Sequence record: PP359570
From: Escherichia phage ALITA
DNA: 64,000 nucleotides
Strand: one strand, 5' to 3'
In this document: one piece after another, positions 1 through 64,000 of the stretch
How the letters are laid out: each line of letters opens with the position of its first letter
How positions within the stretch are numbered: position 1 is the stretch's first letter
Position numbers and translations under genes: made by a program
The notes under the pieces: model-generated
What the model saw: only the letters and a program-made list of their open reading frames with translations
What the model was told of the DNA's origin: nothing
Database searches by the model: none

Positions 1-1
1 A

Positions 2-1726
2 GCCACCCAGTTGAAAGATACAGATGGAGCAGAGTTAATAGGACATAGAAACGCTACGGTTGGCACTACTCTGGATTCAATTGCAGTCCGCTCAGATCAA
101 TTTTCTACTATTCAGGAATGGGCATCATACCCAGCAAAGCACAAAACTTTAGCAGGCGGAACATATACTCTGGACTCTACTCTCAGTGTTGAATGTGAAT
201 CACTGACCACTGAGGGTGTAGTTACTATAAATGCTTCTGGTTCATTCATCGCTATGTATTTTGGTACAAATCAGCGAGATTTACTAACCACTCTTAGCTC
301 TGATATTTCAAAAGGGATAACCAGTCTTACTGTCGATAATGTTCAGGAAGGAGATACTTTATGCTTTTATAATCCTTCTGATTTTTCATGGTCTGGATAC
401 CGGAATTATTATCGTAGTGGAGAGTTTGTTAAGGTTGTTAGATATTCAAATGGGATTGCACACTTCAATGGAGGGACGAAAGCCGCATACCCATCTGGGA
501 CTCAAGTTTACAAGCTAAAAACAAAAAAAGTTTCTGTAAGCGGGGCTTTTGTATTTAATTTTCCTTCATACGACAAAACTGCTATGGCTATGCAATTCGA
601 GCAGATAGCTGATGGTAACTTTGACAATCTCGTTGTCACATCTCACACCGCCCCTTATGCCGTTCAGTTTAAACGTTGTTTCAATCTTACCGGTAAGGGG
701 ATGCGTCTCACACAGGAATCTCCTTCTGTAAGTTTTGGCTTAGAATATGGTTGCTACATCTGCAATAGCCAGAATATTGATTTTGAAGGTATATTCTGTG
801 CAGAGCGCCATGCAGTCACTGTTACAGGTAATGATGAAATCTGCGGTATTGTTAACAGATTTGTCAGTGTTAACGCCAGCGGTGGCGGTGCAATCATGAC
901 CACAGGGCAAGGCAAGGTTGCAGCAGCAGACTGGCACGGAAACACTGAAAAGTGCAGGTATGGTGGATATATTCAAGGGCTTGCTTGTGGTGGGTCTAAA
1001 AATAGCGCACGTGGTGCTCATATCGACCACGTACCTAACACCCCGGCATGGCCTAACATACTCGCTACGGAACTTAAGTCAATTGAGTTTGATTTAAGCA
1101 ATATCCATGTTACAGGGATAGGTGATCCATCTTCAGTAAACAGAGGTTGTATTGATTTTGGAGGTAACTCCACTGCATTTGGAGCTAATACTGTAGAACC
1201 TGGCACTTTGAATCTTTCTGGGGCTGTTATTGATTCTCCCGCAAACGTGTTGATTGAGATAAGGAACAGGGGTTCATTGGCTGCTCACACCATAAATCTT
1301 AATGGAGTTACCGCTAATGCAGAGAGCGGTAAGTACACGGTCAGGATTGCGCCAATTGGAGAAGGTATTTCCCCTTCAGATGTTTACATGGCAGGATTTA
1401 AGATGCCTGACGGCAGTATCTCACAGATAAATAACCTGTCATCAGTGAACGTACACGGGGTGTCCAAAAAAGGTAGATCTTCTATAACCATACCAAGTGG
1501 GGCCAGTTCTGCGGAGTTAACCATCCCTTTCGATTCCACTGTACTTGGTGCTCCGAAATCAGTTCAGTTTAATCGGTCAGGGCTTGTTCCAGCGGCACAA
1601 GCAAGGATTGTATTCTCTGAACGAACTTCGTCACCAACAGGGTTTCGGGTTATCGCGGCAACAGCTAACGGTAATACGCTCTCAGCAGACCTTACTATAC
1701 CGTTCTCATGGCGTGCAGATTGGTAA
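2..1726 (+). CDS. Tail fibre/tailspike-like structural protein; frame is open to window edge, so probably 5'-truncated (ORF track start at 11 is TTG without SD)
   Basis: Long ORF at head of structural block; G/S/T-rich beta-rich composition typical of fibre proteins; no SD upstream of position 11. Confidence 0.55.
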   Translation, partial: ATQLKDTDGAELIGHRNATVGTTLDSIAVRSDQFSTIQEWASYPAKHKTLAGGTYTLDSTLSVECESLTTEGVVTINASGSFIAMYFGTNQRDLLTTLSSDISKGITSLTVDNVQEGDTLCFYNPSDFSWSGYRNYYRSGEFVKVVRYSNGIAHFNGGTKAAYPSGTQVYKLKTKKVSVSGAFVFNFPSYDKTAMAMQFEQIADGNFDNLVVTSHTAPYAVQFKRCFNLTGKGMRLTQESPSVSFGLEYGCYICNSQNIDFEGIFCAERHAVTVTGNDEICGIVNRFVSVNASGGGAIMTTGQGKVAAADWHGNTEKCRYGGYIQGLACGGSKNSARGAHIDHVPNTPAWPNILATELKSIEFDLSNIHVTGIGDPSSVNRGCIDFGGNSTAFGANTVEPGTLNLSGAVIDSPANVLIEIRNRGSLAAHTINLNGVTANAESGKYTVRIAPIGEGISPSDVYMAGFKMPDGSISQINNLSSVNVHGVSKKGRSSITIPSGASSAELTIPFDSTVLGAPKSVQFNRSGLVPAAQARIVFSERTSSPTGFRVIAATANGNTLSADLTIPFSWRADW

Positions 1727-1827
1727 ATATTTATACTAAAAACTAAGACCCCAAACTATGCCTTTATTTATACATATAAAGTTTATTGTTTGTACTACCC
1801 CCATAGGATAGTGGGTGTTATGTCTAG

Positions 1828-2019
1828 ATGTCTTTCAACATACTAAGTATTATCTATGATAAGGAGACGCAAAGGGCGTATTCCCTACCTGCTGATATTG
1901 CCCCAGGTATTACTGCCATTAGTCTTAGTGCTGCTGTACTTGTGCATTCAGCGGGTTCTGTAGACCTTGGGGAATTAGCTGTATATCGTGATTTAAAAAG
2001 TAATGAGAACGCACCATGA
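1828..2019 (+). CDS. Hypothetical small protein
   Basis: 63-aa ORF, no clear SD. Confidence 0.3.
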   Translation: MSFNILSIIYDKETQRAYSLPADIAPGITAISLSAAVLVHSAGSVDLGELAVYRDLKSNENAP

Positions 2020-2261
2020 GAAAATTTTTAATAGGTATGTTTTGTACATATCCTGATAATAAAGTCAGTTCTACTAAAGTTTGGAATGCTATTGGTATGA
2101 TTGTTATGTCCAGTATGTTTATTTATTTGGGAATTGACAAAGAAATTCCTGAATGGATGGGCTGGGCTTTTGTTTTTATGATCACACCATCCAGACTAAT
2201 GAAGAATTTAATAGATTTACGTTGGGGCAGATCACCTGCCCCTGATAAGGAGGATAACTAA
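2016..2261 (+). CDS. Small hydrophobic (membrane) protein
   Basis: 81-aa ORF with two hydrophobic segments; stop overlaps next start. Confidence 0.4.
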   Translation: MRKFLIGMFCTYPDNKVSSTKVWNAIGMIVMSSMFIYLGIDKEIPEWMGWAFVFMITPSRLMKNLIDLRWGRSPAPDKEDN

Positions 2262-3748
2262 TGGCAGATTATGGTTTAACAGATGCTGGTTTTGTCATTC
2301 CAACGTTTGATGATATTCTAAATAATTATATGACAGCATTGAAAAACACTTTCGGTGCAGATACAGCTACATCTGAAGATACAGTCTTTGGTCAACTGTT
2401 TCGTATTATTGCATATACAGATTACACCCTTTGGGAAGGTATGCAAGGTGTTTACAATACCCAAACCTTAGATGGTGCAGAAGGTATTTACCTTGATGAA
2501 ATCTTCTCTAAAAGAGGTTTTTATCGTAAAGCTGCTTCTGCTGGTAGTGGTTATGCTTATGTTAAATCTAACAATAAGGCAGCTTGGACTTATGAACTAA
2601 GCACAGATGTTTATTTTAATGCCGATAACGATTTGACATATTATGTCAGTGCACCAACAATGTTGAATGCTAAGATTGGAGCATATACCATTTCTAAAGC
2701 AAACGCAACAGCTTCTGGTGAAACTTCTATTACTTTCTACATTCAAAGTGCTATTGATGGTGGTCTTAACAGTAAAACACTAAGTCCTAGCAATACAAAC
2801 TTTATTGTAGATCTCACGAATTTCATTAAAGCTAACGTATCAACAACAGATCGTGCTTTAGTATGGAATGATGCTGGTAATGTTTATATGGGTTATAATC
2901 CAGAAGATAATGTTAACCCAATAGGTCTAGTAACACCCGTGAAATTTTATGCATCTATTGCCATTGGTACAAAATGGAGTGAAATTCCAGTTACGTGTTC
3001 AGACGTTGGTTATAATCCAGTAGGTACAGAAAGTATTACAGGTATTTCTTCAACGTTTACAGGCTTTTTAGATACAGGTAACTTCTATCCGTTCTCTCCA
3101 GGTACAGATGTTGAAACAGATGCAGAATTCCGTTCTCGTTTCAATGATAATATGGATGAAGCTAATGCTGCTACTCGTGCTGCTATTGTTAAAGCTCTAT
3201 TACTGACAGATGGTGTGACAAAGGTTAAGATTTACGATAACCCTACACTACACGATCAGGAACATGCTCCAGCTATGACATTCCAGACTATTGTGTATGG
3301 TGGTACAGCAGAAGAAGTTGCACAGGTTATTTATAATACTAAGCCTATTAACACATTAACTTATGGTACGACAGCAATTACTATCGTAACAGAAGATGGT
3401 GGTCAAGAAGTAATTCGTTTTTCTCCTGGTGATAATGCGGAATACTCACTTAAACTGGTATATCAAACTGGTAATGGTAGTGTGTTAAGTACAACAGAAA
3501 GAGAAAATATTGTTTCTGCTCTTGCAAACTTACAGGCTTATTTTGAATTAGGGTCAACAGTAACTAACGATCAGATAAAAGGTGTAATTTATTCTGCACT
3601 TGCGTTCGGACGCTTGACTTCTCTCCGTGTTTATGTTAAACTTAATACTGAGGATGACAGTAAATATAATGAGGGAGATATCACTCCAGCGTACAATGTT
3701 GTACCATCCTTTGACCTTGATAATATTTCCTACGAGTACGGAGTCTAA
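2261..3748 (+). CDS. Baseplate (J-like) structural protein
   Basis: 495-aa ORF with strong SD (AAGGAGG); position upstream of small baseplate-like protein and fibre genes as in P2/Mu-type baseplate modules. Confidence 0.5.
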   Translation: MADYGLTDAGFVIPTFDDILNNYMTALKNTFGADTATSEDTVFGQLFRIIAYTDYTLWEGMQGVYNTQTLDGAEGIYLDEIFSKRGFYRKAASAGSGYAYVKSNNKAAWTYELSTDVYFNADNDLTYYVSAPTMLNAKIGAYTISKANATASGETSITFYIQSAIDGGLNSKTLSPSNTNFIVDLTNFIKANVSTTDRALVWNDAGNVYMGYNPEDNVNPIGLVTPVKFYASIAIGTKWSEIPVTCSDVGYNPVGTESITGISSTFTGFLDTGNFYPFSPGTDVETDAEFRSRFNDNMDEANAATRAAIVKALLLTDGVTKVKIYDNPTLHDQEHAPAMTFQTIVYGGTAEEVAQVIYNTKPINTLTYGTTAITIVTEDGGQEVIRFSPGDNAEYSLKLVYQTGNGSVLSTTERENIVSALANLQAYFELGSTVTNDQIKGVIYSALAFGRLTSLRVYVKLNTEDDSKYNEGDITPAYNVVPSFDLDNISYEYGV

Positions 3749-3750
3749 AA

Positions 3751-4380
3751 ATGGCAGTGAGTGTTGACCATGTGACAACGTGGGATAGTATCAATGAAGA
3801 TGTTAAAGACCTACTGATTGAAGATTTTAAATCTTCTCCGAACATTGTCAAACTACTCTATATCATTTCTAGCGAAAAACAAAAGATAGATCAGGCAATG
3901 ATCTATCTTGCCAAACACCGCTTAATCTCTACTGCAACTGGTAAGTATTTAGATCTTATTGGTGAAGAGATGGGGATGGAAAGAAATGGTGCTACAGATG
4001 AAGAGTATCGTACAATATTAAAAATCAGGGCTTATCGTGTTGCGTCTTCTGGTACGCGAGATGATATCATTGATATGTTCGCTCGTTTTACAGGAACAGA
4101 AAAAGAAACGATTAATACATACGTTGGATTAAATAAAACATTCGACGTATTCTTTTATAATTTGTGTCTACAATCCGATCAGGCAGTAGCACAGTTACTT
4201 AACGTTTTCCCGATCCTAAGTAGTTATCGCTTAGGTGCGAAAGCGGGTGCAGCCTTTGGTTTCACTTCCTATTATGCCACAACTCCACCTCATGGTATAG
4301 GTGGTTTAGGTTCTCTTTACACAGAGGCTGAAGGAGATGATACAGGGCGAATGACTATGCTGATAGCTCAAATAGAATAA
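3751..4380 (+). CDS. Baseplate/tail-fibre-associated protein
   Basis: 209-aa ORF tightly coupled to upstream gene. Confidence 0.45.
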   Translation: MAVSVDHVTTWDSINEDVKDLLIEDFKSSPNIVKLLYIISSEKQKIDQAMIYLAKHRLISTATGKYLDLIGEEMGMERNGATDEEYRTILKIRAYRVASSGTRDDIIDMFARFTGTEKETINTYVGLNKTFDVFFYNLCLQSDQAVAQLLNVFPILSSYRLGAKAGAAFGFTSYYATTPPHGIGGLGSLYTEAEGDDTGRMTMLIAQIE

Positions 4381-4393
4381 GGAGTTACTCTTA

Positions 4394-5377
4394 ATGGCAA
4401 AGCCACAATACTACCCTGACTGGGCGACACAAACAGTAACCCTCCCAGGAACGGGAAACACAAACAAGATTAGACCAAAAGAAACCATCCGTAATGTTGG
4501 TATGGACTTTGGTCAGATTATGACTTGTGAAGAAATGAACTGGATCTTAAACAATATTGGGTCTTGGATTCGCTATATGCAAGATGAATTCTTCCCAACA
4601 TTGCCTACTACATATCTTCCTATAGTCGGTACTAAAATTACAATGGCAGGTGATGCTACAGGTGAAGTTACATGGAATGGTAATGCTGCTGTAACATTAT
4701 CTATTCAAGTCGTAGATAACAGCCATAATCACTTATCAGCTAACATTACAGACGCAACATCAAACCAAGTTGTAGGGAATGTCCTTGTTAAGCGTGATAA
4801 TGGTGGTGCTATCTATGCAGGCGATATTTATACCTGTGGTACAGGTGCTACAGATCCTGCAACATTATTTTTTAGAAACTACAACGGACAAACAGTAGGT
4901 AATATGTCCTCTGAACCAGGTGCAGGTGGTCAACTCTATATTTATAGAATGAACCCATCAACTGGAGGAACATCTTGTGCAGTCCGTTTATATGATGCAG
5001 GTTATGTTTTAATAGACAACCCTCGTTCTAATTCTGGTCAAGATACTGGTAATGGTAATGCTCTTGTAAGATTAGACTATCTTAACTCCAGACTAAACTC
5101 ATTGCAAAGCACACTGCAAAATAATATTAACAACGTTAATAGTAACTTGCAAGGCCAAATTAATAGCATTAACAATAGAGTTTCTTCTGTTGTGTCTGCT
5201 ATCCGTCTTGGAACACGTATCCAAGCTGGTGTGTCTGAGTCTCGTTTCTATGCTGGTCACGTGATCACAGGTTGGGGTTTTGGTGACAAGAAAGAACTTC
5301 GTGGTGCTTGGTATTGGTCAGCCCCGCTACAATATTATATTAATGGTAGCTGGATAACAGTAACCAACGTTTCGTAA
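4394..5377 (+). CDS. Tail fibre protein with C-terminal coiled-coil/N-rich repeat
   Basis: 327-aa ORF, SD AAGGAG; N/Q/S-rich heptad-like segment LNSRLNSLQSTLQNNINNVNSNLQGQINSINN. Confidence 0.55.
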   Translation: MAKPQYYPDWATQTVTLPGTGNTNKIRPKETIRNVGMDFGQIMTCEEMNWILNNIGSWIRYMQDEFFPTLPTTYLPIVGTKITMAGDATGEVTWNGNAAVTLSIQVVDNSHNHLSANITDATSNQVVGNVLVKRDNGGAIYAGDIYTCGTGATDPATLFFRNYNGQTVGNMSSEPGAGGQLYIYRMNPSTGGTSCAVRLYDAGYVLIDNPRSNSGQDTGNGNALVRLDYLNSRLNSLQSTLQNNINNVNSNLQGQINSINNRVSSVVSAIRLGTRIQAGVSESRFYAGHVITGWGFGDKKELRGAWYWSAPLQYYINGSWITVTNVS

Positions 5378-5386
5378 GGAGAGTCT

Positions 5387-5938
5387 ATGAAAAAAGACAT
5401 TATTTTTACAGGTTTTGAATTGTATGAACCAGAATTAACAGAAGAAAATATTCTTTATCTTTCTGTTGGTGGTGGTTTTTTGCAAGACAAAGATGGTAAC
5501 GACTGGTATCAGCTTCAAAAAACTTTGATGGTAGAATATCCCGACGCTTATTTTATTACCTTAGATGATAATAATATTGTACGTGGTGCTACTAAAGATG
5601 TTACTACCTATTTCCCTGCCGGACAATCTATTTTAGTTACATATAATGTACCAGATAAAATAGAAGATGAAAGTAATATTGGCTCTTGGCAATATGTTGA
5701 AGGTAAGTTTGTTCCTCACAATAATCTTGCTATTGAAGATGCTACTCTTAGGTTAGAAAAGGAGCTAACTTGGGCTACGAATCAAGTATCTGCGATTCAA
5801 GATTTAGAGGAATTACAAGGTTTATCTGAAGAACAAAAAGATTGGTTAGGAAAAGTTAAACTCTATCGTGCAACATTAATTCAAATTAACGTTGAAGATG
5901 CACCTAATATAACTTGGCCTACAAGACCTAAGAAATAG
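5387..5938 (+). CDS. Hypothetical structural/fibre-assembly protein
   Basis: 183-aa ORF with SD AAGGAG, in fibre cluster. Confidence 0.45.
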   Translation: MKKDIIFTGFELYEPELTEENILYLSVGGGFLQDKDGNDWYQLQKTLMVEYPDAYFITLDDNNIVRGATKDVTTYFPAGQSILVTYNVPDKIEDESNIGSWQYVEGKFVPHNNLAIEDATLRLEKELTWATNQVSAIQDLEELQGLSEEQKDWLGKVKLYRATLIQINVEDAPNITWPTRPKK

Positions 5939-5947
5939 GGGCAATGT

Positions 5948-6289
5948 ATGGAGCTAACAGAAGTATGGGATATCGCTAAAGAGGCGATTATCCCTCTTAT
6001 TGGCGTAATCTGGGTGGTCTTCAAACAGAAGATAGATGATATGGCAAGTGATTTGGATAAAATGGAAGACAAATACCGCGAACTAGAAAAGAAGTTGGTG
6101 TTTGTTGAATCCACTTATGCTACCAAAGCAGAACTTGCTCAAATGCTTAACCAGATCAACTCTACATTAATGGCAAATAATACTGCCTTAGAACAGAAGA
6201 TTGAAAAAATAATGGATTTAAAAAATGCTCCTGTTCAATTAATGCTAGAGGAGATTACAAAGCGCACACAAAGTAAGGACAAAAATTAA
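5948..6289 (+). CDS. Small membrane-anchored coiled-coil protein
   Basis: 113 aa; N-terminal hydrophobic helix then charged coiled-coil; stop overlaps next ATG. Confidence 0.45.
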   Translation: MELTEVWDIAKEAIIPLIGVIWVVFKQKIDDMASDLDKMEDKYRELEKKLVFVESTYATKAELAQMLNQINSTLMANNTALEQKIEKIMDLKNAPVQLMLEEITKRTQSKDKN

Positions 6290-8703
6290 TGGCGAATTTT
6301 CCAACATATCCTGCTACGACACTAGAACAAGGTGTTGATCTGGTTATATTCTCGTCTAACCAGATGCATGATGTTATTAATGGGGATGCTACAGCAACTG
6401 TAGAAACCGAAACAGGTTTAATACCTACACTGCGTAAAGCACTTGTTGATAACTTCTTCTTTAAGAGTCCTGTTGCTTGGTCAGCAGGATCAACTGAAAC
6501 TGTATTTAACCAGTTACGTTATTTTGAAAACGGTATCTTGAGTGGGTACTATTATGCCCCATCTGCCACTACTGCGAACCCTGTACCTATGCAGGGCACA
6601 CCTGTAGGGGACAGTAACTGGACTCTGTACGCTCTTAAAACTGAACAGTTAGCTTCAGATGTGTATCCTTGGTATTTTAAAGGTGCTACAGGATATGAAA
6701 CAGAAATCAGTCCTCCTTATATCTTTGATAATGCTATTGTCACCATTAACGGTGTAATTCAGATTCAAGGTGAAGCATTTACTATCAAAGATAGTAAAAT
6801 TATTCTGGCAGAACCATTAGGTTTAGATCCGTCTACTGGTCTACCTAACAAATTGTTTGCTTTTATTGGTAAAACAACAGCCTCTACTTCTTACGTAGAG
6901 AAAAACCTTTTGTCATCTACCACTGGTGCAGCAATGGTTGGTCTTCCATCTGGAGGCAACCTGTTACAAGCTCAATACTTTGTAACGCCTGAGCAGTTTG
7001 GTGCAATTGGTGATGGAGTTACCGATGATACTCAAGCAATTTTAAAAACTATTACTTTCGCTAACACGAATAACATTCAAGTACGTGCAGATAAGAATTA
7101 TAGATTCACAAGCTCAATTGCTATGTCTGGTATTCGTTGGTATGGTGGTACATTCACTGGTAACGGTGGAACAATGATTTCTACTGTGTCCTGTTGGATG
7201 GAAAACGTTCGCTTTGAAAAATGTTATGTTAAGATGTTAGGTGGTGATTGCCGATTCTATCGTAATATCTTCTCCAACGCAACATCTACAGCAGCATTCT
7301 TAATGCAAGCAATGACAAGTGAAGGTACGTTGGACTTCAGTTACAACGAAATGTATGGTTGTAAATATGCGATCCTGCAACAAGGTACTGGAGAAGTAAT
7401 GACCTACGGGCGTTACTCTAACAACTATATTCACGATATCAAAGGTGATGCTATTGAACTTAACGTAGTTCAAAAACACTACACTGAAGGTTTGATTATC
7501 GAGAATAACCACATTGCTAACGTAGATGCTTCTGGACAAGGTGCAAACTGGGGTATTGGTATTGGTGTAGCAGGTAGTGGCCCATATGGTGTTGATGTTC
7601 CTGATTCACAATATGTACGTAATTTCAGTATCGTTGGGAATAGGGTTTACAATTGCCGTCAATGTCTACACGTTGAAATGGGTAAAAACTTCACAATACG
7701 TGATAATGAAGTTTATCCTAACACAGCAGTTTCAACAGGTACAGGTTTAACTACTTGTGGTGTTGCATTATACGGATGCCAAGATTTTGAAGTTGATGGT
7801 TTAACTGGTTATCTGCTCAATGATCCGTCTGTTTCAACACGTATGGTCTTTATTGACTGGGGTGTTAACAGTGGAAGATATGCGGGGCCACCAATTAACT
7901 TTACAATTAAGAATTTGGATATTCCAGAATCTTCAATTGAGATTGCAACCTCTGGATCAGATGCTTGGGAAAACTCTACAATTGTTAGTAATATCAATTG
8001 TAATGTTTTTAAATGGCGTGGGCTACCATCTAGCTCTACTTTTAATAATATTCGTTGCCGTAGTATTGACTTTATTGGTCAACACGGAAGCGGAGAAGGA
8101 AGTGGTGGCGGTTTCTATACTCGCAGCCAATTCACGTATATGAAGTGGGTAGGATGTACAGCACTTAGCGGAGATGAAACAACAGTTTCTTTTGCTAAAA
8201 TCTACACTGATCGTTGCGATCAGGTTGGAAATAACTTTGGTGTTCCAACTGCTGTTGATGGTACAGGTCATCGTGGGCCAGTTTTAACTACTATTTCTGA
8301 ACAATATTTTACAGCTTATGATGAATTCCCAGGTGGGCGTGAATTCCCTACTGGAACAGTTATTCATTGTGCAAGCGGTAAAAAACATGTTGTTACAGTA
8401 GGTGGTGCTTTCTTTAGTGCCAACGAGAAAATAAAAGCAACTGTTACAGGTCAAACCTATCTACAGTCTAATGCTTTAAACTGGGCTAGTAATGGCTACG
8501 CTAAAGCAGCAGGTACTAAGATTGTTATTCCAGGTGCAGGTGCAAATGGCGGCGATCTTGTGACAACTATAGCACGTGCTACATATGTGACAAATAGTTT
8601 GTACACAATAGATATTGCAGATCCAATTGTAACACCTACAGCAGAGAATACACAAATTAAAGCTCTGAATCCTGTTACTTTTGTTACTGTCAACAATGCT
8701 TAA
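6289..8703 (+). CDS. Tailspike with pectate-lyase-like right-handed beta-helix (putative polysaccharide depolymerase)
   Basis: 804 aa; motif FGAIGDGVTDDTQAIL characteristic of pectate lyase superfamily tailspikes; followed by hairpin terminator. Confidence 0.8.
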   Translation: MANFPTYPATTLEQGVDLVIFSSNQMHDVINGDATATVETETGLIPTLRKALVDNFFFKSPVAWSAGSTETVFNQLRYFENGILSGYYYAPSATTANPVPMQGTPVGDSNWTLYALKTEQLASDVYPWYFKGATGYETEISPPYIFDNAIVTINGVIQIQGEAFTIKDSKIILAEPLGLDPSTGLPNKLFAFIGKTTASTSYVEKNLLSSTTGAAMVGLPSGGNLLQAQYFVTPEQFGAIGDGVTDDTQAILKTITFANTNNIQVRADKNYRFTSSIAMSGIRWYGGTFTGNGGTMISTVSCWMENVRFEKCYVKMLGGDCRFYRNIFSNATSTAAFLMQAMTSEGTLDFSYNEMYGCKYAILQQGTGEVMTYGRYSNNYIHDIKGDAIELNVVQKHYTEGLIIENNHIANVDASGQGANWGIGIGVAGSGPYGVDVPDSQYVRNFSIVGNRVYNCRQCLHVEMGKNFTIRDNEVYPNTAVSTGTGLTTCGVALYGCQDFEVDGLTGYLLNDPSVSTRMVFIDWGVNSGRYAGPPINFTIKNLDIPESSIEIATSGSDAWENSTIVSNINCNVFKWRGLPSSSTFNNIRCRSIDFIGQHGSGEGSGGGFYTRSQFTYMKWVGCTALSGDETTVSFAKIYTDRCDQVGNNFGVPTAVDGTGHRGPVLTTISEQYFTAYDEFPGGREFPTGTVIHCASGKKHVVTVGGAFFSANEKIKATVTGQTYLQSNALNWASNGYAKAAGTKIVIPGAGANGGDLVTTIARATYVTNSLYTIDIADPIVTPTAENTQIKALNPVTFVTVNNA

Positions 8704-8744
8704 TTAAAAAGGGGCGAAAGCCCCTTTATAAAAGGAGTAGTAAA

Positions 8745-10706
8745 GTGATTTTAACACGTCCAAATAGTGCCATTGCAGACATGGTAGAGTCTCGCTATAG
8801 AAAGCGTAGAAGTTTTGCAAGTGGTTTTACCTTAAGAGATGCTCGTGAAGCATTGCTCTTTGAAACTGACGGTAACTACTATCAGTGGAAAGGTTCTCTA
8901 CCTAAAGTTGTACCTGCTAACTCTACTCCTACATCTACTGGAGGGATTTCAGATACAGCTTGGAAAAATGTGGGTAATGCAGATGACATTGCTCAAATAG
9001 AATCAGAATTAGATGCTATTGAAGCTGAAATTGAAGATCTTAGAGAATCCATTCCAGAGGCTGGTAAATCAGCTTACCAGATTGCCGTAGACAATGGTTT
9101 CCAAGGTACTGAGACAGAGTGGTTGGCTTCTTTAAAAGGTGATCCAGGTGCTCCATTAAAGCTGCTAGGGACGCTATCTAATACCAACCAATTACCTACA
9201 ACTGGAAACAATGCAGGAGATGCATGGATTGTAGGCGAGAATATGTATGCTTGGGATGGTACGGCTTGGAGAAAAGTAAACTCACAGGGGCCAGAAGGTA
9301 AATCCGCTTATCAAGTTTGGCTTGCAGCAGGAAACCAAGGTACAGAACTAGATTATCTTGCTTCAATTAAAGGTGATAAAGGGGAGCCTGGCCCAGAGGG
9401 GCCACAAGGTGTGCCAGGTAACAATGCTAATGGTTTTGATTACCAAGGTGCAGCTAATTCCGTTTCAGATCTTCCTTCTGCATCTCCTGGAAACACATCT
9501 CAAGCATGGAGTATTGGTACATATCTATACGTGTCAAACGGTGTAGAATGGATCAATATGGGTGCTATAGTGGGGCCAAAAGGAGATAAAGGCGACAAAG
9601 GAGATAAGGGTAACACTGGTGATTCTGCTTATCAAGTCTGGTTAAATGCTGGTAACGTTGGTACTATTGACGAATATATTGCCTCTCTGAAAGGAGAAAA
9701 AGGTGATAAGGGAGACAAGGGTGATCAAGGTGAGCAGGGTATACAAGGCTTGACGGGGCCAACTGGTGCAGGGTTGACCATTATTGATATTCTGACTGAC
9801 ACTTCTGAACTACCAGGAACTGGAGAAGATGGTGATGGTTATCTGATCAATAATGAACTTTGGGTTTGGTTGCAAGGAGCCACACAGTGGACAAATGTTG
9901 GTCGTTTAGCTGGTACTCCAATCACTGCAAAAGGACACGTTGCGTCTGCAAGTGCACTTCCTCCTACATCCAATTACGGTGATGCTTATCTGACGGAAGA
10001 TACAGGTCATCTTTACATTTACACCTATGATGAACAAACTCAAACTGCTGAATATGTAGATATGGGTAGTTTGAAAGGTGATAAGGGTGAGAAAGGTGAC
10101 GCTGGTACTAACGGTACGGATGGTGCAACTTGGATTGTTAAAACAACAGATCCAATCTCTAGTGATGGTAAACAAGGTGATTATGCCTTTAATATCTCCA
10201 CTGGCGAGGTGTTCTTAAAAACATCTGCAACTGTCTGGACTTCTCAAGGTACACTACCTAGCATCACAGATGCACCTAGTGACGGTAAGATCTATGCTCG
10301 TAAAGATGGAGCATGGGAAGAACTCACTAGTTCTGTAGATGGTCAAGATATAGTTCCAACAAAAGTAACAACTAATTTTATAGAGGTTACAGCATACACC
10401 AACAACTCTGTTACAGGGGACTGGACACCTCCAGGAACACATAACATGAATGTGTTGAATCTTACTGGTAACTCTACTATAAAAGCATGGCCTGGTGTCG
10501 AAGATAGCACAAAACCTAAACCATTCTCTGCAATAGTTTATCTTATCCAAGATGCCACTGGGGGTCATACTGTTACTTTAGATCCATCTTACAAAGTAAT
10601 TGGTTCTAGTGATATTAATACAGATCCTAACGGAGTAACAATACTACAACTAACATATTGTGGTGTTGGTGATTACGTGGATGCTATTGTTGCTAAACGC
10701 ACATAA
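8745..10706 (+). CDS. Collagen-like tail fibre protein
   Basis: 653 aa, GTG start after SD AAAAGGAG; multiple G-X-Y collagen repeats (GDKGEPGPEGPQGVPG, GDKGDKGDKGNTG, GEKGDKGDKGDQGEQGIQG). Confidence 0.8.
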   Translation: MILTRPNSAIADMVESRYRKRRSFASGFTLRDAREALLFETDGNYYQWKGSLPKVVPANSTPTSTGGISDTAWKNVGNADDIAQIESELDAIEAEIEDLRESIPEAGKSAYQIAVDNGFQGTETEWLASLKGDPGAPLKLLGTLSNTNQLPTTGNNAGDAWIVGENMYAWDGTAWRKVNSQGPEGKSAYQVWLAAGNQGTELDYLASIKGDKGEPGPEGPQGVPGNNANGFDYQGAANSVSDLPSASPGNTSQAWSIGTYLYVSNGVEWINMGAIVGPKGDKGDKGDKGNTGDSAYQVWLNAGNVGTIDEYIASLKGEKGDKGDKGDQGEQGIQGLTGPTGAGLTIIDILTDTSELPGTGEDGDGYLINNELWVWLQGATQWTNVGRLAGTPITAKGHVASASALPPTSNYGDAYLTEDTGHLYIYTYDEQTQTAEYVDMGSLKGDKGEKGDAGTNGTDGATWIVKTTDPISSDGKQGDYAFNISTGEVFLKTSATVWTSQGTLPSITDAPSDGKIYARKDGAWEELTSSVDGQDIVPTKVTTNFIEVTAYTNNSVTGDWTPPGTHNMNVLNLTGNSTIKAWPGVEDSTKPKPFSAIVYLIQDATGGHTVTLDPSYKVIGSSDINTDPNGVTILQLTYCGVGDYVDAIVAKRT

Positions 10707-10745
10707 TCAAAGCCCCTTCGGGGGCTTATTGTTTAAGGAGATTAA

Positions 10746-12905
10746 ATGTATCCTATTCCTTTATTTATGTCAACAACATCAGCTTCAGTAGTAACAGCTA
10801 CATCTATAACTACTTCCTCTATTGGTATTGCAATAGTTGGTGGTAAAAAACAACTGACATACACAGTTACACCCGAAGATGGTGCGTTATTTGATATAGC
10901 TTTTTCATCTTCAGATGATACCAAAATGGTTATAGATAATAGTGGTATGATGGAGTTTGTTGCCGAAGGTGGTTTTGATGCAATAATGACAGCTAAAAAT
11001 AATTTAGGTGCTGTCTTAACTGATCAATCTGGTGGTTATGCTTCAGAATTAAGTGTGTACACTGAAAGTCTATCGGCTATGGATGTAGGCACTACTCAAC
11101 AGTTGGTTGCTACAATCAGTCCAGAAGGTGCTAAAGACCTTCCAGATATGGTAATTACATACACCACAACAGATCCAGAAGTAGCTACTGTAAGCCCTAC
11201 AGGGTTAATAACTGCTCTTAAAGATGGCGGTTGCCGTATAGGTTGTACTGCAACGTATCAAGGAACAGTTGTGGCCTCTGATAGTTCTTATTTAGGTGTT
11301 AATGCTATTCCTGTTATTTCTAATGTAACAGCCGTGGCAAACAGCTATGGAGACGTTCGTGTTGCTTGGGATGTAGCTGATCCGCTAGACGGTGATACTT
11401 ATACTGTAGAAGTATTAGATTTAAGTAATAATAGTGTTCAGTGGACTACAACAACCACGAATACTTACGCCTACTTTGATATCTCTGACTCTATTCCTCT
11501 TTATGGGTTTGCTCCAACATACCTTAAAATTAGCGTTAAGAGCACCAAAGCAGCAGCCGTTATCTTTAATAACTCAATAGCTACAGATGATTCGTTCATT
11601 AAAGAAGTTATTGTCTTTGCTGGACAAGATAACGTAAATGCACACTTTACAGAACTATCTGGTGCAAATAAAGCAGCAATGGGTAGCACAACAGCCCGTA
11701 ATGCATATGCTACGCAACGTGGTTTAGCAAATGCTGAAGTTCTTCCGTTAAATACAGCTTCTGGATCATCAGCAGCAGATAAATATGCTGACGATAAAGC
11801 TGGAACAGGTACACCAGATAACTACTGGTATGATTTGGATAACACAGCAGATGGGCCATGCTTAACTAACTTTATCACTAAAGTCACACCTTATGCAAGT
11901 AAGGTTAAAGCAATTATTTGGGGACAAGGTGAAAATGATGCTGTATCAGCATCTTCGACTGTTGCAGGTAGGTACAGTAACACTACACGTTACCATGATG
12001 CTACGATAGCTATCTTTGATAAGATGCGTACAATAGTTCCTGCTTCTCAAGCAAAAATTGTTTGGCAGATCCTAGGACGTTCTTATTTATATGGTGTAGA
12101 AGTTAATGGTGTGGATTGGCAGAAGTACAGAAATGTACAAAGAACCATCTCTACAGCACGTGATGATGTTATCATTGGTTCTTGGGTAGATGGTGCTGAA
12201 CGTTACAGTGGTTATGTTTATGAAGAAGGTATTGATGGTCGTATCCATTATGTTTCTTCTGTATACCAAACAGCAGCTACAAAACTTGCTAAATCAGCAG
12301 CAGACGGTACAGACTTAACATCAACGTCACCTGTTTGGGTTGATATGGCTGTTCCAACTGGAGCAACAGCTACTTCCCAACCTAATCAAGATACAATTTT
12401 AGCATGGGATGCTCAAGGCTATAGTAAACACTACTTCCGTAATATTAACGTCTTAACCGCATCTGTATTAACTGAACAAACGCTTAATACGAACAGTTAT
12501 ACGTTTACCTATGCAGATCAAGTAGAACAATATGGTTTTGCAGCAGGAACTACTATATTTGATGTTGCATATTATGACGAAGCAAATGATGTGTTATCTC
12601 CTTTAGTACGTTTTAATGTTAACGTTACAGCAGGAACCGTAGAAGATAAACCTGTCGTGATGGACTATGATTTGACGCAAGAAACTCTTCCATCAGATGT
12701 TAAGGTTAATGGTGGGAACTCTTTTGCTCGTGCTTCTGGAGATATACTTGTAGCCACTAACACCTTGGTTGCTCCGTTGGAGTATGTTGGTAATACCCCT
12801 GTAGGTAGACGTGTAACAGCTAACACAGCTTCACAAATTTTTGTCAACAACGCCTTAACAAGTGCAAGCCCGTGGGTAAAGACCAACTTAACTGTTGCAG
12901 CTTAA
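10746..12905 (+). CDS. Tail fibre/receptor-binding protein with Ig-like (Big_2-type) domains and SGNH/sialate-O-acetylesterase-like domain
   Basis: 719 aa; SD AAGGAG; Ig-like repeats near N-terminus; esterase-like blocks FAGQDNVNAHF and WGQGENDA. Confidence 0.7.
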   Translation: MYPIPLFMSTTSASVVTATSITTSSIGIAIVGGKKQLTYTVTPEDGALFDIAFSSSDDTKMVIDNSGMMEFVAEGGFDAIMTAKNNLGAVLTDQSGGYASELSVYTESLSAMDVGTTQQLVATISPEGAKDLPDMVITYTTTDPEVATVSPTGLITALKDGGCRIGCTATYQGTVVASDSSYLGVNAIPVISNVTAVANSYGDVRVAWDVADPLDGDTYTVEVLDLSNNSVQWTTTTTNTYAYFDISDSIPLYGFAPTYLKISVKSTKAAAVIFNNSIATDDSFIKEVIVFAGQDNVNAHFTELSGANKAAMGSTTARNAYATQRGLANAEVLPLNTASGSSAADKYADDKAGTGTPDNYWYDLDNTADGPCLTNFITKVTPYASKVKAIIWGQGENDAVSASSTVAGRYSNTTRYHDATIAIFDKMRTIVPASQAKIVWQILGRSYLYGVEVNGVDWQKYRNVQRTISTARDDVIIGSWVDGAERYSGYVYEEGIDGRIHYVSSVYQTAATKLAKSAADGTDLTSTSPVWVDMAVPTGATATSQPNQDTILAWDAQGYSKHYFRNINVLTASVLTEQTLNTNSYTFTYADQVEQYGFAAGTTIFDVAYYDEANDVLSPLVRFNVNVTAGTVEDKPVVMDYDLTQETLPSDVKVNGGNSFARASGDILVATNTLVAPLEYVGNTPVGRRVTANTASQIFVNNALTSASPWVKTNLTVAA

Positions 12906-13565
12906 TCTGATAAATCTCCGGCTGGAACTACTGCCAATGTATTCAAATTAACTCCGACTACAACCTCTGGTAGTCATATCTTAACTGCAACATATACTAA
13001 CGCGTACAACATATCTGCCGGACGTAACTGGTCTGCCTCTGTTTTCTTGAAAGCGAACGGGATCACTAAGGCCAAACTAAGATTAAAAGCAGGAACTGAA
13101 GTTAATGAGGGTACTTTTGATTTAGCAGCAGGTACATTCACAGGAAGTGAAGCTAATATTATATCTATGGGCAACGGTTGGTATCGTGCTATTCTGCATA
13201 AAACAGGGATAGCCAAACAGTCCTCCATAAGTTTTGAAATAATTGCCTTGGATGCAACTGGTGCGGAGATTTTCGCTGGAGATGGTACTAGTAACCTTGC
13301 AGTTTGGTTGCCACAGCTTGAAGGTGCTTCTACAGGAGAAACATCAAAAGCTGGATCGCCTTATGTCTGCACATATCCTGGAAATTTAGGAGGAGTATCC
13401 TTCACTATACCAAGGAACGGACATACTGGTGTGGATGTTTACTATTCCAACGGAGACGTTGTTCGTGACGTATTCTCTGGTACGGCATCTACTTGGACAA
13501 TAAACTACTCCAGCTTGTACGATTGGGGATCAGTCTTTATTACAGGTTTGAAATATTACGACTAA
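12906..13565 (+). CDS. In-frame continuation of the preceding fibre gene after a single TAA (putative C-terminal distal domain; readthrough, pseudogene or error)
   Basis: Same reading frame as 10746-12905, no ATG or SD for 140 nt after the stop; ORF track start at 13047 is TTG. Confidence 0.4.
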   Translation, partial: SDKSPAGTTANVFKLTPTTTSGSHILTATYTNAYNISAGRNWSASVFLKANGITKAKLRLKAGTEVNEGTFDLAAGTFTGSEANIISMGNGWYRAILHKTGIAKQSSISFEIIALDATGAEIFAGDGTSNLAVWLPQLEGASTGETSKAGSPYVCTYPGNLGGVSFTIPRNGHTGVDVYYSNGDVVRDVFSGTASTWTINYSSLYDWGSVFITGLKYYD

Positions 13566-13598
13566 TAAAAAAGGAGCCATTAGGCTCCTTTTCTTTTA
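13566..13598. terminator. Bidirectional intrinsic terminator between convergent operons
   Basis: AAAAAAGGAGCC-ATTA-GGCTCCTTTTCTTTT hairpin flanked by A/T tracts. Confidence 0.7.
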
Positions 13599-13600
13599 TC

Positions 13601-14032
13601 TTAGTCAGTGAAAATTACGCTTACATCTTCTTTAGAAAAGAGTTTATGATCTTCACCTTTTGTCTCAAGAGTTTCATACAGATTAAGAAGTTCTGAAACA
13701 TCTTTCTCTACCAGTTTCTTCAATGTTGCAATTTTCTGTTTGCGACTCTTAATACGTTCAGCTACAACCTTACGCTGGTATCCGGCAGTACGATAACCTG
13801 AGAAAGTTACACCAGTAAGGCTTGCAGTCACAGGATCGTAGTGACGTTCAATCTGAAACTTATTAAAAGGTACAGCGTCATCACGAATAATCTTACCGCC
13901 ATTACTTACCTGACGAAGACCAGTAACTTGCTCCAGTCGTGCCATAGAAATCTTTGGAGACAGACCAGAGTCCAGGTTCATACCATTGTTAATCAGTGCT
14001 TTCAGGGTGATTTTGCTGTTCAGTGTACTCAT
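13601..14032 (-). CDS. Hypothetical protein co-transcribed with methyltransferase
   Basis: 143 aa; SD GGAGG 9 nt upstream; start overlaps end of MTase gene. Confidence 0.55.
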   Translation of the reverse strand: MSTLNSKITLKALINNGMNLDSGLSPKISMARLEQVTGLRQVSNGGKIIRDDAVPFNKFQIERHYDPVTASLTGVTFSGYRTAGYQRKVVAERIKSRKQKIATLKKLVEKDVSELLNLYETLETKGEDHKLFSKEDVSVIFTD

Positions 14033-14720
14033 TTAGTCGTTCCTCCGCTTGCTTAAAAATATTTACATCGGCTTCACAGCCTAAGTATTCTCTACCTGTT
14101 AAAAGTGCCGCAACTTGTGTTGTTGCACTTCCAGAGAAGAAGTCTAAGACTACATCTCCTTCGTTGGTGTGTATATTAATAAGGTCACAAAACAAAGTCA
14201 AGTGTTTTTGTGTTGGATGAAAACGATCTGCTCCTTGATAGATAGGATACTCAAACACACCCTTATGGTAGGAAGCATTGAAGGTTGGCTTCGAACCTTT
14301 AACACAAACAATAGCCATCTCTTTAGCGTTACTAAGGTAGTTAACACCACTGTTGATGGGTACAGGGTTTGTTTTAATCCATTCGATAGTACGGAACATA
14401 CGAAAACCAAGCGGTTCAAGGATTTCACGTAGCTCCTGGATCTTCCAGATATCATACCAAACTATGCAAGTACCACCTTTTCTAAGCACCCTGTAGGCTT
14501 CTTTGAATACTTCTTTAAAGTAAGGAATATCTACAACATCCCAATCACCGAAGTTGTAAGATACACGGAATCTATCCGTATCTTTTCCAGTCGGCTCTCC
14601 AGATTGAAAATTTGTGTCACGAGAAATAGCATATGGTGGGTCAGTAAGAATCAAATCTACACTATTGCTTTCGAGGGTTTGCAGGTAGTTTAATGCGGTG
14701 TTGTTTACAAATTCGCTCAT
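13989..14720 (-). CDS. DNA methyltransferase, beta-class amino-MTase (N6-adenine or N4-cytosine)
   Basis: 243 aa; DPPY catalytic motif near N-terminus and SAM-binding FFSGSATT near C-terminus (beta-class order); strong SD AAGGAGAT. Confidence 0.85.
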   Translation of the reverse strand: MSEFVNNTALNYLQTLESNSVDLILTDPPYAISRDTNFQSGEPTGKDTDRFRVSYNFGDWDVVDIPYFKEVFKEAYRVLRKGGTCIVWYDIWKIQELREILEPLGFRMFRTIEWIKTNPVPINSGVNYLSNAKEMAIVCVKGSKPTFNASYHKGVFEYPIYQGADRFHPTQKHLTLFCDLINIHTNEGDVVLDFFSGSATTQVAALLTGREYLGCEADVNIFKQAEERLNEYTEQQNHPESTD

Positions 14721-14736
14721 TATATCTCCTTCAAAG

Positions 14737-14758
14737 AAAAGGAGCCGTTAGGCTCCTT
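14737..14758 (-). terminator. Hairpin terminator, near-identical copy of the 13566 hairpin
   Basis: AAAAGGAGCC-GTTA-GGCTCCTT followed on minus strand by TTTTCTTTG. Confidence 0.6.
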
Positions 14759-14780
14759 ATATTCACACAATATTTAACTA

Positions 14781-15728
14781 TTAGAAACAGTGCAGGAAGT
14801 TTCGACCATACTGCAAACCAATAGGAGCAAATGGGATATCATCATCGAAATCTTGAACAACAGGTTCTGGTTCTTTCGGTGCTGGCTCTTTCTTCTCTAC
14901 TTTTTTAGTTTCTTTCTTAACTTCTTGTACCGGGGTAGACATTCCACGGATAGCAGCAGCTACTTTATCAGACAAAGCAAGAACTTCACGAGCAGCTTCA
15001 ATAATCTCTTCTGCCGTTACAGTTTTACCTGTATGATCACGACAAGCGTTAAGAATTGCGTGTCCAACTGAAGCACCAAGATCATAGTCAGTTACATCAA
15101 CGCCACGATCTTTAGCAATTTCTGCTTTCAGAGTAACAGTTGCAGATTGTACCACACCAGCCAAGTCGAAAGCATCACCTTTCACACCAGCACGTAGAAG
15201 CTCCAGAGCGCCGTTTACAGCGTGTCCTGTTTCAATCCCTACGGTATCACGTTTTTTGTAGTTAGGCTTGCTACCTTCGTTATTAGATGGCTTATTTCCA
15301 CCTTTTGAAGAAGATTGTGCTTGCTGAACACCTTCTGTTGAAAGAATAGTGATTTTACCTTTAGAGGAATTGTAGTATGTTTTGCCATTCCATTCAGAAG
15401 GTTTAACATCCATAGTTAGTTCTACACCTTTTTCGATAGTAACCCACTTATCACCATCTTTAACTTGCAGGTTTTCATGTTCTGGGTGCAGTTTAACTTC
15501 ACCTAGGCTAACCCAAACACCTTTATCATCAGCACCAGCACCTTTCTCTTTAATAAGCAGGGATGCTTTGTGAGTTGATTCAATTTTCTTATCTGGCTGA
15601 CCTGCAACCTTAATATAAGAAACTTTCATTTCATCAAACTTATCTAGTTTGACATATTCAACGATACCTTCAGCCCAGAATGCTTCTTTTTTAGTACGAC
15701 GGTCGATTTCAGAATTAATTACTGGCAT
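14781..15728 (-). CDS. Single-stranded DNA-binding protein-like
   Basis: 315 aa; acidic DFDDDIPF motif (as at bacterial SSB C-terminal tip) 15 residues from the end; G/S/N-rich linker; position beside replisome genes. Confidence 0.55.
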   Translation of the reverse strand: MPVINSEIDRRTKKEAFWAEGIVEYVKLDKFDEMKVSYIKVAGQPDKKIESTHKASLLIKEKGAGADDKGVWVSLGEVKLHPEHENLQVKDGDKWVTIEKGVELTMDVKPSEWNGKTYYNSSKGKITILSTEGVQQAQSSSKGGNKPSNNEGSKPNYKKRDTVGIETGHAVNGALELLRAGVKGDAFDLAGVVQSATVTLKAEIAKDRGVDVTDYDLGASVGHAILNACRDHTGKTVTAEEIIEAAREVLALSDKVAAAIRGMSTPVQEVKKETKKVEKKEPAPKEPEPVVQDFDDDIPFAPIGLQYGRNFLHCF

Positions 15729-15744
15729 AAATTCTCCTCTATAA

Positions 15745-16143
15745 TTACATTACTTTAACACAAAACTCTCGTAAAAGAGTAGCGTCAGTTTCTTCCAACA
15801 GGTATTTACCAAGACCAATACCAAATCCTATTTCACCACTTTCGAAATGGAGGATTTGTATCTTTTCTCCACCAAGGTTAATTACTTTTGCTTTTCCAGG
15901 ATTATCCAAAACATCTCGTATTGTATCCTGTAGTAGCATTAGTTCACGTTTTGTGATAGTGGTTTCAGATATCTCTTTGTTTTCTACTCTCACTGTTAAA
16001 CGGTTGTATCCACCAAAGAGACATAGTATTTGAATAAAAAAGGTATTATCTTGAGGTTCAACATCTTTTTTAGTTAGTTCAAGACGATTAGTTTCTCTAC
16101 TATAGAACGTCTCGACTAAGATTTTAGAACGATTATCTGTCAT
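15745..16143 (-). CDS. Hypothetical protein
   Basis: 132-aa ORF in replication block. Confidence 0.45.
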   Translation of the reverse strand: MTDNRSKILVETFYSRETNRLELTKKDVEPQDNTFFIQILCLFGGYNRLTVRVENKEISETTITKRELMLLQDTIRDVLDNPGKAKVINLGGEKIQILHFESGEIGFGIGLGKYLLEETDATLLREFCVKVM

Positions 16144-16186
16144 TCAAGTCCTCATAATAACACATAATTATAATGTTTGTCAACAC

Positions 16187-16780
16187 TTAAATTTTAAATT
16201 CTTCACTGTTAAATGAATCCAGTGTACGTACTTCTGGTTCTTTGGGAATGAAAACATCTTTTACAAAGCGGAACATAGGGAAACGTTCTGCCATTTTACG
16301 GACGTGTGCTTCTTTACCTGTGTATCGGTGATTAATAGTACAAATATTAGTTTTCAGTGCAAATTCAAAATCTGGATGATATACATAATTTTGACCGTCC
16401 CAGTAACACAGGCAAATAGCTACATCAAAGTTCCATACGATTTCACTGCGTACACCTTCTTCCATGATCATAAAGTTAAACTTAAGATCTTTATAGTATG
16501 CTTCAAATACCCATTTCAAATGTGGTAGTTCGGCATAAGTGTGTTCTGTTTGCTTAGTAAGTTGTTTAACATTACGTGCACCAACACCCAACATCAAAAA
16601 TTTCTCTACTAATACGAGTGTATTGTGGTTAGGCATACGCAAGTAAATGTCAATATCTTGCGCAGGTTTCTCTAATCGCCAGTCACGTACAGCGCCGCCA
16701 GCTACAATTGCAAACGGATCTACCAGTTGGCACATACGTAATACTTCTAAAGCTCGTACTTTTTGATCTTCAATATTCAT
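16187..16780 (-). CDS. Nucleotidyltransferase (pol-beta-like head domain; CCA-adding/poly(A)-polymerase family-like)
   Basis: 197 aa; motif FAIVAGGAVRDWRLEKPAQDIDIY resembling GGAVRD...DxD of tRNA nucleotidyltransferases. Confidence 0.55.
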   Translation of the reverse strand: MNIEDQKVRALEVLRMCQLVDPFAIVAGGAVRDWRLEKPAQDIDIYLRMPNHNTLVLVEKFLMLGVGARNVKQLTKQTEHTYAELPHLKWVFEAYYKDLKFNFMIMEEGVRSEIVWNFDVAICLCYWDGQNYVYHPDFEFALKTNICTINHRYTGKEAHVRKMAERFPMFRFVKDVFIPKEPEVRTLDSFNSEEFKI

Positions 16781-16815
16781 ATTTTCTCCTATCTCTTATG
16801 GTCTTTGCGTTATTC

Positions 16816-16833
16816 TAGATGTTCAAACATCTA
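16816..16833. promoter_or_regulatory. Perfect 8-bp-arm palindrome (candidate operator) upstream of nucleotidyltransferase gene
   Basis: TAGATGTT-CA-AACATCTA. Confidence 0.3.
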
Positions 16834-16919
16834 ATTATGAAATAGTTTAAAAGTGCGGAACAACCTTGGCAATCACAGATTGTTCCACATAAAAACTCCT
16901 TATAAAACAATATGTTAGA

Positions 16920-19499
16920 CTAATGACAAGACGCCCATGAGTTACCAACATCGTAACCAGCAGTGAGAGGTACATTAAGATTGTAATACTCACCAGCTTT
17001 ATTAACAGCGATAGATGCTAATTCTCCAGCACGACTGTAGGCTGTAAACCAACCACCTTTCGGAGATTCATGTACGTTAGCCCAAATCTTGCCAGTACGT
17101 TTCTCTTCCTCTTCTTTCCAGGCATTAACCTTATCCAAACATTCTTTATCAATTTTCTTTTGTTCTTCTGGATCATCAACTTGAGTCCAACCTAAAGATT
17201 CTTTAGAGAACCATTTAAAATGCACCAGATCACGAGTTACTTCAAGCTGTGCTTCATCGTGATATGCAATCATTTGTTGAACGAATGACTTATTTTTCCA
17301 GTCATCAACAAAAAAGTCAACAGCTAATCCTTCTTCTTCGATAAGATCGTCGTAGATAACCATTGCTCTTTTTGCACAAATAACACCACCACTCTGGAAC
17401 AGAGAGTTAAGTATTGCGTGTGCAGATCGTGTAGGTACTTTCCTACCATCAATACCAAGAATGTATTTCTTACCTGTTTTAACCCAAAAATCATGCAGAC
17501 GTTCTTTAAGAAGCGCAAGAGGTTTTGCAGCTTCCCAGAAAGCATCGTATACAAGCTGTCCTGTATACATATCACTACCTATAGTTTTTGCTACTTTTGC
17601 AGCTTGAGCACCATAAGTAATACCATACTTAACAGATTTAGCAGGGCTTCGTTCAAACTTACGACCAATAGTGTCAGAAATACGTCGAGCCATCATTGTA
17701 TGAACATCATTAGGTTTTTCCAATAATAGAGCATTACAATATTCGTGTGGTTCCTGCTCGTACCGCCAACAGTAGTGTGATTCTATTTTTGCCTCAAGAG
17801 AATCAAAGTCATAACCAATTTGGAAGTATTTTGGAACTTCTACACCAAATAAGTTACGCATTTCATATCCGTACAGAGATGTTACACGTGGGATATTTGC
17901 TACTAACCTATGTTTCATACGAGACGTAGCTGCATCACACGTTGCAGCAGGAGTTGGTATACGACCATCAGCCCTTACTGCTGCCAGATAACCTTTATCG
18001 TAATCCTCTTCATCTTCTTCCCAATCAGCACCACCCCCTAGAATAGAGTTCCTACGGTGTTTATACGTAAGATACTGCACAATCTGCGTAGCATAAGGAA
18101 ACTTTTCACCTAGTGCTTCCAAGTTAGGACAAATATCTTTCTCTTGCCCTTTTGTAAAGGAAGGGTTAGTAAGCACTTTAACACCACGACCTTTAGCTTT
18201 AGCAATACGATCTCTTAGTTTCCATTCCAAAGTTTCTGGTGTGCACTCCAGATGATCACATCTGTCCTGGCAGAAGTTAGATGCTAACGTTTGATCAACA
18301 TAGTCACGAATAGCTTTCTCCATCTGTGCTTCATCTTTCTTAATCTTAGTGCCAGATTTAAGAGTGATATCTTTATCTTTATATTCAGATGGACTCCAAC
18401 CTAAACCAACTAACCAATTTTTAATATGTGTAGTGTCGTCTAAAGTAGCAGGTACTGTAGGATCACAAATAGGTTCTTCTGCTGGAATAGGCAGTTTAAA
18501 CTCTTTACCTAATGCAAATAACCACCAACCATCTTCTTTTTGTACAAGTTCACCAGAATGTTTCTCTGCAAACTTTATCATGTTACTTGAAGGTTCACCA
18601 TTCTTTTTAAACTGTAGTTTAGGTGGAATGAATGATTTCAAATAACCTTTAGTAGCAGGTTTAGGAGGTAGCACAGGTTCTGCCTCTAAACGACATGCTT
18701 CCATTCGAGCATCCAGATCACGAATATTATCTTCTGCTTGCTTCATATTGAAAGCAAAGCCACGGTGCTCTTGACGTGTAATAATATCAGCTACACGTTG
18801 TTCTAAGTTAAATGGTTCAGACCACTTATTATAATCACCCCACTCTTCCATCAAATAACGGAACACTGCGGTGTTAGCTTTGTTATCGTAAATACAGTAA
18901 TACAGCATATCTGCTGCAAATGTTTTAAATCTTTCAGTTTCAGGGATGTTTTTTCTAAAATCAATTTTAACATCCCCTCCAGCTTTCTTAGATAACTCTG
19001 CCAGACTATGACCACCGAAGCGATCAGGGTTTAGTGTCTTACTTAAGATCATAGTATCACAAATTTCAATGTTACTATTACCCCAAGTATTGTACTTAAT
19101 ACTGTAGTTGAGTTTAAAAAATAATTTAATTGCCAGTAAGTCAAAGTTAATGATGTTATGTCCAACTACTTTGGTAATTTTATAGTTTGAATTACCTTTA
19201 AATTTACCTGTTCCATTTACAAAATCAGGAAAATCTTTAAGAGGGAAATGGGTATATTCTAAATGCTCATATTCCTCCAGTCGGTATTCATACTTTCCGT
19301 CAGTCTCAATATACGGACGACCATCGAAAAGATATTTATCACCATCATGGAAAGCAATAATCTCTCCAGTATCATGACTTTCGCACACAATACAGTGCAT
19401 TGCAAAACTATCTTTTAAACGATATGGACTTGCCAAGTAATCTACACTTTCGTCATTAAGCAAGTTGTTACTTTCAATGTCGAAAGTAAAAGCTCCCAT
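16920..19499 (-). CDS. DNA polymerase, family A (T7 gp5-like)
   Basis: 859 aa; motif A GYDFDSLEAKI, motif B RSPAKSVKYGITYG, motif C YHDEAQ; C-terminus ...NSWASCH like T7 ...NWAICH; SD AAGGAGG. Confidence 0.95.
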   Translation of the reverse strand: MGAFTFDIESNNLLNDESVDYLASPYRLKDSFAMHCIVCESHDTGEIIAFHDGDKYLFDGRPYIETDGKYEYRLEEYEHLEYTHFPLKDFPDFVNGTGKFKGNSNYKITKVVGHNIINFDLLAIKLFFKLNYSIKYNTWGNSNIEICDTMILSKTLNPDRFGGHSLAELSKKAGGDVKIDFRKNIPETERFKTFAADMLYYCIYDNKANTAVFRYLMEEWGDYNKWSEPFNLEQRVADIITRQEHRGFAFNMKQAEDNIRDLDARMEACRLEAEPVLPPKPATKGYLKSFIPPKLQFKKNGEPSSNMIKFAEKHSGELVQKEDGWWLFALGKEFKLPIPAEEPICDPTVPATLDDTTHIKNWLVGLGWSPSEYKDKDITLKSGTKIKKDEAQMEKAIRDYVDQTLASNFCQDRCDHLECTPETLEWKLRDRIAKAKGRGVKVLTNPSFTKGQEKDICPNLEALGEKFPYATQIVQYLTYKHRRNSILGGGADWEEDEEDYDKGYLAAVRADGRIPTPAATCDAATSRMKHRLVANIPRVTSLYGYEMRNLFGVEVPKYFQIGYDFDSLEAKIESHYCWRYEQEPHEYCNALLLEKPNDVHTMMARRISDTIGRKFERSPAKSVKYGITYGAQAAKVAKTIGSDMYTGQLVYDAFWEAAKPLALLKERLHDFWVKTGKKYILGIDGRKVPTRSAHAILNSLFQSGGVICAKRAMVIYDDLIEEEGLAVDFFVDDWKNKSFVQQMIAYHDEAQLEVTRDLVHFKWFSKESLGWTQVDDPEEQKKIDKECLDKVNAWKEEEEKRTGKIWANVHESPKGGWFTAYSRAGELASIAVNKAGEYYNLNVPLTAGYDVGNSWASCH

Positions 19500-19567
19500 T
19501 CTCCCTCCTTAAAATATTTCTAAAGTCTTAATTTGTTAATACTGTACCACAAATTAATTGTTTTGTA

Positions 19568-19589
19568 AAGGGGCTTTCGCCCCTTCTTG
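19568..19589 (-). terminator. Hairpin between small gene and DNA polymerase gene (attenuator or processing site)
   Basis: AGGGGC-TTTC-GCCCCT stem-loop; weak U-tract. Confidence 0.4.
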
Positions 19590-19986
19590 TTATTTATTGT
19601 CAGCACTTAGTTGTACTTTAATAAGGCAATTAGGGACACCATTGGTATTTCTCAAGCCTACACGTTCAATTTTAACAGTGCCTGTCAAACCATTAAAAGT
19701 GGAAACAATGTTATTAATGTTTTCATCCTTACTAGTGATATCAAGAATAACTTTATCACTGACATTTTTCAACATACGATCTACAAGCTCTCCCACAAAA
19801 CCACTGGTAGTTTGAATGAGAAGGTATAGACAACCATCCTCAAACCACAAATGTTCACCATAAGCATAACCGTATGGTTCTAATTCTGATCCGTCTTGAA
19901 ATTTAAACTTAGCAATAGTTTTCGTATAATCATACGCTAAAGCAGAAGGGCATACCCCATAGAGGATGTTTTCGTTGTCTTTCATA
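19590..19986 (-). CDS. Hypothetical protein
   Basis: Start reassigned to internal ATG with SD GGAGAAA (MKDNENIL...); 132 aa. Confidence 0.45.
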
Positions 19987-19995
19987 TTTTTCTCC

Positions 19996-21768
19996 TTAAT
20001 AAGAACCAGCAGAAATATTTTCTGGGTTACTTGTGTATTGATCGTAATCGTGAAGTGTAGCTGTTTTAATCTCATAGAAGAAACTACCTGCTGCACCAGT
20101 CTCTGAGAACTCACGGTTCTTTAGAATGTAGCAATATGTGCGGTTACGTTCCATAGGATCTTCAGCTTGTTTATCACGCTCCAGCGCAATTGTGATACCA
20201 GCACCTTTAGCAAGGAAGCTACTACCCATTGCATCATCTTCTACAATATGTTCATTACTATTGTTAGAAGACTTTTTAACGTGTGAAATTACAACAATGG
20301 TTATTGCATACTCTTTCATAATGCGTTTCAGCCACGTCGCAAGTTCCTCTTGTTGTGACACGTCCATACCAGAAAGCAAATCAGAATAAGGGTCGATAAC
20401 AAGAATGGTTACTCCGAAATAAATAATCATTTCCAGAACCTTCTCTTTAATCACATCTACGTTAGCTCCACGATCATCACAAACATAGAAACGTGGTGTT
20501 CCATCTTCTCGTTCGTAAAAATCACGAATCTTTTCTTCATTATCTTTTAAAATCTTTTCCTTCTCTTCTTTCGTTTTACGGTGAAGAGGGATATGCAAGA
20601 ATGAAGACAGTAAGTTACGAGAATACTTCTTATACGTTGCCTCCAAAGATAAAATACCAAGAGTATGTTCTGGGTGTGCAAGAATAATGTGTTTCGTAAT
20701 CTCGTTAACCAACAGTGTCTTACCGATACTTGTTTTTGCAAGTATAACAGTAATTTCTTCTTCTACCAAGCCTCCACCTAACATATTCGAAGCAACACGC
20801 ATGAATGGAGGAAGGGTGATCATTTTAGCTTCCAGGCATTCCAAGGCTGCTTCATATAGTACGTTAGAAGCGTAAACACCAGCAGGTGTGTACAGTTTAG
20901 CTTTGAAAAAGCGATCAATAAAATGATCAATTTTTCCTTCTACTAGTGCCTGGTTAGGATCTTTAACATCCGTTAGTTCCATCACGTAAACTTTATTACG
21001 TGGTAAGATTTTAACACATTTCTCAACTGCTGCACGTCCAGCTTCATCATTATCCATACATAGAACAATCTTTTTAAATTGATCTAAGAATTTATAACGA
21101 TGTTGAAGCTGCTTATGCAGAGATGTTTCGCCACAAGTACCAGATACTACAGCAGGAACAGGATATTTACCACCCTTGTTATAATCTTTTAGCATCTGTG
21201 TTGCAGCCAGCATATCGTGTTCACCACCAACGATTAGAATAGTACCGCTGTGGTTACGATATTTAAACTCCCCAAAAAGATCACAATCCTTTCCTGTTTC
21301 ACCGATAGGATGTGAGAAATCTTTTGGATCGATACGTTGTTTATACCCAGCAATATTGTAATCTTTAGTTGTAGGGTATAGTGTTGAAATTACTTCGCCA
21401 GTAGCTTCATCGTACATATAACGTACACCGAAAGGCTTAGAGATATCTTCACGAATACCGCGATAACCTTTTGGATTAGTTCCAGTGCTGGCTTTTAGTT
21501 TATCATGTACTTCTGGATTAAACTCACTACCCAAGATATCCTCCTCTTCAATTTCTTCGCCGTGTGCATTTAACCATTTTTGATCAGGGATAGTAAAGCC
21601 ACAAGAAAAACAATGTGCGCCTCGATGGTCTTCATCGGCATCTAAGCCATATACCATCAAATTGTTTTGTGATCGATCACGCCCTCCTTTCATACAACGA
21701 GGACACCCAGTATGTCCTTCTTGACTTAGATCAATGTTATACCCATATTTATTTACAACATAAGACAC
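19996..21768 (-). CDS. Primase-helicase (T7 gp4-like)
   Basis: 590 aa; N-terminal zinc ribbon CPRC...CFSCGF, then DnaB-like helicase with Walker A LAKTSIGKT. Confidence 0.9.
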   Translation of the reverse strand: MSYVVNKYGYNIDLSQEGHTGCPRCMKGGRDRSQNNLMVYGLDADEDHRGAHCFSCGFTIPDQKWLNAHGEEIEEEDILGSEFNPEVHDKLKASTGTNPKGYRGIREDISKPFGVRYMYDEATGEVISTLYPTTKDYNIAGYKQRIDPKDFSHPIGETGKDCDLFGEFKYRNHSGTILIVGGEHDMLAATQMLKDYNKGGKYPVPAVVSGTCGETSLHKQLQHRYKFLDQFKKIVLCMDNDEAGRAAVEKCVKILPRNKVYVMELTDVKDPNQALVEGKIDHFIDRFFKAKLYTPAGVYASNVLYEAALECLEAKMITLPPFMRVASNMLGGGLVEEEITVILAKTSIGKTLLVNEITKHIILAHPEHTLGILSLEATYKKYSRNLLSSFLHIPLHRKTKEEKEKILKDNEEKIRDFYEREDGTPRFYVCDDRGANVDVIKEKVLEMIIYFGVTILVIDPYSDLLSGMDVSQQEELATWLKRIMKEYAITIVVISHVKKSSNNSNEHIVEDDAMGSSFLAKGAGITIALERDKQAEDPMERNRTYCYILKNREFSETGAAGSFFYEIKTATLHDYDQYTSNPENISAGSY

Positions 21769-21780
21769 AGGATTCTCCTA

Positions 21781-22050
21781 CTAAAATGATTCGTTTGTCT
21801 CCATAATATATTGCATTTCCAAATCTTCCATATGTTTCTTAAATTGGTAAACAATTTCCGATGGGGAAATATCTATATCAAAAAGTTCTTTTGTACCAGA
21901 ATAAAACCTAATACCATCAACAATAAGACCACCATAATAATCCCAATCACTTTCTCGTGAGAAAGGGTTAGGTTCTTCATAATAGTAATCTACTTCAACA
22001 ATAATAGGTTCTTTATTATCTTGTTTATACTCAAAATCAAAAGTGTGCAT
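21781..22050 (-). CDS. Hypothetical protein
   Basis: 89 aa, SD GAGGA. Confidence 0.45.
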   Translation of the reverse strand: MHTFDFEYKQDNKEPIIVEVDYYYEEPNPFSRESDWDYYGGLIVDGIRFYSGTKELFDIDISPSEIVYQFKKHMEDLEMQYIMETNESF

Positions 22051-22985
22051 TATAAATCCTCGATAAGCAGTCTGCGGGTTTCATTTAAATTGTAGTTATC
22101 TCTTACATACTTAGCAAGAGCCAATCCTTTCTCAATACAAACATCAGGGGATTCGATTAAGTATTCTACAATATCTTTCCACTCTTTAACTGAATCAGCA
22201 AAGAAGATTAGATCTTTAAATTCTTCAGTATAATAGTTCTCTCGTGGCGAACAAACGAGTGGCAAACCTTTAGCACCAGCTTCAAGAATTTTTAAATTAC
22301 TTTTGGCATTATTAAAATGATTATTTACTAATGGAGCTATGGAGATTTGATGACCATCGTATGCTTCCATATAACACTCATAAGGACGAATACCTTCATA
22401 AACACAATCTGGTTGAATATTTTCTTTAATTTGCAACCATTGAGCACTACTTAACTCTTCGTGATCTCTACGAAATCCACATAAAGTTAAATCTTTACCA
22501 AAATCAGGAAGAATTGCTAAATCATGTTTATGTGTTTCACTTCCCGCCCAAACCAGTGGACTTTTAGAATAACGATCTTTAGTAAGAACAAACTGTCCTT
22601 CATCAAAAGGTAGTCCGTTAGGCACAATATGTACATTATCATTGTATTGGCTTAATTCAACCTTTAATGCCGGAGTTGTTGTAGTTACAAGATCACTTCT
22701 TTCAAGGAACCATTTTAGGTCATCTCGGATTTGATTTTCAAATAATCCTTCAAGCATATGCCCTTCAGGAATAATTAAAGAATCATCCAGATCCATTACC
22801 AATTTAAACCCAAGTTGTTTAAGAGCCAGGAAACCTGGCTTTCCACGTGTTGGTACTCCATTGAACACAAAAATATTATGCTTAGGATTAATTGTCAGTT
22901 TGCGTTTATATGGCAAAATGATTCTATGAAAATCACATACACTATACTTTTCATTTCCGCGTGTGTCAAGAATAATATTAGGCAT
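22050..22985 (-). CDS. Glycosyltransferase (GT-B fold, group-1-like)
   Basis: 311 aa; C-terminal motif ISIAPLVNNHFNNAKSNLKILEAGAKGLPLVCSP; paralog of next gene. Confidence 0.65.
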   Translation of the reverse strand: MPNIILDTRGNEKYSVCDFHRIILPYKRKLTINPKHNIFVFNGVPTRGKPGFLALKQLGFKLVMDLDDSLIIPEGHMLEGLFENQIRDDLKWFLERSDLVTTTTPALKVELSQYNDNVHIVPNGLPFDEGQFVLTKDRYSKSPLVWAGSETHKHDLAILPDFGKDLTLCGFRRDHEELSSAQWLQIKENIQPDCVYEGIRPYECYMEAYDGHQISIAPLVNNHFNNAKSNLKILEAGAKGLPLVCSPRENYYTEEFKDLIFFADSVKEWKDIVEYLIESPDVCIEKGLALAKYVRDNYNLNETRRLLIEDL

Positions 22986-22996
22986 ATATCTCCTTG

Positions 22997-23971
22997 TTAA
23001 AGACTTTCAATAACTTGACGACGCAGTTCATTGGCATCTGCAAGATTATAATTAAGACGAACGTGTTCTGCAAGCATCATACCACGATCTTCTGTGTATC
23101 TAGGGTTCCTCATTAGCTTGACAACTTCATAATGCCAAGATGCTTTAGAGTCTGCATAGATAACAGCCTTTGCATCTACCGGATTGAAGTACGGCAGCAC
23201 AGGAGAACAGATAATAGGAAGACCCTTTGCACCTGCTTCCAAAATCTTCAAATTGCTTTTACAGTTGTTGAAGTCATTATCTACCAGGGGAGCAATTGCA
23301 ATACTGTGACCGTCATACACAGACATATACTCACCTAAATTTTTAATAGCTGGTTTATACTGTGCATTTGGAATCTTACGTTTTATTTTAACCCACTCCG
23401 CAGTAGTTAGATACTGACTATTATTTCCAACAGGTGCAGAAGGATACACTTCATACCCTGCAATTGTCAATAGTGTATCATCAAATGTATTAGCTACAAG
23501 AGATAAATCAGGTTCGTGGCTTGCTCCTCCAGCCCAGATAATAGGCGTGTCAGAATTACGGTCTTTTGTCAAAGTAAATTGACCTTCGTCGTAAGGTAGT
23601 GCGTTTCTAATAACGACAACATTACGATTTAAATGACGAATTTTGTAAGCTAGGTATTCTGTTGTTACAGTAACAACATCTGCTAACTTGACCATCTCTA
23701 CAATAGTCTTTGAGTGATTAGTAAATACGCCAGCCATATAATGTTCAGGATTAAGTGAATAAAAATCATCTAAATCAACAATAATCTTAACACCTTGTGC
23801 CTTCAGGCGTTTAACCTCGTCTGCTCCACGAGAATACACTCTATTAAAAACTAAAACGTCTTTCTTAGGTTTAAACGTATTTCCAGCAAATGGCATTACA
23901 ATACGATGGTAATCACAACCACTGCCTAACTTATTATCACACTTAAGTACAGGAGTATTAGGATTTACCAT
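22997..23971 (-). CDS. Glycosyltransferase (GT-B fold), paralog
   Basis: Start set at ATG with SD AGGAGG (MVNPNTPVL...); motif IAIAPLVDNDFNNCKSNLKILEAGAKGLPIICSP. Confidence 0.65.
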   Translation of the reverse strand: MVNPNTPVLKCDNKLGSGCDYHRIVMPFAGNTFKPKKDVLVFNRVYSRGADEVKRLKAQGVKIIVDLDDFYSLNPEHYMAGVFTNHSKTIVEMVKLADVVTVTTEYLAYKIRHLNRNVVVIRNALPYDEGQFTLTKDRNSDTPIIWAGGASHEPDLSLVANTFDDTLLTIAGYEVYPSAPVGNNSQYLTTAEWVKIKRKIPNAQYKPAIKNLGEYMSVYDGHSIAIAPLVDNDFNNCKSNLKILEAGAKGLPIICSPVLPYFNPVDAKAVIYADSKASWHYEVVKLMRNPRYTEDRGMMLAEHVRLNYNLADANELRRQVIESL

Positions 23972-24644
23972 ATTTTTGAGCCTCCTCATAAGAGATAAAA
24001 GTTTTACCATTGCGAAGATCCTCCAGTGATTGTTTATATTGTTCCCAGTTTACACCAATCCCCTGTTCTTTCTCTTCTTTTGACAGATTCGCAAAAGGTA
24101 AAGGATTATCTCCAAATACATCATCAGGATGGATAAACGCCATAATTCGAATAGGACATGGCACGCCTTGAATACCTCGGTTCAAACCTGCCAGTGGAAC
24201 GCGATGAATCCACTCTGCATCTTCATATCCATAACCGTGGGTGTATGAGCGGAAATAGCCAGCTTTCTCAATAACTGCACGGGAATACATACCAAACTGG
24301 CACATACCTAGTTCCCAAATAACCACTTCCCCTTCAATACCTTTTACTTTATCTTTAAAGTATTCAGGCATACCAAAGAAATCCCAACCATTTTCCTTCG
24401 CCTGTTTTACAAAATATGTTTCCCAACCTTGAACAACAGGATAGCAATCATCATCAAAAATAAACCAGTAATCATACCCTTCATCATAAAACTTTTTCAT
24501 CAGTTCATTACGAGCATATGCAACACCTTTTCGTTCCCGATCATACTGTACAACAAAAGTAGCATTAGGATCAGTCACAAGATAATCTTTAAGAGGACGC
24601 TTACCTACAGTAATAACACCAACACCAATTTTTGTATTTTCCAA
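23958..24644 (-). CDS. Glycosyltransferase (GT-A fold, DxD)
   Basis: 228 aa; YWFIFDDDCYP DxD-type motif. Confidence 0.6.
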   Translation of the reverse strand: MENTKIGVGVITVGKRPLKDYLVTDPNATFVVQYDRERKGVAYARNELMKKFYDEGYDYWFIFDDDCYPVVQGWETYFVKQAKENGWDFFGMPEYFKDKVKGIEGEVVIWELGMCQFGMYSRAVIEKAGYFRSYTHGYGYEDAEWIHRVPLAGLNRGIQGVPCPIRIMAFIHPDDVFGDNPLPFANLSKEEKEQGIGVNWEQYKQSLEDLRNGKTFISYEEAQKYGKS

Positions 24645-24653
24645 AATAACTCC

Positions 24654-25217
24654 TTAAATAATTTTATTCATGTCTTGACAATGTAAAAGGTGTGAAATAG
24701 CTTTTCTAGGATCATCATTACCTAAACGGTATGTGTGAAATAAATATAACCCACGTAGTAAACCTAGCCTTTTATTGTTAGCGTGCAATGCTTTAGAGAA
24801 AATTATATCAAACTGTATTGATCTTTCCTCAAAAGGGATTTCATTCCACAGACTCTTACGAAAGAGAAGAAAGAATCCTGCTAAGATAGCATCTGTAGGT
24901 ACTTCCTCTATTGAGTTTCCCCATTCTAGATGTGCTCTTTTTGCAATCTCAATGTGGTGTAATATATTCGGATCTTCACTTCTTTCATTATTAAATAATT
25001 GATATGTTGATCCCAATCTATTACAAGATGCACCAAGAACATCAAAATCAGGATTTGAACGGACTATTGATTCCAGCCAAGCAGGTTGTTCTGGAAGAAG
25101 AAACATTGTATCAATGTCTCTTAGGCAAATCCAACTATCTTCTGGTAAGACACTTATTGTGTCATTGATACCTTTTCCAATATCTCCAGAAAGATAGGGA
25201 GTTATGTGAAATATCAT
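24654..25217 (-). CDS. Putative glycosyltransferase-like protein
   Basis: 187 aa; CLRDIDTMF acidic motif; adjacent to three GT genes. Confidence 0.4.
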   Translation of the reverse strand: MIFHITPYLSGDIGKGINDTISVLPEDSWICLRDIDTMFLLPEQPAWLESIVRSNPDFDVLGASCNRLGSTYQLFNNERSEDPNILHHIEIAKRAHLEWGNSIEEVPTDAILAGFFLLFRKSLWNEIPFEERSIQFDIIFSKALHANNKRLGLLRGLYLFHTYRLGNDDPRKAISHLLHCQDMNKII

Positions 25218-25274
25218 ACTCCCTCCGTATTATTACTTTAGCATTTTTAGACTAAAAAGTCCAAATGGTTTTAC

Positions 25275-25469
25275 CTATTGATTACGTTTTGCGAGTTCCA
25301 TTTGGATAGCTAAACTGTGATCTCGTGCTTCCATATACTCTTTATATGTTTCATTAAGATGATCACGACAAACATCACGCAGTTTAATCAGTTTATCTGT
25401 AGGGATACCACTAAGATCATCCCAAGATTTTACAACTTCACCAGTATCATTGATCCCAATGGTTTTCAT
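25275..25469 (-). CDS. Hypothetical small protein
   Basis: 64-aa ORF. Confidence 0.4.
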   Translation of the reverse strand: MKTIGINDTGEVVKSWDDLSGIPTDKLIKLRDVCRDHLNETYKEYMEARDHSLAIQMELAKRNQ

Positions 25470-25677
25470 CTACAACCTCCTTAATTGCTACAGCACAGTT
25501 TTTGCAGATACACTGCCCTTTACCTTTAGAAATCTGGATGTAAGGTTCATTTTCATTTTCGCCCTTACGTGAGTCATATATTACAGTATTGAAGCACACA
25601 ACGCAAATATTTTTTAAGATTGTATACTTATCAACTTTCTTTTTTGTTTTAAAGTTAACTTCAATAACATCAGCCAT
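25447..25677 (-). CDS. Small Cys-rich (zinc-ribbon-like) protein
   Basis: Start at internal ATG (MADVIEV...); CxxC...CxxC. Confidence 0.4.
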   Translation of the reverse strand: MADVIEVNFKTKKKVDKYTILKNICVVCFNTVIYDSRKGENENEPYIQISKGKGQCICKNCAVAIKEVVDENHWDQ

Positions 25678-25955
25678 CAGTGTAACACTCCCAGTATGTT
25701 GCTTTGTGACATAACCATAGAACATTCAACATTATCGTGACTACGTGAAAAACGTTCCCAAACATCTTCATCGACTCGTAAAGCTATACAAGGATAGACG
25801 TTATCATTGATCATTTCAATTGAATAAACATCCATATTGTCTTCGTCTTCGATGAACATCATTGCAAACTGTTCTAAATGTTTCCTAATGTAATGTACAT
25901 CCTCTTCTGTAAGACCAATAACAAGATAACTTGCAACGATAACGCCATCTTTCAT
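25677..25955 (-). CDS. Hypothetical protein
   Basis: 92-aa ORF. Confidence 0.45.
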   Translation of the reverse strand: MKDGVIVASYLVIGLTEEDVHYIRKHLEQFAMMFIEDEDNMDVYSIEMINDNVYPCIALRVDEDVWERFSRSHDNVECSMVMSQSNILGVLH

Positions 25956-25965
25956 CTATATCTCC

Positions 25966-26475
25966 TTAGCGATAAAATTGATGTTCTTTGTAGCGGTACA
26001 CTAGAACCATATCTTTTTCCCAGTGTGCTCTTATTGTAGATTTTTTAAAGTATAATGCTCCTTTTGTAATATCTAATGCAATTCGTAATTCTGGAAAATG
26101 CGTATCGAGATAAAGTAGACGTTCTGCTATAGCCTTAGCTTCCTTCCACTTATCACGTTCCATAACGTTGAATGTCTTTGTGTAAGAGAATTGTCCTTTT
26201 TGAAACAAAACTTCTTTTATAGTATCAGGGAAATATGAATCTCTAGCCCTATTCAATACTACATTACCAACAGCAGACATACCGCGCTTTCCTTGATTAC
26301 GACTTTCTGCATAGATTGCACAAGCTAATAGATTTTCTTTACTATCACGCTTTGTACACTTGTGAACTACTTTAGCAGTTTTTACGTTTGCAGCTTCGGC
26401 TTGCGCCACAACAGGTGTAAATGTAAAAGCAGTTAAGGATAGTAACGCAATTGCGACAAAGGTTTTTATTGACAA
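25966..26475 (-). CDS. Cell wall hydrolase (SleB/Hydrolase_2 family) with N-terminal signal peptide; putative secreted endolysin
   Basis: 169 aa; signal peptide MSIKTFVAIALLSLTAFTFTPVVAQA; motif AIYAESRNQGKRGMSAVGNVVLNRAR. Confidence 0.75.
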   Translation of the reverse strand: MSIKTFVAIALLSLTAFTFTPVVAQAEAANVKTAKVVHKCTKRDSKENLLACAIYAESRNQGKRGMSAVGNVVLNRARDSYFPDTIKEVLFQKGQFSYTKTFNVMERDKWKEAKAIAERLLYLDTHFPELRIALDITKGALYFKKSTIRAHWEKDMVLVYRYKEHQFYR

Positions 26476-26538
26476 ACTTGCCTCCTATTTTGTTAAACGA
26501 ACTTTTATTGTAACACAGAAGAGGCTGTTTTGCAAGTG

Positions 26539-26558
26539 GAGGGGGATAATCCCCCTCT
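26539..26558 (-). promoter_or_regulatory. GC-rich hairpin between genes (attenuator/processing site)
   Basis: GGAGGGGGAT-AA-TCCCCCTC. Confidence 0.35.
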
Positions 26559-26567
26559 TACATTCTG

Positions 26568-27170
26568 TTAGATGTTGTAAACCTTTGTATGAGTTACTAC
26601 ACCATCTTCTACAAAATCAATACGTTCTTGATCCGTAACTAGTGCAGACAATACTTTAAATTTAATTGTTACACGTTCAAAAGCTGGTTGACCATCTTTA
26701 AGATAATTATGTTCGGTTGTCACTGTCTTGTTTACAAAATCAACTTTCGCTTTACCGTTTTCGCGCAAGTGGAATGTTTTTCCTGCTTTATACACAATTT
26801 CAACATTACCTTCGAGAGTAATTCCTTCAAAAAGTTCACCCTCTTCTTCATTTTCTTCGCTTTTGAACAGACGACGAAACTCTTCCATATCAAGATAAAC
26901 AACATCTTCAGAATAACTATCAGTAAGGTATGTCTTACCATCCATTAACCCGAAATATTGCCAGATCGCAGAATAAACATCACTAGTTGATCCAAGGGTT
27001 TCTCTGAGTTTAGTTCCACGGATTACTTCATAAACTTCAAAATTGAAACCAGACTGCAAAGCATTAAACAGTACATCACTAACTTCTAAAGCATAATCTT
27101 CATTGTTGTCAATATCCACAAGAAAATTACCGCTGCGAATAAGTTTTTGACCTTCTAAAGTAATACCCAT
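26568..27170 (-). CDS. Hypothetical protein
   Basis: 200-aa ORF. Confidence 0.5.
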   Translation of the reverse strand: MGITLEGQKLIRSGNFLVDIDNNEDYALEVSDVLFNALQSGFNFEVYEVIRGTKLRETLGSTSDVYSAIWQYFGLMDGKTYLTDSYSEDVVYLDMEEFRRLFKSEENEEEGELFEGITLEGNVEIVYKAGKTFHLRENGKAKVDFVNKTVTTEHNYLKDGQPAFERVTIKFKVLSALVTDQERIDFVEDGVVTHTKVYNI

Positions 27171-27197
27171 TGTTTTCTCCTCTTCTATTTAAAATAT

Positions 27198-27213
27198 GCG
27201 CCCCGAAGGGCGC
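27198..27213 (-). terminator. Intrinsic terminator closing the Ter-like operon
   Basis: GCGCCC-CGAA-GGGCGC; on minus strand followed by ATATTTTAAAT. Confidence 0.6.
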
Positions 27214-27222
27214 TATGATTTA

Positions 27223-27819
27223 TTACTCGAACCAATCGTCGCCAGCGCCAAACGCTTTAACTACATCATAAATGTCAAGTCCAGCTTTACCTACACCATA
27301 TGCTTTCAGTTTCCATTCGCTATCTTCCCGCACCAGGGAGGCAACGTGGCAAATGGTATTACCTGCAAGTTCTGGAGCCAAGAAGTCAAAATCCAGCAGT
27401 TCAACGTTACGTTCATCATCGAAGATTTTAAGGAAACCTTCGGTAGCGTGACCAAGGCGTTTCTTACCCGTTTCGTCATCAATAGTGATTACGAATGCAA
27501 TTTCCTGTGCTTCAGCAGAGATATTATCCAGTGTAACATCAATCTGCTCCATTTGTCCTACACCGTCACGAACATCTTCACCTGCAAAAGTAGAACGTTC
27601 AGGATCAAATTTCTGTGCGTAGCATACCAGGTGGCGAGGAGACAACAGTTCCGGCAGACCAGATGCATTGTGTCGGCAAATCAGAGCACTAACATCCAGA
27701 TCCAGTTTTTCGTTAGATTTCCAAGAGAATTCCAGACGAATGCGTTTCAGTGCTGGTGCAATCTTTTTCAGAGAAACTTTTTCGCTAGAACCTTTTTTCA
27801 GGGAAATTTTCTGAGTCAT
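27223..27819 (-). CDS. TerD-family protein (tellurium-resistance/stress-response TerD domain)
   Basis: 198 aa; alignable by eye over full length to E. coli TerD (MTQKISLKKG..VSLKK, LDLDVSAL, IAFVITIDD, EWKLKAYGVGKAGLD). Confidence 0.85.
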   Translation of the reverse strand: MTQKISLKKGSSEKVSLKKIAPALKRIRLEFSWKSNEKLDLDVSALICRHNASGLPELLSPRHLVCYAQKFDPERSTFAGEDVRDGVGQMEQIDVTLDNISAEAQEIAFVITIDDETGKKRLGHATEGFLKIFDDERNVELLDFDFLAPELAGNTICHVASLVREDSEWKLKAYGVGKAGLDIYDVVKAFGAGDDWFE

Positions 27820-27891
27820 AATTTATTATCTCCTTTGTTGTTAATTTACGTTGTCTATTTTACTAATCTTTTCTACAAAGTCAAGCGTTTT

Positions 27892-28686
27892 TTACGCTTT
27901 TGCTCCAAATTTTTTAACCCACTCGCCAAACTCTTCGGATAGCAGTTTATCGTAAAGTTCTTCGTCAGACAAGGACAAATCTGCAATACCGATAAAATCA
28001 ACGTTATCGTATTCTTTTGCCAAGTCTTTCAGGAATTTAAAGTTTGCATTACCTACACCAACCATAAACCAGTAAACAGGAGTGTTGCGGTGTTTGTTCA
28101 GCAAACTACGTACTGCTGAAGTATCCATGTTCTCCCCGTCAGTTTGGAAGAAAATCATTGCAGGAGTACGATCAACTTGTGCATCAGTATCTACAACCTG
28201 TTCTACAACAGTACGTGTAACTTCTACACGTTCTTTTTTACCAGTTAGTTTAGCAAGGAAACCCTTAGCCGGAACTTCTTCATACTCAACGACTTCGCGT
28301 GTAATATTTTTCATAGGTACACTACCGAAGTATGTATCATAGATCTCTTGCATTACTGGAGCATAAGCTGTACCACCATTGATGCAAACATTAGACATAC
28401 AAGAGCCGACATAATCATCATATACATCAGCCGTTGCAGGAGGCAGTTCAAAAGAAGAACTATTGAAAGCCCACATGTCAATCTGTGCATTATCATCAAA
28501 CTTCATACCAAACGGCAGCAGCTTACCTACAAAATCACTAACAGTGCCATCACGATACAGCTCACACATACTACCCGAAATATCTAAGGCGCTACCGACA
28601 CGAAGAACAACATCGTTAATCTTTTTCTTACGCAGAGATACGGTAAGAGTTTCTTGACGTTTTTTAAGACTGATTTTATTGGACAT
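27892..28686 (-). CDS. von Willebrand factor A (vWA) domain protein, TerY-like
   Basis: 264 aa; MIDAS motif DISGSM; adjacent to TerD. Confidence 0.7.
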   Translation of the reverse strand: MSNKISLKKRQETLTVSLRKKKINDVVLRVGSALDISGSMCELYRDGTVSDFVGKLLPFGMKFDDNAQIDMWAFNSSSFELPPATADVYDDYVGSCMSNVCINGGTAYAPVMQEIYDTYFGSVPMKNITREVVEYEEVPAKGFLAKLTGKKERVEVTRTVVEQVVDTDAQVDRTPAMIFFQTDGENMDTSAVRSLLNKHRNTPVYWFMVGVGNANFKFLKDLAKEYDNVDFIGIADLSLSDEELYDKLLSEEFGEWVKKFGAKA

Positions 28687-28687
28687 A

Positions 28688-28957
28688 TTATTTCTCCTTT
28701 CTGAGTGTAATGTTAGTAACTTCTAAATCCACTTCTACCACTTCTGTATCATATAAAATACAGTTAAGTTGACCTCTTTGTGAACCGTTCAGACACATTG
28801 CTTGGTTTGTATTAACCTTAATAAACACTAAGTTTCTGAACGTATCTAAACCAGCATCTTGATAGGCAACATAATATACGAATGTATCACCTGTGTCAAG
28901 TTCTCCAAAACATTTAGGTTCATCTGATTTGTCGTCTTTGATATTAAATTTAAGCAC
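28688..28957 (-). CDS. Hypothetical protein
   Basis: 89-aa ORF. Confidence 0.45.
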   Translation of the reverse strand: MLKFNIKDDKSDEPKCFGELDTGDTFVYYVAYQDAGLDTFRNLVFIKVNTNQAMCLNGSQRGQLNCILYDTEVVEVDLEVTNITLRKEK

Positions 28958-29513
28958 TGTCTTCTCCTTTACCTGCTCTCAAGCCTAAATAGAAAGCCTC
29001 TCTGGTGATCTTTTGCAACTCGTTTAAAGAGATAGTTACAACTAAATCATCTTCAATTTCTAGCTTTGAGTCTTCTTCTGTCTCAATGCAAGTATTATGC
29101 ACTTTGTGGTAAGGATTGTCAACACGTTTAAATTTATTATTTTCAGTGCTGAAGAAGCAATCTGGATCTTCTTCCCCATCACCCCAACCCTGGTTAGGAT
29201 CTTCTTCAGATCTTTCTGTTGGGATCTCGCCTGTAAAGTGCTCTTCTAATACCAGAGCAATCCCATCTCCAAGATCGGAAGAGAACATCAAATTACAAAC
29301 TTCTTCCCAAGGCATAGACCACTTAAATCTTTTACGATTGCCATGTTTATCTTCTTCGTTAGAGAAAACACTACCATAGCTATCATAATTCCCATACATC
29401 TCTTCGACAACCTTACCACCTTTCAAAAGAAATAGGTAGCAAGGAGAGCCATCGAAAGAGGTAGAAAGAGCAGCATTACCAGACTCTTTGCACAAGAAAC
29501 TAAAACACCCCAT
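28950..29513 (-). CDS. Hypothetical acidic protein
   Basis: 187-aa ORF. Confidence 0.5.
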   Translation of the reverse strand: MGCFSFLCKESGNAALSTSFDGSPCYLFLLKGGKVVEEMYGNYDSYGSVFSNEEDKHGNRKRFKWSMPWEEVCNLMFSSDLGDGIALVLEEHFTGEIPTERSEEDPNQGWGDGEEDPDCFFSTENNKFKRVDNPYHKVHNTCIETEEDSKLEIEDDLVVTISLNELQKITREAFYLGLRAGKGEDSA

Positions 29514-29713
29514 TATACACCAGCCTTAAGATCAATTAAAGCCAAAGTTGTTTCAGAGTGTGTTTGCTCGTCTACAGGTGCAGTCATATGATAATACAAA
29601 AAATCTTCGGCATCATACCAATCTGATTCTTGACCTTGTTTCCAACCATCAATGAAAGCATCTTCCATAATGGTTTGCAATTCTTCACGAGTTAAGTGAA
29701 TATCTTTACTCAT
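29513..29713 (-). CDS. Hypothetical small protein
   Basis: 66-aa ORF. Confidence 0.4.
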   Translation of the reverse strand: MSKDIHLTREELQTIMEDAFIDGWKQGQESDWYDAEDFLYYHMTAPVDEQTHSETTLALIDLKAGV

Positions 29714-29919
29714 TACACATTCTCCTCTTTTACCAATTCCATTGTTGAATTGTCAAAACCATCTTTAGAAGAATAGGTATAGACAGCACGTAGTTCTCGC
29801 AGGACAGTGAATACATTAGGATCATCTAACCAAGCATCCTGGAGGAGAACATAACGATCTTCATTGTCATACTGGACAGCAATCATAGAGCCAGACAGTT
29901 TGTAAATTTTAATATTCAT
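29713..29919 (-). CDS. Hypothetical small protein
   Basis: Start at internal ATG with SD AAGGAG (MNIKIYK...). Confidence 0.4.
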   Translation of the reverse strand: MNIKIYKLSGSMIAVQYDNEDRYVLLQDAWLDDPNVFTVLRELRAVYTYSSKDGFDNSTMELVKEENV

Positions 29920-29932
29920 AATATATTTCTCC

Positions 29933-31036
29933 TTAAAGTAGACCACGTTTAACAGTTTGAATCATACCATCTTCAAGAGATTGCACTTCTTGAATGTAAT
30001 CAATACGAGCAGCACGGGCTTCAGTGTTGATTCGGTTAGTTTCTTCCAACATTTTAACTAAGTTTTCTTGATCACGACGCAATGTTTCAATATCCAATAC
30101 TTGACGATTAGCAAGTTGTGTAGCTTCAATCTGGTTTTGTGCAGCCAGATCACTACCCATTGCAATAGCAGCATTAAATTCATTCAGTACGTTGTTCTGT
30201 GTATCGGCTGCTTTCTTCTGGCGCAGACTTTCAATATACATAGAAAAGTTTGCAGAGTAAGCAGGAATAACATTGTTCACAATATTACGGGCTGATCGCA
30301 TCAAACTTGCAGATACTTTCTGCATACTTTGTACACGTGGCCCCATCTGAACGCACAGTAAGCGTAAGGCTTTCAGGTCTGCAATACGAATTTCAAGCAG
30401 ATCCATAGTGTCACGAGTACGTTGACGCTCTTCTACTTCATTTTCAGGTAGTGTATTAAGGCGAACTTCTTCTTTTTCATAAGTAGCTGTTAGAAGCTCT
30501 ATATCCCTGTTTAAGCTAAGAGCATATTTTGCAATAGCCTCCTCTAAACGTTGCAGATATCGTAAAGAATCTTCTTCTTTTTTCAAGTCTGTTTGGAGTG
30601 TCTTTACCAAACCCTCAATACGATTATTGATGGTGTCAAATTCTCCAAACAAATCTTCTTTCATACCTAATACTTTCTTAACTAACTTACCTAAACCTTT
30701 AGATTGTTTAATAGAATTAGGATCAAGTTGCTTTGCTTGCTTAATAAGTGCAGTTAAACGTTCACTCATTTCATCTCCCTGAGATGAACGCTGGTGTTTA
30801 AGCACTTCAGCATTAAGGTTACGAAGAGTAAGTCCTGCATCAGCACCAACTTGTTCAATCTCTTCACGAGACATTGGAGGCAGCATTTGTACAGGTCGTG
30901 CAACAGCAGGGGCATATACAGGACTTGCATCCATAGCACTTGGAGCAAACAAAGACTTACTTTTTTCTGTTGTTGCCGTGAATACACTCATTTCAGACGG
31001 TTTGCTTTTTACGGCACTGATAAAAGGACTGGACAT
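29933..31036 (-). CDS. TelA-like (toxic anion resistance family) coiled-coil protein
   Basis: 367 aa, extended alpha-helical/coiled-coil architecture and length typical of TelA/KlaB; context with TerD/TerC. Confidence 0.55.
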   Translation of the reverse strand: MSSPFISAVKSKPSEMSVFTATTEKSKSLFAPSAMDASPVYAPAVARPVQMLPPMSREEIEQVGADAGLTLRNLNAEVLKHQRSSQGDEMSERLTALIKQAKQLDPNSIKQSKGLGKLVKKVLGMKEDLFGEFDTINNRIEGLVKTLQTDLKKEEDSLRYLQRLEEAIAKYALSLNRDIELLTATYEKEEVRLNTLPENEVEERQRTRDTMDLLEIRIADLKALRLLCVQMGPRVQSMQKVSASLMRSARNIVNNVIPAYSANFSMYIESLRQKKAADTQNNVLNEFNAAIAMGSDLAAQNQIEATQLANRQVLDIETLRRDQENLVKMLEETNRINTEARAARIDYIQEVQSLEDGMIQTVKRGLL

Positions 31037-31104
31037 TCAATTTCCTCCATATTCTTTAGTAGATGGTGATACCTCTGTACCACCATCATAACACAAATTA
31101 AGTA

Positions 31105-31956
31105 TTAAACAAACATATCTAAATAATTTGTAGTAATAAATGCTCCATCTGCTTCCAGATTAACATAACCAGTAGCATTAGTGGTTAAGAAATCCAGATC
31201 GAAGGACTCTTTAACACCCCGTACCTCAACACGAGAGATATCGAATACAGGTAGTGTAACAGCCTCTTCGTGCAATACCGTACCTTTGTAGGTTGCCTTA
31301 ATGATAAACTTGATATTACCCGTTCCAGCATCATACAAAACACTTTCAAACCCTTTGAGAGTATATTTATCACCAGAAGTGAAGTGCAAAGTTGCTTTGT
31401 TTACAGTACGTTTTTTACGAGGAGTTCCTTTCACACGTTTATGATCACTACGTTTTTTGTATTTAGGAATGAATACAAACGATACACTCTCAAGAAAGGT
31501 ATCAACATCAAGGATTTTAATATCCTCTGTTGCAGCAAATTTTGAAGTCGTTGCATCAAAATGCTTTTCCCTGCGATCATACATAAAGATATCAAACCGA
31601 TCTTCTAAATCAAACAAATTATGTATTTTAATTTCAGAATGCTTGCGCATTGCAGCAACCTTGAACTCTTCAAAACGTGGGTGTTCTACAAGTTCTTCAA
31701 GTTTTACACCAAAGACAGTATATTGCTTCGAAGTCTTTTCTGGTGTTGGCATTACAGAAGCATAATCACCGATTGCGCTCTTAAAGCAAAATTGTTCTTG
31801 ACCTGTATTTTTACCAACGAATTTACAGTATTCGTCATTGTGCATACTTTCCTTAGTAGTACCAACAAACTCAAAACCATCTTTATTCTTCTCAAGGATT
31901 TCTTGATTAAAGATCCAACCTTCCAGGCGATATACTTTACCAACTTCTAGTTTCAT
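31105..31956 (-). CDS. Hypothetical protein
   Basis: 283-aa ORF. Confidence 0.5.
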   Translation of the reverse strand: MKLEVGKVYRLEGWIFNQEILEKNKDGFEFVGTTKESMHNDEYCKFVGKNTGQEQFCFKSAIGDYASVMPTPEKTSKQYTVFGVKLEELVEHPRFEEFKVAAMRKHSEIKIHNLFDLEDRFDIFMYDRREKHFDATTSKFAATEDIKILDVDTFLESVSFVFIPKYKKRSDHKRVKGTPRKKRTVNKATLHFTSGDKYTLKGFESVLYDAGTGNIKFIIKATYKGTVLHEEAVTLPVFDISRVEVRGVKESFDLDFLTTNATGYVNLEADGAFITTNYLDMFV

Positions 31957-31991
31957 CTGTTTCTCCTTCTTATTTAATCTGTATTAAATTA

Positions 31992-32582
31992 TTAACGACG
32001 ACGTGAGCTACTAAAACTACGTTTCGACGAAGAATAACTTTTCGAAGACTTACTATAAGAGCTAATAGGGCTTGAGTAAGACTTACGAGCAGAGTAATCA
32101 CTATTCACTTTTGTTGTTGACGGGCGTGAATACGTTTGTACACTTTGCTGCTTAATTGTGTTTTGTTTAGTGGTTGTATATTTATTTCCTTGTTTATCAT
32201 AAAAACTATGCTTTTGTGTTGTATATGCTTTACTGTTAGTTGTAGGAGCAGCGTTGTTATTAATAATTGTTGTACTGCTACCACCATCTCTATAACCGCC
32301 ACCGCCACTATTACCACTCAACATATGACCAAGAAGCATACCTGTAGCAAACTCACCTACACCAGAAGAACCACTGCCGCCTCCTTGCACAACAACTGTT
32401 GAAGGTTGTGCAGGTGCTGCTTGAACAACTTGAGGTGCAGGTTGATTTACATATTGTTCATCTACCATCTGATTTGGTGTTTGTTGGTAACGTTGATTTT
32501 GTACATTTTCAGAATCATCACAACCTACCAGCAATGCACTACCTAATACAACTGCAACAATAAAAGATTTAATGTTTTTCAT
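31992..32582 (-). CDS. Lipoprotein with glycine-zipper segment and S/Y/K-rich low-complexity tail
   Basis: Signal peptide plus lipobox LLVGC; GGGSGSSGVGEFATGMLLGHML glycine zipper; start set at MKNIKS. Confidence 0.55.
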   Translation of the reverse strand: MKNIKSFIVAVVLGSALLVGCDDSENVQNQRYQQTPNQMVDEQYVNQPAPQVVQAAPAQPSTVVVQGGGSGSSGVGEFATGMLLGHMLSGNSGGGGYRDGGSSTTIINNNAAPTTNSKAYTTQKHSFYDKQGNKYTTTKQNTIKQQSVQTYSRPSTTKVNSDYSARKSYSSPISSYSKSSKSYSSSKRSFSSSRRR

Positions 32583-32775
32583 TTGTAACCCTCTCATTTA
32601 AAGTCTCAACACAATTTTTAAAATCCCTAGAGAAACAATACATCTGTTCTCCGTTCCTGTTGATAGTAATTGTATGGTTATCAATATATGTTGTCAAGAT
32701 AAAAATCAAACAAAACAACCCTAGAGCAAAACAAATATTTTCAAACAGAATCCAAAGAACACGTAAAACCACCAT
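32569..32775 (-). CDS. Small membrane protein
   Basis: 68 aa, one hydrophobic helix. Confidence 0.4.
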   Translation of the reverse strand: MVVLRVLWILFENICFALGLFCLIFILTTYIDNHTITINRNGEQMYCFSRDFKNCVETLNERVTNEKH

Positions 32776-32790
32776 CAGATCACCTCAACA

Positions 32791-32808
32791 AAGCCCCCGA
32801 AGGGGCTT
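32791..32808 (-). promoter_or_regulatory. Intra-operon hairpin (partial terminator) after TerC gene
   Basis: AAGCCCC-CGAA-GGGGCTT. Confidence 0.4.
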
Positions 32809-32814
32809 AATGAA

Positions 32815-33792
32815 TTAAGCAACAGTCTGGTCTTCTTTTTCAGGGAAGATTAAACTTGCAATAACACCCAACCCAAGAGTACCTAACACAATATACATAC
32901 TGATCGTCGGATCAATGTGTGCTGGCAGGAAACTCACTTTTGCGTGCAGAGTTTCTGCAAACGGATGATACATCAGTTTTACACCCACAAACACCAGGAC
33001 TACGATAACTGCTTTCTCCAGATGAACCAAATACTTCAGTGCAACACTAAGAACAAAGAACAGAGCACGTAAACCTAAGATTGCACAAAGCATCGAAGAG
33101 AACACCAGCAGAGGTTCTTGTGTCACTGCAATTACTGCTGGAACAGAGTCTACTGCAAAGATTACGTCTACCATTTCCATTACAAACACACAAACCAGAG
33201 CCGGAGTTGCTACACGAACACCATTTTTGATTGTGAAGAACTTCTCACCATCCATCTGATCAGATACAGGGAACAGCTTACGAACAATACGAGTAGCCCA
33301 GTGTTTAGAGTAATCAATTTCTGCATCATTATCCCCAGCGAATACCATTTTAGCCGCACAGAAAAGGATGACAGCACCGAAGAAGATATTAACATACCAG
33401 CCCAAACTCAACAAGTAAGTACCTACTGCTACAAACACACCTCGGAAGACAATTGCACCTGCAATACCCCAAAGTAGAATCTTGTGCTGCAAGTGTGTGC
33501 TTTTAATACCAAAACTTGCGAAGACTGCCACAAATACTACTAAGTTATCTACAGAAAGAGATTTCTCCAACACATAACCACTCAAGAACAAGCTCGCAAA
33601 ATCAGCACCGTGTTGGAAGTATACAAAACCATAGTAGGCTAATGATACCCCAATCCAGAAAATTGACCAGCCAATTGCAGATTTAAATGAGATCTCTTTG
33701 TTTTCTCTGTGTCCAAAGAAGTCAATACAAATCGACAAGACTAAAATACCCACTAAAACAACCACATCAATAATTGGGAAACCCAGTTGCAT
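32815..33792 (-). CDS. TerC-family integral membrane protein
   Basis: 325 aa, multi-pass; motifs EKSLSVDNLVVFVAVF and IFAVDSVPAVIAVTQEPLLVFSSMLCAILGLRALFF. Confidence 0.85.
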   Translation of the reverse strand: MQLGFPIIDVVVLVGILVLSICIDFFGHRENKEISFKSAIGWSIFWIGVSLAYYGFVYFQHGADFASLFLSGYVLEKSLSVDNLVVFVAVFASFGIKSTHLQHKILLWGIAGAIVFRGVFVAVGTYLLSLGWYVNIFFGAVILFCAAKMVFAGDNDAEIDYSKHWATRIVRKLFPVSDQMDGEKFFTIKNGVRVATPALVCVFVMEMVDVIFAVDSVPAVIAVTQEPLLVFSSMLCAILGLRALFFVLSVALKYLVHLEKAVIVVLVFVGVKLMYHPFAETLHAKVSFLPAHIDPTISMYIVLGTLGLGVIASLIFPEKEDQTVA

Positions 33793-33810
33793 TCTTTTCT
33801 CCTCTTTAAT

Positions 33811-33829
33811 GCGGAGGACAATCCTCCGC
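33811..33829 (-). promoter_or_regulatory. Hairpin upstream of TerC gene
   Basis: GCGGAGGA-CAAT-CCTCCGC. Confidence 0.35.
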
Positions 33830-33869
33830 TCTATGTCTTATACTATAAACTGTTTTTAAAGAAAGTCAA

Positions 33870-34118
33870 CTAGTTCAGTTCTGTAATTTTAAGTTTATCT
33901 TCTTTGTTAATGATAGGGAAAGCTACAGCATCACCTACGTCATCAATAAAGCAAATAGCAATACCACCTTCCACTTTGCTAATCTGACCATTAAAGGCAT
34001 GATACGGGGCAGGAACTTGATCTCCATCTTCAAGGAGAATAGCCTCGTAAACCTTGCCGATAGTACAATCACGAGTGTTTCTAAATTTTTCAAGCACTTC
34101 AACATTTACTTTACGCAT
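33870..34118 (-). CDS. Hypothetical protein
   Basis: 82-aa ORF. Confidence 0.45.
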   Translation of the reverse strand: MRKVNVEVLEKFRNTRDCTIGKVYEAILLEDGDQVPAPYHAFNGQISKVEGGIAICFIDDVGDAVAFPIINKEDKLKITELN

Positions 34119-34132
34119 ATAAAAATCCTCTC

Positions 34133-34339
34133 TTATTTGTTAGATTGAAAGATACCACGAAGTACCGCAAGAATGAACGTCACACAGACTACACTCCAAA
34201 ACGTTACAGGAACATGATGCCAGTCTAAACCGATAATGTCAATCATATAGTTGTATGCTAAAAGCAGTAGCCAACTAGGGATTAACACAATCAAGAACAC
34301 AACAATAAAACAACCTAATACTGCTAAAACACCTGCCAT
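34133..34339 (-). CDS. Small two-helix membrane protein
   Basis: 68 aa, two TM segments. Confidence 0.45.
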   Translation of the reverse strand: MAGVLAVLGCFIVVFLIVLIPSWLLLLAYNYMIDIIGLDWHHVPVTFWSVVCVTFILAVLRGIFQSNK

Positions 34340-34348
34340 ACTTTCTCC

Positions 34349-35065
34349 TTATTTCAGTTTGTAAACAATTACATTTAAACCTTTGTTCACTAGAGTTTCT
34401 TCGATCATAAGTTTTACAATATTCCAAGAACCTCCAGCCAAACCACAACCAAGCATTGGTAAACCTACAATTTTACCGCCTGAAGATACAACATCGTCTC
34501 CCATACTATCTAACGCATTGTAGATAGCTTCATAATTCAGGTCACGCTTACCTTCCTCACGACGACTATAACCATATTGTCCATATAAATTATAAATTGT
34601 CAAATTGTTTTCTGTATATTTGGTAAACGTACCTAATTTTTTATAATCACCACGTTTAGTGGCACAATCTGCTTTAAACGCACCAGGCCACTTGCTTTTA
34701 ATTTTTGGTGCAATACCACTACCCATAGTGCAAAAACAGTTACAGCAGTGTGCTATAGCGTCTATATCGCCTCTCTCGGCTGCTGCTAAAAGATCACCGT
34801 ATACCTCAATGATACCTGCCGGATAACTTGTTACAATTTCATCTTCCCAATACATTTTCTCTACACCACCGATCAGTGCAAAGTTTTGTGTAATGCGATC
34901 ATCAATATAGTTAAGACCTGAAACATACACAGCGTATTCATCCTGTGCTGTAATACCTTGCACACGAATTCTTAAGACACCATCTTTATCTGTTGCTACA
35001 CGCCCAAAATCTTTTTCTGTAATATTGGTGATAGGATCTCCGAAAGTCATTACTTTATTAGACAT
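34349..35065 (-). CDS. Macro-domain-like protein (putative ADP-ribose/nucleotide-derivative processing)
   Basis: Start at ATG with SD AAAGGGG (MSNKVMTFGD...); DAIAHCCNCFCTMGSGIA resembles macro DAIVNAAN..GGGV block; later GLPMLGCGLAGG. Confidence 0.45.
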   Translation of the reverse strand: MSNKVMTFGDPITNITEKDFGRVATDKDGVLRIRVQGITAQDEYAVYVSGLNYIDDRITQNFALIGGVEKMYWEDEIVTSYPAGIIEVYGDLLAAAERGDIDAIAHCCNCFCTMGSGIAPKIKSKWPGAFKADCATKRGDYKKLGTFTKYTENNLTIYNLYGQYGYSRREEGKRDLNYEAIYNALDSMGDDVVSSGGKIVGLPMLGCGLAGGSWNIVKLMIEETLVNKGLNVIVYKLK

Positions 35066-35915
35066 AATAATCCCCTTTAACATTAGGTTTGTTGATAATG
35101 TTGCTTTCAAAAAATTGACGTAGGAAATCAAAGTTCTCTTTGTATTTTTCAATGTTATTGTAACCTTCTGCAAGGCAACCAAAGAACAGTTGTTCTACAT
35201 AATACAAAGGAAGTTGTGAAAGTGCAATTTTAAAATCAACTTCGCTTTGACTCATTAGATACTTAATAGGACGAACCAAACATTTAGCATCAGCTTCTTG
35301 CTTAATCATTTTAATAAAAGCTGCCAGATTATTGATATAGTTGAAGTTAAGTGCAGCTTCGGTGTTGGCTTCTGTACCTTCATACTTTGCAAAGTACAGG
35401 AAAAACGTATCGTTTTCAACACCTTCTTTGTCTAAAATTTCAATAAGTTTTTCTTCGTGTGTTCCTGTAATATTAACATCATCAATGAAAATCAGAGTTT
35501 TATTACCCCAGAAATCACGATTGATAGAGAAAGTGTCACCATCGATCAAAGCCTTACGATCTTCTTTGCTAAGAAATCCATAATCATTGATATAGCTCAC
35601 TTTACGATGAACGATATCCCACTCCACTGGTTTACCACCTTTGATAGAGATTAGGTAGTTGAGGTGATCTACAAAATGTTCAGATAACACTGTAGCTGCA
35701 TTTTTCACATAGTTATATGGAGATGGAATAACAACAAAACTTTCATTTACCAGTCGTTCTTCATACTTAGAAAAGAAACTTTCAGCCAGAATGCGCCCCA
35801 TTCTTTTTGCTGCCTGGTTACTACCAAACTTTAGTTTGGAATAATCTGCAATGTTAAATTTTGCTTCCTTCAGGTTAGTAAAAGTATTAGCAAAATGTTG
35901 AATTTGATTACGCAT
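35058..35915 (-). CDS. Phosphoribosyltransferase (PRTase) family protein
   Basis: 285 aa; PRPP-binding-type motif LIFIDDVNITGTH. Confidence 0.7.
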   Translation of the reverse strand: MRNQIQHFANTFTNLKEAKFNIADYSKLKFGSNQAAKRMGRILAESFFSKYEERLVNESFVVIPSPYNYVKNAATVLSEHFVDHLNYLISIKGGKPVEWDIVHRKVSYINDYGFLSKEDRKALIDGDTFSINRDFWGNKTLIFIDDVNITGTHEEKLIEILDKEGVENDTFFLYFAKYEGTEANTEAALNFNYINNLAAFIKMIKQEADAKCLVRPIKYLMSQSEVDFKIALSQLPLYYVEQLFFGCLAEGYNNIEKYKENFDFLRQFFESNIINKPNVKGDYYV

Positions 35916-36564
35916 TAATAAGTTCCTCTTTTTTAAGTTTAGCCAACAAGTCTTCTGGATTAATAATATGACAGAACTTCATCCCTATGTCAACAGCTTT
36001 TCCATCATAAATCAAACTATCTCCAACGTGTAAAATCTCTTCTGGTGCGAGATCAAACGTCACCATTTCATCAAAAGAGAGTTTAAAAAACCTAGGATCT
36101 GGTTTACACAAGCAAAACTCGTCAGAAAAATGCATAAAGTCAAATGGTAATTTTGTTAAGCCAGAATATACAGCTAAGAAACTACCTGGTACAAAATTAG
36201 TATTGCTCTTAATACTCAAAGAGTAGGTTGAACTTAGCTCTTCCAACTTCTTGCAAAGTTCAGGATTCAATGTTGGAGGATGTTTTATAAACATTGCCAA
36301 ACAATCTCTTTTTAACCCATCCACTTTATCAAGATCAATGTTCAAACGAGTAGAAAGTGTTACCCAAGCATCCTTAGACGTTCCACAAATGCCTTTTTCT
36401 GCTTTTAAATCCAAGAAAGTTTTTACCTCTTTGTATACGGTAGCTGCTTCTGCCTCAGAGCAAGAGGCATACTCGGCAATAACCTTGTTGCGCTCTTCTG
36501 CATACAAAGGGTTAGCAGTAATAAGAGTATTCCATACATCAAAAGAAATATGCTTAACAGTCAT
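35908..36564 (-). CDS. HAD-superfamily hydrolase (phosphatase-like)
   Basis: Start at ATG with SD GGAGG (MTVKHISFDVWNTL); HAD motif I FDVWNTL and motif IV HVGDSLIYD. Confidence 0.6.
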   Translation of the reverse strand: MTVKHISFDVWNTLITANPLYAEERNKVIAEYASCSEAEAATVYKEVKTFLDLKAEKGICGTSKDAWVTLSTRLNIDLDKVDGLKRDCLAMFIKHPPTLNPELCKKLEELSSTYSLSIKSNTNFVPGSFLAVYSGLTKLPFDFMHFSDEFCLCKPDPRFFKLSFDEMVTFDLAPEEILHVGDSLIYDGKAVDIGMKFCHIINPEDLLAKLKKEELINA

Positions 36565-36566
36565 TT

Positions 36567-36722
36567 TTAATCCTCCGTCCAAAAGAATATCATCTGCTTA
36601 ATTTTATTGATTTCTTGATGTAGTAACTTTCCAGCATGTGATTGATCTTTAATATTGACAGCAAGAATTTCAAGTTCCGTTAGTTTTTCTTGGATAGCTT
36701 TATATTCATCATCTGTAAGCAT
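36567..36722 (-). CDS. Small hypothetical protein
   Basis: 51 aa (below ORF-track cutoff); SD AAGGGGAAG; stop 2 nt before HAD gene start. Confidence 0.3.
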   Translation of the reverse strand: MLTDDEYKAIQEKLTELEILAVNIKDQSHAGKLLHQEINKIKQMIFFWTED

Positions 36723-36733
36723 TTTCTTCCCCT

Positions 36734-36925
36734 TTAGAATGGTAATCTTTGTATGTCACTTATCCCCACACCAAGAAGTCTAGCAATATCCTTATCTAAA
36801 AGCAACTCTTTTTGTTCTAAAATGTTAATCAGATCTCCTAATACTTCTTTAATGTCACGATCATTTTTAGCAACGTGACCACCTGCTGTATCAACTTTAT
36901 CTTTAAAAACAAAGTAATGATCCAT
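36734..36925 (-). CDS. Small hypothetical protein
   Basis: Start at ATG with SD GGAGGG (MDHYFVF...). Confidence 0.4.
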   Translation of the reverse strand: MDHYFVFKDKVDTAGGHVAKNDRDIKEVLGDLINILEQKELLLDKDIARLLGVGISDIQRLPF

Positions 36926-36944
36926 AATACCCTCCATATAAATA

Positions 36945-36966
36945 AAGGAGGCTTTCGCCTCCTTTT
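36945..36966 (-). promoter_or_regulatory. Hairpin between AAA ATPase gene and downstream genes
   Basis: AAAGGAGGC-TTTC-GCCTCCTTT. Confidence 0.4.
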
Positions 36967-36971
36967 ATCAC

Positions 36972-38132
36972 TTAGTAAGAACGACCACCAAACACATACT
37001 CTGTGTAGTTTTTACGTTCTTTGTTTTTAATAACAACTTCAATGTTGTTGCCTTTATCATCGGTGAACACAAAGTGATAACCGTCACCACCCATTGTACG
37101 GATGTGTTTTTCATCATACGTCAGCAAGATACGGTCTACACCCCAGTAGTAGTCACCTTCTTCATCTTTGTCTTCTACTGTAACGACCCCTTCCATTTCA
37201 GGAAGATGCTCTTCTCCTAGCTTATGGTCTACAGCTACAACATAACGATTACCGCTAAACAAACCCTGTGCTGTCATACCGTCAATATCGGTATCTGCCG
37301 AAACATCTCCTGTACGATCTACACCGTTAACTTTCAGGAGTTTAACTTCTTTTGCAGCATAGCGGTGTTCAGTAATACTGATACCCATTAATGCAAGTGC
37401 ATCAGAGAATTTGTCATTAGGGTAACGGTTAAGTTCTTCTACTAGTGACTGAACAATATCAAAGTTCAAGTCCACGGAAAGATTATAAAGCGTTTCAAAA
37501 TCTGGTAAAAAGGCTTTGTTCTCCAGATTTTTAGCCAGATAGTCATCCATAGTAGCTTTAGGTAGTTTCTTATAGCTAAAACTGTAGAAAATACGGCTAG
37601 GACGATTACGCAAAAATTCTGATACATAACCATCATTTTTAGTCAATACAAACAGCTTGTCATAGCCACCTACACCATCCAGCAGAGTAAGCAAACCATC
37701 CTGTGCATCTTTTTCAGCATACAGTTTATCAAATTCATCGATCATAATCATCACAGGTTGTGTGATTTTAGACATAAAATTGATAAAGCCTTCGCCATTA
37801 AAAGCACTACCGATAGAAATAGTAGGAATACCCATTTCACGAAGAGCAGAAGACAGCATTTTAGCTTGCAAAGTTTTACCACTACCCTTCGTACCCTCAA
37901 GGAGAACACCTGTGTTTTTACCTTTGCGGCTAAGGAACGTCTTGATAATACGTTCTGATTTATCATCAGTATCACCGTATGTTACTGAAGGGACTTCCAT
38001 ATCGTTTTTAGGATACAGGAAGAACTCACCACTTTGAGTAACACCTACACCAAAAGTTCCTGCTGGAATTTCTTCAATATCTGTACCAGATTTCTGACGC
38101 AGGAAGATTTGATTGCCGAATACTGTAAACAT
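36972..38132 (-). CDS. P-loop AAA-type ATPase (paralog of 53127-54254)
   Basis: 386 aa; Walker A LLEGTKGSGKT, Walker B MIMIDEFDK. Confidence 0.75.
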   Translation of the reverse strand: MFTVFGNQIFLRQKSGTDIEEIPAGTFGVGVTQSGEFFLYPKNDMEVPSVTYGDTDDKSERIIKTFLSRKGKNTGVLLEGTKGSGKTLQAKMLSSALREMGIPTISIGSAFNGEGFINFMSKITQPVMIMIDEFDKLYAEKDAQDGLLTLLDGVGGYDKLFVLTKNDGYVSEFLRNRPSRIFYSFSYKKLPKATMDDYLAKNLENKAFLPDFETLYNLSVDLNFDIVQSLVEELNRYPNDKFSDALALMGISITEHRYAAKEVKLLKVNGVDRTGDVSADTDIDGMTAQGLFSGNRYVVAVDHKLGEEHLPEMEGVVTVEDKDEEGDYYWGVDRILLTYDEKHIRTMGGDGYHFVFTDDKGNNIEVVIKNKERKNYTEYVFGGRSY

Positions 38133-38152
38133 AGTTTTCTCCTCTATTTAAT

Positions 38153-38623
38153 TTAGTCAGATTCCCAAATGTTGTCTTTCTTAACCCACATTCGTTGATT
38201 ATCTGAACCTCTATAACGTTTCGTTGTTGGTTGATTCATATCATACTTACCATCTATCACTATGTCAACCAGTTTTTTAATTTTCTCTGGAATTTCTTCA
38301 AAAAGATATCCTGTATATAAGACAATATCTTTTTTGTTTCCAAAACAATCTCTTACCTTCTCAAGAACATACTCTACAGTGTCAATGTTCTCTTTGTCAA
38401 GAGGTTCACCACCTAAAACTGTTAATCCTTTAATGAAAGGTCGAGATAAATCTTCCAAGATAAGATCTAATGTTTCAGTAGTGAACTCTTGTCCGTAGTT
38501 ATACGACCAGGCTTTCTGGTTAAAGCAGCCACGGCAACCGTGGCTACAACCGCTCACCCACAAAGAGCATCTTACACCATCACCGTTGAGCATGTCAACA
38601 GGTTCATATCCGGCGTAATTCAA
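38153..38623 (-). CDS. nrdG: Anaerobic ribonucleotide reductase activating protein (radical SAM)
   Basis: 156 aa; CSHGCRGCFN CxxxCxxC cluster; immediately downstream of NrdD. Confidence 0.85.
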   Translation of the reverse strand: MNYAGYEPVDMLNGDGVRCSLWVSGCSHGCRGCFNQKAWSYNYGQEFTTETLDLILEDLSRPFIKGLTVLGGEPLDKENIDTVEYVLEKVRDCFGNKKDIVLYTGYLFEEIPEKIKKLVDIVIDGKYDMNQPTTKRYRGSDNQRMWVKKDNIWESD

Positions 38624-40419
38624 AAATGTTTCTCCCTTTCTAGTACCTCTTGCATTTTACCTTTATTATAAGGGCGAGAGTTAGGGGCAGAAAGGTATCC
38701 TGACACTCTTCTGATTACAGATATAGATTCTTCCTCATGATTGCCACAACTTGGACACTCGAAGCCTTTAGCTGTTGCCTTAAATTCACCATGAAAACCA
38801 CATTTGAAACACTGATCTACAGGTTGGTTCACGCCAAAATAAGGAATTTTGTTGTAGGCATAATCTACAAGAGTTTCCAGTGCTTGCAAGTTATTTTTAA
38901 GGTTTGGTGTTTCTACATAACCTATGTTCCCACCGTTACTGATTTGTGCAAAACCTTCCTCATAATCCCACTTTTGGAACGGGGTAGTGTGCATCCACAC
39001 AGGTTGATGGAAAGAGTTTGTCAAGTAGTCACGATCAATAGAACCAGGATAGCGATCATTTAATGCTTTGGCAAATTTATAGCACAAGGATTCTGCTGGT
39101 GTTCCATACAAACTAAAAGCTAAACCAGAACGTTCTTTAAATGTGCCACAGATATCCTTCATATATTGAAGGATGTTTTTACCCATTGCTTTTGGATTGG
39201 TGTTACCTGGGTATAAAATCTCCATAGCTTCTGCTAAACCTACATAACCGATACTAATAGAGGCATAACCACCTTCAAATAGTTTACCAATCTCTTCATT
39301 AGCTTCTAGTCGAGCTAAAGCCCCTTCCATAAACAATGTAGGGTTTTGAGATGCTTTGGTATGTCTAATACGGTTAACACGTAGCATATGTGCCTTATAC
39401 GCCACCTCCATATGTTGTTCCAACAGTTCAGTAAATAAGATGCCCTTTTCACGGGACTCTGCTGCAATGATAGGTAAGTTTAAAGAAACTACGCCTAAGT
39501 TGAAACGACCATCATATTTTTCACCTTGCTCTGTTGCATAGTATGACAAGAAGCTACGGCAACCCATGCTTGTGACGCGACCATCTGAAGATCCTGTAAC
39601 TTCTTTATTTAAAGGTACAGAGATAAAATCAGGATAAATGCGTTCAGCACAACACTCCATTGCCAGTTGCTTCAAATCATAGTTTGGATCGCCAGCTTTC
39701 ATGTTAACACCATCTTCCAAGAAGAAGATAACTTTAGGAAACACAGGAGTTACCCTATCTTTTCCCAATCCTTGTTTGTGCACCATTAGGTAGTTTTTAG
39801 TGATCATTCTACCAAAAGCAGAGGTATCCAAACCTAAACTAATTGTTATAAAAGGTGACTGACCATTTACACTCATTAGAGTGTTCACCTGGTAGATTAA
39901 AGTTTGCATTGCATCATAGACCTGTTTATCTACCATACGCATAGCAATATCATAATCGCCAACATCGGCATATATTTTATTAAAACTTGCTTTAACGTAT
40001 TGACTAAGCCCAGTATCAACATGTGCACAAGTTTGTCCACCATATTGGCTAGAAGCTACTGCTTGAATAATTTGAGTTAGGACAGTAGTCGCTACACCGA
40101 TAGATTTTGGTTTTTCAATATGTGCATTACCAATACGGAAACCGTTCTCAAGCATATCTTGGTAATTTACCAGGCAACAATTAGTTAAAGGTGAGAGTAA
40201 ATAATCTAAATCGTGAATGTGACCATACCCACTTTTATGCCATTCTGCCAGATCTTCCGGTAAAATATGGGTCATTGCCATGTGCTTGCTTAGGATACCT
40301 GCTAGTAAGTCTCGGTGAGTATTAACAATCATTGCAGGTTTGTTTGCATTTTCACGAGTAAATTCTTCGGATGTTTGTTCGAGGAATCCGATTACATCCT
40401 CATATAGTTTTTGGGTCAT
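38620..40419 (-). CDS. nrdD: Anaerobic ribonucleoside-triphosphate reductase
   Basis: C-terminal zinc ribbon CFKCGF...CPSCGN and glycyl-radical motif RRVSGY; start set at ATG with SD GGAGG (MTQKLYEDV). Confidence 0.9.
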   Translation of the reverse strand: MTQKLYEDVIGFLEQTSEEFTRENANKPAMIVNTHRDLLAGILSKHMAMTHILPEDLAEWHKSGYGHIHDLDYLLSPLTNCCLVNYQDMLENGFRIGNAHIEKPKSIGVATTVLTQIIQAVASSQYGGQTCAHVDTGLSQYVKASFNKIYADVGDYDIAMRMVDKQVYDAMQTLIYQVNTLMSVNGQSPFITISLGLDTSAFGRMITKNYLMVHKQGLGKDRVTPVFPKVIFFLEDGVNMKAGDPNYDLKQLAMECCAERIYPDFISVPLNKEVTGSSDGRVTSMGCRSFLSYYATEQGEKYDGRFNLGVVSLNLPIIAAESREKGILFTELLEQHMEVAYKAHMLRVNRIRHTKASQNPTLFMEGALARLEANEEIGKLFEGGYASISIGYVGLAEAMEILYPGNTNPKAMGKNILQYMKDICGTFKERSGLAFSLYGTPAESLCYKFAKALNDRYPGSIDRDYLTNSFHQPVWMHTTPFQKWDYEEGFAQISNGGNIGYVETPNLKNNLQALETLVDYAYNKIPYFGVNQPVDQCFKCGFHGEFKATAKGFECPSCGNHEEESISVIRRVSGYLSAPNSRPYNKGKMQEVLEREKHF

Positions 40420-40436
40420 TAATCCTCCGTGGAAAA

Positions 40437-40460
40437 TAAAAGCCAGCATTAAGCTGGCTT
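40437..40460 (-). terminator. Hairpin terminator upstream of nrdD
   Basis: AAAAGCCAGC-ATTA-AGCTGGCTTT. Confidence 0.5.
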
Positions 40461-40508
40461 TAGGGTGGATCTTTATTTTAAATCTTTTTCGTAAGATTGT
40501 CCTTGATC

Positions 40509-41459
40509 TTAGTCAAGGTTTTTGGTAATACGTGTACAACCATCAGAAGTCAAACCGTCAACTTGAGTTTCCCAAGTGCCATGAATATTTCGGAACAATG
40601 TTGTTACACCTTTTGGTTCATTAATAATGATTGCCATAACAAGTTTAGGATCGATAACAGACATAATCTTTTCCTCAATACCCTCTGTAATAACATTATT
40701 ACGCACAATATTAATTACATCTTCTTGTACAGAAAGGGTACTTACGTTCTTAAGAGTATATACCTGCTGCGTAGTGTAAATGATACGAACATAACTTACA
40801 GAACGAGTAGGCACAGGTTTACGCGGTCGGCGAAAACGTGGTTTTGGTGAAGATTCAGTCTTACTTTCATTTTTTGAATAATACTCCTCAAACAGTTTAG
40901 TAAATGTTTTTACATCAACTACAAACCGATCTTTCCTATATGGAGAATTCTTATGTGCACCATTAATACCACTGTTTTCATCGAAGAAAGTAATGTTTTC
41001 TTCAGTTGAATATGTTAGATAATGGTCTGCATCTTTCCAATGTGGTTGTGGACAATGCGGATTACAAACGGAAAGCAGATAACTAATATCTTCTTCCGTT
41101 GCACTAGTATCCAGGAAACACGTATTATGCACAGTCAGTTCTACTTTTGCAACCATATCCATTTCTTTATCCTCGTTGGCAAGATATTCAGTACGAATAA
41201 TCTCCAGAAAACCTTCAGGTGTTACTTCCATAAATGTGTATTCAGGGTGAAGTTCCATATATTCAAATCCACAACCATCTAATTGCTGTAGGAAGTTAGG
41301 ATAGAAGAACAAATCATTAACACTGTGAATCAGATCATTGATTTCTGCTTCAGTTGTGTAACCAAAACTCTTGTGAATTGCTTCGTTAAGAATATGCAGG
41401 ATACCCATCTCTTCTGCTGCTTTTTTAACTTCCAGTTTATTAGCGTAAAATGCAATCAT
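40509..41459 (-). CDS. Hypothetical protein
   Basis: 316-aa ORF. Confidence 0.5.
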   Translation of the reverse strand: MIAFYANKLEVKKAAEEMGILHILNEAIHKSFGYTTEAEINDLIHSVNDLFFYPNFLQQLDGCGFEYMELHPEYTFMEVTPEGFLEIIRTEYLANEDKEMDMVAKVELTVHNTCFLDTSATEEDISYLLSVCNPHCPQPHWKDADHYLTYSTEENITFFDENSGINGAHKNSPYRKDRFVVDVKTFTKLFEEYYSKNESKTESSPKPRFRRPRKPVPTRSVSYVRIIYTTQQVYTLKNVSTLSVQEDVINIVRNNVITEGIEEKIMSVIDPKLVMAIIINEPKGVTTLFRNIHGTWETQVDGLTSDGCTRITKNLD

Positions 41460-41476
41460 TATGTTCTCCTTCTAAA

Positions 41477-41911
41477 TTAGTTTAAAATTTCTTTTGCAAT
41501 GGTAGAAGCAAGTTTTCCATCATATTGATTCGGATACTCTGCTTTAAGGTGTTTCATCATATCTGGCATTTTCTTGCCTGTCAAGGCAAATTCTTCAGCA
41601 ATAGCTCGAAGATCATCTTCAGATAGCATTTCTGGCAAATATTTTTCCAGAGTGGTGATATCACGCATAGCTCGCTCACACTTGCTAATGGAGGCATTAA
41701 CTTTCTTAAGCGAGTCTAGTTCCTCTTTAGCGTGTGCAATACCAATCTTAACAATGTTAATCATAATATCGTCTTCTGATTTGTTTAGATTTGCCTTTTG
41801 AGTACGAGCAAGGTCAAACTCACCAATAATATTAGTTAACAAAGCAAAAGCACCTTTATCGGTTGTACGTGCTAAGATACGATCTGCTTTCATTTGTGTC
41901 ACAATAGACAT
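41477..41911 (-). CDS. GatB/YqeY-domain protein
   Basis: 144 aa; alignable to B. subtilis YqeY (LEKYLPEMLSEDDLRAIA; YDGKLASTIAKEIL). Confidence 0.7.
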   Translation of the reverse strand: MSIVTQMKADRILARTTDKGAFALLTNIIGEFDLARTQKANLNKSEDDIMINIVKIGIAHAKEELDSLKKVNASISKCERAMRDITTLEKYLPEMLSEDDLRAIAEEFALTGKKMPDMMKHLKAEYPNQYDGKLASTIAKEILN

Positions 41912-41923
41912 TCTATTCTCCTC

Positions 41924-42496
41924 TTATTTGCTAATGCTTTGAATCTTATTTACAACACGGTTTATTGCCAGTGAAGCCCTAGGCTCCGCAATACCTGTTG
42001 CATAGATATAAGGATGACCTCTTGGAGACTCCCTCATACCGAATGAACCTAATTCTAAACCATATTTATCCTCTACGTCAACCCCAATATTAGTGGGTAC
42101 TAAATATGTTTTAACTCCATAATAAGTAGAGAAGAAACAGCGCATAGCGTTAGCATACTCTTCAATTGTAGCATCAGGGTAGAACTCAATCAACTCCAAT
42201 TTCAAGAAAATATTGAAATGAGTGTCATCTAAATTTTCTTCTGTACGGTAACATGGTGTTAGTGCCATATAAGGATTACCTGCTGCAAATTCAAAACCAT
42301 CCTTCTCCATTTGCAGGAAAGATTGTTCTGCACTGGCTACATAGTATTTACCGTTAGGATGCCCTAATGGGCGATCCTCTTTATTTTCTGGTAGTGTGTA
42401 CGCCAGTATATCAGCATCCACGAGATATGGAACTTCCAACATTTGTGCAAACCGACCATAGTAATCAATAGCTTGAGCTATTACTTCAACATTCAT
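41924..42496 (-). CDS. Class II aminoacyl-tRNA-synthetase-like catalytic-core fragment (function unknown)
   Basis: 190 aa; motif-2-like CYRTEENLDDTHFNIFLKLELIEF and motif-3-like GLELGSFGMRESPRG. Confidence 0.45.
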   Translation of the reverse strand: MNVEVIAQAIDYYGRFAQMLEVPYLVDADILAYTLPENKEDRPLGHPNGKYYVASAEQSFLQMEKDGFEFAAGNPYMALTPCYRTEENLDDTHFNIFLKLELIEFYPDATIEEYANAMRCFFSTYYGVKTYLVPTNIGVDVEDKYGLELGSFGMRESPRGHPYIYATGIAEPRASLAINRVVNKIQSISK

Positions 42497-42744
42497 GAGC
42501 GACCTCCATTGCGGAATGCACGTTTAGTAATGTTCGACATAGTGATCAAATCTTGAAGCGTCATATCAGGAAAATGCTGTTCAAGAACACCTTCAACAGC
42601 GCCTACAATATCTGATAACTCAATAAGTTGCATCAGCTTGCAATCTTGATCAATAGCATCCTGAAGTTCATAAAGCTCTTCTTGAATTTTAGCAATAGAA
42701 CCATATTCCTCTTTGCTAATCTCCTTCAAATGATACCCTGCCAC
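42493..42744 (-). CDS. MazG-like nucleotide pyrophosphohydrolase (small)
   Basis: 83 aa; EExxE-type acidic helices (EEYGSIAKIQEELYELQDAI). Confidence 0.45.
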   Translation of the reverse strand: MAGYHLKEISKEEYGSIAKIQEELYELQDAIDQDCKLMQLIELSDIVGAVEGVLEQHFPDMTLQDLITMSNITKRAFRNGGRS

Positions 42745-42754
42745 TTTAACCCCC

Positions 42755-45529
42755 TTAGTTTACCAGTTTATTTATATCTGGTAAAAGATTTATTTCACCT
42801 AAGAAATCACCTTCACCTTCCTCTAGCCAACTCTCATATGCTTGTGCATGATTATAGTTACCATCAAAAGAATCTGCAACAAATTTTTCTACAGTTTTTC
42901 GAGATGTGCCAGCACCAAATACACCAAGTTTAATACCATTGATCGGTAAAGTGGTGCTTGTGGGTACTTTCTCTGTTGCAACACGGTTGATATCTATAAT
43001 CTCCTGTACGGTTGTGTTCCATTGTAAGCATTTAACACAACGGGTATGCGCTACATACAGTAGGTTTCGCTCTGCCTCTTCCAGTCCTACCCATTCACCA
43101 GTCTTTTTATCATAGTTGGAAGGAAAATCATTAGCAACAATAACCTGATCCCACTCCAAACCTTTAGACTTGTGTGCTGTAGTCAGTGTGACTTTTGCTG
43201 TAGGAGAATTTCTATGCGTTCTAAGTGTATGTGCTATAGTGTTTGCCTTACCAGAAACTACGATGTTTAACAAGCGTTTAGCATCTGGATCAGCCTCTGC
43301 ACACTCAACAAATTCATCCCAGTCTGCGTAAGGTAATACAGTTTCATGTTTTACTTTCTCAATATCTCCTCTCCGAAGAGCATTAACACTATCTACCATA
43401 GAGATAAAATCCCTGGTATCTACGTTAATAATAATTTCTTCCCCATCTGCAATACGATCCATTGCCTCCATAAGCAAGGTTAAATTCTTGCGAAAGATGA
43501 TAGTGTAAGGTTTTGTATAGTCTACAACATCTGATTTGTAGCTACCTACTACAGTATCAAAGCCTTTACCAACCAAAGGATGACGCAAAGGTTCTTTATC
43601 GCTTAAAATCATATTGGCAATGTTTGCCACTTTGGGGCCAAAACGGAAGCAAGCAGTTAATGGAAGTTCTGCCCCATACTTAGCTGTTTCAATCATCATA
43701 TTAGAGCTACCTCTAAATTGATAAATGCAGTTGTGGCTAAGAATTTCATTGCCAAAGAAGTTAGCAGTATCCTCTACTTCAATATCATAATAGATACCCT
43801 CACTATCTACAATGTCCACAATCTCTTCTGCCGTTACAGTATCACCATCTTTTACCAACACAGACATGCCTTTAAACAAACCCGCTGCCGGAATTAAGTT
43901 ATATTTGGCACTGTTCACAGAGGACATGCATTCTTTTAAAGATGCAAACGGAACTATTTCAAGGATCTTTTGTGCAAAACTCAATGCTTCACGATAAGAA
44001 TTGAAATATTTACGTACACGGTAACGACCTTCCAATTTAGCAGCACTTACGCTTACACCTGCTTTAATCAGTGAAGAATAGATCGGCATTTCACTTTCTG
44101 TCCACTCAAAACTAACTTGTGTTCCTTTACAACCTTGTGCTCGCAAAGTCACTGTTAGCATTTTTCTTTCATCTACTGCACAATTGATGCTGTGCCAGTG
44201 TGGATAAGCAAAATGATAATCTTTATCCTCTAAAAGTTTAAAACCATTTTGTCCGAATTGTTCAAAGATGTTATTGATCCTTTCTTGATTAATGCCGCGT
44301 GAACTTGCTTCAAATACACAAGTAGGAATGCCATATTGTAAACTGTAAGCCATTTCTTTTTCCATAGCAGCTTCACGGTTTTCAACAATATCCAACACCC
44401 ATAATTTCTGTGCTTTTTCAGAACGTGTACGTTGCCCCAGTTTAGAAAAACCTTCTTTATCATCGAATTTGTTAGTGATCCCTACTCGGAAACCTAAATC
44501 TTTCCTCCACATTAGGTATACCACCATCTGATCATCTTTCAGAACATAGGATGAAGCCCAAATACGATGGTTATGTGTCATATCTAAAGTTTTACCTGTG
44601 GCAGTAATAATATTCCTACCTTTTGTACGTGTAGATAAAGTCTTATTTGTTACTTTTCTAAATGTAACTTTACCATTAGAATAAGACTCTACCTTATCAC
44701 CGATTTGCAGGTCTTTCATTGTAACCTGACCATTCTCGGTATTAAGTACCGTGTTTTCCGACACACATTGGAATTCATCGCCCACTACCACAATTTGTTT
44801 TGCAGATTTAGCATTTCGCAGAATAGACAAGAATGCAGGGTTAACATCCTGGAATTCATCACCAAAAATAATATCATAACCAAGATCAGCACCAGACAAT
44901 TCAAACAATTTTACATAGGTGTCATGCGTCATTAAAGTATCTGTGTTAGGATCGATGCGCTCTCGCCACAATTGTTTTGCATACTTAACTACTTCTGTAA
45001 TTAGTTTGTGTTCGTTAATACCTTTTCTTTTAATATCTGCAAGATGTACACTAGGAAAATGTTTACGGCTGATAAAAGGATCATCCGAAAATTCAAACTT
45101 ACCTACGGTTTGCTTGATCATTAAACCGATCATAGCACGAGTTAAAAGTGTTTTACCTCGTTTATCAATAAGATTATTAATCTTAAATTTCTTTGCTATC
45201 TCACTACCTGTACCTGCAACGTTAACATACTGTCCTTCTGGTCGTGACAGTTTTGCACGTAAACGATGATCCAGGAATTGATAGCAAATAGAATGCAATG
45301 TACGGCATTCTACATTTAGTGGCATCTTACGTCGTGCTTCTTCTGCCATGCTTTTATTGAAAGCTAAGTAAAGAATGCGATCTTCTGTACTGTTAGCCAG
45401 CAAATAAAGTGTTGACGTTTTGCCTGATCCAGATTTAGCTTGGATAGTTAAAAAGCGATGGTCTGGAAAAGCCTCCTTAATAGCTGTTTGCTCTTCTGTT
45501 GGAGTGAAGCTCAACTCTTTCTTAGCCAT
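42755..45529 (-). CDS. UvrD/Rep-family SF1 helicase interrupted by an intein
   Basis: Walker A AKSGSGKTS; motif II IFGDEFQDVN; motif III split as VVVGDEFQ | intein | CIYQFRGS; start set at ATG with SD (MAKKELS). Confidence 0.85.
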   Translation of the reverse strand: MAKKELSFTPTEEQTAIKEAFPDHRFLTIQAKSGSGKTSTLYLLANSTEDRILYLAFNKSMAEEARRKMPLNVECRTLHSICYQFLDHRLRAKLSRPEGQYVNVAGTGSEIAKKFKINNLIDKRGKTLLTRAMIGLMIKQTVGKFEFSDDPFISRKHFPSVHLADIKRKGINEHKLITEVVKYAKQLWRERIDPNTDTLMTHDTYVKLFELSGADLGYDIIFGDEFQDVNPAFLSILRNAKSAKQIVVVGDEFQCVSENTVLNTENGQVTMKDLQIGDKVESYSNGKVTFRKVTNKTLSTRTKGRNIITATGKTLDMTHNHRIWASSYVLKDDQMVVYLMWRKDLGFRVGITNKFDDKEGFSKLGQRTRSEKAQKLWVLDIVENREAAMEKEMAYSLQYGIPTCVFEASSRGINQERINNIFEQFGQNGFKLLEDKDYHFAYPHWHSINCAVDERKMLTVTLRAQGCKGTQVSFEWTESEMPIYSSLIKAGVSVSAAKLEGRYRVRKYFNSYREALSFAQKILEIVPFASLKECMSSVNSAKYNLIPAAGLFKGMSVLVKDGDTVTAEEIVDIVDSEGIYYDIEVEDTANFFGNEILSHNCIYQFRGSSNMMIETAKYGAELPLTACFRFGPKVANIANMILSDKEPLRHPLVGKGFDTVVGSYKSDVVDYTKPYTIIFRKNLTLLMEAMDRIADGEEIIINVDTRDFISMVDSVNALRRGDIEKVKHETVLPYADWDEFVECAEADPDAKRLLNIVVSGKANTIAHTLRTHRNSPTAKVTLTTAHKSKGLEWDQVIVANDFPSNYDKKTGEWVGLEEAERNLLYVAHTRCVKCLQWNTTVQEIIDINRVATEKVPTSTTLPINGIKLGVFGAGTSRKTVEKFVADSFDGNYNHAQAYESWLEEGEGDFLGEINLLPDINKLVN
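43730..44767 (-). mobile_element. Intein (~346 aa) inserted in helicase motif III, with a central putative homing-endonuclease region
   Basis: N-terminal Cys (CVSENTVL), block B TxxH (LDMTHNH), C-terminal ...FFGNEILSHN followed by extein Cys. Confidence 0.7.
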
Positions 45530-45530
45530 T

Positions 45531-46007
45531 TCAACCTCTCTTAATTTGTTTAACAAGCATAGGAACAAAGTCTCGTTTTAAAATTTGTTCAATAATATGA
45601 TCAGGTAGCTGTTGGAAATTATAATTAAAAGCTACTGTCTCACCTTTAGGCGTTTCTACCCGCACATATAACATGTTACGAAGTTTATCAACTTGTGCTG
45701 TATATTCTAAACCATGTAATTGATGTAATGCAAACATCAAATCATCAGTTTCAGTTTGGAATCTATCCCTTCCCTGCATCAAGGACAAGGAAAAAGGTAG
45801 ATTTTCCCTAAGAGCCACCTTCTTAGGAACTAGTGAAGGAAAATACTCACCAATAACTTCCTGTGTAAGCTGGATACACTCTTTTTCAAGTTGGTTTTGT
45901 TCCTTAAGTTCACAAACACTTTTTTGTAAAGTGTTAACCTCTTTTTGCAAAGCTGCTAGTTGAGCACTTAACTTTCTTTTTTGATTACGACCAAAACGTT
46001 TAGACAT
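45531..46007 (-). CDS. Hypothetical coiled-coil protein
   Basis: 158-aa ORF. Confidence 0.5.
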   Translation of the reverse strand: MSKRFGRNQKRKLSAQLAALQKEVNTLQKSVCELKEQNQLEKECIQLTQEVIGEYFPSLVPKKVALRENLPFSLSLMQGRDRFQTETDDLMFALHQLHGLEYTAQVDKLRNMLYVRVETPKGETVAFNYNFQQLPDHIIEQILKRDFVPMLVKQIKRG

Positions 46008-46015
46008 ATTTCCCC

Positions 46016-46531
46016 CTAGTAAAACCCTTTAACAATCTGTATTAACTCGGCACAACGGTTGACCAACTTTTCCTCATACAATACACGTTGTGGCATATGT
46101 TGTATAATATACTCCATTTGCTCATGCCATGTCCACTTTTCTTTTTTGTCTGGGATAACATCACTAGCACGAGAATTATCTTTTAATGTTTGTATAATCC
46201 AATTGCTTGGAAAGTGCTCTCCACCTTTCTTAAATGGTTTATAGTGGCCTAGAGTGAATTGAGAATCCCCTGTTAGAGCACCCAATTTATTTAGATGGAT
46301 AATCAAACTACGAAACACGTAGTATTCATAGATGTTATCCACCGTATAGCAAGCATAATATTTCAAGATGCCCTTATCTCGCGGATACTTACCAACATCC
46401 AGATTACACCAGTTGACATTTTCTGGATCATAGTTGTGTTCCTTAAGCCATATTTCTCTTTCATCAAAGTCTGGGTATATTACCGCCCTGCTTACAGAGT
46501 CAACAAGTGGAGATTGAGCATCAAAAAACAT
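46016..46531 (-). CDS. Hypothetical protein
   Basis: 171-aa ORF. Confidence 0.5.
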   Translation of the reverse strand: MFFDAQSPLVDSVSRAVIYPDFDEREIWLKEHNYDPENVNWCNLDVGKYPRDKGILKYYACYTVDNIYEYYVFRSLIIHLNKLGALTGDSQFTLGHYKPFKKGGEHFPSNWIIQTLKDNSRASDVIPDKKEKWTWHEQMEYIIQHMPQRVLYEEKLVNRCAELIQIVKGFY

Positions 46532-46552
46532 TATATTTTCCTTATTGGTTTA

Positions 46553-46915
46553 TTAAACGTTTTCTAAATCTTTTAAGGCATTACCCAACGTTAGAACAAT
46601 AACATCGTTTGCTGCCTCTTCCCCATTGATATTGGTGAAATTTGGTGTGACAAAAGTAACCATATAAAACTCGTCCACCTGGAAGACAGCAATAACACCA
46701 TCCATCTTAACATCTTGACGAAAGGAAAAACCAATCATCTTCTCTTGCAAAGGCATATCCCCTTCCTTCATTACTGCCAGGGAGTTTTCAGGAATGTTAT
46801 ATTTATCTGCTCCGATGTAGATGTACGTAATGTTATCTTTATCGTGATGATACAGGGTTGCTTTTTCCATATCTAAACCTGACAGATCAAATACGTTAAT
46901 TTCTTGTGTAGTCTT
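46553..46915 (-). CDS. Hypothetical protein
   Basis: Start moved to internal ATG to avoid overlap. Confidence 0.4.
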   Translation of the reverse strand, partial: KTTQEINVFDLSGLDMEKATLYHHDKDNITYIYIGADKYNIPENSLAVMKEGDMPLQEKMIGFSFRQDVKMDGVIAVFQVDEFYMVTFVTPNFTNINGEEAANDVIVLTLGNALKDLENV

Positions 46916-47282
46916 CATAAATATCCTCCCAAATCCAATAATCATCTGTGTAAGTAGGATGCCTTTTATCCCACTCTGTTCTAGCCCAAGCAACCGCTGC
47001 TACCAACACATCACCATGACAAGGTTGAGGTGAGCAGAAGCAAACTAAATCTTTCCCTTCTAATTCTAACAAATCTTCAAGAGTGATTTTACCACAACGA
47101 ATTTGCTCCCACAACCACTCTTTATATCTTTGTATAGTTGATCCTCGTGGTTCATCATCCTTTAACTTAAAAGGATTTGCAAACTTTGAGGCTTTTAACC
47201 CCATATGAGGCATAGCTCTGCCAATGTACACTGCACCTTCAGGTATTACTTTACCTAAATGGTAGAAATTTAATACTTTCAT
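46896..47282 (-). CDS. DUF4326-like protein
   Basis: Start at ATG (MKVLNF...) one nt after upstream stop; motifs VYIGR, ANPF, LVCFCSPQPCHGDVL. Confidence 0.5.
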   Translation of the reverse strand: MKVLNFYHLGKVIPEGAVYIGRAMPHMGLKASKFANPFKLKDDEPRGSTIQRYKEWLWEQIRCGKITLEDLLELEGKDLVCFCSPQPCHGDVLVAAVAWARTEWDKRHPTYTDDYWIWEDIYEDYTRN

Positions 47283-47283
47283 A

Positions 47284-47634
47284 TTAACCCAAACACATCT
47301 GTGCAATCAAGCCCTGTATAAATTTATTAGCTTCTTTACTGTCGTAATCAGTTTCTTCTGGATATCCATCTTCATCGTACACAACTGTACCTTCAATATA
47401 CCCTGCCTCAATTAAGGCACGGATCATATCAAATTGCCAGCATGAGTTACCAAATGGACGTTTACCATTAAAACACTCTTCTTCTCTCCATAACGTAGAG
47501 AGTAGTTGTCGGAAATATTCCCGTACAGTGACAGTACCAAGATCTGAATCCTCAAACATAACATCCAGGGCATCAGGATTGCTTTTCTCTACATAAGGAA
47601 TATATTTAACACCATTAATAGTTACATCAAGCAT
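47284..47634 (-). CDS. Hypothetical protein
   Basis: 116-aa ORF. Confidence 0.5.
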   Translation of the reverse strand: MLDVTINGVKYIPYVEKSNPDALDVMFEDSDLGTVTVREYFRQLLSTLWREEECFNGKRPFGNSCWQFDMIRALIEAGYIEGTVVYDEDGYPEETDYDSKEANKFIQGLIAQMCLG

Positions 47635-47997
47635 TTATTTCTCCTTATCATCATATTCTAGGAACATATCTGCACGATATGCTTTACGCTCTTCAAACTT
47701 AGCAGGATCTACAACAATAAGCAATACAAGGTTAACATCTAAATACTTCTTAACAAATAGAAATAAATCTTTTCCACAGTTAAAACCTACACCAGTATAG
47801 GCATCCCCATATTGATCTACTGATTTAATCTTCTTACTAACCGTACATTCTATGCTATTCTTTTCTTCTTGGTATAAGGCTTTCCCACCCCAATATGTAA
47901 AGAATTTAGTACCGTCAGCACCAAGTTTAAAACCTTCTGTTGCATGCCCAGCAAATGAAAGTAAACATAACCAAGTGATCATCAGGTACTTTAGCAT
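47635..47997 (-). CDS. Secreted/periplasmic hypothetical protein
   Basis: Start at MLKYLMITW with SD GGTGG; signal-peptide-like N-terminus ending AGHA. Confidence 0.45.
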   Translation of the reverse strand: MLKYLMITWLCLLSFAGHATEGFKLGADGTKFFTYWGGKALYQEEKNSIECTVSKKIKSVDQYGDAYTGVGFNCGKDLFLFVKKYLDVNLVLLIVVDPAKFEERKAYRADMFLEYDDKEK

Positions 47998-47998
47998 T

Positions 47999-48481
47999 TT
48001 AACCACCCAATTGCAAATGTTTAGAAAGAACAATATCCCACTGATCACCACAACCGTTATCTATGCGGAACATAATGTACGTATCATCTTCTTCTACAAC
48101 ATATAACACCTCATAGGAATTACAACAGCCTTCCCAATTTTTAACAGCCTCTGGTGTGTCATGTGTAAAAATTTCATTACCATCATACGACCAAAACAAA
48201 GGGGTGAGGTTTTCGAACGTCAGTGAAGTAGGGTTCACTTCATCTTTAACTGCTTCCTCATACTCCTTATGCGTTTGTACTGCTTTAGTTAGTGTACTCA
48301 TGTCTATCTCCTTTTCTCCTTCTTGACTATGGAGGATAGCGAACTCTCTAAACTCCACTTCACGCCATGTTTTTAGGTAGTGCTTTATAATTTTATCAAC
48401 ATCTGCCTGTTCAACATTACTTTTCAAGCAATAGTAATCATGGTCTTCGCCCATTCTACCCCATATGCTATACCTTGTCAT
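47999..48481 (-). CDS. Hypothetical protein
   Basis: 160-aa ORF. Confidence 0.5.
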   Translation of the reverse strand: MTRYSIWGRMGEDHDYYCLKSNVEQADVDKIIKHYLKTWREVEFREFAILHSQEGEKEIDMSTLTKAVQTHKEYEEAVKDEVNPTSLTFENLTPLFWSYDGNEIFTHDTPEAVKNWEGCCNSYEVLYVVEEDDTYIMFRIDNGCGDQWDIVLSKHLQLGG

Positions 48482-48749
48482 CTGATTGATCCTTTACATT
48501 GCTCTTGGTATACACAGGAATAACATCGTGTTGATCTTTATTACTTTCATCTGTTAAAGCCCAAAACAACTTACCTGCTGGATGTTTAAAGATATAGGCA
48601 ATAGGTTCCTCTTCCTGTGCTTCTTTGCTACGGATACCATCCCTCCAGGCAAGCCAAGTGTAGATCATCACTTCTTGACGTTCTTCTTCGTTAGGCCACA
48701 TATGTGGTGGGAAGGTTTTATCAAACCATTGCTTAAATTCTTCGGTCAT
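48468..48749 (-). CDS. Hypothetical protein
   Basis: 93-aa ORF. Confidence 0.45.
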   Translation of the reverse strand: MTEEFKQWFDKTFPPHMWPNEEERQEVMIYTWLAWRDGIRSKEAQEEEPIAYIFKHPAGKLFWALTDESNKDQHDVIPVYTKSNVKDQSDDKV

Positions 48750-48759
48750 AATCTACTCC

Positions 48760-48924
48760 TTAGCGTACAAAGTTAACTTCTGCTTCTTTCAGCTTTGACA
48801 CTTCTACATAACCACCATGATCATCTTTAATCCATTCTTTTCCTTTACGGATGATAACAGGGTATGTAGAGTGAGTAAGTTTAGGTACAGATCTTTTTGT
48901 TTTAGTGATAGAAATGTTTTGCAT
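48760..48924 (-). CDS. Small hypothetical protein
   Basis: 54 aa, below ORF-track cutoff; SD GGAGAC. Confidence 0.3.
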   Translation of the reverse strand: MQNISITKTKRSVPKLTHSTYPVIIRKGKEWIKDDHGGYVEVSKLKEAEVNFVR

Positions 48925-48984
48925 AGTAGTCTCCTTAGTAAATTTTACATAGAGTCTAGATTATTTAGTAGATAGAGTCAATAA

Positions 48985-49251
48985 CTAATTACTGTTAGAT
49001 CTGTATTCTGTCTTCCATTCGCAATGGTAAACTTCAACAGGTTCTAACTTCCAGTGTTCAGGAACTAATTCAGGGCAATATCTACAAAAGAGAAATAGAT
49101 AGATAATTAAGACAGGTATTAAATAGTAAAATGGTATACGATCATAACCATACTTACGAGATAACATGTAGACATATAGATAGGGTATAACAATTAATCC
49201 TATAACTATAAGTAAGAAGAGAAGTATAAACCTTAGTGTAGTAACATCCAT
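48985..49251 (-). CDS. Small membrane protein
   Basis: 88 aa, two hydrophobic helices. Confidence 0.45.
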   Translation of the reverse strand: MDVTTLRFILLFLLIVIGLIVIPYLYVYMLSRKYGYDRIPFYYLIPVLIIYLFLFCRYCPELVPEHWKLEPVEVYHCEWKTEYRSNSN

Positions 49252-49415
49252 AGTATTCTCCTATACAGTAATATACTCTGTTCCTGCCCCTCCATGAGTG
49301 ACAGGAACAATATCTATAGAGAATACTAACTCGCTTCGCTCGTCACCTTTCAGGTTTAGGGTAGCATGTTTTTCTGAAAAAGTCAATACTCTCCACAAAA
49401 CTTTACAAAATACTT

Positions 49416-49688
49416 TTACATAGGTACAACAGAGTCTGTTTTGAAGTCGTACATATGATTTACACCTGTGATTTTTGACATAGAGATTGCACGTTTAGCA
49501 CCTGCAATTACCTGGTCTGTCTTCTTAATCTCTTCACGGAAATTACGTACAGTTAGAGAGAAGAAACGATGATCCATCCATTGACGATTCACACGATCAC
49601 GCTTGAAGTGACGGAAATCTTCAATCTGTTTATTGCGCAATCGGCGCAGTACATGCAATAATTTATAGTAAGGGTGTTTATTTTTCAT
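49416..49688 (-). CDS. Hypothetical basic protein
   Basis: 90-aa ORF. Confidence 0.45.
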   Translation of the reverse strand: MKNKHPYYKLLHVLRRLRNKQIEDFRHFKRDRVNRQWMDHRFFSLTVRNFREEIKKTDQVIAGAKRAISMSKITGVNHMYDFKTDSVVPM

Positions 49689-49691
49689 AAT

Positions 49692-50120
49692 TTATTCTCC
49701 AAATCGAAAATCGTCAATATCATCAAACCATACACAATGGCGAGTCCTTTCTTTTTCTGTTGCAGACATTGTTTCAACAGCTTTAGGACTAAGCACAACA
49801 GGAATGTAACGAACAGGTCGTTCATAATAGTAGCCATACTTTTCTGTATTAGCTGCCTCAAAGACTTTACGGCGTTCTTCAAGATCTTCTATGGTGAATC
49901 CTACCATATAACCATCATGTTTGCTACCCCATCCTTCCTCACTTTCAACAATCGGGATATAAAAGCCGTTACGCGTCCCTGACGCTGGTTCTTCTTGAGC
50001 CTGAAGGCAAGCCTCCCATCCTGCTTTAAAGACGTTATAGAGCGATTTACGCACGTTATGAGTGCCGCTTTCGCTTGCTGGATAGAGTTCATTAAATTTA
50101 TCTTGGATTTGTTGCGTCAT
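49692..50120 (-). CDS. Hypothetical protein
   Basis: 142-aa ORF. Confidence 0.5.
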   Translation of the reverse strand: MTQQIQDKFNELYPASESGTHNVRKSLYNVFKAGWEACLQAQEEPASGTRNGFYIPIVESEEGWGSKHDGYMVGFTIEDLEERRKVFEAANTEKYGYYYERPVRYIPVVLSPKAVETMSATEKERTRHCVWFDDIDDFRFGE

Positions 50121-50263
50121 ACTCGCCCCTTAGTGATTATTTGACCAGCTAAACAAATAGCTTGCAGTACAGTAAAGAAGTAGCCTAATTTTACACTACC
50201 TAATACCCAGAATGCAATGTTTGCAAACAAACAGAAAGCAATATTAAGTCTAAAGAATAACAT
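50117..50263 (-). CDS. Small hydrophobic protein
   Basis: 48 aa; SD AAGGGG; ATGA overlap with downstream gene. Confidence 0.3.
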   Translation of the reverse strand: MLFFRLNIAFCLFANIAFWVLGSVKLGYFFTVLQAICLAGQIITKGRV

Positions 50264-50530
50264 TTAATCCCCTTCGTATTTAGGTAAAGGCATATATGCC
50301 ACAATAGGAGGGTAATCAAAGTGAAAATGATGGTTCACCACAATAATCTTACCAGACATACTTTTATGCACTTCACAATACCCTTTTCCACCATCTTCCA
50401 TTACCACCACATACTCACCTAGTGGGATATCGTATGGATCTTCTACTTTTACCCATTCTGTCATTTTGTAAACTCCTCGTAGTAAGGTAAAGCCTTGATC
50501 AGTTGTTCTGAAGTGCCATTTTGCACCCAC
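50264..50530 (-). CDS. Hypothetical protein
   Basis: 88-aa ORF. Confidence 0.45.
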   Translation of the reverse strand: MGAKWHFRTTDQGFTLLRGVYKMTEWVKVEDPYDIPLGEYVVVMEDGGKGYCEVHKSMSGKIIVVNHHFHFDYPPIVAYMPLPKYEGD

Positions 50531-50596
50531 GTAACACCATTGTCAACAGAAACATACCCTTTTTTGTCAATAAATTTACGCAGACAGCCAGTGAAC

Positions 50597-50776
50597 TTAT
50601 TTTTGTAGATCATTTCTTCTTTCCTTTTTGATTACAGCCCCATCACTCCCTTGCCAAACTTCCGATCTGAATTCCATCTCAAACCACTCACCACCGCAAA
50701 AACGGCTATGTTCAACACGTCTATCTTCCTTCATTGCTTCTTTAGCTTCGATAGAAGTTAGTTCGATGTTTTGCAT
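50597..50776 (-). CDS. Small hypothetical protein, first gene of minus-strand block
   Basis: Start at ATG with SD AGGAGA (MQNIELTS...). Confidence 0.4.
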   Translation of the reverse strand: MQNIELTSIEAKEAMKEDRRVEHSRFCGGEWFEMEFRSEVWQGSDGAVIKKERRNDLQK

Positions 50777-50807
50777 TTGTTTTTCTCCTTTCATTTGGTA
50801 TGCGCTA

Positions 50808-50835
50808 ATCTTAACAAAATAAAAATGTATGTCAA
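50808..50835 (-). promoter_or_regulatory. Sigma70-like promoter for minus-strand block
   Basis: TTGACA-16 nt-TAAGAT on minus strand. Confidence 0.45.
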
Positions 50836-50894
50836 TACTTGATTTGAAATTAGTTTCTGGTACTCTGTGTGTATCGTAACAAAAGAGGTTAGAT

Positions 50895-51185
50895 ATGAAC
50901 ATCACACTAGCAACTAAGAATATTACAGAAACTTTTGATGGTTTTGGCATTATTATTGCTGTTCATGGGCATAACGAAAAATGGTTAGCCTCTTTTGAAG
51001 AGGACAAAGAACGCAATGTACGTTTGAATGCACCAATCAAAGTTTTACACCAGGTAGGTGAGAATAAGAAACAATGGAGATCATACAAAGAGTGGAACAT
51101 TACGAACGAGTTAATACACAAACTTGACAAAGTGATAAACATGTTCGACAATGCACCAAGCAGTGCAAAACGTGTTTTACTATAA
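50895..51185 (+). CDS. Hypothetical early protein
   Basis: 96 aa, SD AAGAGG. Confidence 0.5.
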   Translation: MNITLATKNITETFDGFGIIIAVHGHNEKWLASFEEDKERNVRLNAPIKVLHQVGENKKQWRSYKEWNITNELIHKLDKVINMFDNAPSSAKRVLL

Positions 51186-51196
51186 AGGAGAGTGAT

Positions 51197-51550
51197 ATGA
51201 AAATTGTACACGATGAAATTCAATTTGAAGACAGTGATCTTCTTGATCTGGATGTGACACTAAGTAAACTGATCTACAACGCACTTTCTGCATATCGTGC
51301 AAAAGTGATAGCCACAAACAATGTTAAAATTCCTAGTGGGTTACTTCGTCGGATGTACCCACACGCTAAAGGTGACTATCTACCTTATATGGAAGAACGA
51401 GCAGCAGAACACTGGTTAGAAATTCTTGAAAAAATGGAGTCCTCTTTTAAAGATTCAACTCCACCGGAAGAAGTTAATGAAAAACAACGGCAAGAGCGTT
51501 TAGAAGGTCGTATTTTGTTTGCTAAGTATTTCCATAATTTGTGGAGCTAA
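51197..51550 (+). CDS. Hypothetical protein
   Basis: 117 aa, SD AAGGAG. Confidence 0.5.
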   Translation: MKIVHDEIQFEDSDLLDLDVTLSKLIYNALSAYRAKVIATNNVKIPSGLLRRMYPHAKGDYLPYMEERAAEHWLEILEKMESSFKDSTPPEEVNEKQRQERLEGRILFAKYFHNLWS

Positions 51551-51626
51551 ACATATCTGGTAAAATCACTTATATGTTCTTAGTATACTTGTGTAAAGAA
51601 GTTATCGGTCTAATTAAGGGGAAGAT

Positions 51627-51878
51627 ATGATTCAGTTTCAAAAAGGTCAAAAGATGACAGTTCACAATGCAGAGGAAATGGAATTTGCACTTAAACTTCT
51701 CGAAAATGCTGGGTTTGTGTGGATCAACGGTGGAGAGAAGCCTACAGCTTGGCTTCCACATGAGAAAATAGCCAACCACACCTTTCCTGATAGTATCAAT
51801 TGGCATTCTGATGGTAAGATTTGCCGTGGAAGTTACCCAACAGGTGTTGAGTGGACTATTAAATTAGGAGGGCTTTAA
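51627..51878 (+). CDS. Hypothetical protein
   Basis: 83 aa, SD AAGGGG. Confidence 0.5.
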   Translation: MIQFQKGQKMTVHNAEEMEFALKLLENAGFVWINGGEKPTAWLPHEKIANHTFPDSINWHSDGKICRGSYPTGVEWTIKLGGL

Positions 51879-51879
51879 T

Positions 51880-52218
51880 ATGTTTAGTAAAGAAATGAGA
51901 GAAGTAATTGCCACTTTGGTAGTTGATCATGGTGTTGAAGTTGAGCGTCACGTTTGGAACGATGAACCTCCTTTCTTCGATTTGGCATCACGAGCTAAAA
52001 GTCATATGCACCTGCTGGAAGACGGTAATGAGTTTGTTCTCCGTATGCGTTATGATCGAGAGTTTCGAATTCCGCTTGACACTGAACCAGATGGTGTAGT
52101 AATGTGGTTGGCAGAACATTTCGCATACGATGCACTACATGGAAGAAGTTTTGGTAATGAGCGTTGGGATGCCATTTGTCGTAAGCATAATATTGAACCA
52201 GAGTACGGGAGTATGTAA
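51880..52218 (+). CDS. Hypothetical protein
   Basis: 112 aa, SD AGGAGG. Confidence 0.5.
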   Translation: MFSKEMREVIATLVVDHGVEVERHVWNDEPPFFDLASRAKSHMHLLEDGNEFVLRMRYDREFRIPLDTEPDGVVMWLAEHFAYDALHGRSFGNERWDAICRKHNIEPEYGSM

Positions 52219-52469
52219 TGTTAAGTATCAAACCTAAAATGATAACGGAAGATGAAGCAGACTTTATTTTCAAATGTGGACGTGTATGGAGAGAATTCAC
52301 AAAAGGAAATGAAGTGGTTGTTGTTGTCGAACACAAGATATCTATCCAGGATCTGTTTGGACAATATGTTGATGTTATTAAATTAGGTATTGACAAGGGT
52401 TTAGTTGAGGTGTTAACATTAGATCAAGTTGAAGCAGAGCACCTCGATAAAGTAGTGGTTGAATTTTAA
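52218..52469 (+). CDS. Hypothetical protein
   Basis: 83 aa, TAATG overlap. Confidence 0.5.
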   Translation: MLSIKPKMITEDEADFIFKCGRVWREFTKGNEVVVVVEHKISIQDLFGQYVDVIKLGIDKGLVEVLTLDQVEAEHLDKVVVEF

Positions 52470-52489
52470 AATACAGACGGGAGAAAGGT

Positions 52490-52663
52490 ATGAGTTTCTT
52501 TGTTACAGTATTTATGGCTATCTGGATTGTAGTCTCACTCGTTCTTTTCCTGGTGGGTTGTCTGGAAGAGATTAAGAAAGCGGTTATTTGCGGTTTCTTT
52601 GGCTTTATTATCTCTCCTGCCTGGATGTGGTTCTTCATTATGATTGGTTTCCTTAAAAGGTAA
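52490..52663 (+). CDS. Small membrane protein
   Basis: 57 aa (below ORF-track cutoff), SD GGGAGAAAGG, two hydrophobic helices. Confidence 0.35.
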   Translation: MSFFVTVFMAIWIVVSLVLFLVGCLEEIKKAVICGFFGFIISPAWMWFFIMIGFLKR

Positions 52664-52677
52664 GTGAGGAATAAAGA

Positions 52678-53115
52678 ATGAGTAAAACAAACGCAATTGC
52701 AGATAAAGCAACGGATGTACTTCTGAACATGGTTAACGTCACTATTCAAACAATGAGTGATGTTGTAGAGTTTGGAAAACAACAAATTCCAGAAGTAATC
52801 CATCAATTATTAGTGTGGAAAGCAGTATCCGCAGGTTTATGGCAACTTTTTAGTATTTGCTTTATGTTTATTACTTTTATTGCTGTGCGGAACCTCGTAA
52901 AAGCAATTAAAGATAAAGAATGCCTGTGGTCACGAGATCGCTATGGTGAAGTATCTGCTTTACCTATTGTTGGTCTTGTTGTCTGTGCTTTCTTTTTCTT
53001 TTTAGGATTTGTTATTTTCTTTTCGAATTTTGATTGGCTAAAAATCATTATTGCACCAAAAGTGTATCTGATTGAATTTGCTGCTGATTTAATTCGTTCA
53101 TCTCAACAAAAATAA
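52678..53115 (+). CDS. Membrane protein
   Basis: 145 aa, SD GAGGA, hydrophobic helices. Confidence 0.5.
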   Translation: MSKTNAIADKATDVLLNMVNVTIQTMSDVVEFGKQQIPEVIHQLLVWKAVSAGLWQLFSICFMFITFIAVRNLVKAIKDKECLWSRDRYGEVSALPIVGLVVCAFFFFLGFVIFFSNFDWLKIIIAPKVYLIEFAADLIRSSQQK

Positions 53116-53126
53116 AAGGGGTTAAA

Positions 53127-54254
53127 ATGAAATACACGATTTATGGTGATATTGTAAGTGTAAATAAAGATATGGGCGTGGAATCTAACTATCTTCCACC
53201 TGGATTCTATACTGTTAGTCGTGATCCCCTTGGCAATTATTTTTTAAGCCGTGGTAATCTAACAGGTGTACCGGATGTTTTGTATGGTGAAACAGAAAAA
53301 CGAGCAAATCACGTTATCCGTACATTCCATCGCCGGAGTGCACAAGGTAAAAACACAGGCTTGCTTCTGACAGGAACTAAGGGCAGTGGTAAAACTATGT
53401 TAGCCAAACTCATTAGTCGTGACCTTGTAGAAGAAGGTATTCCAACTATTATGGTTACTCAAGCCTACAGCGATGCTAATTTCATTGAACTTATTAGCAA
53501 GATCACCGACAAAGCAGTGATTATTTTTGACGAGTTTGATAAAGTATATGAGAAGAAACAAGATCAAGAAGCACTTCTCACTTTGTTAGATGGTACTGGG
53601 AGTGGTAATAAACTGTTTATTCTAACTAAAAACAGTGGTTTTATCTCTGAATTCTTTTTAAATCGTCCTAGTCGTGTGTTTTATAATTTTAATTATGATA
53701 AAATCTCACTAGAAACTATGATTGACTATTTAGATAAAAACTTGGATAACAAAGCACACTTTGATAATTTCCAAAGGCTTTGGGATGTAAGTTTAGAGTT
53801 GTCCTTTGATGTGATCCAAGGTATAGTAGAAGAACTTAATTTCTACCCTGATTTATCCTTTAAAGAATGCATCTCTATGATGGGCGTTTCTTTGGGTGGT
53901 GGTAATAAATGGGATATCAGCAGCGTTGTTATTAATGGAAAACTTCAGAAAGTTAGCTGGGTATCTAGTTGGCATAACTTCACACCTGCAATCTTCTTAG
54001 GTGGCTCGTGCACACTAGACGTGTACTTGTCATCTCCAAGTGATGCAGACTCTAAAGAAGCCCTTGCTAATAGCTCTTACGTGGTTTTTGATGATGAAGG
54101 CGATGCTCGAATTCCATTGAATGCGACAAAAATGAAAGCAGATCTTATTACAGGCGGTAAAATCGTTGTGTTTAGTGATGATCCAGAAGATTCTTTCCGT
54201 ATTGTTCTGGAACCAACTATCACCAATGGTGCAACTTTGGCAAGCGTGTTTTAA
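53127..54254 (+). CDS. P-loop AAA-type ATPase (paralog of 36972-38132)
   Basis: 375 aa; Walker A LLTGTKGSGKT, Walker B IIFDEFDK; co-linear similarity to the minus-strand paralog. Confidence 0.75.
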   Translation: MKYTIYGDIVSVNKDMGVESNYLPPGFYTVSRDPLGNYFLSRGNLTGVPDVLYGETEKRANHVIRTFHRRSAQGKNTGLLLTGTKGSGKTMLAKLISRDLVEEGIPTIMVTQAYSDANFIELISKITDKAVIIFDEFDKVYEKKQDQEALLTLLDGTGSGNKLFILTKNSGFISEFFLNRPSRVFYNFNYDKISLETMIDYLDKNLDNKAHFDNFQRLWDVSLELSFDVIQGIVEELNFYPDLSFKECISMMGVSLGGGNKWDISSVVINGKLQKVSWVSSWHNFTPAIFLGGSCTLDVYLSSPSDADSKEALANSSYVVFDDEGDARIPLNATKMKADLITGGKIVVFSDDPEDSFRIVLEPTITNGATLASVF

Positions 54255-54268
54255 GTAAGCCAGCAAAT

Positions 54269-54295
54269 AAAAACCCGCTTCGGCGGGTTTTCTTG
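54269..54295 (+). terminator. Intrinsic terminator
   Basis: AAAAACCCGC-TTCG-GCGGGTTTTCTTG. Confidence 0.75.
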
Positions 54296-54328
54296 TATTG
54301 ATACCAGATTTAATAAGAGGAGTAATAG

Positions 54329-55735
54329 ATGCCAGCACCAAAATCATGGGAACAATATAAAGAAGAATTAACACCCCTTGCTAAAAATCACAACATTCAG
54401 ATTCTGGGTTATATTGGTGAATGGAAAGGGAGCAAGACTAAACTTAAGCTATCTTGCTCTGATCATGGGGAGTGGGAAAGTACCATAATCAATAGCTTTA
54501 AAACTAAAGGCGGTAAATGTTGCCCCGATTGCAATGGTCGTAGAAAAGTAACAGAAGAAAAGGAATGTATTTCCCTTGTTGATGTTGCTAAAGAAAGAGG
54601 GTTTACTTTTATAGGTCTTGCCGAAGAGTGGCGAGGTGTGCTAACAAAAATCCGCATAGTTTGCCCTAAACATGGAGAGTGGAACACCACGACCATTAGT
54701 GGTTTTAGGAAGGGACGTGGTTGTCCGGCATGTGCAAGTAATAAGCCGTTAACATGGGAAACAGAATTACCGATCTTGGAAGAGATAGCACAGAAGAAGG
54801 GGTATCAGGTGTTAGGGTACGTGGGAGAATGGAAAGGGATTGATACAAAACTTGATTTGTTGTGTCACTGTGGTAACAGATGGGATACTACAAGTATTAA
54901 CAGTTTTAAACATGATCATGGTTGTCCTTTATGTGGGTATGAGAATACAAGGAAGGCACAAACAATACCCGACGATCAACATATTGCAGATTTCTTTTCT
55001 ACAGGGAAATTTAAGGAAGGCACTATCTTTACCAATACAGGGAAACGTAGTTGTAGTAAAAACAAGGACATTATCTGGATGATCGAATGTCCTGTTTGCT
55101 CTCATGATGAGTATGTGCAAGCAGGTGTATGTGATGGTAAGTTTTATATGACACGTAGCGATCTTAAGGCTGGACACTTGCCCTGCCGCTGTGCAACTAA
55201 CTCTCATTATACAGAAAATCAGATTACCTACAGGGTAAAAAAGGAAGTAGAAGGGAGAGGGTATGTCTGGGTAGGTTGGATCGGTAAACCGTCTATAAGA
55301 CTGGGTAATTTTAAATATCTTTGTCTTGTTCATGGGGAACAAATTGGTAGTGCTTATCGCTTACTATATCAGGATAATGGTTGTCCACAATGTGCAGGTC
55401 ATAGTCAGCAGCAATTGTATGTTAATGTTGTTAAAGATAATGGTATTATAGTTGCTCTTAAGTTTGGTATATCTAAAGATAGTGCTAGGAGATTAAACAT
55501 TCAAAATAGGCGTAATATGTTTTTTATGGAGCGTATTTGTTTATATGATTTTAGTACAGTGAAGCAGTGTAAGGCTGCTGAAAGAGCTATAAAGAAAAAA
55601 TTAAAAACTGGTATCTTAACAGCAAGAGAGTTGAAAGATGGTTATACAGAAACAGTAAGTGTTTCTGATTTGGAAAATCTTCAAAAAATTATTACACAAT
55701 ATGGTGGCAAATTAGTATACAGTAAGGAGGTGTAA
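54329..55735 (+). CDS. Zinc-ribbon repeat protein with C-terminal T5orf172/GIY-YIG-like domain
   Basis: 468 aa; four or more repeats of C..HGEW...F...GCP.C; C-terminal LYVNVVKDNGIIVALKFGIS...RRL block. Confidence 0.55.
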   Translation: MPAPKSWEQYKEELTPLAKNHNIQILGYIGEWKGSKTKLKLSCSDHGEWESTIINSFKTKGGKCCPDCNGRRKVTEEKECISLVDVAKERGFTFIGLAEEWRGVLTKIRIVCPKHGEWNTTTISGFRKGRGCPACASNKPLTWETELPILEEIAQKKGYQVLGYVGEWKGIDTKLDLLCHCGNRWDTTSINSFKHDHGCPLCGYENTRKAQTIPDDQHIADFFSTGKFKEGTIFTNTGKRSCSKNKDIIWMIECPVCSHDEYVQAGVCDGKFYMTRSDLKAGHLPCRCATNSHYTENQITYRVKKEVEGRGYVWVGWIGKPSIRLGNFKYLCLVHGEQIGSAYRLLYQDNGCPQCAGHSQQQLYVNVVKDNGIIVALKFGISKDSARRLNIQNRRNMFFMERICLYDFSTVKQCKAAERAIKKKLKTGILTARELKDGYTETVSVSDLENLQKIITQYGGKLVYSKEV

Positions 55736-56287
55736 ATGCGGATTACTGATAAGTATGTGTTCTTCTTCTCGGCAAAAGATGAATTTAGCAACTGGTATCT
55801 ATCATCTTTTATTGAACCTTTAGCTCCCAAGTATAATAATTCTATTACAAGTTCTGTTGAATTTACTTGTGTGGAACAATATATGATGTGGAGAAAAGCA
55901 TGTTTGTTTTATGATTACAGTATTGCATCTTCTATTTTAACCGGAGATCTAAGATATACAGGAGAAAAAGAACAAGCATATTATAAACGACTAGGCAGAT
56001 TAGTTAAAGATTATGATGAAGATACCTGGGCTTCTTTACGGGAGAAGATTGTCAAGCGTGGTTTGTATCTTAAATACACACAAAATGAAGATCTCAAAAA
56101 TAAACTTATCGCTTACGCAGATAAGGAGTTCGTAGAGGCAAGCCCCTATGATTCTATTTATGGTATCAAAATGGGGATGTGGGATCGGGACGTGGAAAAT
56201 AAGGATTGTTGGAAAGGGCAAAATCTTTTAGGAAAATGGCATACAGACCTTGCTGTTTATCTAAAATCACAATCTGATATTTCCTGA
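55736..56287 (+). CDS. NADAR (YbiA/DUF1768)-family protein
   Basis: 183 aa; strong SD AAGGAGG; blocks FFFSAKDEFSNW, VEQYMMWRKACLF, LGRLV, FVEASPYDSIYGIKMG alignable to E. coli YbiA. Confidence 0.75.
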   Translation: MRITDKYVFFFSAKDEFSNWYLSSFIEPLAPKYNNSITSSVEFTCVEQYMMWRKACLFYDYSIASSILTGDLRYTGEKEQAYYKRLGRLVKDYDEDTWASLREKIVKRGLYLKYTQNEDLKNKLIAYADKEFVEASPYDSIYGIKMGMWDRDVENKDCWKGQNLLGKWHTDLAVYLKSQSDIS

Positions 56288-56506
56288 TATTTTGAAAATT
56301 TTTATTTTTATAAAAAGGGGTGTGGGTTTCATGTACGGAAATCCACCCTCTGAATAATATATCCAGAGTAAGTAGTATTCTGTACTCTGTTAATAAAGTA
56401 TTTAATTTGTTTGTTGGATTATGGTGGCTGATCTTTAAAAGGCATACTATCTCTTAACTACTACTTATAACAAAACAGTAAAATCCTTTTTATAAAAGTA
56501 CAAAAT

Positions 56507-56703
56507 TATTTAAAGTTTTTACAGATTTTCGGGTACAAATTTTGAAAATGAAAAGTTCAAGTTTGGTCAAAATTATTTAAAGTTTTTGTACGTATTTCTG
56601 TCCAGATTTTGAAAATGAAAACTTCAATTTTTTAAAAATTCCCCAGTTTATTTAAAGTTTTTTTGCCTTTTTCCGTAGAAAAATCAAAAATGAAAAGTTC
56701 AAT
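56507..56703. repeat. Three tandem direct repeats (~55-60 bp) in noncoding region
   Basis: Each unit starts TTATTTAAAGTTTTT and ends GAAAATGAAAAGTTCAA with a variable centre. Confidence 0.8.
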
Positions 56704-56724
56704 TTCGTGTTTTTATAGGTGTGT

Positions 56725-56841
56725 TAATGAGAATCATTTTCGTTTGTAAATGAGAATCATTATCATTTAACTATGTAAGTGATAATCATTCTCAGTAAGA
56801 GAATGAGAATCATTAGCAAATGAGAATTTTTCTCATTTACA
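56725..56841. promoter_or_regulatory. Cluster of five palindromic sites with Fur-box-like core (candidate repressor sites or origin iterons)
   Basis: AATGAGAATCATT variants; AATGAGAATCATTATCATT and GTGATAATCATTCTCAG; last copy is perfect inverted repeat AAATGAGAA-TTT-TTCTCATTT. Confidence 0.6.
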
Positions 56842-57098
56842 GAATAACGCGCAGGGGCGGTGTTTGTCTCGCGCTCCCGTGTCCCCTCGCCATACAATAA
56901 GAATAGCATAACCAATAACAAAAGCAAGCGATTATTTTTATCTTTACATTTCTTTACAAATTTATTTTAGACGAGCTACCGGCGATCAACCTTCCAACCA
57001 GTGCCCCCTGGTATGTTAGCCCCGCCTTTACGCCGTGGGGTGGCGTTTCCTCTTCTGTATGTAAAACAGTATAAGCCCGATCCCTGGGCTTGTCAAGA

Positions 57099-57365
57099 TT
57101 ATTTTTTGTTTTCTTGCCAGGATAGGACACCTAACCAAAAATACATGTCGCCCCGCGCCCCTGGTGGGATCTTGCTTTCCCCGCCGCCACTGCAAGCCCA
57201 TAAATAACCATCAGCGAACGGATCAAAGTGATCTATCTCTTCCACCTTATGATCGCCCAGGTTGAGAACGGTTTCAACCTTTAAGCCCGTTGCGCTTGCT
57301 ACCTGGTGCACCGTGCCGCCTTGCCAGCCCAGTGAGTGCATGAGATGTAAAGAAGTATTTGTCAT
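57099..57365 (-). CDS. Hypothetical protein, divergent from early array, GC-rich codon usage
   Basis: 88-aa ORF; hairpin AGCCCAGGGATCGGGCT downstream. Confidence 0.4.
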   Translation of the reverse strand: MTNTSLHLMHSLGWQGGTVHQVASATGLKVETVLNLGDHKVEEIDHFDPFADGYLWACSGGGESKIPPGARGDMYFWLGVLSWQENKK

Positions 57366-57736
57366 GGTATCGCCCTTTCTTTGTTGTGCGCCCTGGTTGG
57401 CGCGGTAGAAAGATGATAGCCGTTTCCTTCATATATAGCAAGCAAAAAAGAAATGAAAAAAAGATTAAAAAATGGTTGACGTTCCTCACCTGGTAGCGTA
57501 GTATTCATCTTGTCGAGGGGGGCAAGACACAACGACAATAAACAATAGGCGGGTGCAATGCAAGACGGGCAAAGGTGAGGATCTCCACAATCCACCGTCA
57601 CAATAACATTACTTATAAAAGGTTGATAACGATGATCAAGAAAGAAAATAGCTTGACGGTTGGAACGATTAACGCTATCATTCTTGCCGTTCCATTTTGG
57701 ATTGTAGTTGCGGTTATTATTTTCTAAAAAAATATT

Positions 57737-57764
57737 CTTGACAACGTTTTTTAATCTGATAAGA
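57737..57764 (+). promoter_or_regulatory. Sigma70-like promoter
   Basis: TTGACA-16-TAAGAT, followed by leader hairpin 57775-57794. Confidence 0.6.
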
Positions 57765-57817
57765 TGTATCACATAGGGCGGCAATAGTGCCGCTCATAAC
57801 AGAAGAGAGAAATAATC

Positions 57818-58090
57818 ATGGCATCATATAGCGCATCAATGATTGTAAAGGGTATCACTGGTAAACCTATGCGCGGTGGCGGATCTTTCGCTAACATCAA
57901 TATTGATGGACGTTTATCCCTGGACGCAGCGATCACAGTGGCACGGGAAACATTTAAAAAAGAATGTAATTTCAATAAACAAGATTATCTCGGTTTTGCT
58001 ATTGAAAAAACCGCGCGCTTTGTGGATTATAAAAGCCCGAAAATGATCGACACTACACTAAAAGCGCAAGATGTAGCGTTTTTGCTTTAA
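57818..58090 (+). CDS. Hypothetical early protein
   Basis: 90 aa; promoter-hairpin-SD unit upstream. Confidence 0.55.
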   Translation: MASYSASMIVKGITGKPMRGGGSFANINIDGRLSLDAAITVARETFKKECNFNKQDYLGFAIEKTARFVDYKSPKMIDTTLKAQDVAFLL

Positions 58091-58093
58091 GAC

Positions 58094-58122
58094 TTGACAC
58101 TGAAAAATAATTTGATAATATA
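58094..58122 (+). promoter_or_regulatory. Sigma70-like promoter
   Basis: TTGACA-17-TAATAT, leader hairpin GGCGGGGAAATGGTTTCCCGCC at 58133-58154. Confidence 0.6.
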
Positions 58123-58176
58123 TACCACATAAGGCGGGGAAATGGTTTCCCGCCAAATCAAAGAAAGGGTAATGCA

Positions 58177-58539
58177 ATGAGCAAGCAAATCAATACTATC
58201 ATGTTTAATCTGGTATCTTTCCGCGATGACGTGAAAAACCTTTCGCGTGATGCAGTGGATGCACGGATCGAAAGCTATCGCACACAGATCGCAACGTTAC
58301 CGCTGAAACGTGATCAACATGCCGCTAATATGATGCTTGATGCTATGATTAAAAAGATGATTCAATGTGATCTTACCCTGGCTTATGAATATGCTGGCGA
58401 TCTCTTTGTAACATATAGCAAGCCCGTTCCAGGTATGAGCACCACGGAAGAATTGCATGCCTTAAATCTGCGACAAGATGCATGGGATAACATGCGCCGT
58501 GTTATGGTATGGGTAGAAAGCGGTAAAATTTACGAATAA
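58177..58539 (+). CDS. Hypothetical early protein
   Basis: 120-aa ORF. Confidence 0.55.
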   Translation: MSKQINTIMFNLVSFRDDVKNLSRDAVDARIESYRTQIATLPLKRDQHAANMMLDAMIKKMIQCDLTLAYEYAGDLFVTYSKPVPGMSTTEELHALNLRQDAWDNMRRVMVWVESGKIYE

Positions 58540-58545
58540 AAACGG

Positions 58546-58573
58546 TTGACATTGCACTAAAACCTGATAAGCT
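58546..58573 (+). promoter_or_regulatory. Sigma70-like promoter
   Basis: TTGACA-16-TAAGCT, hairpin AGCGGGAATAGTTCCCGCT 58581-58599. Confidence 0.55.
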
Positions 58574-58617
58574 ATCTTAAAGCGGGAATAGTTCCCGCTT
58601 ACATAGGATAAAACTTT

Positions 58618-58764
58618 ATGAAACAATATGTAATGAGTATTCACACCAAAAACGGCGCTACTGTTACGACTCCGGCACGGTTTGCACTTGTAAACCGTTG
58701 CAAGAGACTAAAACGAGAGCTAAAAAACAACCGTGCAACGGGCTTTAAACGCTGGGGAGGATAA
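58618..58764 (+). CDS. Small basic protein
   Basis: 48 aa, below ORF-track cutoff. Confidence 0.35.
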   Translation: MKQYVMSIHTKNGATVTTPARFALVNRCKRLKRELKNNRATGFKRWGG

Positions 58765-58766
58765 TC

Positions 58767-59027
58767 TTGTTTTTTCTAAAAGTTTTTGATAATGTGATCG
58801 CTTTTGAACATGCTACAACGTTCGACCTGGCGAGATACGCTATCAGGTTTAAAGATAATGTTTATCCCCGTGCTGGCGGCGGTTACACTATTTTTAATCA
58901 TCGCAACGCGCAACTAACTGATATAACTAATCCAGATCCTGGAGTGTATCGGATAGGCTGGCTACCGTCAAAAGATGCGGCAAGCATGTTTAAGGTATGT
59001 AAACTACTAACAGAAGAGGCGAACTAA
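58767..59027 (+). CDS. Hypothetical protein (TTG start)
   Basis: 86 aa; SD GGGGAGG 9 nt before TTG; coupled to upstream small ORF. Confidence 0.4.
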   Translation: MFFLKVFDNVIAFEHATTFDLARYAIRFKDNVYPRAGGGYTIFNHRNAQLTDITNPDPGVYRIGWLPSKDAASMFKVCKLLTEEAN

Positions 59028-59028
59028 C

Positions 59029-59583
59029 ATGGGGCGTGAATATGTGATCCAGTCCTGGGTAAAGCATGATGCTAATGATCCGCGCATAATACCAGATGAC
59101 ATGATCGATCACATGGTAGGGTATAGCGGGGAGCAGATAGGAAATCGAGCGGCAAAGAGCAACGGCAACACCAGGACGCGATCCGTTCGCCCTGGATGGC
59201 TGGCAAATGGTAACGCTGACATTGCAAGCGCCGCAGATCCAAGCGATGACGCTAAAAATAATCCCTTATACAGTATTGATCCGGCTTTTAAGGTGTTGGA
59301 AGAGTATCCCGCTAAATTAGCCGCACTAGATAAAGCATACGAAGAAAAACGGGTGGCATGGACTGTATACAACACCGCTAAAATGGTGCTAGATGCAAAA
59401 TTGATTAAAGCCCAGGAGAAGATCAATAAACTTGTTACCATAGCGCAAGAGGAAGACCAGGACGACCAGGAGGAAGAGGAAGAAATCATGCCTAACCTGG
59501 AAGAGGAAGAGATCCAGCCATACACGCCGACAGAAGAGGAAAAAATACAAGCCTTAAAAAATTATAAAAATTGTATTGTGTAA
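59029..59583 (+). CDS. Hypothetical protein with acidic D/E-rich C-terminal tail
   Basis: 184 aa; EEDQDDQEEEEEIMPNLEEEE. Confidence 0.5.
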   Translation: MGREYVIQSWVKHDANDPRIIPDDMIDHMVGYSGEQIGNRAAKSNGNTRTRSVRPGWLANGNADIASAADPSDDAKNNPLYSIDPAFKVLEEYPAKLAALDKAYEEKRVAWTVYNTAKMVLDAKLIKAQEKINKLVTIAQEEDQDDQEEEEEIMPNLEEEEIQPYTPTEEEKIQALKNYKNCIV

Positions 59584-59586
59584 GGC

Positions 59587-59615
59587 TTGACATATGCAAA
59601 CAAGCCCCGTAATAT
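59587..59615 (+). promoter_or_regulatory. Sigma70-like promoter
   Basis: TTGACA-17-TAATAT. Confidence 0.5.
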
Positions 59616-59663
59616 GTACCACATAGAGCGGGGCAACCCCCTCAAAGGTGAAATAAAAATCAC

Positions 59664-59691
59664 TTGACAACTGAAATCAGTAAGCTATAAT
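59664..59691 (+). promoter_or_regulatory. Sigma70 consensus-like promoter
   Basis: TTGACA-16-TATAAT. Confidence 0.65.
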
Positions 59692-59728
59692 GCTTATATA
59701 AATTAAAGCGTTACTAAGGAATAAAATC

Positions 59729-60094
59729 ATGGCTAAAAATATCAATGTTTCTGCTTATGCTACCCTGGCTAACACTGCTAAAATTGAACTATCCAGCATT
59801 GAAGCGGTACATATTAGCGCCCGTCGCTGGTTTCAAAAGTCTTATGGTAATACTTATTTCTCTTTGATGGTTGACGTTGAGATCGGCGGTAAACTGATTG
59901 AAGTCGTTAACGTTCCGTTTCAATATGGTTATGGTGATCATTTTGATACCGTTGCCCTAGAAGAGTTTAGCAAGGTTATCAACCTGGAAGGTAAAGACTT
60001 TTCAAATTATGCTTACCTTTCCCGTTTTTGCCGTGATAATGGGATCGCTGTATACAGTCATGCAAGCGATGTTAAACGTAAAAAAGATTTATAA
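59729..60094 (+). CDS. Hypothetical early protein
   Basis: 121 aa, SD AAGGA. Confidence 0.55.
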   Translation: MAKNINVSAYATLANTAKIELSSIEAVHISARRWFQKSYGNTYFSLMVDVEIGGKLIEVVNVPFQYGYGDHFDTVALEEFSKVINLEGKDFSNYAYLSRFCRDNGIAVYSHASDVKRKKDL

Positions 60095-60100
60095 AAAGTA

Positions 60101-60128
60101 TTGACAGCACGAATAAAAAGCGTAAAAT
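60101..60128 (+). promoter_or_regulatory. Sigma70-like promoter
   Basis: TTGACA-16-TAAAAT, hairpin GGGGGAACGGTTTCCCC 60144-60160. Confidence 0.6.
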
Positions 60129-60183
60129 GTTTTATATCAGGACGGGGGAACGGTTTCCCCTCCTAACAAAGAGAGAAATAAAA

Positions 60184-60366
60184 ATGGCTAAATGCACTAT
60201 CTGTAAGAAAGAAATAGTATTAGTTCCAAGCGCCCGTGAACGTGCCGCTAAGTTTGGTGGCAAACCGTCAGACTATACAAAAATGTTCACTACCCATGCA
60301 GCTTGCCAGGTAGCGAAACGTTCACAAGAAAGCGTAGAATTAATGCGTAAACTTTCCAAAAAATAA
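60184..60366 (+). CDS. Small Cys-containing protein
   Basis: Start at ATG after SD (MAKCTICKK...), 60 aa. Confidence 0.5.
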   Translation: MAKCTICKKEIVLVPSARERAAKFGGKPSDYTKMFTTHAACQVAKRSQESVELMRKLSKK

Positions 60367-60368
60367 TA

Positions 60369-60396
60369 TTGACAAAGTATTTTATTACTATATAAT
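60369..60396 (+). promoter_or_regulatory. Sigma70 consensus-like promoter
   Basis: TTGACA-16-TATAAT, hairpin GCGGGAATAGTTCCCGC 60411-60427. Confidence 0.65.
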
Positions 60397-60451
60397 GGTT
60401 TACATCGAGAGCGGGAATAGTTCCCGCCTCACTGAAAAAGAGATTAACATC

Positions 60452-60691
60452 ATGGCTAAATCTAAAATGTACAACGGTCACAAAAACAAAACTCATTGGA
60501 ATGTAAGCCTTTGGATCAACAACGATGAAGGTTTTTATAATCTTGCGCGTGAATTTATCGCAGCTAACACCAATAAGAATGACGCAGCGCGGGATATGAT
60601 GTTATTTCTTGAAAGTATGGATCAAGATAAAACGCCAGACGGTTACAAGTTCAGTAAAACTGCAATCCGTGCCGCTATGGTTGGAATGTAA
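60452..60691 (+). CDS. Hypothetical early protein
   Basis: 79-aa ORF. Confidence 0.55.
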   Translation: MAKSKMYNGHKNKTHWNVSLWINNDEGFYNLAREFIAANTNKNDAARDMMLFLESMDQDKTPDGYKFSKTAIRAAMVGM

Positions 60692-60786
60692 AGGAGACAT
60701 AAAAATGAAACATCGTTCGACCTATCTGACAAAACGTTTTAGCTTAGATCATAAATTAGGCTATTACGGAAGAAATAGAAAATAAT

Positions 60787-60814
60787 TTGACAACGTTTAA
60801 AATTAGTGTAAGAT
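60787..60814 (+). promoter_or_regulatory. Sigma70-like promoter
   Basis: TTGACA-16-TAAGAT, hairpin GGGCGGGAAATGGTTTCCCGCC 60826-60846. Confidence 0.6.
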
Positions 60815-60868
60815 GTATCACATAGGGCGGGAAATGGTTTCCCGCCAAATCAAAGAAAGGTTATCATT

Positions 60869-61096
60869 ATGGCTATCGTTATTGTTCGCGTATCCGGTAC
60901 GGTTGGGATCTCCCAGGTAGTAGCAGTTATCACCGAGAAGAAAGGAGATGATCTTCACTCCTCCTTGAATAGCTGGGCGGTCGCTAACTTTGGGCAATGG
61001 TCGAGCGTTGAGTACATCGAATCCTACCAGGTGCCAACGATTAGCCTAACCGATCTAAATGTTGATCGCTTGTTGTGCCTGGATCAATTAAACTAA
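60869..61096 (+). CDS. Hypothetical early protein
   Basis: 75-aa ORF. Confidence 0.5.
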   Translation: MAIVIVRVSGTVGISQVVAVITEKKGDDLHSSLNSWAVANFGQWSSVEYIESYQVPTISLTDLNVDRLLCLDQLN

Positions 61097-61104
61097 AAAT
61101 AATA

Positions 61105-61132
61105 TTGACAAGATAACTAAAATCAGTAAAAT
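61105..61132 (+). promoter_or_regulatory. Sigma70-like promoter
   Basis: TTGACA-16-TAAAAT, hairpin GGGCGGCAATAGTGCCGCTC 61143-61162. Confidence 0.6.
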
Positions 61133-61183
61133 GTAATGCATAGGGCGGCAATAGTGCCGCTCCTAGTGAGAGAGATTATCAAG

Positions 61184-61399
61184 ATGGCTAATATCCGCAC
61201 ACTGTTAAAAAATGCAAGTCAAGTTTTATTTTCAGATGACGAGTATTTCAACAAAGACATTACAGGCGTGAAAAATTTAAAAGACGTGAAGGATGTTATC
61301 GGTATCCGTGGATCTTTACGTAAAGGTGACATATACGGTAACAAGGTGCAATATAAACTGTCAAAAGATTATGATTTTACTTTGACATTTATTTCATAA
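61184..61399 (+). CDS. Hypothetical early protein
   Basis: Start at ATG after SD (MANIRT...), 71 aa. Confidence 0.5.
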   Translation: MANIRTLLKNASQVLFSDDEYFNKDITGVKNLKDVKDVIGIRGSLRKGDIYGNKVQYKLSKDYDFTLTFIS

Positions 61400-61405
61400 A
61401 ACCGC

Positions 61406-61433
61406 TTGCAATACTGCAAAAATAAAGTAAACT
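61406..61433 (+). promoter_or_regulatory. Sigma70-like promoter
   Basis: TTGCAA-16-TAAACT, hairpin GGCGGTGGAATAGCCCACCGCC 61446-61467. Confidence 0.45.
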
Positions 61434-61489
61434 GTATTCATCAAGGCGGTGGAATAGCCCACCGCCTAACAAAGAGAAGAGGAAACATC

Positions 61490-61660
61490 ATGATCACTTT
61501 CGCTACCCGTGAAGCCGCTCGCAACGTTGCACGTAAAGTTAACGCCGCCAACCTGGGCGCTACGCTTAAAGCCCCGGTAAAAGATGAATCAGGTAAATGG
61601 ATCTTCCCTGGTCTGCGTCACGCTGATAAGCTGGGAACGTTAACGCTAAAAAATAAATAA
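61490..61660 (+). CDS. Small basic protein
   Basis: 56 aa. Confidence 0.45.
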   Translation: MITFATREAARNVARKVNAANLGATLKAPVKDESGKWIFPGLRHADKLGTLTLKNK

Positions 61661-61667
61661 AATCCGC

Positions 61668-61696
61668 TTGACAGTAGCATCATTTATAAGTAAAGT
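61668..61696 (+). promoter_or_regulatory. Sigma70-like promoter
   Basis: TTGACA-17-TAAAGT, hairpin GGCGGGAAATGGTTTCCCGCC 61706-61726. Confidence 0.5.
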
Positions 61697-61746
61697 AACA
61701 ACAACGGCGGGAAATGGTTTCCCGCCATCAATAAAGAGATAAGATC

Positions 61747-62106
61747 ATGAAATCAGTAAAAGCAATTAAAACTTACATTGTGTCGGCTATTTCTTTTGAT
61801 GGTACTACAACCGAAAAAGAAAAGATCACCGAACTGATGCGCCGTTTTAACTCTGAATACTGGTATCCCGATAATCAAAAACGTTACAATTATAACGTGA
61901 TCAAGGCAATAGCCTCATGGTTACAAGGTTTACCGTCAGAAATCAATATTGCTTTTGATTATAACGAGATCGATCACTTGTTAATTGAATGGAAGTACAT
62001 AAAAGAAACAAGCAAAGAAACAACCGTTACCCGTGAGCGGGAAAATTATTGGTTATATATTGCAAGCATGATCGTAATCCTGGCAAAACAGCATAACGCG
62101 GCGTAA
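61747..62106 (+). CDS. Hypothetical early protein
   Basis: 119-aa ORF. Confidence 0.55.
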   Translation: MKSVKAIKTYIVSAISFDGTTTEKEKITELMRRFNSEYWYPDNQKRYNYNVIKAIASWLQGLPSEINIAFDYNEIDHLLIEWKYIKETSKETTVTRERENYWLYIASMIVILAKQHNAA

Positions 62107-62120
62107 TTAAGAGGAAAAAA

Positions 62121-62258
62121 CATGAACGCATCACAGCAGATCGAAAAATTCAACCGCAGCAAGGCGCGTAAAGATTGGAACGAAGAGATCACCAAAAAAG
62201 GCGACAAGCGGAACAAAACAAAAAGAGATCGCAGCACAAAAAGATACTGGAACGAATA
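62121..62258 (+). CDS. Small highly basic protein
   Basis: 45 aa, K/R-rich, SD AAGAGGA; followed by terminator. Confidence 0.35.
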
Positions 62259-62260
62259 AC

Positions 62261-62289
62261 AAAAAGGGCGCAATAAGCGCCCTTTTAGC
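62261..62289 (+). terminator. Intrinsic terminator
   Basis: AAAAAGGGCGC-AATA-AGCGCCCTTTTAGC. Confidence 0.8.
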
Positions 62290-62376
62290 TTATATAGAGG
62301 CTTGTTACCCATAGGCAATGGTAACGCCAGGGCAAGCCTATAAATCAACGTTAGACGGCTTTACAGGAGCTTTAAA

Positions 62377-62559
62377 ATGAGATTAGAAGAAATAAGCAAG
62401 GCACTAGCCCAGGGGCAAAGGTTAAACGCCCGTTATCGTGATCAATATGGCTTCATAACTAGCGGCGTGATCCTGGGGATTGAAGGCAATAAGATTTTTA
62501 TTGACACGTTGAAAAACGTTGTATATAGTGACAATATAATCTCAATAAAACATATATGA
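62377..62559 (+). CDS. Hypothetical small protein
   Basis: 60 aa, SD CAGGAGC. Confidence 0.4.
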   Translation: MRLEEISKALAQGQRLNARYRDQYGFITSGVILGIEGNKIFIDTLKNVVYSDNIISIKHI

Positions 62560-62567
62560 GGCAAGAA

Positions 62568-62969
62568 ATGAAAAAATTATTGATCGCTGGTTTAATCTCT
62601 TTTGGCATGGTTGGAACATCTAGCGCGGCGATATCCTCCACAGTAGCAGAATTAAGCGCCGTTGATGCAATGGAAAACGTCATGCTTATTAATAATGCGA
62701 TCCCCGATGAAATCATGGAGGATTCACACATGATCGCTTATGGTGCTGTTACACAACTAACGGCAAAAATAGATAAATCTATTGTTAATGGCTTAAATGA
62801 AGATGTACCATGTGAAATTATTACCAGTGTGCTCACTACTCAAAATTTTACGCCGTGGTTAAAAAGTATTCAAAAAGTACACAGTACAGCCGCAGATCGT
62901 AGCAATGAAAAACTAGTGTCAGCACTTGCAACGTATACCCTAGCAAAATGCACTGAAATAAAAGATTGA
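62568..62969 (+). CDS. Secreted/periplasmic small protein
   Basis: Start at MKKLL after SD GAGG; signal peptide LIAGLISFGMVGTSSAAIS. Confidence 0.5.
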   Translation: MKKLLIAGLISFGMVGTSSAAISSTVAELSAVDAMENVMLINNAIPDEIMEDSHMIAYGAVTQLTAKIDKSIVNGLNEDVPCEIITSVLTTQNFTPWLKSIQKVHSTAADRSNEKLVSALATYTLAKCTEIKD

Positions 62970-62994
62970 CAGCATAGAAAGCACGTTATAAGAT
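62966..62994 (+). promoter_or_regulatory. Sigma70-like promoter
   Basis: TTGACA-17-TAAGAT. Confidence 0.5.
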
Positions 62995-63016
62995 ACACAC
63001 AACAAAGGAGAACTAC

Positions 63017-63319
63017 ATGAACGGCATAGCTAAAACGTTTTTTCTTTTTTCTGGTGTAAATGATCCATCAATAAAAGTCGATAGTGTAAAAGAAAACAAT
63101 ACTATCACCGCTAAATTGTTTCAAGATGAAACAAATAACGTGCTAATCATTAATCTTAAAGAAATAACTAAAGGTTATTATACTATTGCTTACCATGCGA
63201 TCTATCATGCTGGTACTAGCGAGGAAGTGCAAACAAGCAACAACGAAAGCGCGGCGCTACCTGGTGATCTGGTGCTGGGTGTTATTAGTTTAATTGTCAA
63301 TGATTTTTTTAAGGAGTAA
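63017..63319 (+). CDS. Hypothetical protein
   Basis: 100 aa, SD AAAGGAG. Confidence 0.5.
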   Translation: MNGIAKTFFLFSGVNDPSIKVDSVKENNTITAKLFQDETNNVLIINLKEITKGYYTIAYHAIYHAGTSEEVQTSNNESAALPGDLVLGVISLIVNDFFKE

Positions 63320-63577
63320 AACCATGCCCTATTTACATTTATTTTTCGGGATCTTATTGTCAGGATCTTTTTTCTTCTGTATGCTTGTTTCTATTGTAAA
63401 CCACGTTTTAAGACATTAAGGAAACAGCATGAAAATTATTCCCGTACAATATAGCGTAATAAATCCAGCATATGAGGAAGGAAGGAAAACAAGCATGGCT
63501 TTATGTTGTATTGTTACTATAGCCATGTTGTTATATATTGTGTTTTAATAGGTTTTATAGTTGTACGCTTTAAAGGC

Positions 63578-63605
63578 TTGACAATTTTTTGTTATGCTTT
63601 AAAAT
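63578..63605 (+). promoter_or_regulatory. Sigma70-like promoter
   Basis: TTGACA-16-TAAAAT. Confidence 0.5.
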
Positions 63606-63648
63606 ATATCTTGAAAACGGCAAAGGCCGCAAACAAAAGGGTAAAATT

Positions 63649-63972
63649 ATGAAATCTGTGATCGGTGTTTATTTGGATAACTCTGATTTTTTCTATCATC
63701 GCGCGCGTTTACTTGATGCTATTGAAATGATAGAATCAGGCTTTAAAGAGTATCGCCTTGCACATGATGACCTGGAAGCATTACAGGGCAATAGTGTTTT
63801 TACATTGCAAGCGAAAGCACTATGCAAAAGCCGGATCGAGATTGCAAGTAAAAAGATAGAGCGCGGCATGTCCTGGTTACGCACCGCAGAAATCAACATG
63901 GGGCAATGGTACGGCAAAAACTTAGAAAATAAACATGCTTTTGTAAATGTAGAAAATATTGAAGATTATTGA
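63649..63972 (+). CDS. Hypothetical protein
   Basis: Start at internal ATG (MKSVIGVY...) downstream of promoter. Confidence 0.45.
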   Translation: MKSVIGVYLDNSDFFYHRARLLDAIEMIESGFKEYRLAHDDLEALQGNSVFTLQAKALCKSRIEIASKKIERGMSWLRTAEINMGQWYGKNLENKHAFVNVENIEDY

Positions 63973-64000
63973 TTGACAGCACACCTGATAAGGAGTATAT

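What the first reader, a model, noticed from the sequence alone, without database searches (positions are those of the whole stretch)
14781..15728. SSB-like protein with the DDDIPF motif internal rather than C-terminal
The acidic DFDDDIPF motif, which in bacterial SSB forms the extreme C-terminal tip that recruits partner proteins, lies 15 residues before the end here and is followed by APIGLQYGRNFLHCF. The extension may hide the tip or add a second interaction surface.
Basis: seen in the sequence. Interest (0 to 1): 0.4.

Follow-up and report, generated by a model that had tools for sequence, protein, structure and literature searches.

The report
Conserved mobile cap on phage SSB tip
This phage's single-strand-DNA-binding-like protein carries a conserved 15-residue peptide after the normally terminal DDDIPF partner-docking tip; the same undescribed peptide recurs on unrelated phage replication proteins, evolves under selection, and marks the site where a family of homing endonucleases inserts.

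Summary
ORF 14781-15728 (-) encodes 315 aa ending ...DFDDDIPF-APIGLQYGRNFLHCF*. At least 67 phage records carry the identical tail, so it is not an artefact. The window is a phi92-like myovirus and the gene is the Phi92_gp156 ortholog. The model shows an OB-fold domain, a helical domain, a disordered linker and an SSB-type tip, which supports 'SSB-like'.

The 15 residues are a recurrent module: F-AP[IV]GLQY-(x)xxΦΦx[CA]Φ-COOH. It also ends canonical OB-fold SSBs of Vibrio and lambdoid phages and prophages, and the primase/helicases of Seuna/Mydoviruses. In each family, close relatives stop exactly at ...PF* (78 of 100 gp156 homologs). The distribution is very patchy (at least 15 state changes on the tree).

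The peptide is under purifying selection: window vs nieznany shows 8 synonymous and 0 non-synonymous changes; vs SSE121, pS ~1.0 and pN 0.05.

An HNH homing-endonuclease family (phrog_2340/1035) sits just after tip-encoding genes in at least 68 of 80 loci. At capped genes it starts from an ATG inside the cap. The window holds the unoccupied site.

The cap's function is inferred: it masks the free-carboxylate Phe and probably adds a new docking end. No paper searched mentions the motif.

The parts
14781..15728 (-). CDS of the SSB-like protein (315 aa plus stop); ortholog of Phi92_gp156, PHROG 4477
15339..15728 (-). Residues 1-130: OB-type beta domain (pLDDT >90)
14946..15251 (-). [not shown]
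14853..14945 (-). Residues 262-292: disordered K/E/P-rich linker
   Evidence: pLDDT 45-56. The family profile matches the linker plus tip of solved E. coli SSB only.
14829..14852 (-). DFDDDIPF, SSB-Ct-type acidic tip (residues 293-300); this is the true C-terminus in 78 of 100 family representatives
14784..14828 (-). 15-residue cap APIGLQYGRNFLHCF (residues 301-315), 8-residue subtype of the module F-AP[IV]GLQY-(x)xxΦΦx[CA]Φ-COOH; disordered in the model
14774..14809 (-). +1-frame ATG (14807-14809, inside the Tyr-Gly codons) followed by an 11-codon stub, MVETSCTVSNS*. In occupied alleles (nieznany, rV5, KE23) the same ATG starts the HNH homing endonuclease. Here no endonuclease follows.
14739..14758 (-). 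Terminator-like hairpin AAGGAGCC-TAAC-GGCTCCTT followed by a T-rich tract. It is conserved after the gene in ukendt and SSE121. In nieznany the endonuclease body lies between the stop codon and the corresponding terminator.
13989..14720 (-). Context only: downstream N6/N4 DNA methyltransferase (PF01555, E 1.9e-30). It is absent from the tail-less relative L062.

Best explanation
The gene encodes the phage's SSB-like replication protein: an OB domain, a helical domain, a disordered linker and a DDDIPF tip. Its tip is capped by a 15-residue short linear motif, called here the GLQY cap.

Shown:
(1) The cap is a discrete module added after an otherwise terminal ...PF in three unrelated kinds of tip-bearing phage replication proteins: gp156/rV5-ORF214-type SSB-like proteins, canonical OB-fold SSBs of temperate Vibrio/lambdoid phages and prophages, and T7-gp4-like primase/helicases.
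(2) In every family, close relatives lack it, and its distribution on the gp156 tree needs at least 15 gains or losses. It therefore moves horizontally or is lost easily.
(3) It evolves under strong purifying selection in the SSB reading frame, so it acts as a peptide.
(4) A large HNH homing-endonuclease family is specialised on the 3' ends of tip-encoding genes. At capped genes the endonuclease is inserted exactly after the stop codon and borrows a start codon from inside the cap. The window carries the unoccupied allele: cap, stop, terminator.

Inferred:
- The terminal Phe carboxylate that SSB-Ct pockets use is buried in a peptide bond, so the cap weakens or blocks canonical docking of host SSB-interacting proteins.
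- The conserved hydrophobic C-terminus (...ΦΦx[CA]Φ-COOH) supplies a new docking end for a partner that has not been identified. That partner is probably a conserved gammaproteobacterial protein, because no phage gene co-occurs with the cap.
- Endonuclease homing with co-conversion of flanking DNA is the likely vehicle that spreads the cap between genes and phages.
For: Presence and identity.

Fold and architecture.

Module on unrelated proteins:
- Vibrio phage V039C SSB matches the NCBIfam SSB model to its last position at ...DDDIPF, and the 15 aa lie beyond it.
- HK75 SSB ends ...DDDIPFAPVTLPFPRHAIHAI.
- There are 48 IMG/VR loci and 9 prophage or plasmid SSBs in bacterial genomes.
- Primase/helicases end ...DDDTPFAPIGLQYA[NK]HAIYV[LI], whereas rV5 and phage 6S orthologs end ...TPF*.

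Polymorphism:
- ukendt and KP2025 end DDDIPF*, while same-genus nieznany is capped.
- 78 of 100 homolog clusters end in PF, including one at 87% identity.
- Fitch parsimony gives at least 15 changes with a tail-less root.

Selection:
- Synonymous positions vary freely while the amino-acid pattern is kept.
- Over the terminal 7-8 codons, pN/pS is 0.49-0.55 in the SSB frame against 0.9-1.7 in the other frames.
- Window vs nieznany: 8 synonymous, 0 non-synonymous changes. Window vs SSE121: pS 1.03, pN 0.05.

Endonuclease link:
- Overlapping starts.
- Insertion exactly at the TAA.
- 68 of 80 endonuclease loci are preceded by an acidic ...PF tip.

Masking inference: SSB-Ct pockets share an ionic contact with the C-terminal Phe carboxylate (PMC5872125). 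SSB-C-term-GFP cannot bind ExoI and is dominant negative (PMC7293020).

Precedent for a phage SSB tip recruiting a phage partner: HK620 SSB and Sak4 (PMC5928155).
Against: - No partner was identified. Genes next to capped canonical SSBs are heterogeneous: Erf, RecT, YqaJ-type exonuclease, RdgC-like proteins and methyltransferases.
- The cap is dispensable in many close relatives, so any function is conditional.
- AF2 gives low confidence for the cap (pLDDT 53-58), so there is no structural hint.
- Endonuclease-adjacent ssb genes also carry one-residue caps and unrelated read-through extensions. This shows that tip capping can arise as a mere by-product of endonuclease insertion.
- The direction of change is unresolved: the test for decayed cap remnants after tail-less stops gave p ~0.03-0.1.
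- The masking evidence comes from a bulky GFP cap, not from a 15-residue peptide.
Confidence: 0.55

Rival explanations
1. Selfish by-product. The extension is only a footprint or immunity change left by homing-endonuclease traffic at the ...IPF-stop junction. It disrupts the endonuclease target or is read-through of cassette DNA. It has no function for the phage and is tolerated because phage SSB-like proteins do not need a free tip.
For: - The endonuclease family is specialised on tip-encoding 3' ends.
- 39 of 68 adjacent tips carry a one-residue cap, and 9 carry unrelated extensions, against 1 of 100 in the endonuclease-independent family sample.
- The endonuclease start lies inside the cap.
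- The distribution is patchy and the cap is absent from close relatives.
Against: - Peptide-level purifying selection acts in the SSB frame but not in the endonuclease frame.
- Length and the hydrophobic pattern are conserved across Vibrio, Pseudoalteromonas, Providencia and E. coli phages, with saturated synonymous sites.
- 34 loci of the 7-residue subtype never have an adjacent endonuclease.
- The endonuclease is inserted after the cap's stop codon, not at the ...PF junction.
Confidence: 0.22
2. C-terminal degron or processing signal. The non-polar C-terminus (LHCF, LLMCM, IYVI, IHAL) targets the protein to host proteases that recognise hydrophobic C-termini. This would limit SSB levels, or the cap would be trimmed to regenerate a functional tip.
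For: The last five residues are consistently hydrophobic or non-polar. The segment is disordered and accessible. The idea rests on general knowledge that non-polar C-terminal residues destabilise proteins in E. coli; no paper was read for this.
Against: - The strongly conserved APIGLQY half is not explained by a simple hydrophobic-end degron.
- No protease site is known after Phe in this context.
- Nothing in the data addresses stability.
Confidence: 0.1
3. Intramolecular regulator. The cap folds back on the protein's own DNA-binding surface as a stronger auto-inhibitory tail.
For: From general knowledge, acidic tails of E. coli SSB, T7 gp2.5 and T4 gp32 contact their own DNA-binding domains; the HK620 paper discusses this for SSB.
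Against: The same cap sits on three structurally unrelated protein classes. AF2 does not dock it (pLDDT 53-58).
Confidence: 0.05
4. Sequencing, assembly or annotation artefact: a frameshift near the 3' end created a false extension.
For: None beyond its unusual appearance.
Against: The tail is identical in at least 67 independent phage records. It is conserved with synonymous changes in other genera.
Confidence: 0.01

Closest known systems
Bacterial SSB C-terminal tip (SSB-Ct, ...DDDIPF-COOH) as a hub for SSB-interacting proteins
   Same: The acidic DFDDDIPF motif is identical and sits at the end of a disordered linker behind an OB domain. In 78% of the gp156 family it is the true C-terminus.
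   Different: Here the Phe is followed by 15 conserved residues, so the alpha-carboxylate used by SSB-Ct pockets (PMC5872125) is not available. The OB domain has no sequence match to the SSB family, and an extra four-helix domain is present.
T7 gp2.5 (SSB) and gp4 (primase-helicase) acidic C-terminal tails ending in Phe, which both dock on T7 DNA polymerase (from general knowledge; no paper was read for this)
   Same: In Seuna/Mydoviruses an SSB-like protein and a gp4-like primase/helicase of a phage with a T7-like PolA share the same C-terminal tail: an acidic tip ending in PF, plus the cap. rV5 primase/helicase ends ...EDDETPF.
HK620 SSB and Sak4: a phage SSB whose last six residues (NDYPPF) recruit the phage annealase (PMC5928155)
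   Same: It is a phage-encoded SSB in a recombination module whose C-terminal peptide determines partner choice. Capped canonical SSBs also lie next to Erf, RecT and exonuclease genes.
   Different: The HK620 tip is terminal and has no cap. No single recombinase family co-occurs with the cap.
Engineered SSB-C-term-GFP (PMC7293020)
   Same: It is an SSB whose tip is followed by extra residues. It loses ExoI binding and support of Pol III strand displacement, and it is dominant negative. This is the nearest experimental analogue of a capped tip.
   Different: It is an artificial 27-kDa cap, not a natural, conserved 15-residue peptide.
Free-standing phage homing endonucleases that sit between genes, cut the endonuclease-less allele in a conserved neighbouring gene, and spread with co-conversion of flanking DNA, such as T4 Seg and Mob enzymes (from general knowledge)
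   Same: The HNH gene is present or absent between otherwise collinear relatives and is inserted cleanly between the stop codon and the terminator. The family is tied to one conserved coding target, the tip-encoding 3' end.
   Different: Cleavage specificity was not tested. The use of a start codon inside the host gene's cap, and the specialisation on ssb-type tips, have not been described in the papers searched. The window itself has no copy of this endonuclease.

Membership tests
Canonical bacterial/phage SSB (Pfam SSB, TIGR00621) | Significant sequence match to the SSB family profile | tested here: not met
   Pfam gave 0 families at E<=1. NCBIfam gave 0 families. The positive control, V039C SSB, scored 3.7e-87. 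The family profile hits solved SSBs only over the linker plus tip.
Canonical bacterial/phage SSB (Pfam SSB, TIGR00621) | OB-fold DNA-binding domain | tested here: met
   [not shown]
Canonical bacterial/phage SSB (Pfam SSB, TIGR00621) | Disordered linker ending in an acidic ...DDDIPF tip | tested here: met
Canonical bacterial/phage SSB (Pfam SSB, TIGR00621) | Tip Phe is the last residue (free alpha-carboxylate) | tested here: not met
   15 residues follow F300 in the window. The feature is met in 78 of 100 family representatives.
Canonical bacterial/phage SSB (Pfam SSB, TIGR00621) | Binds single-stranded DNA; forms a homo-oligomer | not testable with these tools
   Needs EMSA or MST and SEC-MALS on purified protein.
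PHROG 4477 (Phi92_gp156 / rV5 ORF214 family, function unannotated) | Full-length profile match | tested here: met
   E 2.2e-101. The protein is 97% identical to Phi92_gp156. Synteny is shared: polymerase, nucleotidyltransferase-like gene, 132-aa ORF, then this gene.
GLQY-cap module (defined in this report) | Directly follows an acidic ...[IVT]PF tip and has the core AP[IV]GL[QP]Y | tested here: met
   DFDDDIPF-APIGLQY. The same core is found in 57 other loci and in 21 of the 22 extended gp156 homologs.
GLQY-cap module (defined in this report) | 7-8 further residues ending ΦΦx[CA]Φ at the C-terminus | tested here: met
   GRNFLHCF is the 8-residue subtype.
GLQY-cap module (defined in this report) | Peptide-level purifying selection | tested here: met
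Homing-endonuclease-occupied ssb 3' end (phrog_2340/1035 HNH gene overlapping the cap) | HNH gene with N-terminal C.KCG...FYKH..M.DGH.NKCKEC immediately after the stop codon | tested here: not met
   The Zn-finger motif is absent from all six frames of the window. Only an 11-codon stub follows the shared ATG, and that stub is the same DNA as the cap, so it is not evidence of past occupancy.
T7 gp2.5-type phage SSB | Structural similarity to the gp2.5 OB fold | tested here: inconclusive
   [not shown]
Beta-clamp-binding motif (QL[SD]LF / QLxLxL) | Invariant Gln and hydrophobic residues at positions 2, 4 and 5/6 | tested here: not met
   By inspection only. The Gln is replaced by Pro or Met in natural caps. 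Position 4 is Ala, Arg or Asn.

The most novel reading that the evidence does not exclude
The GLQY cap is a phage-specific switch on the universal SSB-Ct hub. It makes phage SSBs and primase/helicases invisible to host tip-binding enzymes such as ExoI, RecQ, PriA and chi, or dominant negative towards them. It may also hide them from tip-sensing defences. At the same time its conserved hydrophobic end recruits a different, still unknown partner. This beneficial cargo peptide is spread between unrelated replication genes by a homing-endonuclease family that targets tip-encoding DNA and depends on the cap for its own start codon. That would be a mutualism between a selfish element and a host-takeover motif.
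Probability: 0.25. Interest if true: 0.8.

Novelty: new variant of a known kind. Interest (0 to 1): 0.6.

Why it matters
The SSB C-terminal tip is one of the best-studied protein-interaction hubs in bacterial DNA metabolism and is an antibacterial target. Its function is understood to need the terminal Phe with a free carboxylate. A natural, conserved, selected peptide that caps this tip would therefore be informative. It is present in lytic E. coli, Salmonella and Klebsiella phages used for therapy, in Vibrio phages, and in prophage ssb genes of at least 184 of 5,426 complete E. coli genomes.

If real, it gives a ready-made natural experiment on how phages rewire or silence the host SSB interactome, and it offers a defined peptide to fish for the partner.

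It also matters for annotation, because these genes are labelled plain 'ssb' or 'hypothetical'. It matters for recombineering and SSAP-SSB pairing work that relies on SSB tails. Finally, it reveals a large homing-endonuclease family with a single, very conserved coding target, the tip-encoding 3' end of ssb-type genes.

Tried and rejected
- Artefact or frameshift: rejected.
- The +1-frame stub MVETSCTVSNS* as proof that the window once held the endonuclease: rejected, because it is the same DNA as the selected cap (and notes). The clean insertion boundaries in nieznany fit an 'empty site' better.
- Cap conservation explained by DNA-level signals such as an RBS, the endonuclease frame or RNA structure: rejected, because synonymous sites are free and the +1 and +2 frames show pN/pS of about 1 or higher.
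- Decayed cap remnants after tail-less stop codons, to decide gain versus loss: inconclusive (p 0.03-0.1).
- Partner identification by gene neighbourhood of capped canonical SSBs: no common neighbour.
- Beta-clamp motif: does not fit, by inspection.
- Literature searches for PIGLQY, FAPIGL, IGLQY, PVGLQY, GLQYP and GLQYG: zero occurrences. The five IPFAP occurrences were in an unrelated APE1 paper and were not examined, and all HAIHAI and DIPFA hits were in papers on unrelated subjects.
- Searches for ssb-targeting homing endonucleases: only incidental mentions.
- Pfam and NCBIfam on the protein and on the endonuclease: no hits.
- The solved-structure profile search hit only the linker plus tip of SSB.
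- The bacterial-genome scan found the cap only on prophage or plasmid SSBs, never on a housekeeping SSB.

Full report
OBSERVATION. The ORF is exactly as described. It lies at 14781..15728 on the minus strand and encodes 315 aa ending ...VVQDFDDDIPF-APIGLQYGRNFLHCF*. The tip DFDDDIPF is residues 293-300 (nt 14829-14852) and the extension is residues 301-315 (nt 14784-14828). The window is a phi92-like myovirus (Justusliebigvirus, Stephanstirmvirinae). The protein is 97% identical to Phi92_gp156, annotated 'conserved hypothetical'. Fifty phage records carry it at >=99% identity over the full length, and 67 records have the identical 27-residue tail. A sequencing or frameshift artefact is therefore excluded.

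IS IT AN SSB? Pfam and NCBIfam find nothing, and PHROGs places it in the unannotated family 4477. An AlphaFold2 model built on 97 homologs (mean pLDDT 82.5) has these parts:
- a confident beta domain (residues 1-130);
- a disordered stretch (about 138-156);
- a confident four-helix domain (160-261);
- a disordered C-terminal region (262-315) that includes the tip and the extension (pLDDT 45-58).

THE EXTENSION IS NOT THE FAMILY NORM. Of 100 homolog cluster representatives, 78 end exactly at ...DDDIPF. These include one at 87% and one at 80% identity to the window protein. The other 22 carry an extension, and 21 of those have the same core motif. In the sister genus Phapecoctavirus, ukendt ends DFDDDIPF*, as does Klebsiella phage KP2025. 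Phage nieznany has the identical APIGLQYGRNFLHCF*. Distant Vequintavirinae have it too: SSE121 ...FAPIGLQYGRNFIHCI*, a Mydovirus ...FAPIGLPYGRNFIHCI*, and rV5 ...FAPVGLQYGKSRIHAL*. Mapped on a neighbour-joining tree of the core domains, the trait (19 of 97 taxa) needs at least 15 changes, and the root is inferred tail-less. The tree is approximate, but the patchiness is robust.

THE SAME MODULE SITS ON UNRELATED PROTEINS. tblastn with the 27-residue tail and a degenerate DNA scan for PFAP[IVM]GLQY in IMG/VR (48 loci) gave these results:
- The cap ends many canonical short SSBs with Q/P-rich linkers. One example is Vibrio phage V039C. It matches the full-length NCBIfam SSB model through its last position at ...DDDIPF and then continues APVGLQYGRNLLHVI*.
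- A more divergent form ends lambdoid HK75 SSB...DDDIPFAPVTLPFPRHAIHAI*. This type occurs in at least 184 of 5,426 complete E. coli genomes, annotated simply 'ssb'.
- It also ends the T7-gp4-like primase/helicases of Seunavirus and Mydovirus...DDDTPFAPIGLQYA[NK]HAIYV[LI]*. Orthologs in rV5 (...EDDETPF*) and Salmonella phage 6S (...DFDNDTPF*) stop at the Phe.
- In one-genome-per-species bacteria the motif occurs only on nine prophage or plasmid SSBs (Pseudoalteromonas, Oceanisphaera, Vibrio, Providencia, Glaciecola and one Parasphingorhabdus MAG) and never on a housekeeping SSB.
- Two length subtypes exist: 7 residues after the Tyr (P.LL.C[MI]* and relatives) and 8 residues (G[RK]..[IL][HY].[ILF]*, the window's type). 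They align with a one-residue insertion, giving the consensus F-AP[IV]GLQY-(x)xxΦΦx[CA]Φ-COOH.
- No paper in the searchable library contains the motif strings PIGLQY, FAPIGL, IGLQY, PVGLQY, GLQYP or GLQYG. Hits for the shorter strings were in papers on unrelated subjects.

IT IS SELECTED AS A PEPTIDE. Across distinct DNA versions, third codon positions vary freely while the amino-acid pattern is kept. This holds at the terminal positions that the search pattern did not fix. Over those terminal 7-8 codons, pN/pS is 0.49-0.55 in the SSB frame with pS near saturation, against 0.87-0.98 and 1.2-1.7 in the other two frames. The cleanest comparisons use relatives found through their N-terminal domains. 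For tip plus cap, window vs nieznany shows 8 synonymous and 0 non-synonymous differences (pS 0.59, pN 0). Window vs SSE121 gives pS 1.03 and pN 0.05. Window vs V039C, which was found through the tail search and is therefore not free of selection bias, gives pN/pS 0.10. The cap is therefore neither a neutral scar nor a very recent transfer.

LINK TO A HOMING ENDONUCLEASE.
- In nieznany, rV5, KE23 (after the primase/helicase), morffagbaw and several IMG/VR contigs, an HNH endonuclease gene follows the capped gene. Its N-terminus is a zinc finger, C.KCG..K....FYKH..M.DGH.NKCKEC, and it belongs to PHROG 2340/1035. Its ATG lies inside the cap's Tyr-Gly or Tyr-Ala codons.
- DNA alignment shows that homology between the window and nieznany ends exactly at the TAA. 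The endonuclease reads ...TCT AA|G GTT TGT..., so its conserved core begins at the junction. The gene body sits between the stop codon and the AAAGAAAAGG-hairpin terminator that directly follows the stop in SSE121 and the window.
- The window has that terminator-like hairpin at 14739-14758 and no copy of the endonuclease anywhere. It therefore looks like the unoccupied site.
- The 11-codon +1-frame stub MVETSCTVSNS* is the same DNA as the selected cap and is not independent evidence of past occupancy.
- I scanned IMG/VR with the endonuclease alignment (at least 572 loci, the best 80 analysed). In 68 of the 80, the upstream gene ends in an acidic ...[IVLT]PF tip, and most of the other 12 have near-variants. 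Of the 68, 16 end PF*, 39 end PF plus one residue (N 30, S 7, K 2), 4 have GLQY caps and 9 have unrelated extensions. The family is thus specialised on the 3' ends of ssb-type genes, and capping of the tip is common next to it.
- None of the 34 loci of the 7-residue subtype has an adjacent endonuclease. The subtype with Tyr-Gly/Ala (TATGG or TATGC) supplies the ATG.

MECHANISM. The shown facts are the architecture, the modular and mobile distribution, the peptide-level selection, and the endonuclease coupling.

The inferences are as follows. SSB-Ct-binding pockets share an ionic contact with the carboxylate of the terminal Phe (PMC5872125). An E. coli SSB with GFP fused to its C-terminus cannot bind ExoI, does not support Pol III strand displacement, and is dominant negative (PMC7293020). 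A peptide bond after F300 should therefore weaken or abolish canonical docking of host SSB-interacting proteins. A single extra residue would be enough for that, yet a specific 15-residue sequence is conserved. The cap therefore most likely also provides a new docking end, ending in a hydrophobic ...ΦΦx[CA]Φ-COOH.

The same tail on an SSB-like protein and on a gp4-like primase/helicase of one phage recalls the T7 gp2.5 and gp4 tails that share a docking site on the polymerase (general knowledge). HK620 SSB recruits Sak4 through its last six residues (PMC5928155). However, capped canonical SSBs sit beside varied recombination genes, with no common phage neighbour, and all hosts are Gammaproteobacteria. 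A conserved host partner is therefore at least as likely as a phage one. The patchy distribution is most simply explained by recombination at the conserved tip-encoding DNA, plausibly driven by endonuclease homing with co-conversion. The direction of change (gain or loss) is unresolved. Tail-less alleles of two genera share their own conserved spacer, so both allele types are old.

RIVALS.
- A purely selfish by-product of endonuclease traffic is supported by the one-residue caps and junk extensions next to endonucleases. It is contradicted by the selection data and by the many endonuclease-free lineages.
- A degron or processing signal, and an intramolecular auto-inhibitor, remain possible but poorly supported.
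- An artefact is excluded.

COMPARISON AND NOVELTY. The protein works like an SSB with an SSB-Ct hub, but it is not a sequence member of the SSB family, and in this phage it fails the 'tip is terminal' feature. The cap is, as far as the searchable literature shows, undescribed. It is best classed as a new variant of a known kind: a modified SSB-Ct tail. The endonuclease family's specialisation on tip-encoding 3' ends also appears to be unreported.

VERDICT. I rate interest at 0.6. A specialist in SSB biology would find a selected natural cap on the tip surprising, and it is directly testable with peptides and simple phage genetics. The function of the cap is still an inference.

Noticed in passing
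IMG/VR loci L064-L143 (e.g. L076, L083, L113); not in the window: An HNH endonuclease family (phrog_2340/1035) lies just downstream of genes ending in an acidic ...[IVLT]PF tip in at least 68 of 80 loci. In 39 of those the tip is capped by a single residue (N 30, S 7, K 2), against 1 of 100 in an endonuclease-independent sample of the gp156 family. The one-residue cap may be a target-site immunity change.
   Followed up: partly
L156 1-1174 (rV5), L157 1-1108 (Salmonella phage 6S), L008 530-2584 (KE23): The T7-gp4-like primase/helicases of Vequintavirinae natively end in an SSB-Ct-like tip (...EDDETPF*, ...DFDNDTPF*) behind a Pro-rich linker. This suggests they use the same docking logic as SSB. 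The window's own primase/helicase (19996-21768) has no such tail.
   Followed up: partly
[not shown]
   Followed up: no
window 13989-14720 (-) and 13601-14032 (-): An N6/N4 DNA methyltransferase (PF01555) and a 143-aa ORF (phrog_20244) lie between the SSB-like gene and the opposite-strand tail genes. They are absent from the tail-less relative L062, where the tail-fibre gene follows directly. Several capped canonical SSBs are also followed by a DNA methyltransferase, an MT-A70-like gene starting 13 nt after the stop. This may be coincidence.
   Followed up: no
window 16187-16780 (-): This nucleotidyltransferase-like ORF has only a weak PolyA_pol head-domain hit (E 0.0017). Its homolog in L062 has a weak PF26128 (Gad2) hit on record. 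GenBank records call it tRNA nucleotidyltransferase/poly(A) polymerase.
   Followed up: no
L009 (OY978796.1, Klebsiella phage K45PH128C2) 981-2069: The gene annotated 'ribonucleoside diphosphate reductase small subunit' ends with the same sequence as the KNP2 'AAA family ATPase', which is the primase/helicase. The product names in this record appear shifted by some genes.
   Followed up: no
GenBank MG065639, MG065644, MG065647, MG065655, MG065658 ('Campylobacter phage' A150, A147, D#, C2, C7): These records carry gp156-type and primase/helicase genes essentially identical to E. coli phi92-like and rV5-like phages. The host labels are probably wrong, or the preparations were contaminated.
   Followed up: no
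L157 (PQ002171.1, Salmonella phage vB_Sen_SG_WM_SEW_6S): The record's taxonomy line says Demerecviridae, but its primase/helicase and polymerase region is about 90% identical to a Seunavirus (Vequintavirinae).
   Followed up: no
E. coli genome hits H141-H148, e.g. NC_011601.1 725523-725658: HK75-type capped prophage ssb genes (...DDDIPFAPVTLPFPRHAIHAI*) occur in at least 184 of 5,426 complete E. coli genomes, up to 4 places per genome, all annotated as ordinary 'ssb'.
   Followed up: partly
L003 3380-3400 (ukendt) and L062 about 4898-4920: Tail-less alleles from two genera share a conserved post-stop spacer, TGATnTnATTGATTTATAAAG, ahead of the common terminator. It weakly resembles the first cap codons (12 of 21 matches, shuffle p about 0.03). 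Whether tail-less alleles are decayed capped alleles is unresolved.
   Followed up: partly

Follow-up and report, generated by a model that had tools for sequence, protein, structure and literature searches.

Gabija-type defence systems combine an OLD-family nuclease with a UvrD-like helicase, and sense DNA ends and nucleotide status. Few enzymes are known that inhibit a DNA-targeting defence system. One of them, Gad2, is a protein of ~400 aa from Bacillus phage SPbetaL7 and a Brevibacillus laterosporus prophage, in which a nucleotidyltransferase (NTase) domain precedes a C-terminal domain of ~230 aa. Knockout of gad2 renders SPbetaL7 sensitive to Gabija, and a Gad2 homologue provided in trans abolishes Gabija defence (bioRxiv 10.1101/2023.05.01.538930, Yirmiya et al.; Nature 2024). 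The NTase domain is a prediction, and the SPbetaL7 copy is toxic to the cell (bioRxiv 10.1101/2023.05.01.538930). As late as February 2026, the mechanism of Gad2 was given as unknown (PMC12904381). Other small phage enzymes of the pol-beta superfamily also act in counter-defence, as we propose here for a coliphage protein. MNT-like NTases make competitor cyclic dinucleotides against TIR-STING, and were reported from relatives of the phage group studied here (phage Av05; Ho et al., bioRxiv 10.1101/2022.06.09.495361). Short proteins named 'tRNA nucleotidyltransferase', with a class II-like head, are encoded between the helicase and DNA polymerase genes of Pectobacterium and Dickeya Autographiviridae (e.g. 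PP47 gp28; PMC7693777). A stand-alone 'CCA-adding enzyme head domain' protein of 191 aa is also available from Streptococcus pneumoniae (NP_344798.1, PDB 2LA3).

We analysed a gene of Escherichia phage ALITA, a lytic phi92-like Justusliebigvirus, in a stretch of 64,000 nucleotides (sequence record PP359570), hereafter the window. The open reading frame at 16187..16780 starts with ATG and encodes a protein of 197 aa that matches PHROG 1614 (E = 2.6e-34); its orthologue, phi92 gp158, already has the RefSeq annotation "nucleotidyltransferase". The gene and its surroundings have the following features.

16187..16780, minus strand: NTase coding sequence, a stand-alone NTase core very probably of the Gad2 family (PF26128), orthologue of phi92 gp158
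16786..16790, minus strand: AGGAG ribosome-binding site, 5 nt upstream of the ATG, annotated likewise in phi92
16816..16833, no strand assigned: palindrome TAGATGTT-CA-AACATCTA, perfect 8+8, 35 nt upstream of the ATG
16841..16812, minus strand: weak promoter-like site with the -10-like element TAGAAT, its spacer and -10 overlapped by the palindrome
16854..16889, minus strand: imperfect 13-bp inverted repeat, 85% complementary, followed by ACTTTTAAA on the minus strand
16154..16183, minus strand: strong sigma-70-like promoter, TTGACA-18-TATTAT, 11/12 matches, extended TG
16920..19499, minus strand: T7-like DNA polymerase (family A), 859 aa, directly upstream of the NTase gene
19996..21768, minus strand: T7 gp4-like primase-helicase (Toprim and DnaB_C)
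14781..16143, minus strand: gp157-like (132 aa) and gp156-like (315 aa) genes, downstream of the NTase gene

The inverted repeat at 16854..16889 lies directly downstream of the stop codon of the DNA polymerase gene (16920). It was left uncalled by a strict terminator scan, and by its sequence it looks like a terminator parting the polymerase gene from the NTase gene. The strong promoter begins 4 nt past the stop codon of the NTase gene, and the genes it would drive are gp157/gp156 downstream. With this terminator-like hairpin and the promoters around it, the NTase gene is bracketed by transcription signals of its own.

A sequence-only reading of this gene had pointed to the GGAVRD...DxD head motif of tRNA nucleotidyltransferases, and the motif is indeed there, as A27-G-G-A-V-R-D33 (followed by W34) and D42-I-D44. 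Among 259 family members, both aspartates of the DxD are kept in all, each of G28, G29 and W34 in 258, R32 in 255 and K162 in 249; the complete GGxxRD occurs in 237. The near-invariance of G28/G29 and D42/D44 shows that catalytic-type residues are conserved and that the motif is no chance match, and such conservation suggests that the protein is probably a catalytically active NTase. At position 102, in strand beta5, the window protein has N, and 89% of the family have Q; the counts are Q 230, N 23, D 5 and E 1. The order of strands in the model, and the Gad2 homologues that carry E or D there, would place this residue where the third acidic metal ligand is expected. Gln or Asn at this site could alter the chemistry or lower the activity.

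The AF2 model of the protein (pLDDT 87.5, pTM 0.82, residues 180-197 disordered) shows the head/neck fold of class II enzymes, with secondary-structure elements in the same order from head into neck. Its best structural matches are all class II NTases, and the alignments span just the N-terminal head and neck of these enzymes. Judging from the model, the window protein consists of a class II (CCA-adding/poly(A) polymerase-like) head, in diverged form, and a partial neck. The conserved core is only ~175 aa long and has no recognisable nucleic-acid-binding domain. Searches of structure databases found no deposited structure of the short NTase family.

Class II tRNA nucleotidyltransferases and bacterial poly(A) polymerase (e.g. 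PDB 3AQL, 4WBY, 1MIV, 3H37 and 1OU5) share motif A (GGxVRD...DxD) with the window protein, but they also have motif B (RRD), motif D (EDxxR), body, tail and RNA-binding domain, none of which it has. The view of the protein as short and devoid of body and tail holds: it has 197 aa against 412 aa in E. coli Cca, and the Pfam scan gave neither PolyA_pol_RNAbd (PF12627) nor another C-terminal domain. PF12627 is present in nearly all Cca relatives listed, the exceptions being short or partial sequences. RRD, which recognises the ribose 2'-OH, occurs in 1/259 family members against 120/120 E. coli-type Cca; the window protein has V115-W116-N117 ahead of F118. The pattern [ED]DxxR occurs in 17/259 members, at no fixed position, against 120/120 E. 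coli-type Cca, and EDxxR, the amino-acid template for CTP and ATP, was absent when looked for in the window protein. The D and R of this motif are irreplaceable in a selection for CCA repair (PMC11784652). By strand order, the family would have Gln/Asn at the third-ligand place where class II enzymes have Glu/Asp.

Sequence similarity to class II enzymes is limited to motif A (hhalign probability 7%). Profile searches against solved structures matched them at motif A only (E about 0.03-0.5, none of the PDB matches below 0.035), and the single-sequence search gave E = 0.32 or worse with an unrelated protein on top. Against E. coli Cca, taken as a single sequence and as a profile of low diversity (120 sequences, at least 71% identity), only 23 columns aligned with any confidence, and a longer low-mact alignment had near-zero confidence. 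The Pfam family PolyA_pol (PF01743) matched residues 26-81 only, at 19.1 bits (E = 0.0017), under its gathering threshold of 23 bits, and matched only 15/107 relatives at E ≤ 0.01. These sequence features do not support the label 'tRNA nucleotidyltransferase / poly(A) polymerase' that relatives commonly carry, and the annotation can be corrected.

Precomputed Pfam matches assign PF26128 "Gad2" to the exact window protein and its 90% cluster representative, at E ≤ 1e-5, and also to most relatives. When the family profile was aligned by hhalign with the verified Brevibacillus Gad2 as a single sequence, the probability was 86% (E = 5e-6). It was 97.5% (E = 7.5e-12) against a profile of 10 Gad2 homologues from the discoverers' table, the verified one included, in an alignment covering window residues 19-151 and Gad2 residues 22-141. 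BLASTP gave E = 1e-5, and an HMM of the 10 homologues searched against all ORFs of the window had 16187..16780 as its sole match (E = 1.4e-6). HMMER scores between the short NTases and Gad2 are low, at 10-26 bits. Taken as a matter of sequence homology, the domain very probably belongs to the Gad2 family.

Both proteins are phage-encoded. Their common signature consists of AGG...DxD-[IVF]-[YF], a strand of the form k-[VIL]-Q-[LIM]-[IM], whose Gln occupies the expected place of a third acidic ligand, and F-[DP]-x-[ST]-[IV]-C...[HT]-x-D-F. The two are ~24% identical, and the window protein corresponds to the N-terminal ~170 residues of Gad2 only; the missing C-terminal domain may carry target specificity. 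They also differ in motif A, where Gad2 has GG(A/T)ITS without R-D-W and the window subfamily has GGA(P/V)RDW, nearer to class II enzymes. Since R-D-W is near-invariant in the short subfamily and missing from the motif A of Gad2, substrates may differ. The genomic sites are not the same either: gad2 lies in an anti-defence locus, gad1/gad2, that belongs to temperate SPbeta-like phages, the window gene in a replisome module of lytic phages of Gram-negative hosts. The discoverers' list of Gad2 homologues also has short forms, of 214-228 aa, one of them with GGSLRD. Some longer relatives (290-400 aa) have N-terminal extensions that gave no match in a Pfam scan. One of 400 aa (P0060) was considered as an SPbeta-type Gad2 and rejected, because its NTase domain is C-terminal and no Bacillus phage was found with it.

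The window protein has neither the catalytic motif nor the fold of the MNT-like phage enzymes, a different clade with GS-x-AY[GAN]T-x4-SDxD, NP-x-h2-[DE] downstream and an MNT/KNT-like fold; it has AGGAVRDW...QDIDIY in place of that motif. MenT/AbiEii toxins, CD-NTases and other defence-system NTases are neither profile matches nor the closest fold. The S. pneumoniae head-domain protein is 9% identical in structural alignment and is missing from the sequence searches. Its structural neighbours in BFVD include proteins of Pectobacterium phages DU_PP_II and PP2 and Dickeya phage Ninurta (E from 1e-7 to 1e-6). These Autographiviridae NTases are 16-21% identical to the window protein, with TM scores of 0.54-0.64, and are unrecovered by sequence searches with the family.

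The short family comprises 997 clusters at 50% identity, nearly all of ~190 aa, and is almost exclusively phage-borne, its members lying on viral or metagenomic contigs. Among 185,579 species genomes we found only 9 loci, all on MAG contigs. Its linkage to T7-like replisome genes is persistent. The NTase gene lies between or beside replisome genes, with the primase-helicase in 43/58 and the DNA polymerase in 34/58 dereplicated loci, and one or the other of these T7-like genes is at most 10 kb away in 27 of the 33 well-flanked dereplicated viral loci (82%). Genes for an exonuclease, a Gp2.5-like SSB and an endonuclease recur nearby. Across related loci, median identities are about 29% (NTase), 29% (primase-helicase) and 27% (polymerase). 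Such co-inheritance with the replisome over very deep divergence is as compatible with a function in replication as with one related to defence. The pattern is different among close relatives. In syntenic Stephanstirmvirinae-like phages, NTases are 35-53% identical against 70-84% for polymerase and primase-helicase. In two loci (L025 and L032), the NTases are only 29-34% identical and the replisome genes 71-78%. From these comparisons, the NTase gene appears to have been replaced in situ in close relatives. The gene thus diverges faster than its replisome neighbours and has its own hairpin and promoters, a behaviour resembling that of accessory genes or of genes in an arms race.

Several functions can be proposed for such an enzyme. 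Its position suggests a replication accessory without a defence role, i.e. a template-independent NTase acting on phage DNA or primers within the T7-like replisome module. It might, for example, tail or cap the 3' ends of a terminally redundant linear genome, in replication, recombination or end processing. The frequent placement beside primase-helicase and polymerase genes argues for this, as do the nuclease and SSB genes close by and a linkage that holds down to ~25-30% identity of all three proteins. Without the ribose 2'-OH sensor RRD, dNTPs or DNA ends become possible substrates. T7-like replication modules also hold counter-defence genes, such as those of T7 gp4.5, gp5.5 and gp5.9, and position alone is therefore not decisive. 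Among close relatives the NTase gene changes far more quickly than the replisome genes, as a core replication factor rarely does, and neither T7 nor most phages that have this type of replisome encode it. Such NTases occur in only a minority of Autographiviridae (PMC7693777), and the verified homologue Gad2 is a dispensable anti-defence gene (bioRxiv 10.1101/2023.05.01.538930). We consider an exclusively replicative role unlikely. A small core without a recognisable nucleic-acid-binding domain could also act on small molecules, making a nucleotide-derived product, or consuming or linking NTPs, so that the product decoys or inhibits a defence protein that senses nucleotides, such as GajA, a nuclease held off by NTPs. 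There is precedent in the small phage pol-beta NTases that neutralise TIR-STING via cGAMP or c-di-AMP synthesis (bioRxiv 10.1101/2022.06.09.495361). Gabija is regulated by nucleotides, as indicated by citing text that names it a 'nucleotide-sensing endonuclease', and the toxicity of SPbetaL7 Gad2 fits an enzyme acting on a general metabolite. On balance this seems quite improbable.

The sequence-only reading had left a choice between a minimal tRNA 3'-end repair enzyme and an NTase with another substrate. The latter was the better half of the proposal, given that the protein groups with Gad2, and membership in that family makes a counter-defence enzyme more likely than a tRNA repair enzyme. 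Repair of the CCA end of host or phage tRNAs damaged by tRNA-targeting defence nucleases would agree with motif A and with a fold of the class II CCA-adding type, and phi92-like phages have ~16 tRNA genes (PMC12210895). An RtcB RNA ligase gene is found 3 kb away from one member of the family. Two reports also describe OLD-family relatives of GajA, such as P2 Old, as tRNases (PMC12445682; PMC12904381), which makes a link between tRNA and Gad2 conceivable. But cuts of OLD-type tRNases in the anticodon arm cannot be mended by 3'-end addition, and motifs B and D, body and tail are all absent, as is a tRNA-binding domain, while the PolyA_pol match is sub-threshold. The context does not help: a tRNA gene search of the window found none, only 7/58 related loci have one nearby, and the recurrent neighbours include neither RNA ligase nor PNK genes. 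The repair function is therefore not borne out, and we regard it as very improbable. The enzyme might instead be a host-shutoff toxin of the MenT/AbiEii type that adds nucleotides to the acceptor ends of host tRNAs or to other RNAs and blocks translation early in infection. We hold this to be extremely unlikely, because class II enzymes resemble it far more in fold than MenT does, the gene has no conserved antitoxin-like partner beside it, PADLOC returned no match, and a Gad2 homologue that is not toxic still blocks Gabija (bioRxiv 10.1101/2023.05.01.538930).

Our best explanation is that the product of the ORF is a phage NTase of the Gad2 family, reduced to a stand-alone catalytic core, that counters Gabija-type systems, a reading to which we give an even chance as a whole. 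The counter-defence role taken by itself is similarly balanced. The choice of Gabija as the specific target is more tentative and has less than an even chance, an analogy carried over from a homologue with only ~24% identity; our literature search found no usable data on Gabija against phi92-like or BASEL phages. The negative PADLOC result also speaks against the explanation. Under the counter-defence explanation, NTP-Mg2+ would be bound through G28-G29, R32, D42 and D44, with the Gln/Asn at 102 standing in for the third metal ligand. The nucleotide would then be transferred without a template to an acceptor hydroxyl, preferably that of a nucleic-acid 3' end made during infection, less so that of a small nucleotide product, and least that of a protein. 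The Gabija-type system would thereby be kept from triggering or acting during phage DNA replication. A bolder version, which we put forward as speculation with little expectation that all of it is right, sees the short Gad2-like NTases as a distinct ancient branch of class II, recruited into T7-type replisome modules and endowed with a two-carboxylate-plus-glutamine site and a nucleotide pocket with a new lining. Nucleotides would be added by them to the ends of DNA or to intermediates of replication, possibly to tRNA, so as to hide these molecules from end-sensing OLD-family nuclease/helicase defences such as Gabija. If true, enzymatic counter-defence would gain a new mode, and Gad2 the mechanism that has been missing for it.

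Phi92-like coliphages, including members of the BASEL collection, thus carry a minimal Gad2-type catalytic core of 197 aa, folded like CCA-adding enzymes of class II and like poly(A) polymerase but without their nucleotide-selecting residues. In a very large family of phages, such short cores are found within the replisome module. The phi92-like NTase offers a compact and genetically tractable E. coli system to find out what Gad2-type enzymes transfer, and onto what.

Two elements next to the gene deserve mention. A two-component system formed by the NTase with a gp157/gp156 partner was considered and rejected, because the synteny of these genes with the NTase is confined to Stephanstirmvirinae-like phages. 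The gp156-like protein contains DFDDDIPF and is annotated as SSB in phage Eryne. The palindrome reported just upstream of the NTase gene was confirmed at 16816-16833, and may act as an operator or as a promoter element. The window has an excess of inverted repeats that are perfect over 8 bp and have loops of at most 6 nt (38, against 10.4 +/- 4 in shuffles), mostly as G+C-rich, terminator-like hairpins, and the palindrome alone is not statistically remarkable. We rejected the idea that it is a regulatory motif used repeatedly: there is a single copy in the window, the orthologues in FKP3, nepoznato and PsgM04F lack it upstream, and only near-identical genomes have kept it. It is identical in phi92, where the surrounding region is ~98% identical overall.

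The nucleotidyltransferase (NTase) gene lies in a replication module that runs from a primase-helicase through a small ORF, a family A DNA polymerase, the NTase, a gp157-like gene and a gp156-like gene to an N6/N4 DNA methyltransferase. The window has 98% DNA identity to phi92-like coliphages (Justusliebigvirus, Stephanstirmvirinae), and the NTase protein shares 98-100% identity with phi92 gp158 and orthologues, for which RefSeq already gives the name "nucleotidyltransferase". The main features are:

19996-21768, primase-helicase
16920-19499, family A DNA polymerase, 859 aa
16786-16790, ribosome-binding site AGGAG of the NTase gene
16187..16780, minus strand, NTase ORF, 197 aa
14781-15728, minus strand, gp156-like protein, 315 aa, PHROG 4477 ("unknown function"), annotated as SSB in phage Eryne

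We searched 1.84 billion representative proteins exhaustively with HMMER and retrieved 997 clusters of relatives at E <= 1e-3 (280 at E <= 1e-10). Almost all of them stand alone, are 175-230 aa long and match positions 1-175; their precomputed Pfam label, like that of the window protein itself, is PF26128 "Gad2" (Gabija anti-defence 2). PHROG 1614 ("nucleotidyltransferase") also matches (E 2.6e-34). In the curated library search the PolyA_pol head (residues 26-81) scored 19.1 bits, below the cutoff of 23; NCBIfam CCA models gave weak matches only, and a PADLOC search of the protein returned no match. We then compared the protein with the verified Brevibacillus Gad2 and nine more homologues from the discoverers' supplementary table. 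BLASTP aligned it to the verified Gad2 at E 1e-5 (24% identity across 117 residues). Using hhalign, the family profile matched this single sequence with 86% probability and the profile of the Gad2 homologues with 97.5% (E 7.5e-12; window residues 19-151 to Gad2 residues 22-141), whereas the match to the E. coli Cca profile reached just 7% and was confined to motif A. When an HMM built from the ten homologues was run against all six-frame ORFs of the window, it retrieved the NTase ORF alone (E 1.4e-6; runner-up 0.033). Hence, by sequence comparison, the window protein belongs to the Gad2 NTase-domain family, corresponding only to the N-terminal domain of the 400-aa Gad2. Motif A differs, being GGA(P/V)RDW in the family of the window protein and GG(A/T)ITS in Gad2 proper.

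Gad2 of Bacillus phage SPbetaL7 has 400 aa, with an NTase domain by prediction. Knocking it out renders the phage Gabija-sensitive, a homologue from a Brevibacillus prophage expressed in trans abolishes Gabija defence, and the SPbetaL7 protein itself is toxic to cells (bioRxiv 10.1101/2023.05.01.538930). The gene falls in a known family with an unsolved mechanism, still given as unknown in a February 2026 review (PMC12904381).

The AlphaFold2 model, computed from a 107-sequence alignment, has a pLDDT of 87.5 and a pTM of 0.82, with disorder limited to residues 180-197. In structure comparison, non-class-II pol-beta NTases (TENT5, MenT, KNT, CD-NTase, RelA-like) scored at most 8. A Foldseek search of the PDB agreed, its top 43 matches all being class II enzymes (TM by query ~0.5). 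In BFVD, 128 viral proteins matched at E <= 1e-3, many of them short phage proteins, including ORF223 of Vibrio phage ICP1 and Pectobacterium-phage "tRNA nucleotidyltransferases". The ICP1 homologue (137 aa; IMG/VR contig IMGVR_UViG_650627111_000001, L056; phage matches H52-H60 and H64) covers only window residues 3-126 and is annotated as two ORFs in several ICP1 genomes. The NTase may be truncated or split in this lineage.

The 197-aa ORF carries the head motif noted from sequence alone, as A27-GGAVRD-33 followed by D42-I-D44. Among 259 family members, G28/G29 and W34 are conserved in 258, R32 and Y82 in 255 and K162 in 249. The active-site carboxylates on which the sequence-only reading depended are there for the DxD pair (D42/D44, 259/259), with an apparently unusual third ligand. 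By strand order, position 102 in strand beta5 would be the site of the class II acidic residue; 230 members have Q here, 23 have N, 5 have D and one has E, and the Gad2 homologues likewise have Q (E in one). E93, in the adjoining strand, is acidic in just ~65% of members.

That reading had also suggested either a minimal tRNA 3'-end repair enzyme or a nucleotidyltransferase with another substrate. The nucleotidyltransferase part stands; CCA repair is now the least supported function, since the protein lacks two defining motifs, the tRNA-binding domains and any genomic association with tRNA. RRD (motif B) is found in 1/259 members and [ED]DxxR (motif D) in 17/259, at no fixed position, against 120/120 E. 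coli-type Cca sequences for both. Motif D is the class II nucleotide template, whose D and R are irreplaceable in CCA-repair selection (PMC11784652). An IMG/VR scan gave 80 loci, 58 with the NTase once dereplicated, and tRNA genes are found at only 7/58. The sole exception to the missing linkage is L024 (IMGVR_UViG_3300026320_000001), with 17 tRNA genes within 10 kb of the NTase. The only RNA-repair neighbour seen is RtcB, on the contig of one member (L006/L007).

The favoured reading is an active, template-independent nucleotidyltransferase that would act in counter-defence, given its fold, its homology to Gad2 and its invariant NTP-Mg2+-binding residues. Candidate acceptors are a 3' end of DNA or RNA, a small molecule and a protein; the small-molecule option has a parallel in the MNT-like phage NTases of Ho et al., which are unrelated to this one. 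The setting in the replication module is consistent with action at DNA ends or replication intermediates; position alone is no proof. Counter-defence genes are likewise found in T7-type replication modules. Gabija acts at such ends or intermediates, according to recent work summarised in the review (PMC12904381). The window protein offers a minimal, E. coli-tractable model of Gad2-type enzymes, and the assignment corrects the label "tRNA nucleotidyltransferase/poly(A) polymerase" carried by relatives.

Stephanstirmvirinae-like phages keep the arrangement polymerase, (small ORFs), NTase, gp157, gp156. Of the 58 loci, 43 have a T7 gp4-like primase-helicase cluster and 34 have a family A polymerase cluster. 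Where at least 5 kb is available on either side (33 loci), one or the other lies within 10 kb of the NTase in 27 and within 2 kb in 18. Genes for an exonuclease, a Gp2.5-like SSB, HNH endonucleases, ThyX and a cell-wall hydrolase also recur nearby. Only 9 matches were found in 185,579 species genomes, every one on MAG contigs. The linkage is old: median identity to the window is ~29% for both the NTase and the primase-helicase, and 27% for the polymerase. Close relatives show much faster divergence of the NTase, which has 35-53% identity where the replisome proteins have 70-84%. Two IMG/VR contigs (L025, L032) combine replisome genes of 71-78% identity to the window with an NTase, at the same position, of only 29-34%, suggesting replacement of the allele in situ. 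Divergence of this kind is typical of host-interaction genes.

Several loci have further peculiarities. An 82-kb phage contig (L009) encodes two Gad2-family paralogues 2 kb apart (3236-3874 and 6001-6594), just upstream of primase and polymerase. In L006/L007 (11339-12565 and 3443-4669), the NTase is immediately preceded by an IS605 OrfB/TnpB-like gene and followed ~3 kb downstream by RtcB RNA ligase and GIY-YIG genes. The phi92 polymerase gp159 (L001 10219-13533; 1104 aa) has a 245-aa in-frame insertion (residues 578-821) missing in the window polymerase, between parts 99-100% identical to it, which resembles an intein or homing element. The annotation of this polymerase in phages inny and muut reads 'part I', so the protein is probably split there. 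The gp156-like protein, 60-63% identical across Stephanstirmvirinae-like phages and better conserved than the NTase, has the acidic motif of the bacterial SSB tail (DFDDDIPF), but 15 residues short of the C-terminus. Four predicted glycosyltransferase genes (~22048-25224, minus strand; phi92 gp163-166) form a row next to the primase-helicase, on its upstream side, and are transcribed in its direction; the sources used give no DNA modification in the phi92-like group.

The palindrome noted upstream of the NTase is present, among these signals:

16854-16889, terminator-like hairpin past the polymerase stop codon, ahead of the NTase
16816-16833, palindrome TAGATGTT-CA-AACATCTA
upstream of the NTase, weak promoter-like site, its -10 element overlapping the palindrome
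16183..16154, minus strand, strong, near-consensus sigma-70-like promoter (TTGACA-18-TATTAT, extended TG, 11/12 matches)

The strong promoter begins 4 nt past the NTase stop codon, in front of the gp157-like gene. By itself the palindrome shows no excess over chance expectation, and it is kept solely in near-identical genomes. Perfect short inverted repeats number 38 in the window against ~10 in shuffles. They include G+C-rich perfect 8-bp hairpins at 13571/14739, 60826/61706, 36945, 54271, 58581 and other sites, with recurring stems (AAGGAGCC and GGCGGGAA, twice each), and these are probably a family of intergenic intrinsic terminators.

Follow-up and report, generated by a model that had tools for sequence, protein, structure and literature searches.

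In chlorovirus PBCV-1 and mimivirus, a virus-encoded rhamnose-nucleotide pathway and several soluble glycosyltransferases (GTs) glycosylate structural proteins in the cytoplasm. The GtrABC and TarP systems belong to temperate phages and either contain membrane-embedded components or target wall teichoic acid. The AGT and BGT enzymes of phage T4 are GT-B enzymes and are unrelated to the four GTs described here. In mycobacteriophages, the C-termini of capsid and tail-tube proteins are reported to be glycosylated (Freeman 2023, as related in PMC12363180 and PMC11256854).

We analyzed a stretch of 64,000 nt from Escherichia phage ALITA (PP359570), in the following called the window, which represents a phi92-like myovirus (Justusliebigvirus) that is about 99% identical to phage alia. 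The GT cluster of these phages is already known and annotated in public genomes. RefSeq calls the same four genes of phage alia glycosyltransferases, and two publications relate the cluster to the dTDP-rhamnose pathway of the phage (Olsen 2020, PMC7552041; Maffei 2021, PMC8594841). In the literature, we found neither a functional study of phi92 gp163-166 nor published work on the glycosylation of phi92-like virions.

Results

The region from 22050 to 25217 on the minus strand is filled by four co-oriented GT genes. These are GT-B1 (22050..22985, 311 aa), GT-B2 (22997..24010, an ORF of 337 aa), GT-A (23958..24644, 228 aa, with a TTG start), and a fourth gene, designated GT4 (24654..25217, 187 aa). 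ORFs, spacing and family matches bear out the initial annotation, which had described four tightly packed GT genes at this position. The intergenic gaps measure 11 and 9 nt, one pair of genes overlaps by 14–53 nt, and terminator-like sites were not found within the block. Promoter-like sites barely exceeded chance (37 observed versus 28 ± 5 expected, which is not a clear excess), so that the operon structure was deduced only from the gene spacing and the missing terminators. An additional small gene (21781..22050, minus strand), encoding a conserved protein of 89 aa (phrog_4240), overlaps GT-B1 by 1 nt and is translationally coupled to it, and its membership in the module is uncertain. In the relatives L012 and L009, a homologue of the 89-aa protein also comes after the GT-B gene (49% identity for L012), whereas none follows it in the siphophage modules. 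We considered whether it travels with the module and rejected this, because outside the phi92-like lineage it does not accompany it.

The flanking genes agree with the proposed location of the block between the primase-helicase gene and the lysis/Ter region. On one side lies the primase/helicase gene (19996-21768), and on the other a gene for a SleB-type hydrolase (25966-26475), together with TerD, vWA-TerF and TelA genes. The neighborhood of the GT cluster in this lineage is made up of replication genes (primase/helicase, DNA polymerase) and not of structural genes. The DNA methyltransferase that had been noticed in the window was recovered at 13989-14720 with a match to PF01555 (N6_N4_Mtase). 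Another gene, located beside the portal gene and labeled as a DNA methyltransferase, was considered as a candidate sugar methyltransferase and discarded, as it actually encodes an XkdF-type protease. RmlABCD are encoded by the reference genome at a location outside the window, and in two relatives of the same lineage (L009 and L039) a 4,6-dehydratase/epimerase gene lies within the GT cassette itself. The annotation of the reference genome contains no flippase, polymerase or oligosaccharyltransferase.

Profile searches were in line with the assignment of all four genes as GTs. The PHROG matches were very strong and the Pfam matches weak, with only GT-B1 exceeding a gathering cut-off. GT-B1 matched PF13524 (Glyco_trans_1_2) with 27.0 bits, the cut-off being 25 bits. 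GT-B2 reached only 14-18 bits with the same profile, yet the two proteins are clearly paralogues, as had been proposed. They are 41% identical (E 1e-79), share the motif NxKSNLKILEAGAKGLPxxCSP, and match the same family, phrog_7162 (E 1e-141 for GT-B1 and 7e-149 for GT-B2), and many GT-B homologues carry precomputed PF13524 matches. The core of this C-terminal motif, KSNLKxLEAGAKG, including an invariant Glu, is unchanged in 16 diverse GT-B members and may take part in binding of the nucleotide-sugar donor; DYHR and DLDD are invariant as well. GT-B1 is preceded by an AAGGAG ribosome-binding site and has an in-frame deletion of 3 aa relative to phage alia. For GT-B2, the homologous proteins begin at M14, as does the RefSeq gene model in alia, and a start at 23971, which would yield a protein of 324 aa, is therefore more likely than one at 24010. 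GT-B2 is the widely conserved paralogue, with identities of 67% to L012, 46-48% to L009 and L039, 46% to the siphophage contig L037, and 42-44% to chromosomal genes of Pseudomonas, Trinickia and Burkholderia. GT-B1 is a duplicate of it that is confined to the phi92/phAPEC8 lineage.

An AAGGAG ribosome-binding site precedes the TTG start of GT-A, and the resulting N-terminus agrees with those of the homologues. The protein matches phrog_2456 (E 2e-79), and its AlphaFold model has a pLDDT of 88. The reported DxD motif is present as FDDD (D64-D66), which is invariant in 14 sequences and nearly so in 148; YGxED is a second invariant motif. The family comprises 1573 representatives, mostly matching Glyco_transf_7C or Glycos_transf_2, so that GT-A can be described as a GT2/GT7C-like enzyme. 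A Pfam scan of 148 family members assigned 66 to Glyco_transf_7C and 46 to Glycos_transf_2, and 18 showed a weak match to TAGT (best E 1.6e-5). GT-A itself resembles TAGT (PF20691; E 3.9e-5) with 24.1 bits, below the cut-off of 27.5, and over residues 16-79 only. A similarly weak match (E 4e-5) was obtained to the PHROG of the T-even beta-glucosyl-HMC alpha-glucosyltransferase. We rejected the identification of GT-A as a TAGT enzyme, since the resemblance is generic and below threshold and the family-wide scan favors the other two families.

The fourth gene had been described only as GT-like. It indeed encodes a GT, which can now be specified as a second, minimal GT-A-fold enzyme on the basis of its predicted fold and its DxD motif. 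GT4 matches phrog_14179 (E 5e-113) but had no match in Pfam, in NCBIfam or among PDB sequences. Its AlphaFold model (pLDDT 90.7) predicts a GT-A fold confidently, and the two aspartates of the DxD motif, D34 and D36, are invariant in 24 sequences, as are N66, R67, H88, E131, D137, H161, Y163 and R164. The top Foldseek matches of both GT-A and GT4 were all GT-A enzymes (probability about 1.0, query TM-score 0.44-0.52) and included, for GT4, LARGE1, the TDP-rhamnose-using RmlT, LH3, COLGALT1, and TarP. The best 50 matches of a BFVD fold search contained only GT2-like, GT25 and giant-virus GTs, and no T-even DNA glucosyltransferase was among them. Searches of PDB chains with all four proteins and with the GT-A and GT4 profiles returned nothing meaningful, and NCBIfam searches were negative. 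Transmembrane segments were not predicted for any of the four proteins (the 19-residue Kyte-Doolittle mean peaked at ≤1.21). Judged by profile matches, conserved residues and, for GT-A and GT4, structure models, all four proteins are genuine GTs in fold, and their catalytic motifs are invariant.

A comparison of genomic contexts showed that GT-A, GT-B2 and GT4 form a three-gene module that is common to unrelated phages and is newly recognized here. In L037, a 30-kb siphophage contig, homologues of GT-A (41% identity), GT-B (46%) and GT4 (41%) are contiguous and overlap by 4 nt; the major capsid gene lies on one side of them and the head-tail connector genes on the other. PTT forms the C-terminus of the capsid and tail-tube proteins and of no other among the 22 proteins of this single contig. 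In L013, GT-A and GT-B are found directly upstream of the genes for the small terminase, large terminase, portal, and capsid proteins. The location in the head operon of L037 and directly before the terminase of L013 points to late, virion-linked expression. In the Pseudomonas prophages L018 and L019 the gene order is S/T-rich Big_2 protein, GT-A, GT-B, metallopeptidase, terminase, portal; in L038, a terminase gene is followed by GT-B; and in Cellulophaga phages and L010, GT4 homologues have terminase or portal genes on one side and capsid genes on the other. The cassettes of the relatives also hold genes for DegT aminotransferases, epimerases/dehydratases, radical-SAM proteins, acetyltransferases, O-methyltransferases, and Glf, a sugar-tailoring chemistry that is typical of glycoconjugates and not of DNA. 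On Burkholderia and Trinickia chromosomes, an inverse-autotransporter adhesin gene precedes the GT-B homologue, which suggests a protein acceptor. Distant GT-A homologues are present in about 350 mycobacteriophages of clusters with known virion glycosylation. A gene position at prophage edges or ahead of the terminase also fits a moron-type modification of the host surface.

Discussion

The initial annotation had left open whether the cluster glycosylates DNA or makes a glycan for the virion or the host surface. The comparative contexts fit the second option much better, and the evidence speaks against the first. It is nevertheless easy to see why DNA bases might be regarded as the target, possibly sparsely or at specific motifs, for example at 5mC made by a phage C5-methyltransferase. 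The cluster is located in the replication block, GT-A shows the two weak similarities to DNA-modifying enzymes mentioned above, the reference genome encodes a C5-cytosine methyltransferase, and rhamnosylated hydroxymethyl bases have been speculated upon (Olsen 2020, PMC7552041). We regard such a modification as very improbable. As had been observed for the window, a dNMP hydroxymethylase of the ThyA fold is missing, both among the scanned window genes and in the annotation of the reference genome. The "thymidylate synthase" of the latter, which was examined as a candidate, matches ThyX (PF02511) and had no phmmer match in the PDB at E ≤0.001. A TET/JBP enzyme was found neither among the scanned proteins of the window and the reference genome, which included part of the hypothetical proteins, nor in the annotations. 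The similarity of GT-A to TAGT stays below the gathering score in a family that is GT2/GT7C-like, T4-type glucosyltransferases are absent from the Pfam matches and from the fold-search matches listed, and the same module occurs in L037 with no nucleotide-metabolism genes within the 19 kb examined. Furthermore, EcoRI, EcoRV and EcoP1 completely restrict phages Bas60-62, which carry a cluster of 98.5% identity and form zero plaques on the respective strains (PMC8594841); a T-even-type hypermodification would predict the opposite. Bulk DNA glycosylation is thus unlikely.

Two other targets deserve consideration. The GTs could remodel the host envelope by modifying cytoplasmic intermediates of the LPS core, ECA, or O-antigen, for example with rhamnose, so that this phage or its competitors would no longer adsorb to infected cells or debris. 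Phi92-like phages indeed have ECA and the LPS core as receptors (PMC8594841), the wall-teichoic-acid GTs TarP and RmlT and GT25-type LPS enzymes are among the top structural neighbors, the BASEL annotators noted a resemblance to LpxB-like "disaccharide synthase", and some relatives are located at prophage edges, like lysogenic-conversion morons. However, the enzymes have no membrane segments and lack GtrA/B/C-like, flippase, and ligase partners, the slow turnover of the surface offers little to a virulent phage with a short cycle, and the module is part of the head operon in L037 and directly precedes the terminase genes in L013; we therefore rate envelope remodeling as fairly unlikely. The acceptor could also be a small molecule, such as the metabolite, predicted to be nucleoside-like, of the neighboring Ter-associated PRTase/HAD/macro genes, or a protein of the host, such as a factor that is modified in the course of the takeover. 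The synteny of the GT block with the cluster of TerD, vWA-TerF, TelA, TerC and PRTase_3 in the window, L012 and L039, as well as weak fold matches to the nucleoside glycosyltransferase AvpGT, would be in accord with this explanation. It appears distinctly unlikely, because synteny within one lineage can be inherited in the absence of a functional link and, at the siphophage and prophage loci, the sequenced flanks of the three-GT module contain no Ter genes. Furthermore, three or four transferases and a dedicated rhamnose pathway suggest an oligosaccharide rather than a single tag.

From the folds and the genomic contexts, we tentatively propose that a rhamnose-containing glycan is built by the soluble enzymes straight on proteins, probably those of the virion, a reading to which we assign somewhat less than an even chance. 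Four soluble cytoplasmic GTs would build a short glycan stepwise on a protein acceptor, with no lipid carrier, and abundant virion proteins would be the most likely acceptors. The core of the system would be the mobile three-enzyme module of GT4, GT-A and GT-B2, moving between unrelated phages, and GT-B1 would add one extra transfer step or serve a second acceptor. One donor would probably be dTDP-L-rhamnose made by the phage RmlABCD, and the others host UDP-sugars. The glycan might stabilize the virion, mask it from antibodies or defense factors, or alter its adsorption properties. A more specific version, which we consider rather doubtful, is that the trio represents a hitherto unrecognized mobile virion-glycosylation cassette that attaches a rhamnose-containing O-glycan to subunits of the capsid or tail, directed in some lineages by a short C-terminal tag such as PTT, and that ranges over phi92/phAPEC8-like coliphages, a group applied in phage therapy, as well as siphophages and Pseudomonas prophages. 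In the phi92-like lineage, a shared C-terminal tag was not found, and the capsid protein is not extended in comparison with that of the rV5-like phages, which lack the GTs. A Ser-rich C-terminal tail of the sheath protein is present in alia but missing from the GT-carrying phapecoctavirus ukendt.

The main value of the analysis at present is that it corrects a tempting misreading of an already annotated cluster as a DNA glycosylation system. Phages of the phi92 and phAPEC8 types infect a very wide range of hosts and are under consideration for therapy. A phage-made rhamnose glycan on their virions, if present, could affect how antibodies recognize them, how stable they are, and how they interact with the host, as shown for mycobacteriophages, and virion glycosylation would be extended to Gram-negative phages, as the first such system there. 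Should the target instead be the host envelope or a metabolite, the function would be out of the ordinary for a virulent phage.

The cluster shares features with each of the described systems. With T-even and TAGT-type DNA glycosylation it has in common a virulent phage, GTs among early/replication genes, and the weak similarity of GT-A, but neither a hydroxymethylase nor a TET enzyme was found here, and type II as well as type III enzymes fully restrict the DNA of near-identical phages. In the GtrABC and TarP systems, phage GT-A enzymes alter host surface polymers, and TarP is a structural neighbor of the enzymes described here; GtrA flippase, GtrB, and GtrC are not annotated in the reference genome, and hydropathy indicates that none of the four GTs is membrane-embedded. 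Giant-virus GTs are also among the structural neighbors. However, these viruses infect eukaryotic hosts and use UDP-rhamnose instead of dTDP-rhamnose and other enzyme families, so that the analogy is functional only. The mycobacteriophages Che8 (gp108-110), Corndog, and Myrna use phage-encoded soluble GT cassettes for virion glycosylation, as proposed here. In contrast to them, the present system is a predicted one and involves a Gram-negative host, a virulent myovirus, genes in the replication block, and a dedicated dTDP-rhamnose pathway. The four GTs had no BLASTP match better than E 0.39 to Che8 gp108-110, and GTs of Cluster F and C mycobacteriophages are distant homologues of GT-A (Boomer gp102, 27% identity, E 7e-13). 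The siphophage relative L037 mirrors the mycobacteriophages, with the module beside the capsid gene and the PTT C-terminus on both the capsid and the tail-tube protein.

A compact block of two GT-B and two GT-A enzymes

Four co-oriented, tightly packed genes occupy positions 22050-25217 of the minus strand, as the initial annotation had proposed: GT-B1 (22050-22985, 311 aa), GT-B2 (22997-24010, with a likelier start at 23971 according to the N-termini of homologues), GT-A (23958-24644, with a TTG start preceded by the ribosome-binding site AAGGAG) and the ORF GT4 (24654-25217). Neighbouring genes overlap or lie 9-11 nt apart, and no terminator-like hairpin was found inside the block. The adjoining 89-aa ORF, followed by the primase/helicase gene, has a 1-nt overlap with the last gene of the block. 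GT-B1 and GT-B2 are indeed paralogues (41% identity, E 1e-79), and the motif quoted for them is common to both.

The assignment as glycosyltransferases (GTs) was borne out by PHROG profiles, with very strong matches for all four proteins. The Pfam matches were weak: the gathering score was passed by GT-B1 only (PF13524), GT-A matched the TET-associated glycosyltransferase family (TAGT) below the threshold, and GT4 had no match. Searches of NCBIfam and PDB sequences returned nothing useful. AlphaFold models built from homologue alignments were confident for GT-A (pLDDT 88) and GT4 (pLDDT 90.7), and each has a GT-A fold. Structural look-alikes include STIV A197, vaccinia H3, TarP, B4GALNT1, LH3 and B4GalT7 for GT-A, and LARGE1, the TDP-rhamnose-dependent RmlT, LH3, COLGALT1 and TarP for GT4; query TM-scores are only about 0.45-0.5, so that a specific donor or acceptor cannot be read from these matches. 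Invariant motifs comprise FDDD and YG(Y/F)ED in GT-A, and DxD together with several His, Arg and Glu residues in GT4, while DYHR, DLDD and KSNLKxLEAGAKG are conserved in the GT-B family. The block thus comprises two enzymes each of the GT-B and GT-A types. No hydrophobic stretch suited to spanning a membrane was present in any of the four, which are therefore probably soluble.

A 4.3-kb stretch around the block is 98-99% identical to 55 deposited phi92-group genomes (Justusliebigvirus, Stephanstirmvirinae), with Escherichia phages inny, alia and outra as the best matches (99.1%). The coordinates of alia (NC_052655), used as reference, correspond nearly one-to-one with the window. Compared with alia, the window GT-B1 lacks three residues (IDD) close to the C-terminus, and the HNH endonuclease gene located in alia between the nucleotidyltransferase and DNA polymerase genes is missing from the window (about 16780-16920). 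The alia counterparts are named 'glycosyltransferase' in RefSeq (gp044-047; gp163-166 in phi92), and the BASEL collection labels the four genes as two 'putative disaccharide synthases' and two 'putative glycosyltransferases'. Because the genes, their annotation and a possible dTDP-rhamnose link are already public, the basic finding is known; our analysis adds the case against DNA glycosylation, the fold of the fourth gene product, and the recognition that three of the GTs form a mobile module, with gene contexts that point to virion glycosylation.

Evidence against bulk DNA modification

Of the two options in the initial annotation, DNA glycosylation and a glycan that modifies the virion or host surface, the former, as a bulk modification, is opposed by four lines of evidence. 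No dNMP hydroxymethylase had been seen in the window, and this observation extends to the annotation of the reference genome, where the 'putative thymidylate synthase' (122340-123311) matches ThyX (PF02511) and not the ThyA fold, and had no phmmer match among PDB sequences at E 0.001 or better. To our knowledge, all characterised dNMP hydroxymethylases have the ThyA fold. Furthermore, a TAGT identity for GT-A was rejected. With a cut-off of E 0.001, the GT-A family comprises 1573 cluster representatives; in a Pfam scan of 148 members (the window protein and its best 147 matches), Glyco_transf_7C was found in 66 and Glycos_transf_2 in 46, TAGT in only 18 with a strongest match of E 1.6e-5, and the resemblance is therefore generic. 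No TET/JBP enzyme was detected among the scanned subset of window and genome proteins or in three independent annotations, and no T-even-type DNA glucosyltransferase among the Pfam matches or the fold-search matches listed. Finally, phi92-like phages are 'exceptionally susceptible' to restriction-modification 'despite a putative dTDP glycosylation machinery' (Maffei et al., 2021, PMC8594841). In the raw data of that study, Bas60, Bas61 and Bas62, phi92-like members of the BASEL collection, gave zero plaques on EcoRI, EcoRV or EcoP1 strains and efficiencies of plating of 0.1-0.4 on EcoKI; the Bas61 GT cluster is 98.5% identical to that of the window. Sparse or motif-specific DNA modification is very improbable, although a C5-cytosine methyltransferase is encoded in the reference genome.

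A 315-aa ORF (14781-15728, minus) that lies immediately downstream of the N6/N4 DNA methyltransferase gene, in the same orientation, matched nothing in Pfam at E 0.01 or better. Two alia RefSeq product names look wrong: the 'DNA methyltransferase' adjoining the portal gene (1410-1889, L035) has its match in PF14550, the family of XkdF-type prohead proteases, and the 'putative thymidylate synthase' (122340-123311, L004) is the ThyX-type protein described above.

Sugar donor and distribution of the module

A complete dTDP-rhamnose pathway has been described in phi92-like and phAPEC8-like phages (Olsen et al., 2020, PMC7552041), and Pfam confirmed RmlB, RmlA, RmlC and RmlD in alia at 113.5-116.8 kb, beyond the window. 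In L009 and L039, which belong to the same myovirus lineage but are more distant, a 4,6-dehydratase/epimerase gene lies between GT4 and GT-A, within the GT cassette. On these gene contents, a 6-deoxyhexose is a reasonable candidate donor.

The complete four-gene set is present in Justusliebigvirus and, with 66-77% identity, in Phapecoctavirus, and is incomplete in a few Klebsiella and Citrobacter relatives. Of the two paralogues, GT-B2 is conserved widely, and GT-B1 is a duplicate that belongs to the window's lineage. Several records labelled as Campylobacter, Acinetobacter or Pseudomonas phages (MG065645, MG065656 and others, OP562383, OR584014) encode proteins 72-99% identical to those of E. 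coli phi92- or phAPEC8-like phages; these host names are probably erroneous or due to contamination.

The trio GT-A, GT-B2 and GT4 is found again in an unrelated genome, on a 30-kb contig of siphophage type (L037; 64.5% GC, seen on 16 contigs). There, the genes for large terminase, portal, protease, major capsid and a 66-aa ORF are followed by GT-A (41% identity), GT-B (46%) and GT4 (41%), with 4-nt overlaps among the three, and then by head-tail connector, head closure, tail completion, tail tube and tape measure. Only two of the 22 proteins on this contig end in PTT, namely the major capsid (...FAAPTT; 6770-8083) and tail-tube (...TGGPTT; 12049-12606) proteins, and this ending could be a C-terminal glycosylation tag.

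In another siphophage (L013), GT-A and GT-B lie immediately upstream of the small terminase, large terminase, portal and capsid genes. Two Pseudomonas prophages (L018, L019) carry a Ser/Thr-rich Big_2 protein, GT-A, GT-B and a phage metallopeptidase (6639-9554) directly upstream of the terminase and portal genes, and the Ig-like Big_2 protein is a candidate acceptor. GT-B immediately follows the terminase gene in L038, and GT4 homologues sit between the portal and capsid genes in Cellulophaga phages. Elsewhere, GT4 homologues occur in cassettes (L010, L036) with GT2, TOD1-like and GT-D-like transferases, polysaccharide deacetylase, Methyltransf_24, Glf, DegT and dehydratase, and GT-B relatives lie beside DegT, radical-SAM, epimerase and acetyltransferase genes (L014, L015). 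In the chromosomes of Burkholderia dolosa and two Trinickia (L020, L021, L023; roughly 2600-8900 each), a GT-B homologue (42-44% identity to GT-B2) is the third gene of an apparent operon, after an inverse-autotransporter (intimin/invasin-type) adhesin and an unannotated beta-rich protein of 555-571 aa; this may be an adhesin glycosylation operon. Altogether, the contexts are those of glycoconjugate synthesis, several within or beside virion morphogenesis operons. The glycan option of the initial annotation accords far better with them than does DNA glycosylation.

Proposed function and comparison with known systems

We tentatively propose, at slightly less than even confidence, that the enzymes would build a glycan containing rhamnose on proteins, most likely virion proteins, in the cytoplasm and with no lipid carrier involved. 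Three points weaken this proposal: no glycosylated phi92-like virion has been reported, the GT genes of the window's lineage adjoin replication genes, and no consistent acceptor tag was found. The capsid protein is not extended at its C-terminus compared with rV5-like phages that lack the GTs, and the sheath of alia ends in a Ser-rich tail that does not occur in a phapecoctavirus carrying the GTs. Remodelling of a host-envelope glycan is an unlikely alternative. Glycosylation of a small molecule or host protein, possibly tied to the adjacent Ter/PRTase cluster, whose synteny with the GT block extends to relatives, is quite unlikely.

The neighbouring region is a full Ter-type cluster of a virulent phage (27223-38132, minus strand), syntenic with the GT block in L012 and L039, two relatives. 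It comprises TerD (27223-27819), a vWA-TerF-like gene (27892-28686), TelA (29933-31036), TerC (32815-33792), a macrodomain gene, PRTase_3 (35058-35915), a HAD gene and an AAA ATPase (36972-38132), and is similar to the Ter-associated systems for a 'nucleoside-like metabolite' that comparative genomics has suggested. The interval from the GT to the Ter block contains a SleB-type cell-wall hydrolase gene (PF07486; 25966-26475, minus), placed likewise in L012 and L039; its product has a hydrophobic, signal-sequence-like N-terminus.

For the proposed glycosylation of virion proteins, mycobacteriophages provide the proven case: according to the accounts of Freeman et al. (2023) in PMC12363180 and PMC11256854, their GTs attach O-glycans to capsid and tail-tube subunits at the C-terminus. 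The module resembles this case in its contexts inside or beside virion genes. However, none of the four window proteins has detectable similarity to Che8 gp108-110, the proven mycobacteriophage virion-glycosylating enzymes, and GT-A matches other Cluster F and C mycobacteriophage GTs (e.g., Boomer gp102) only distantly. The parallel is functional and not by descent.
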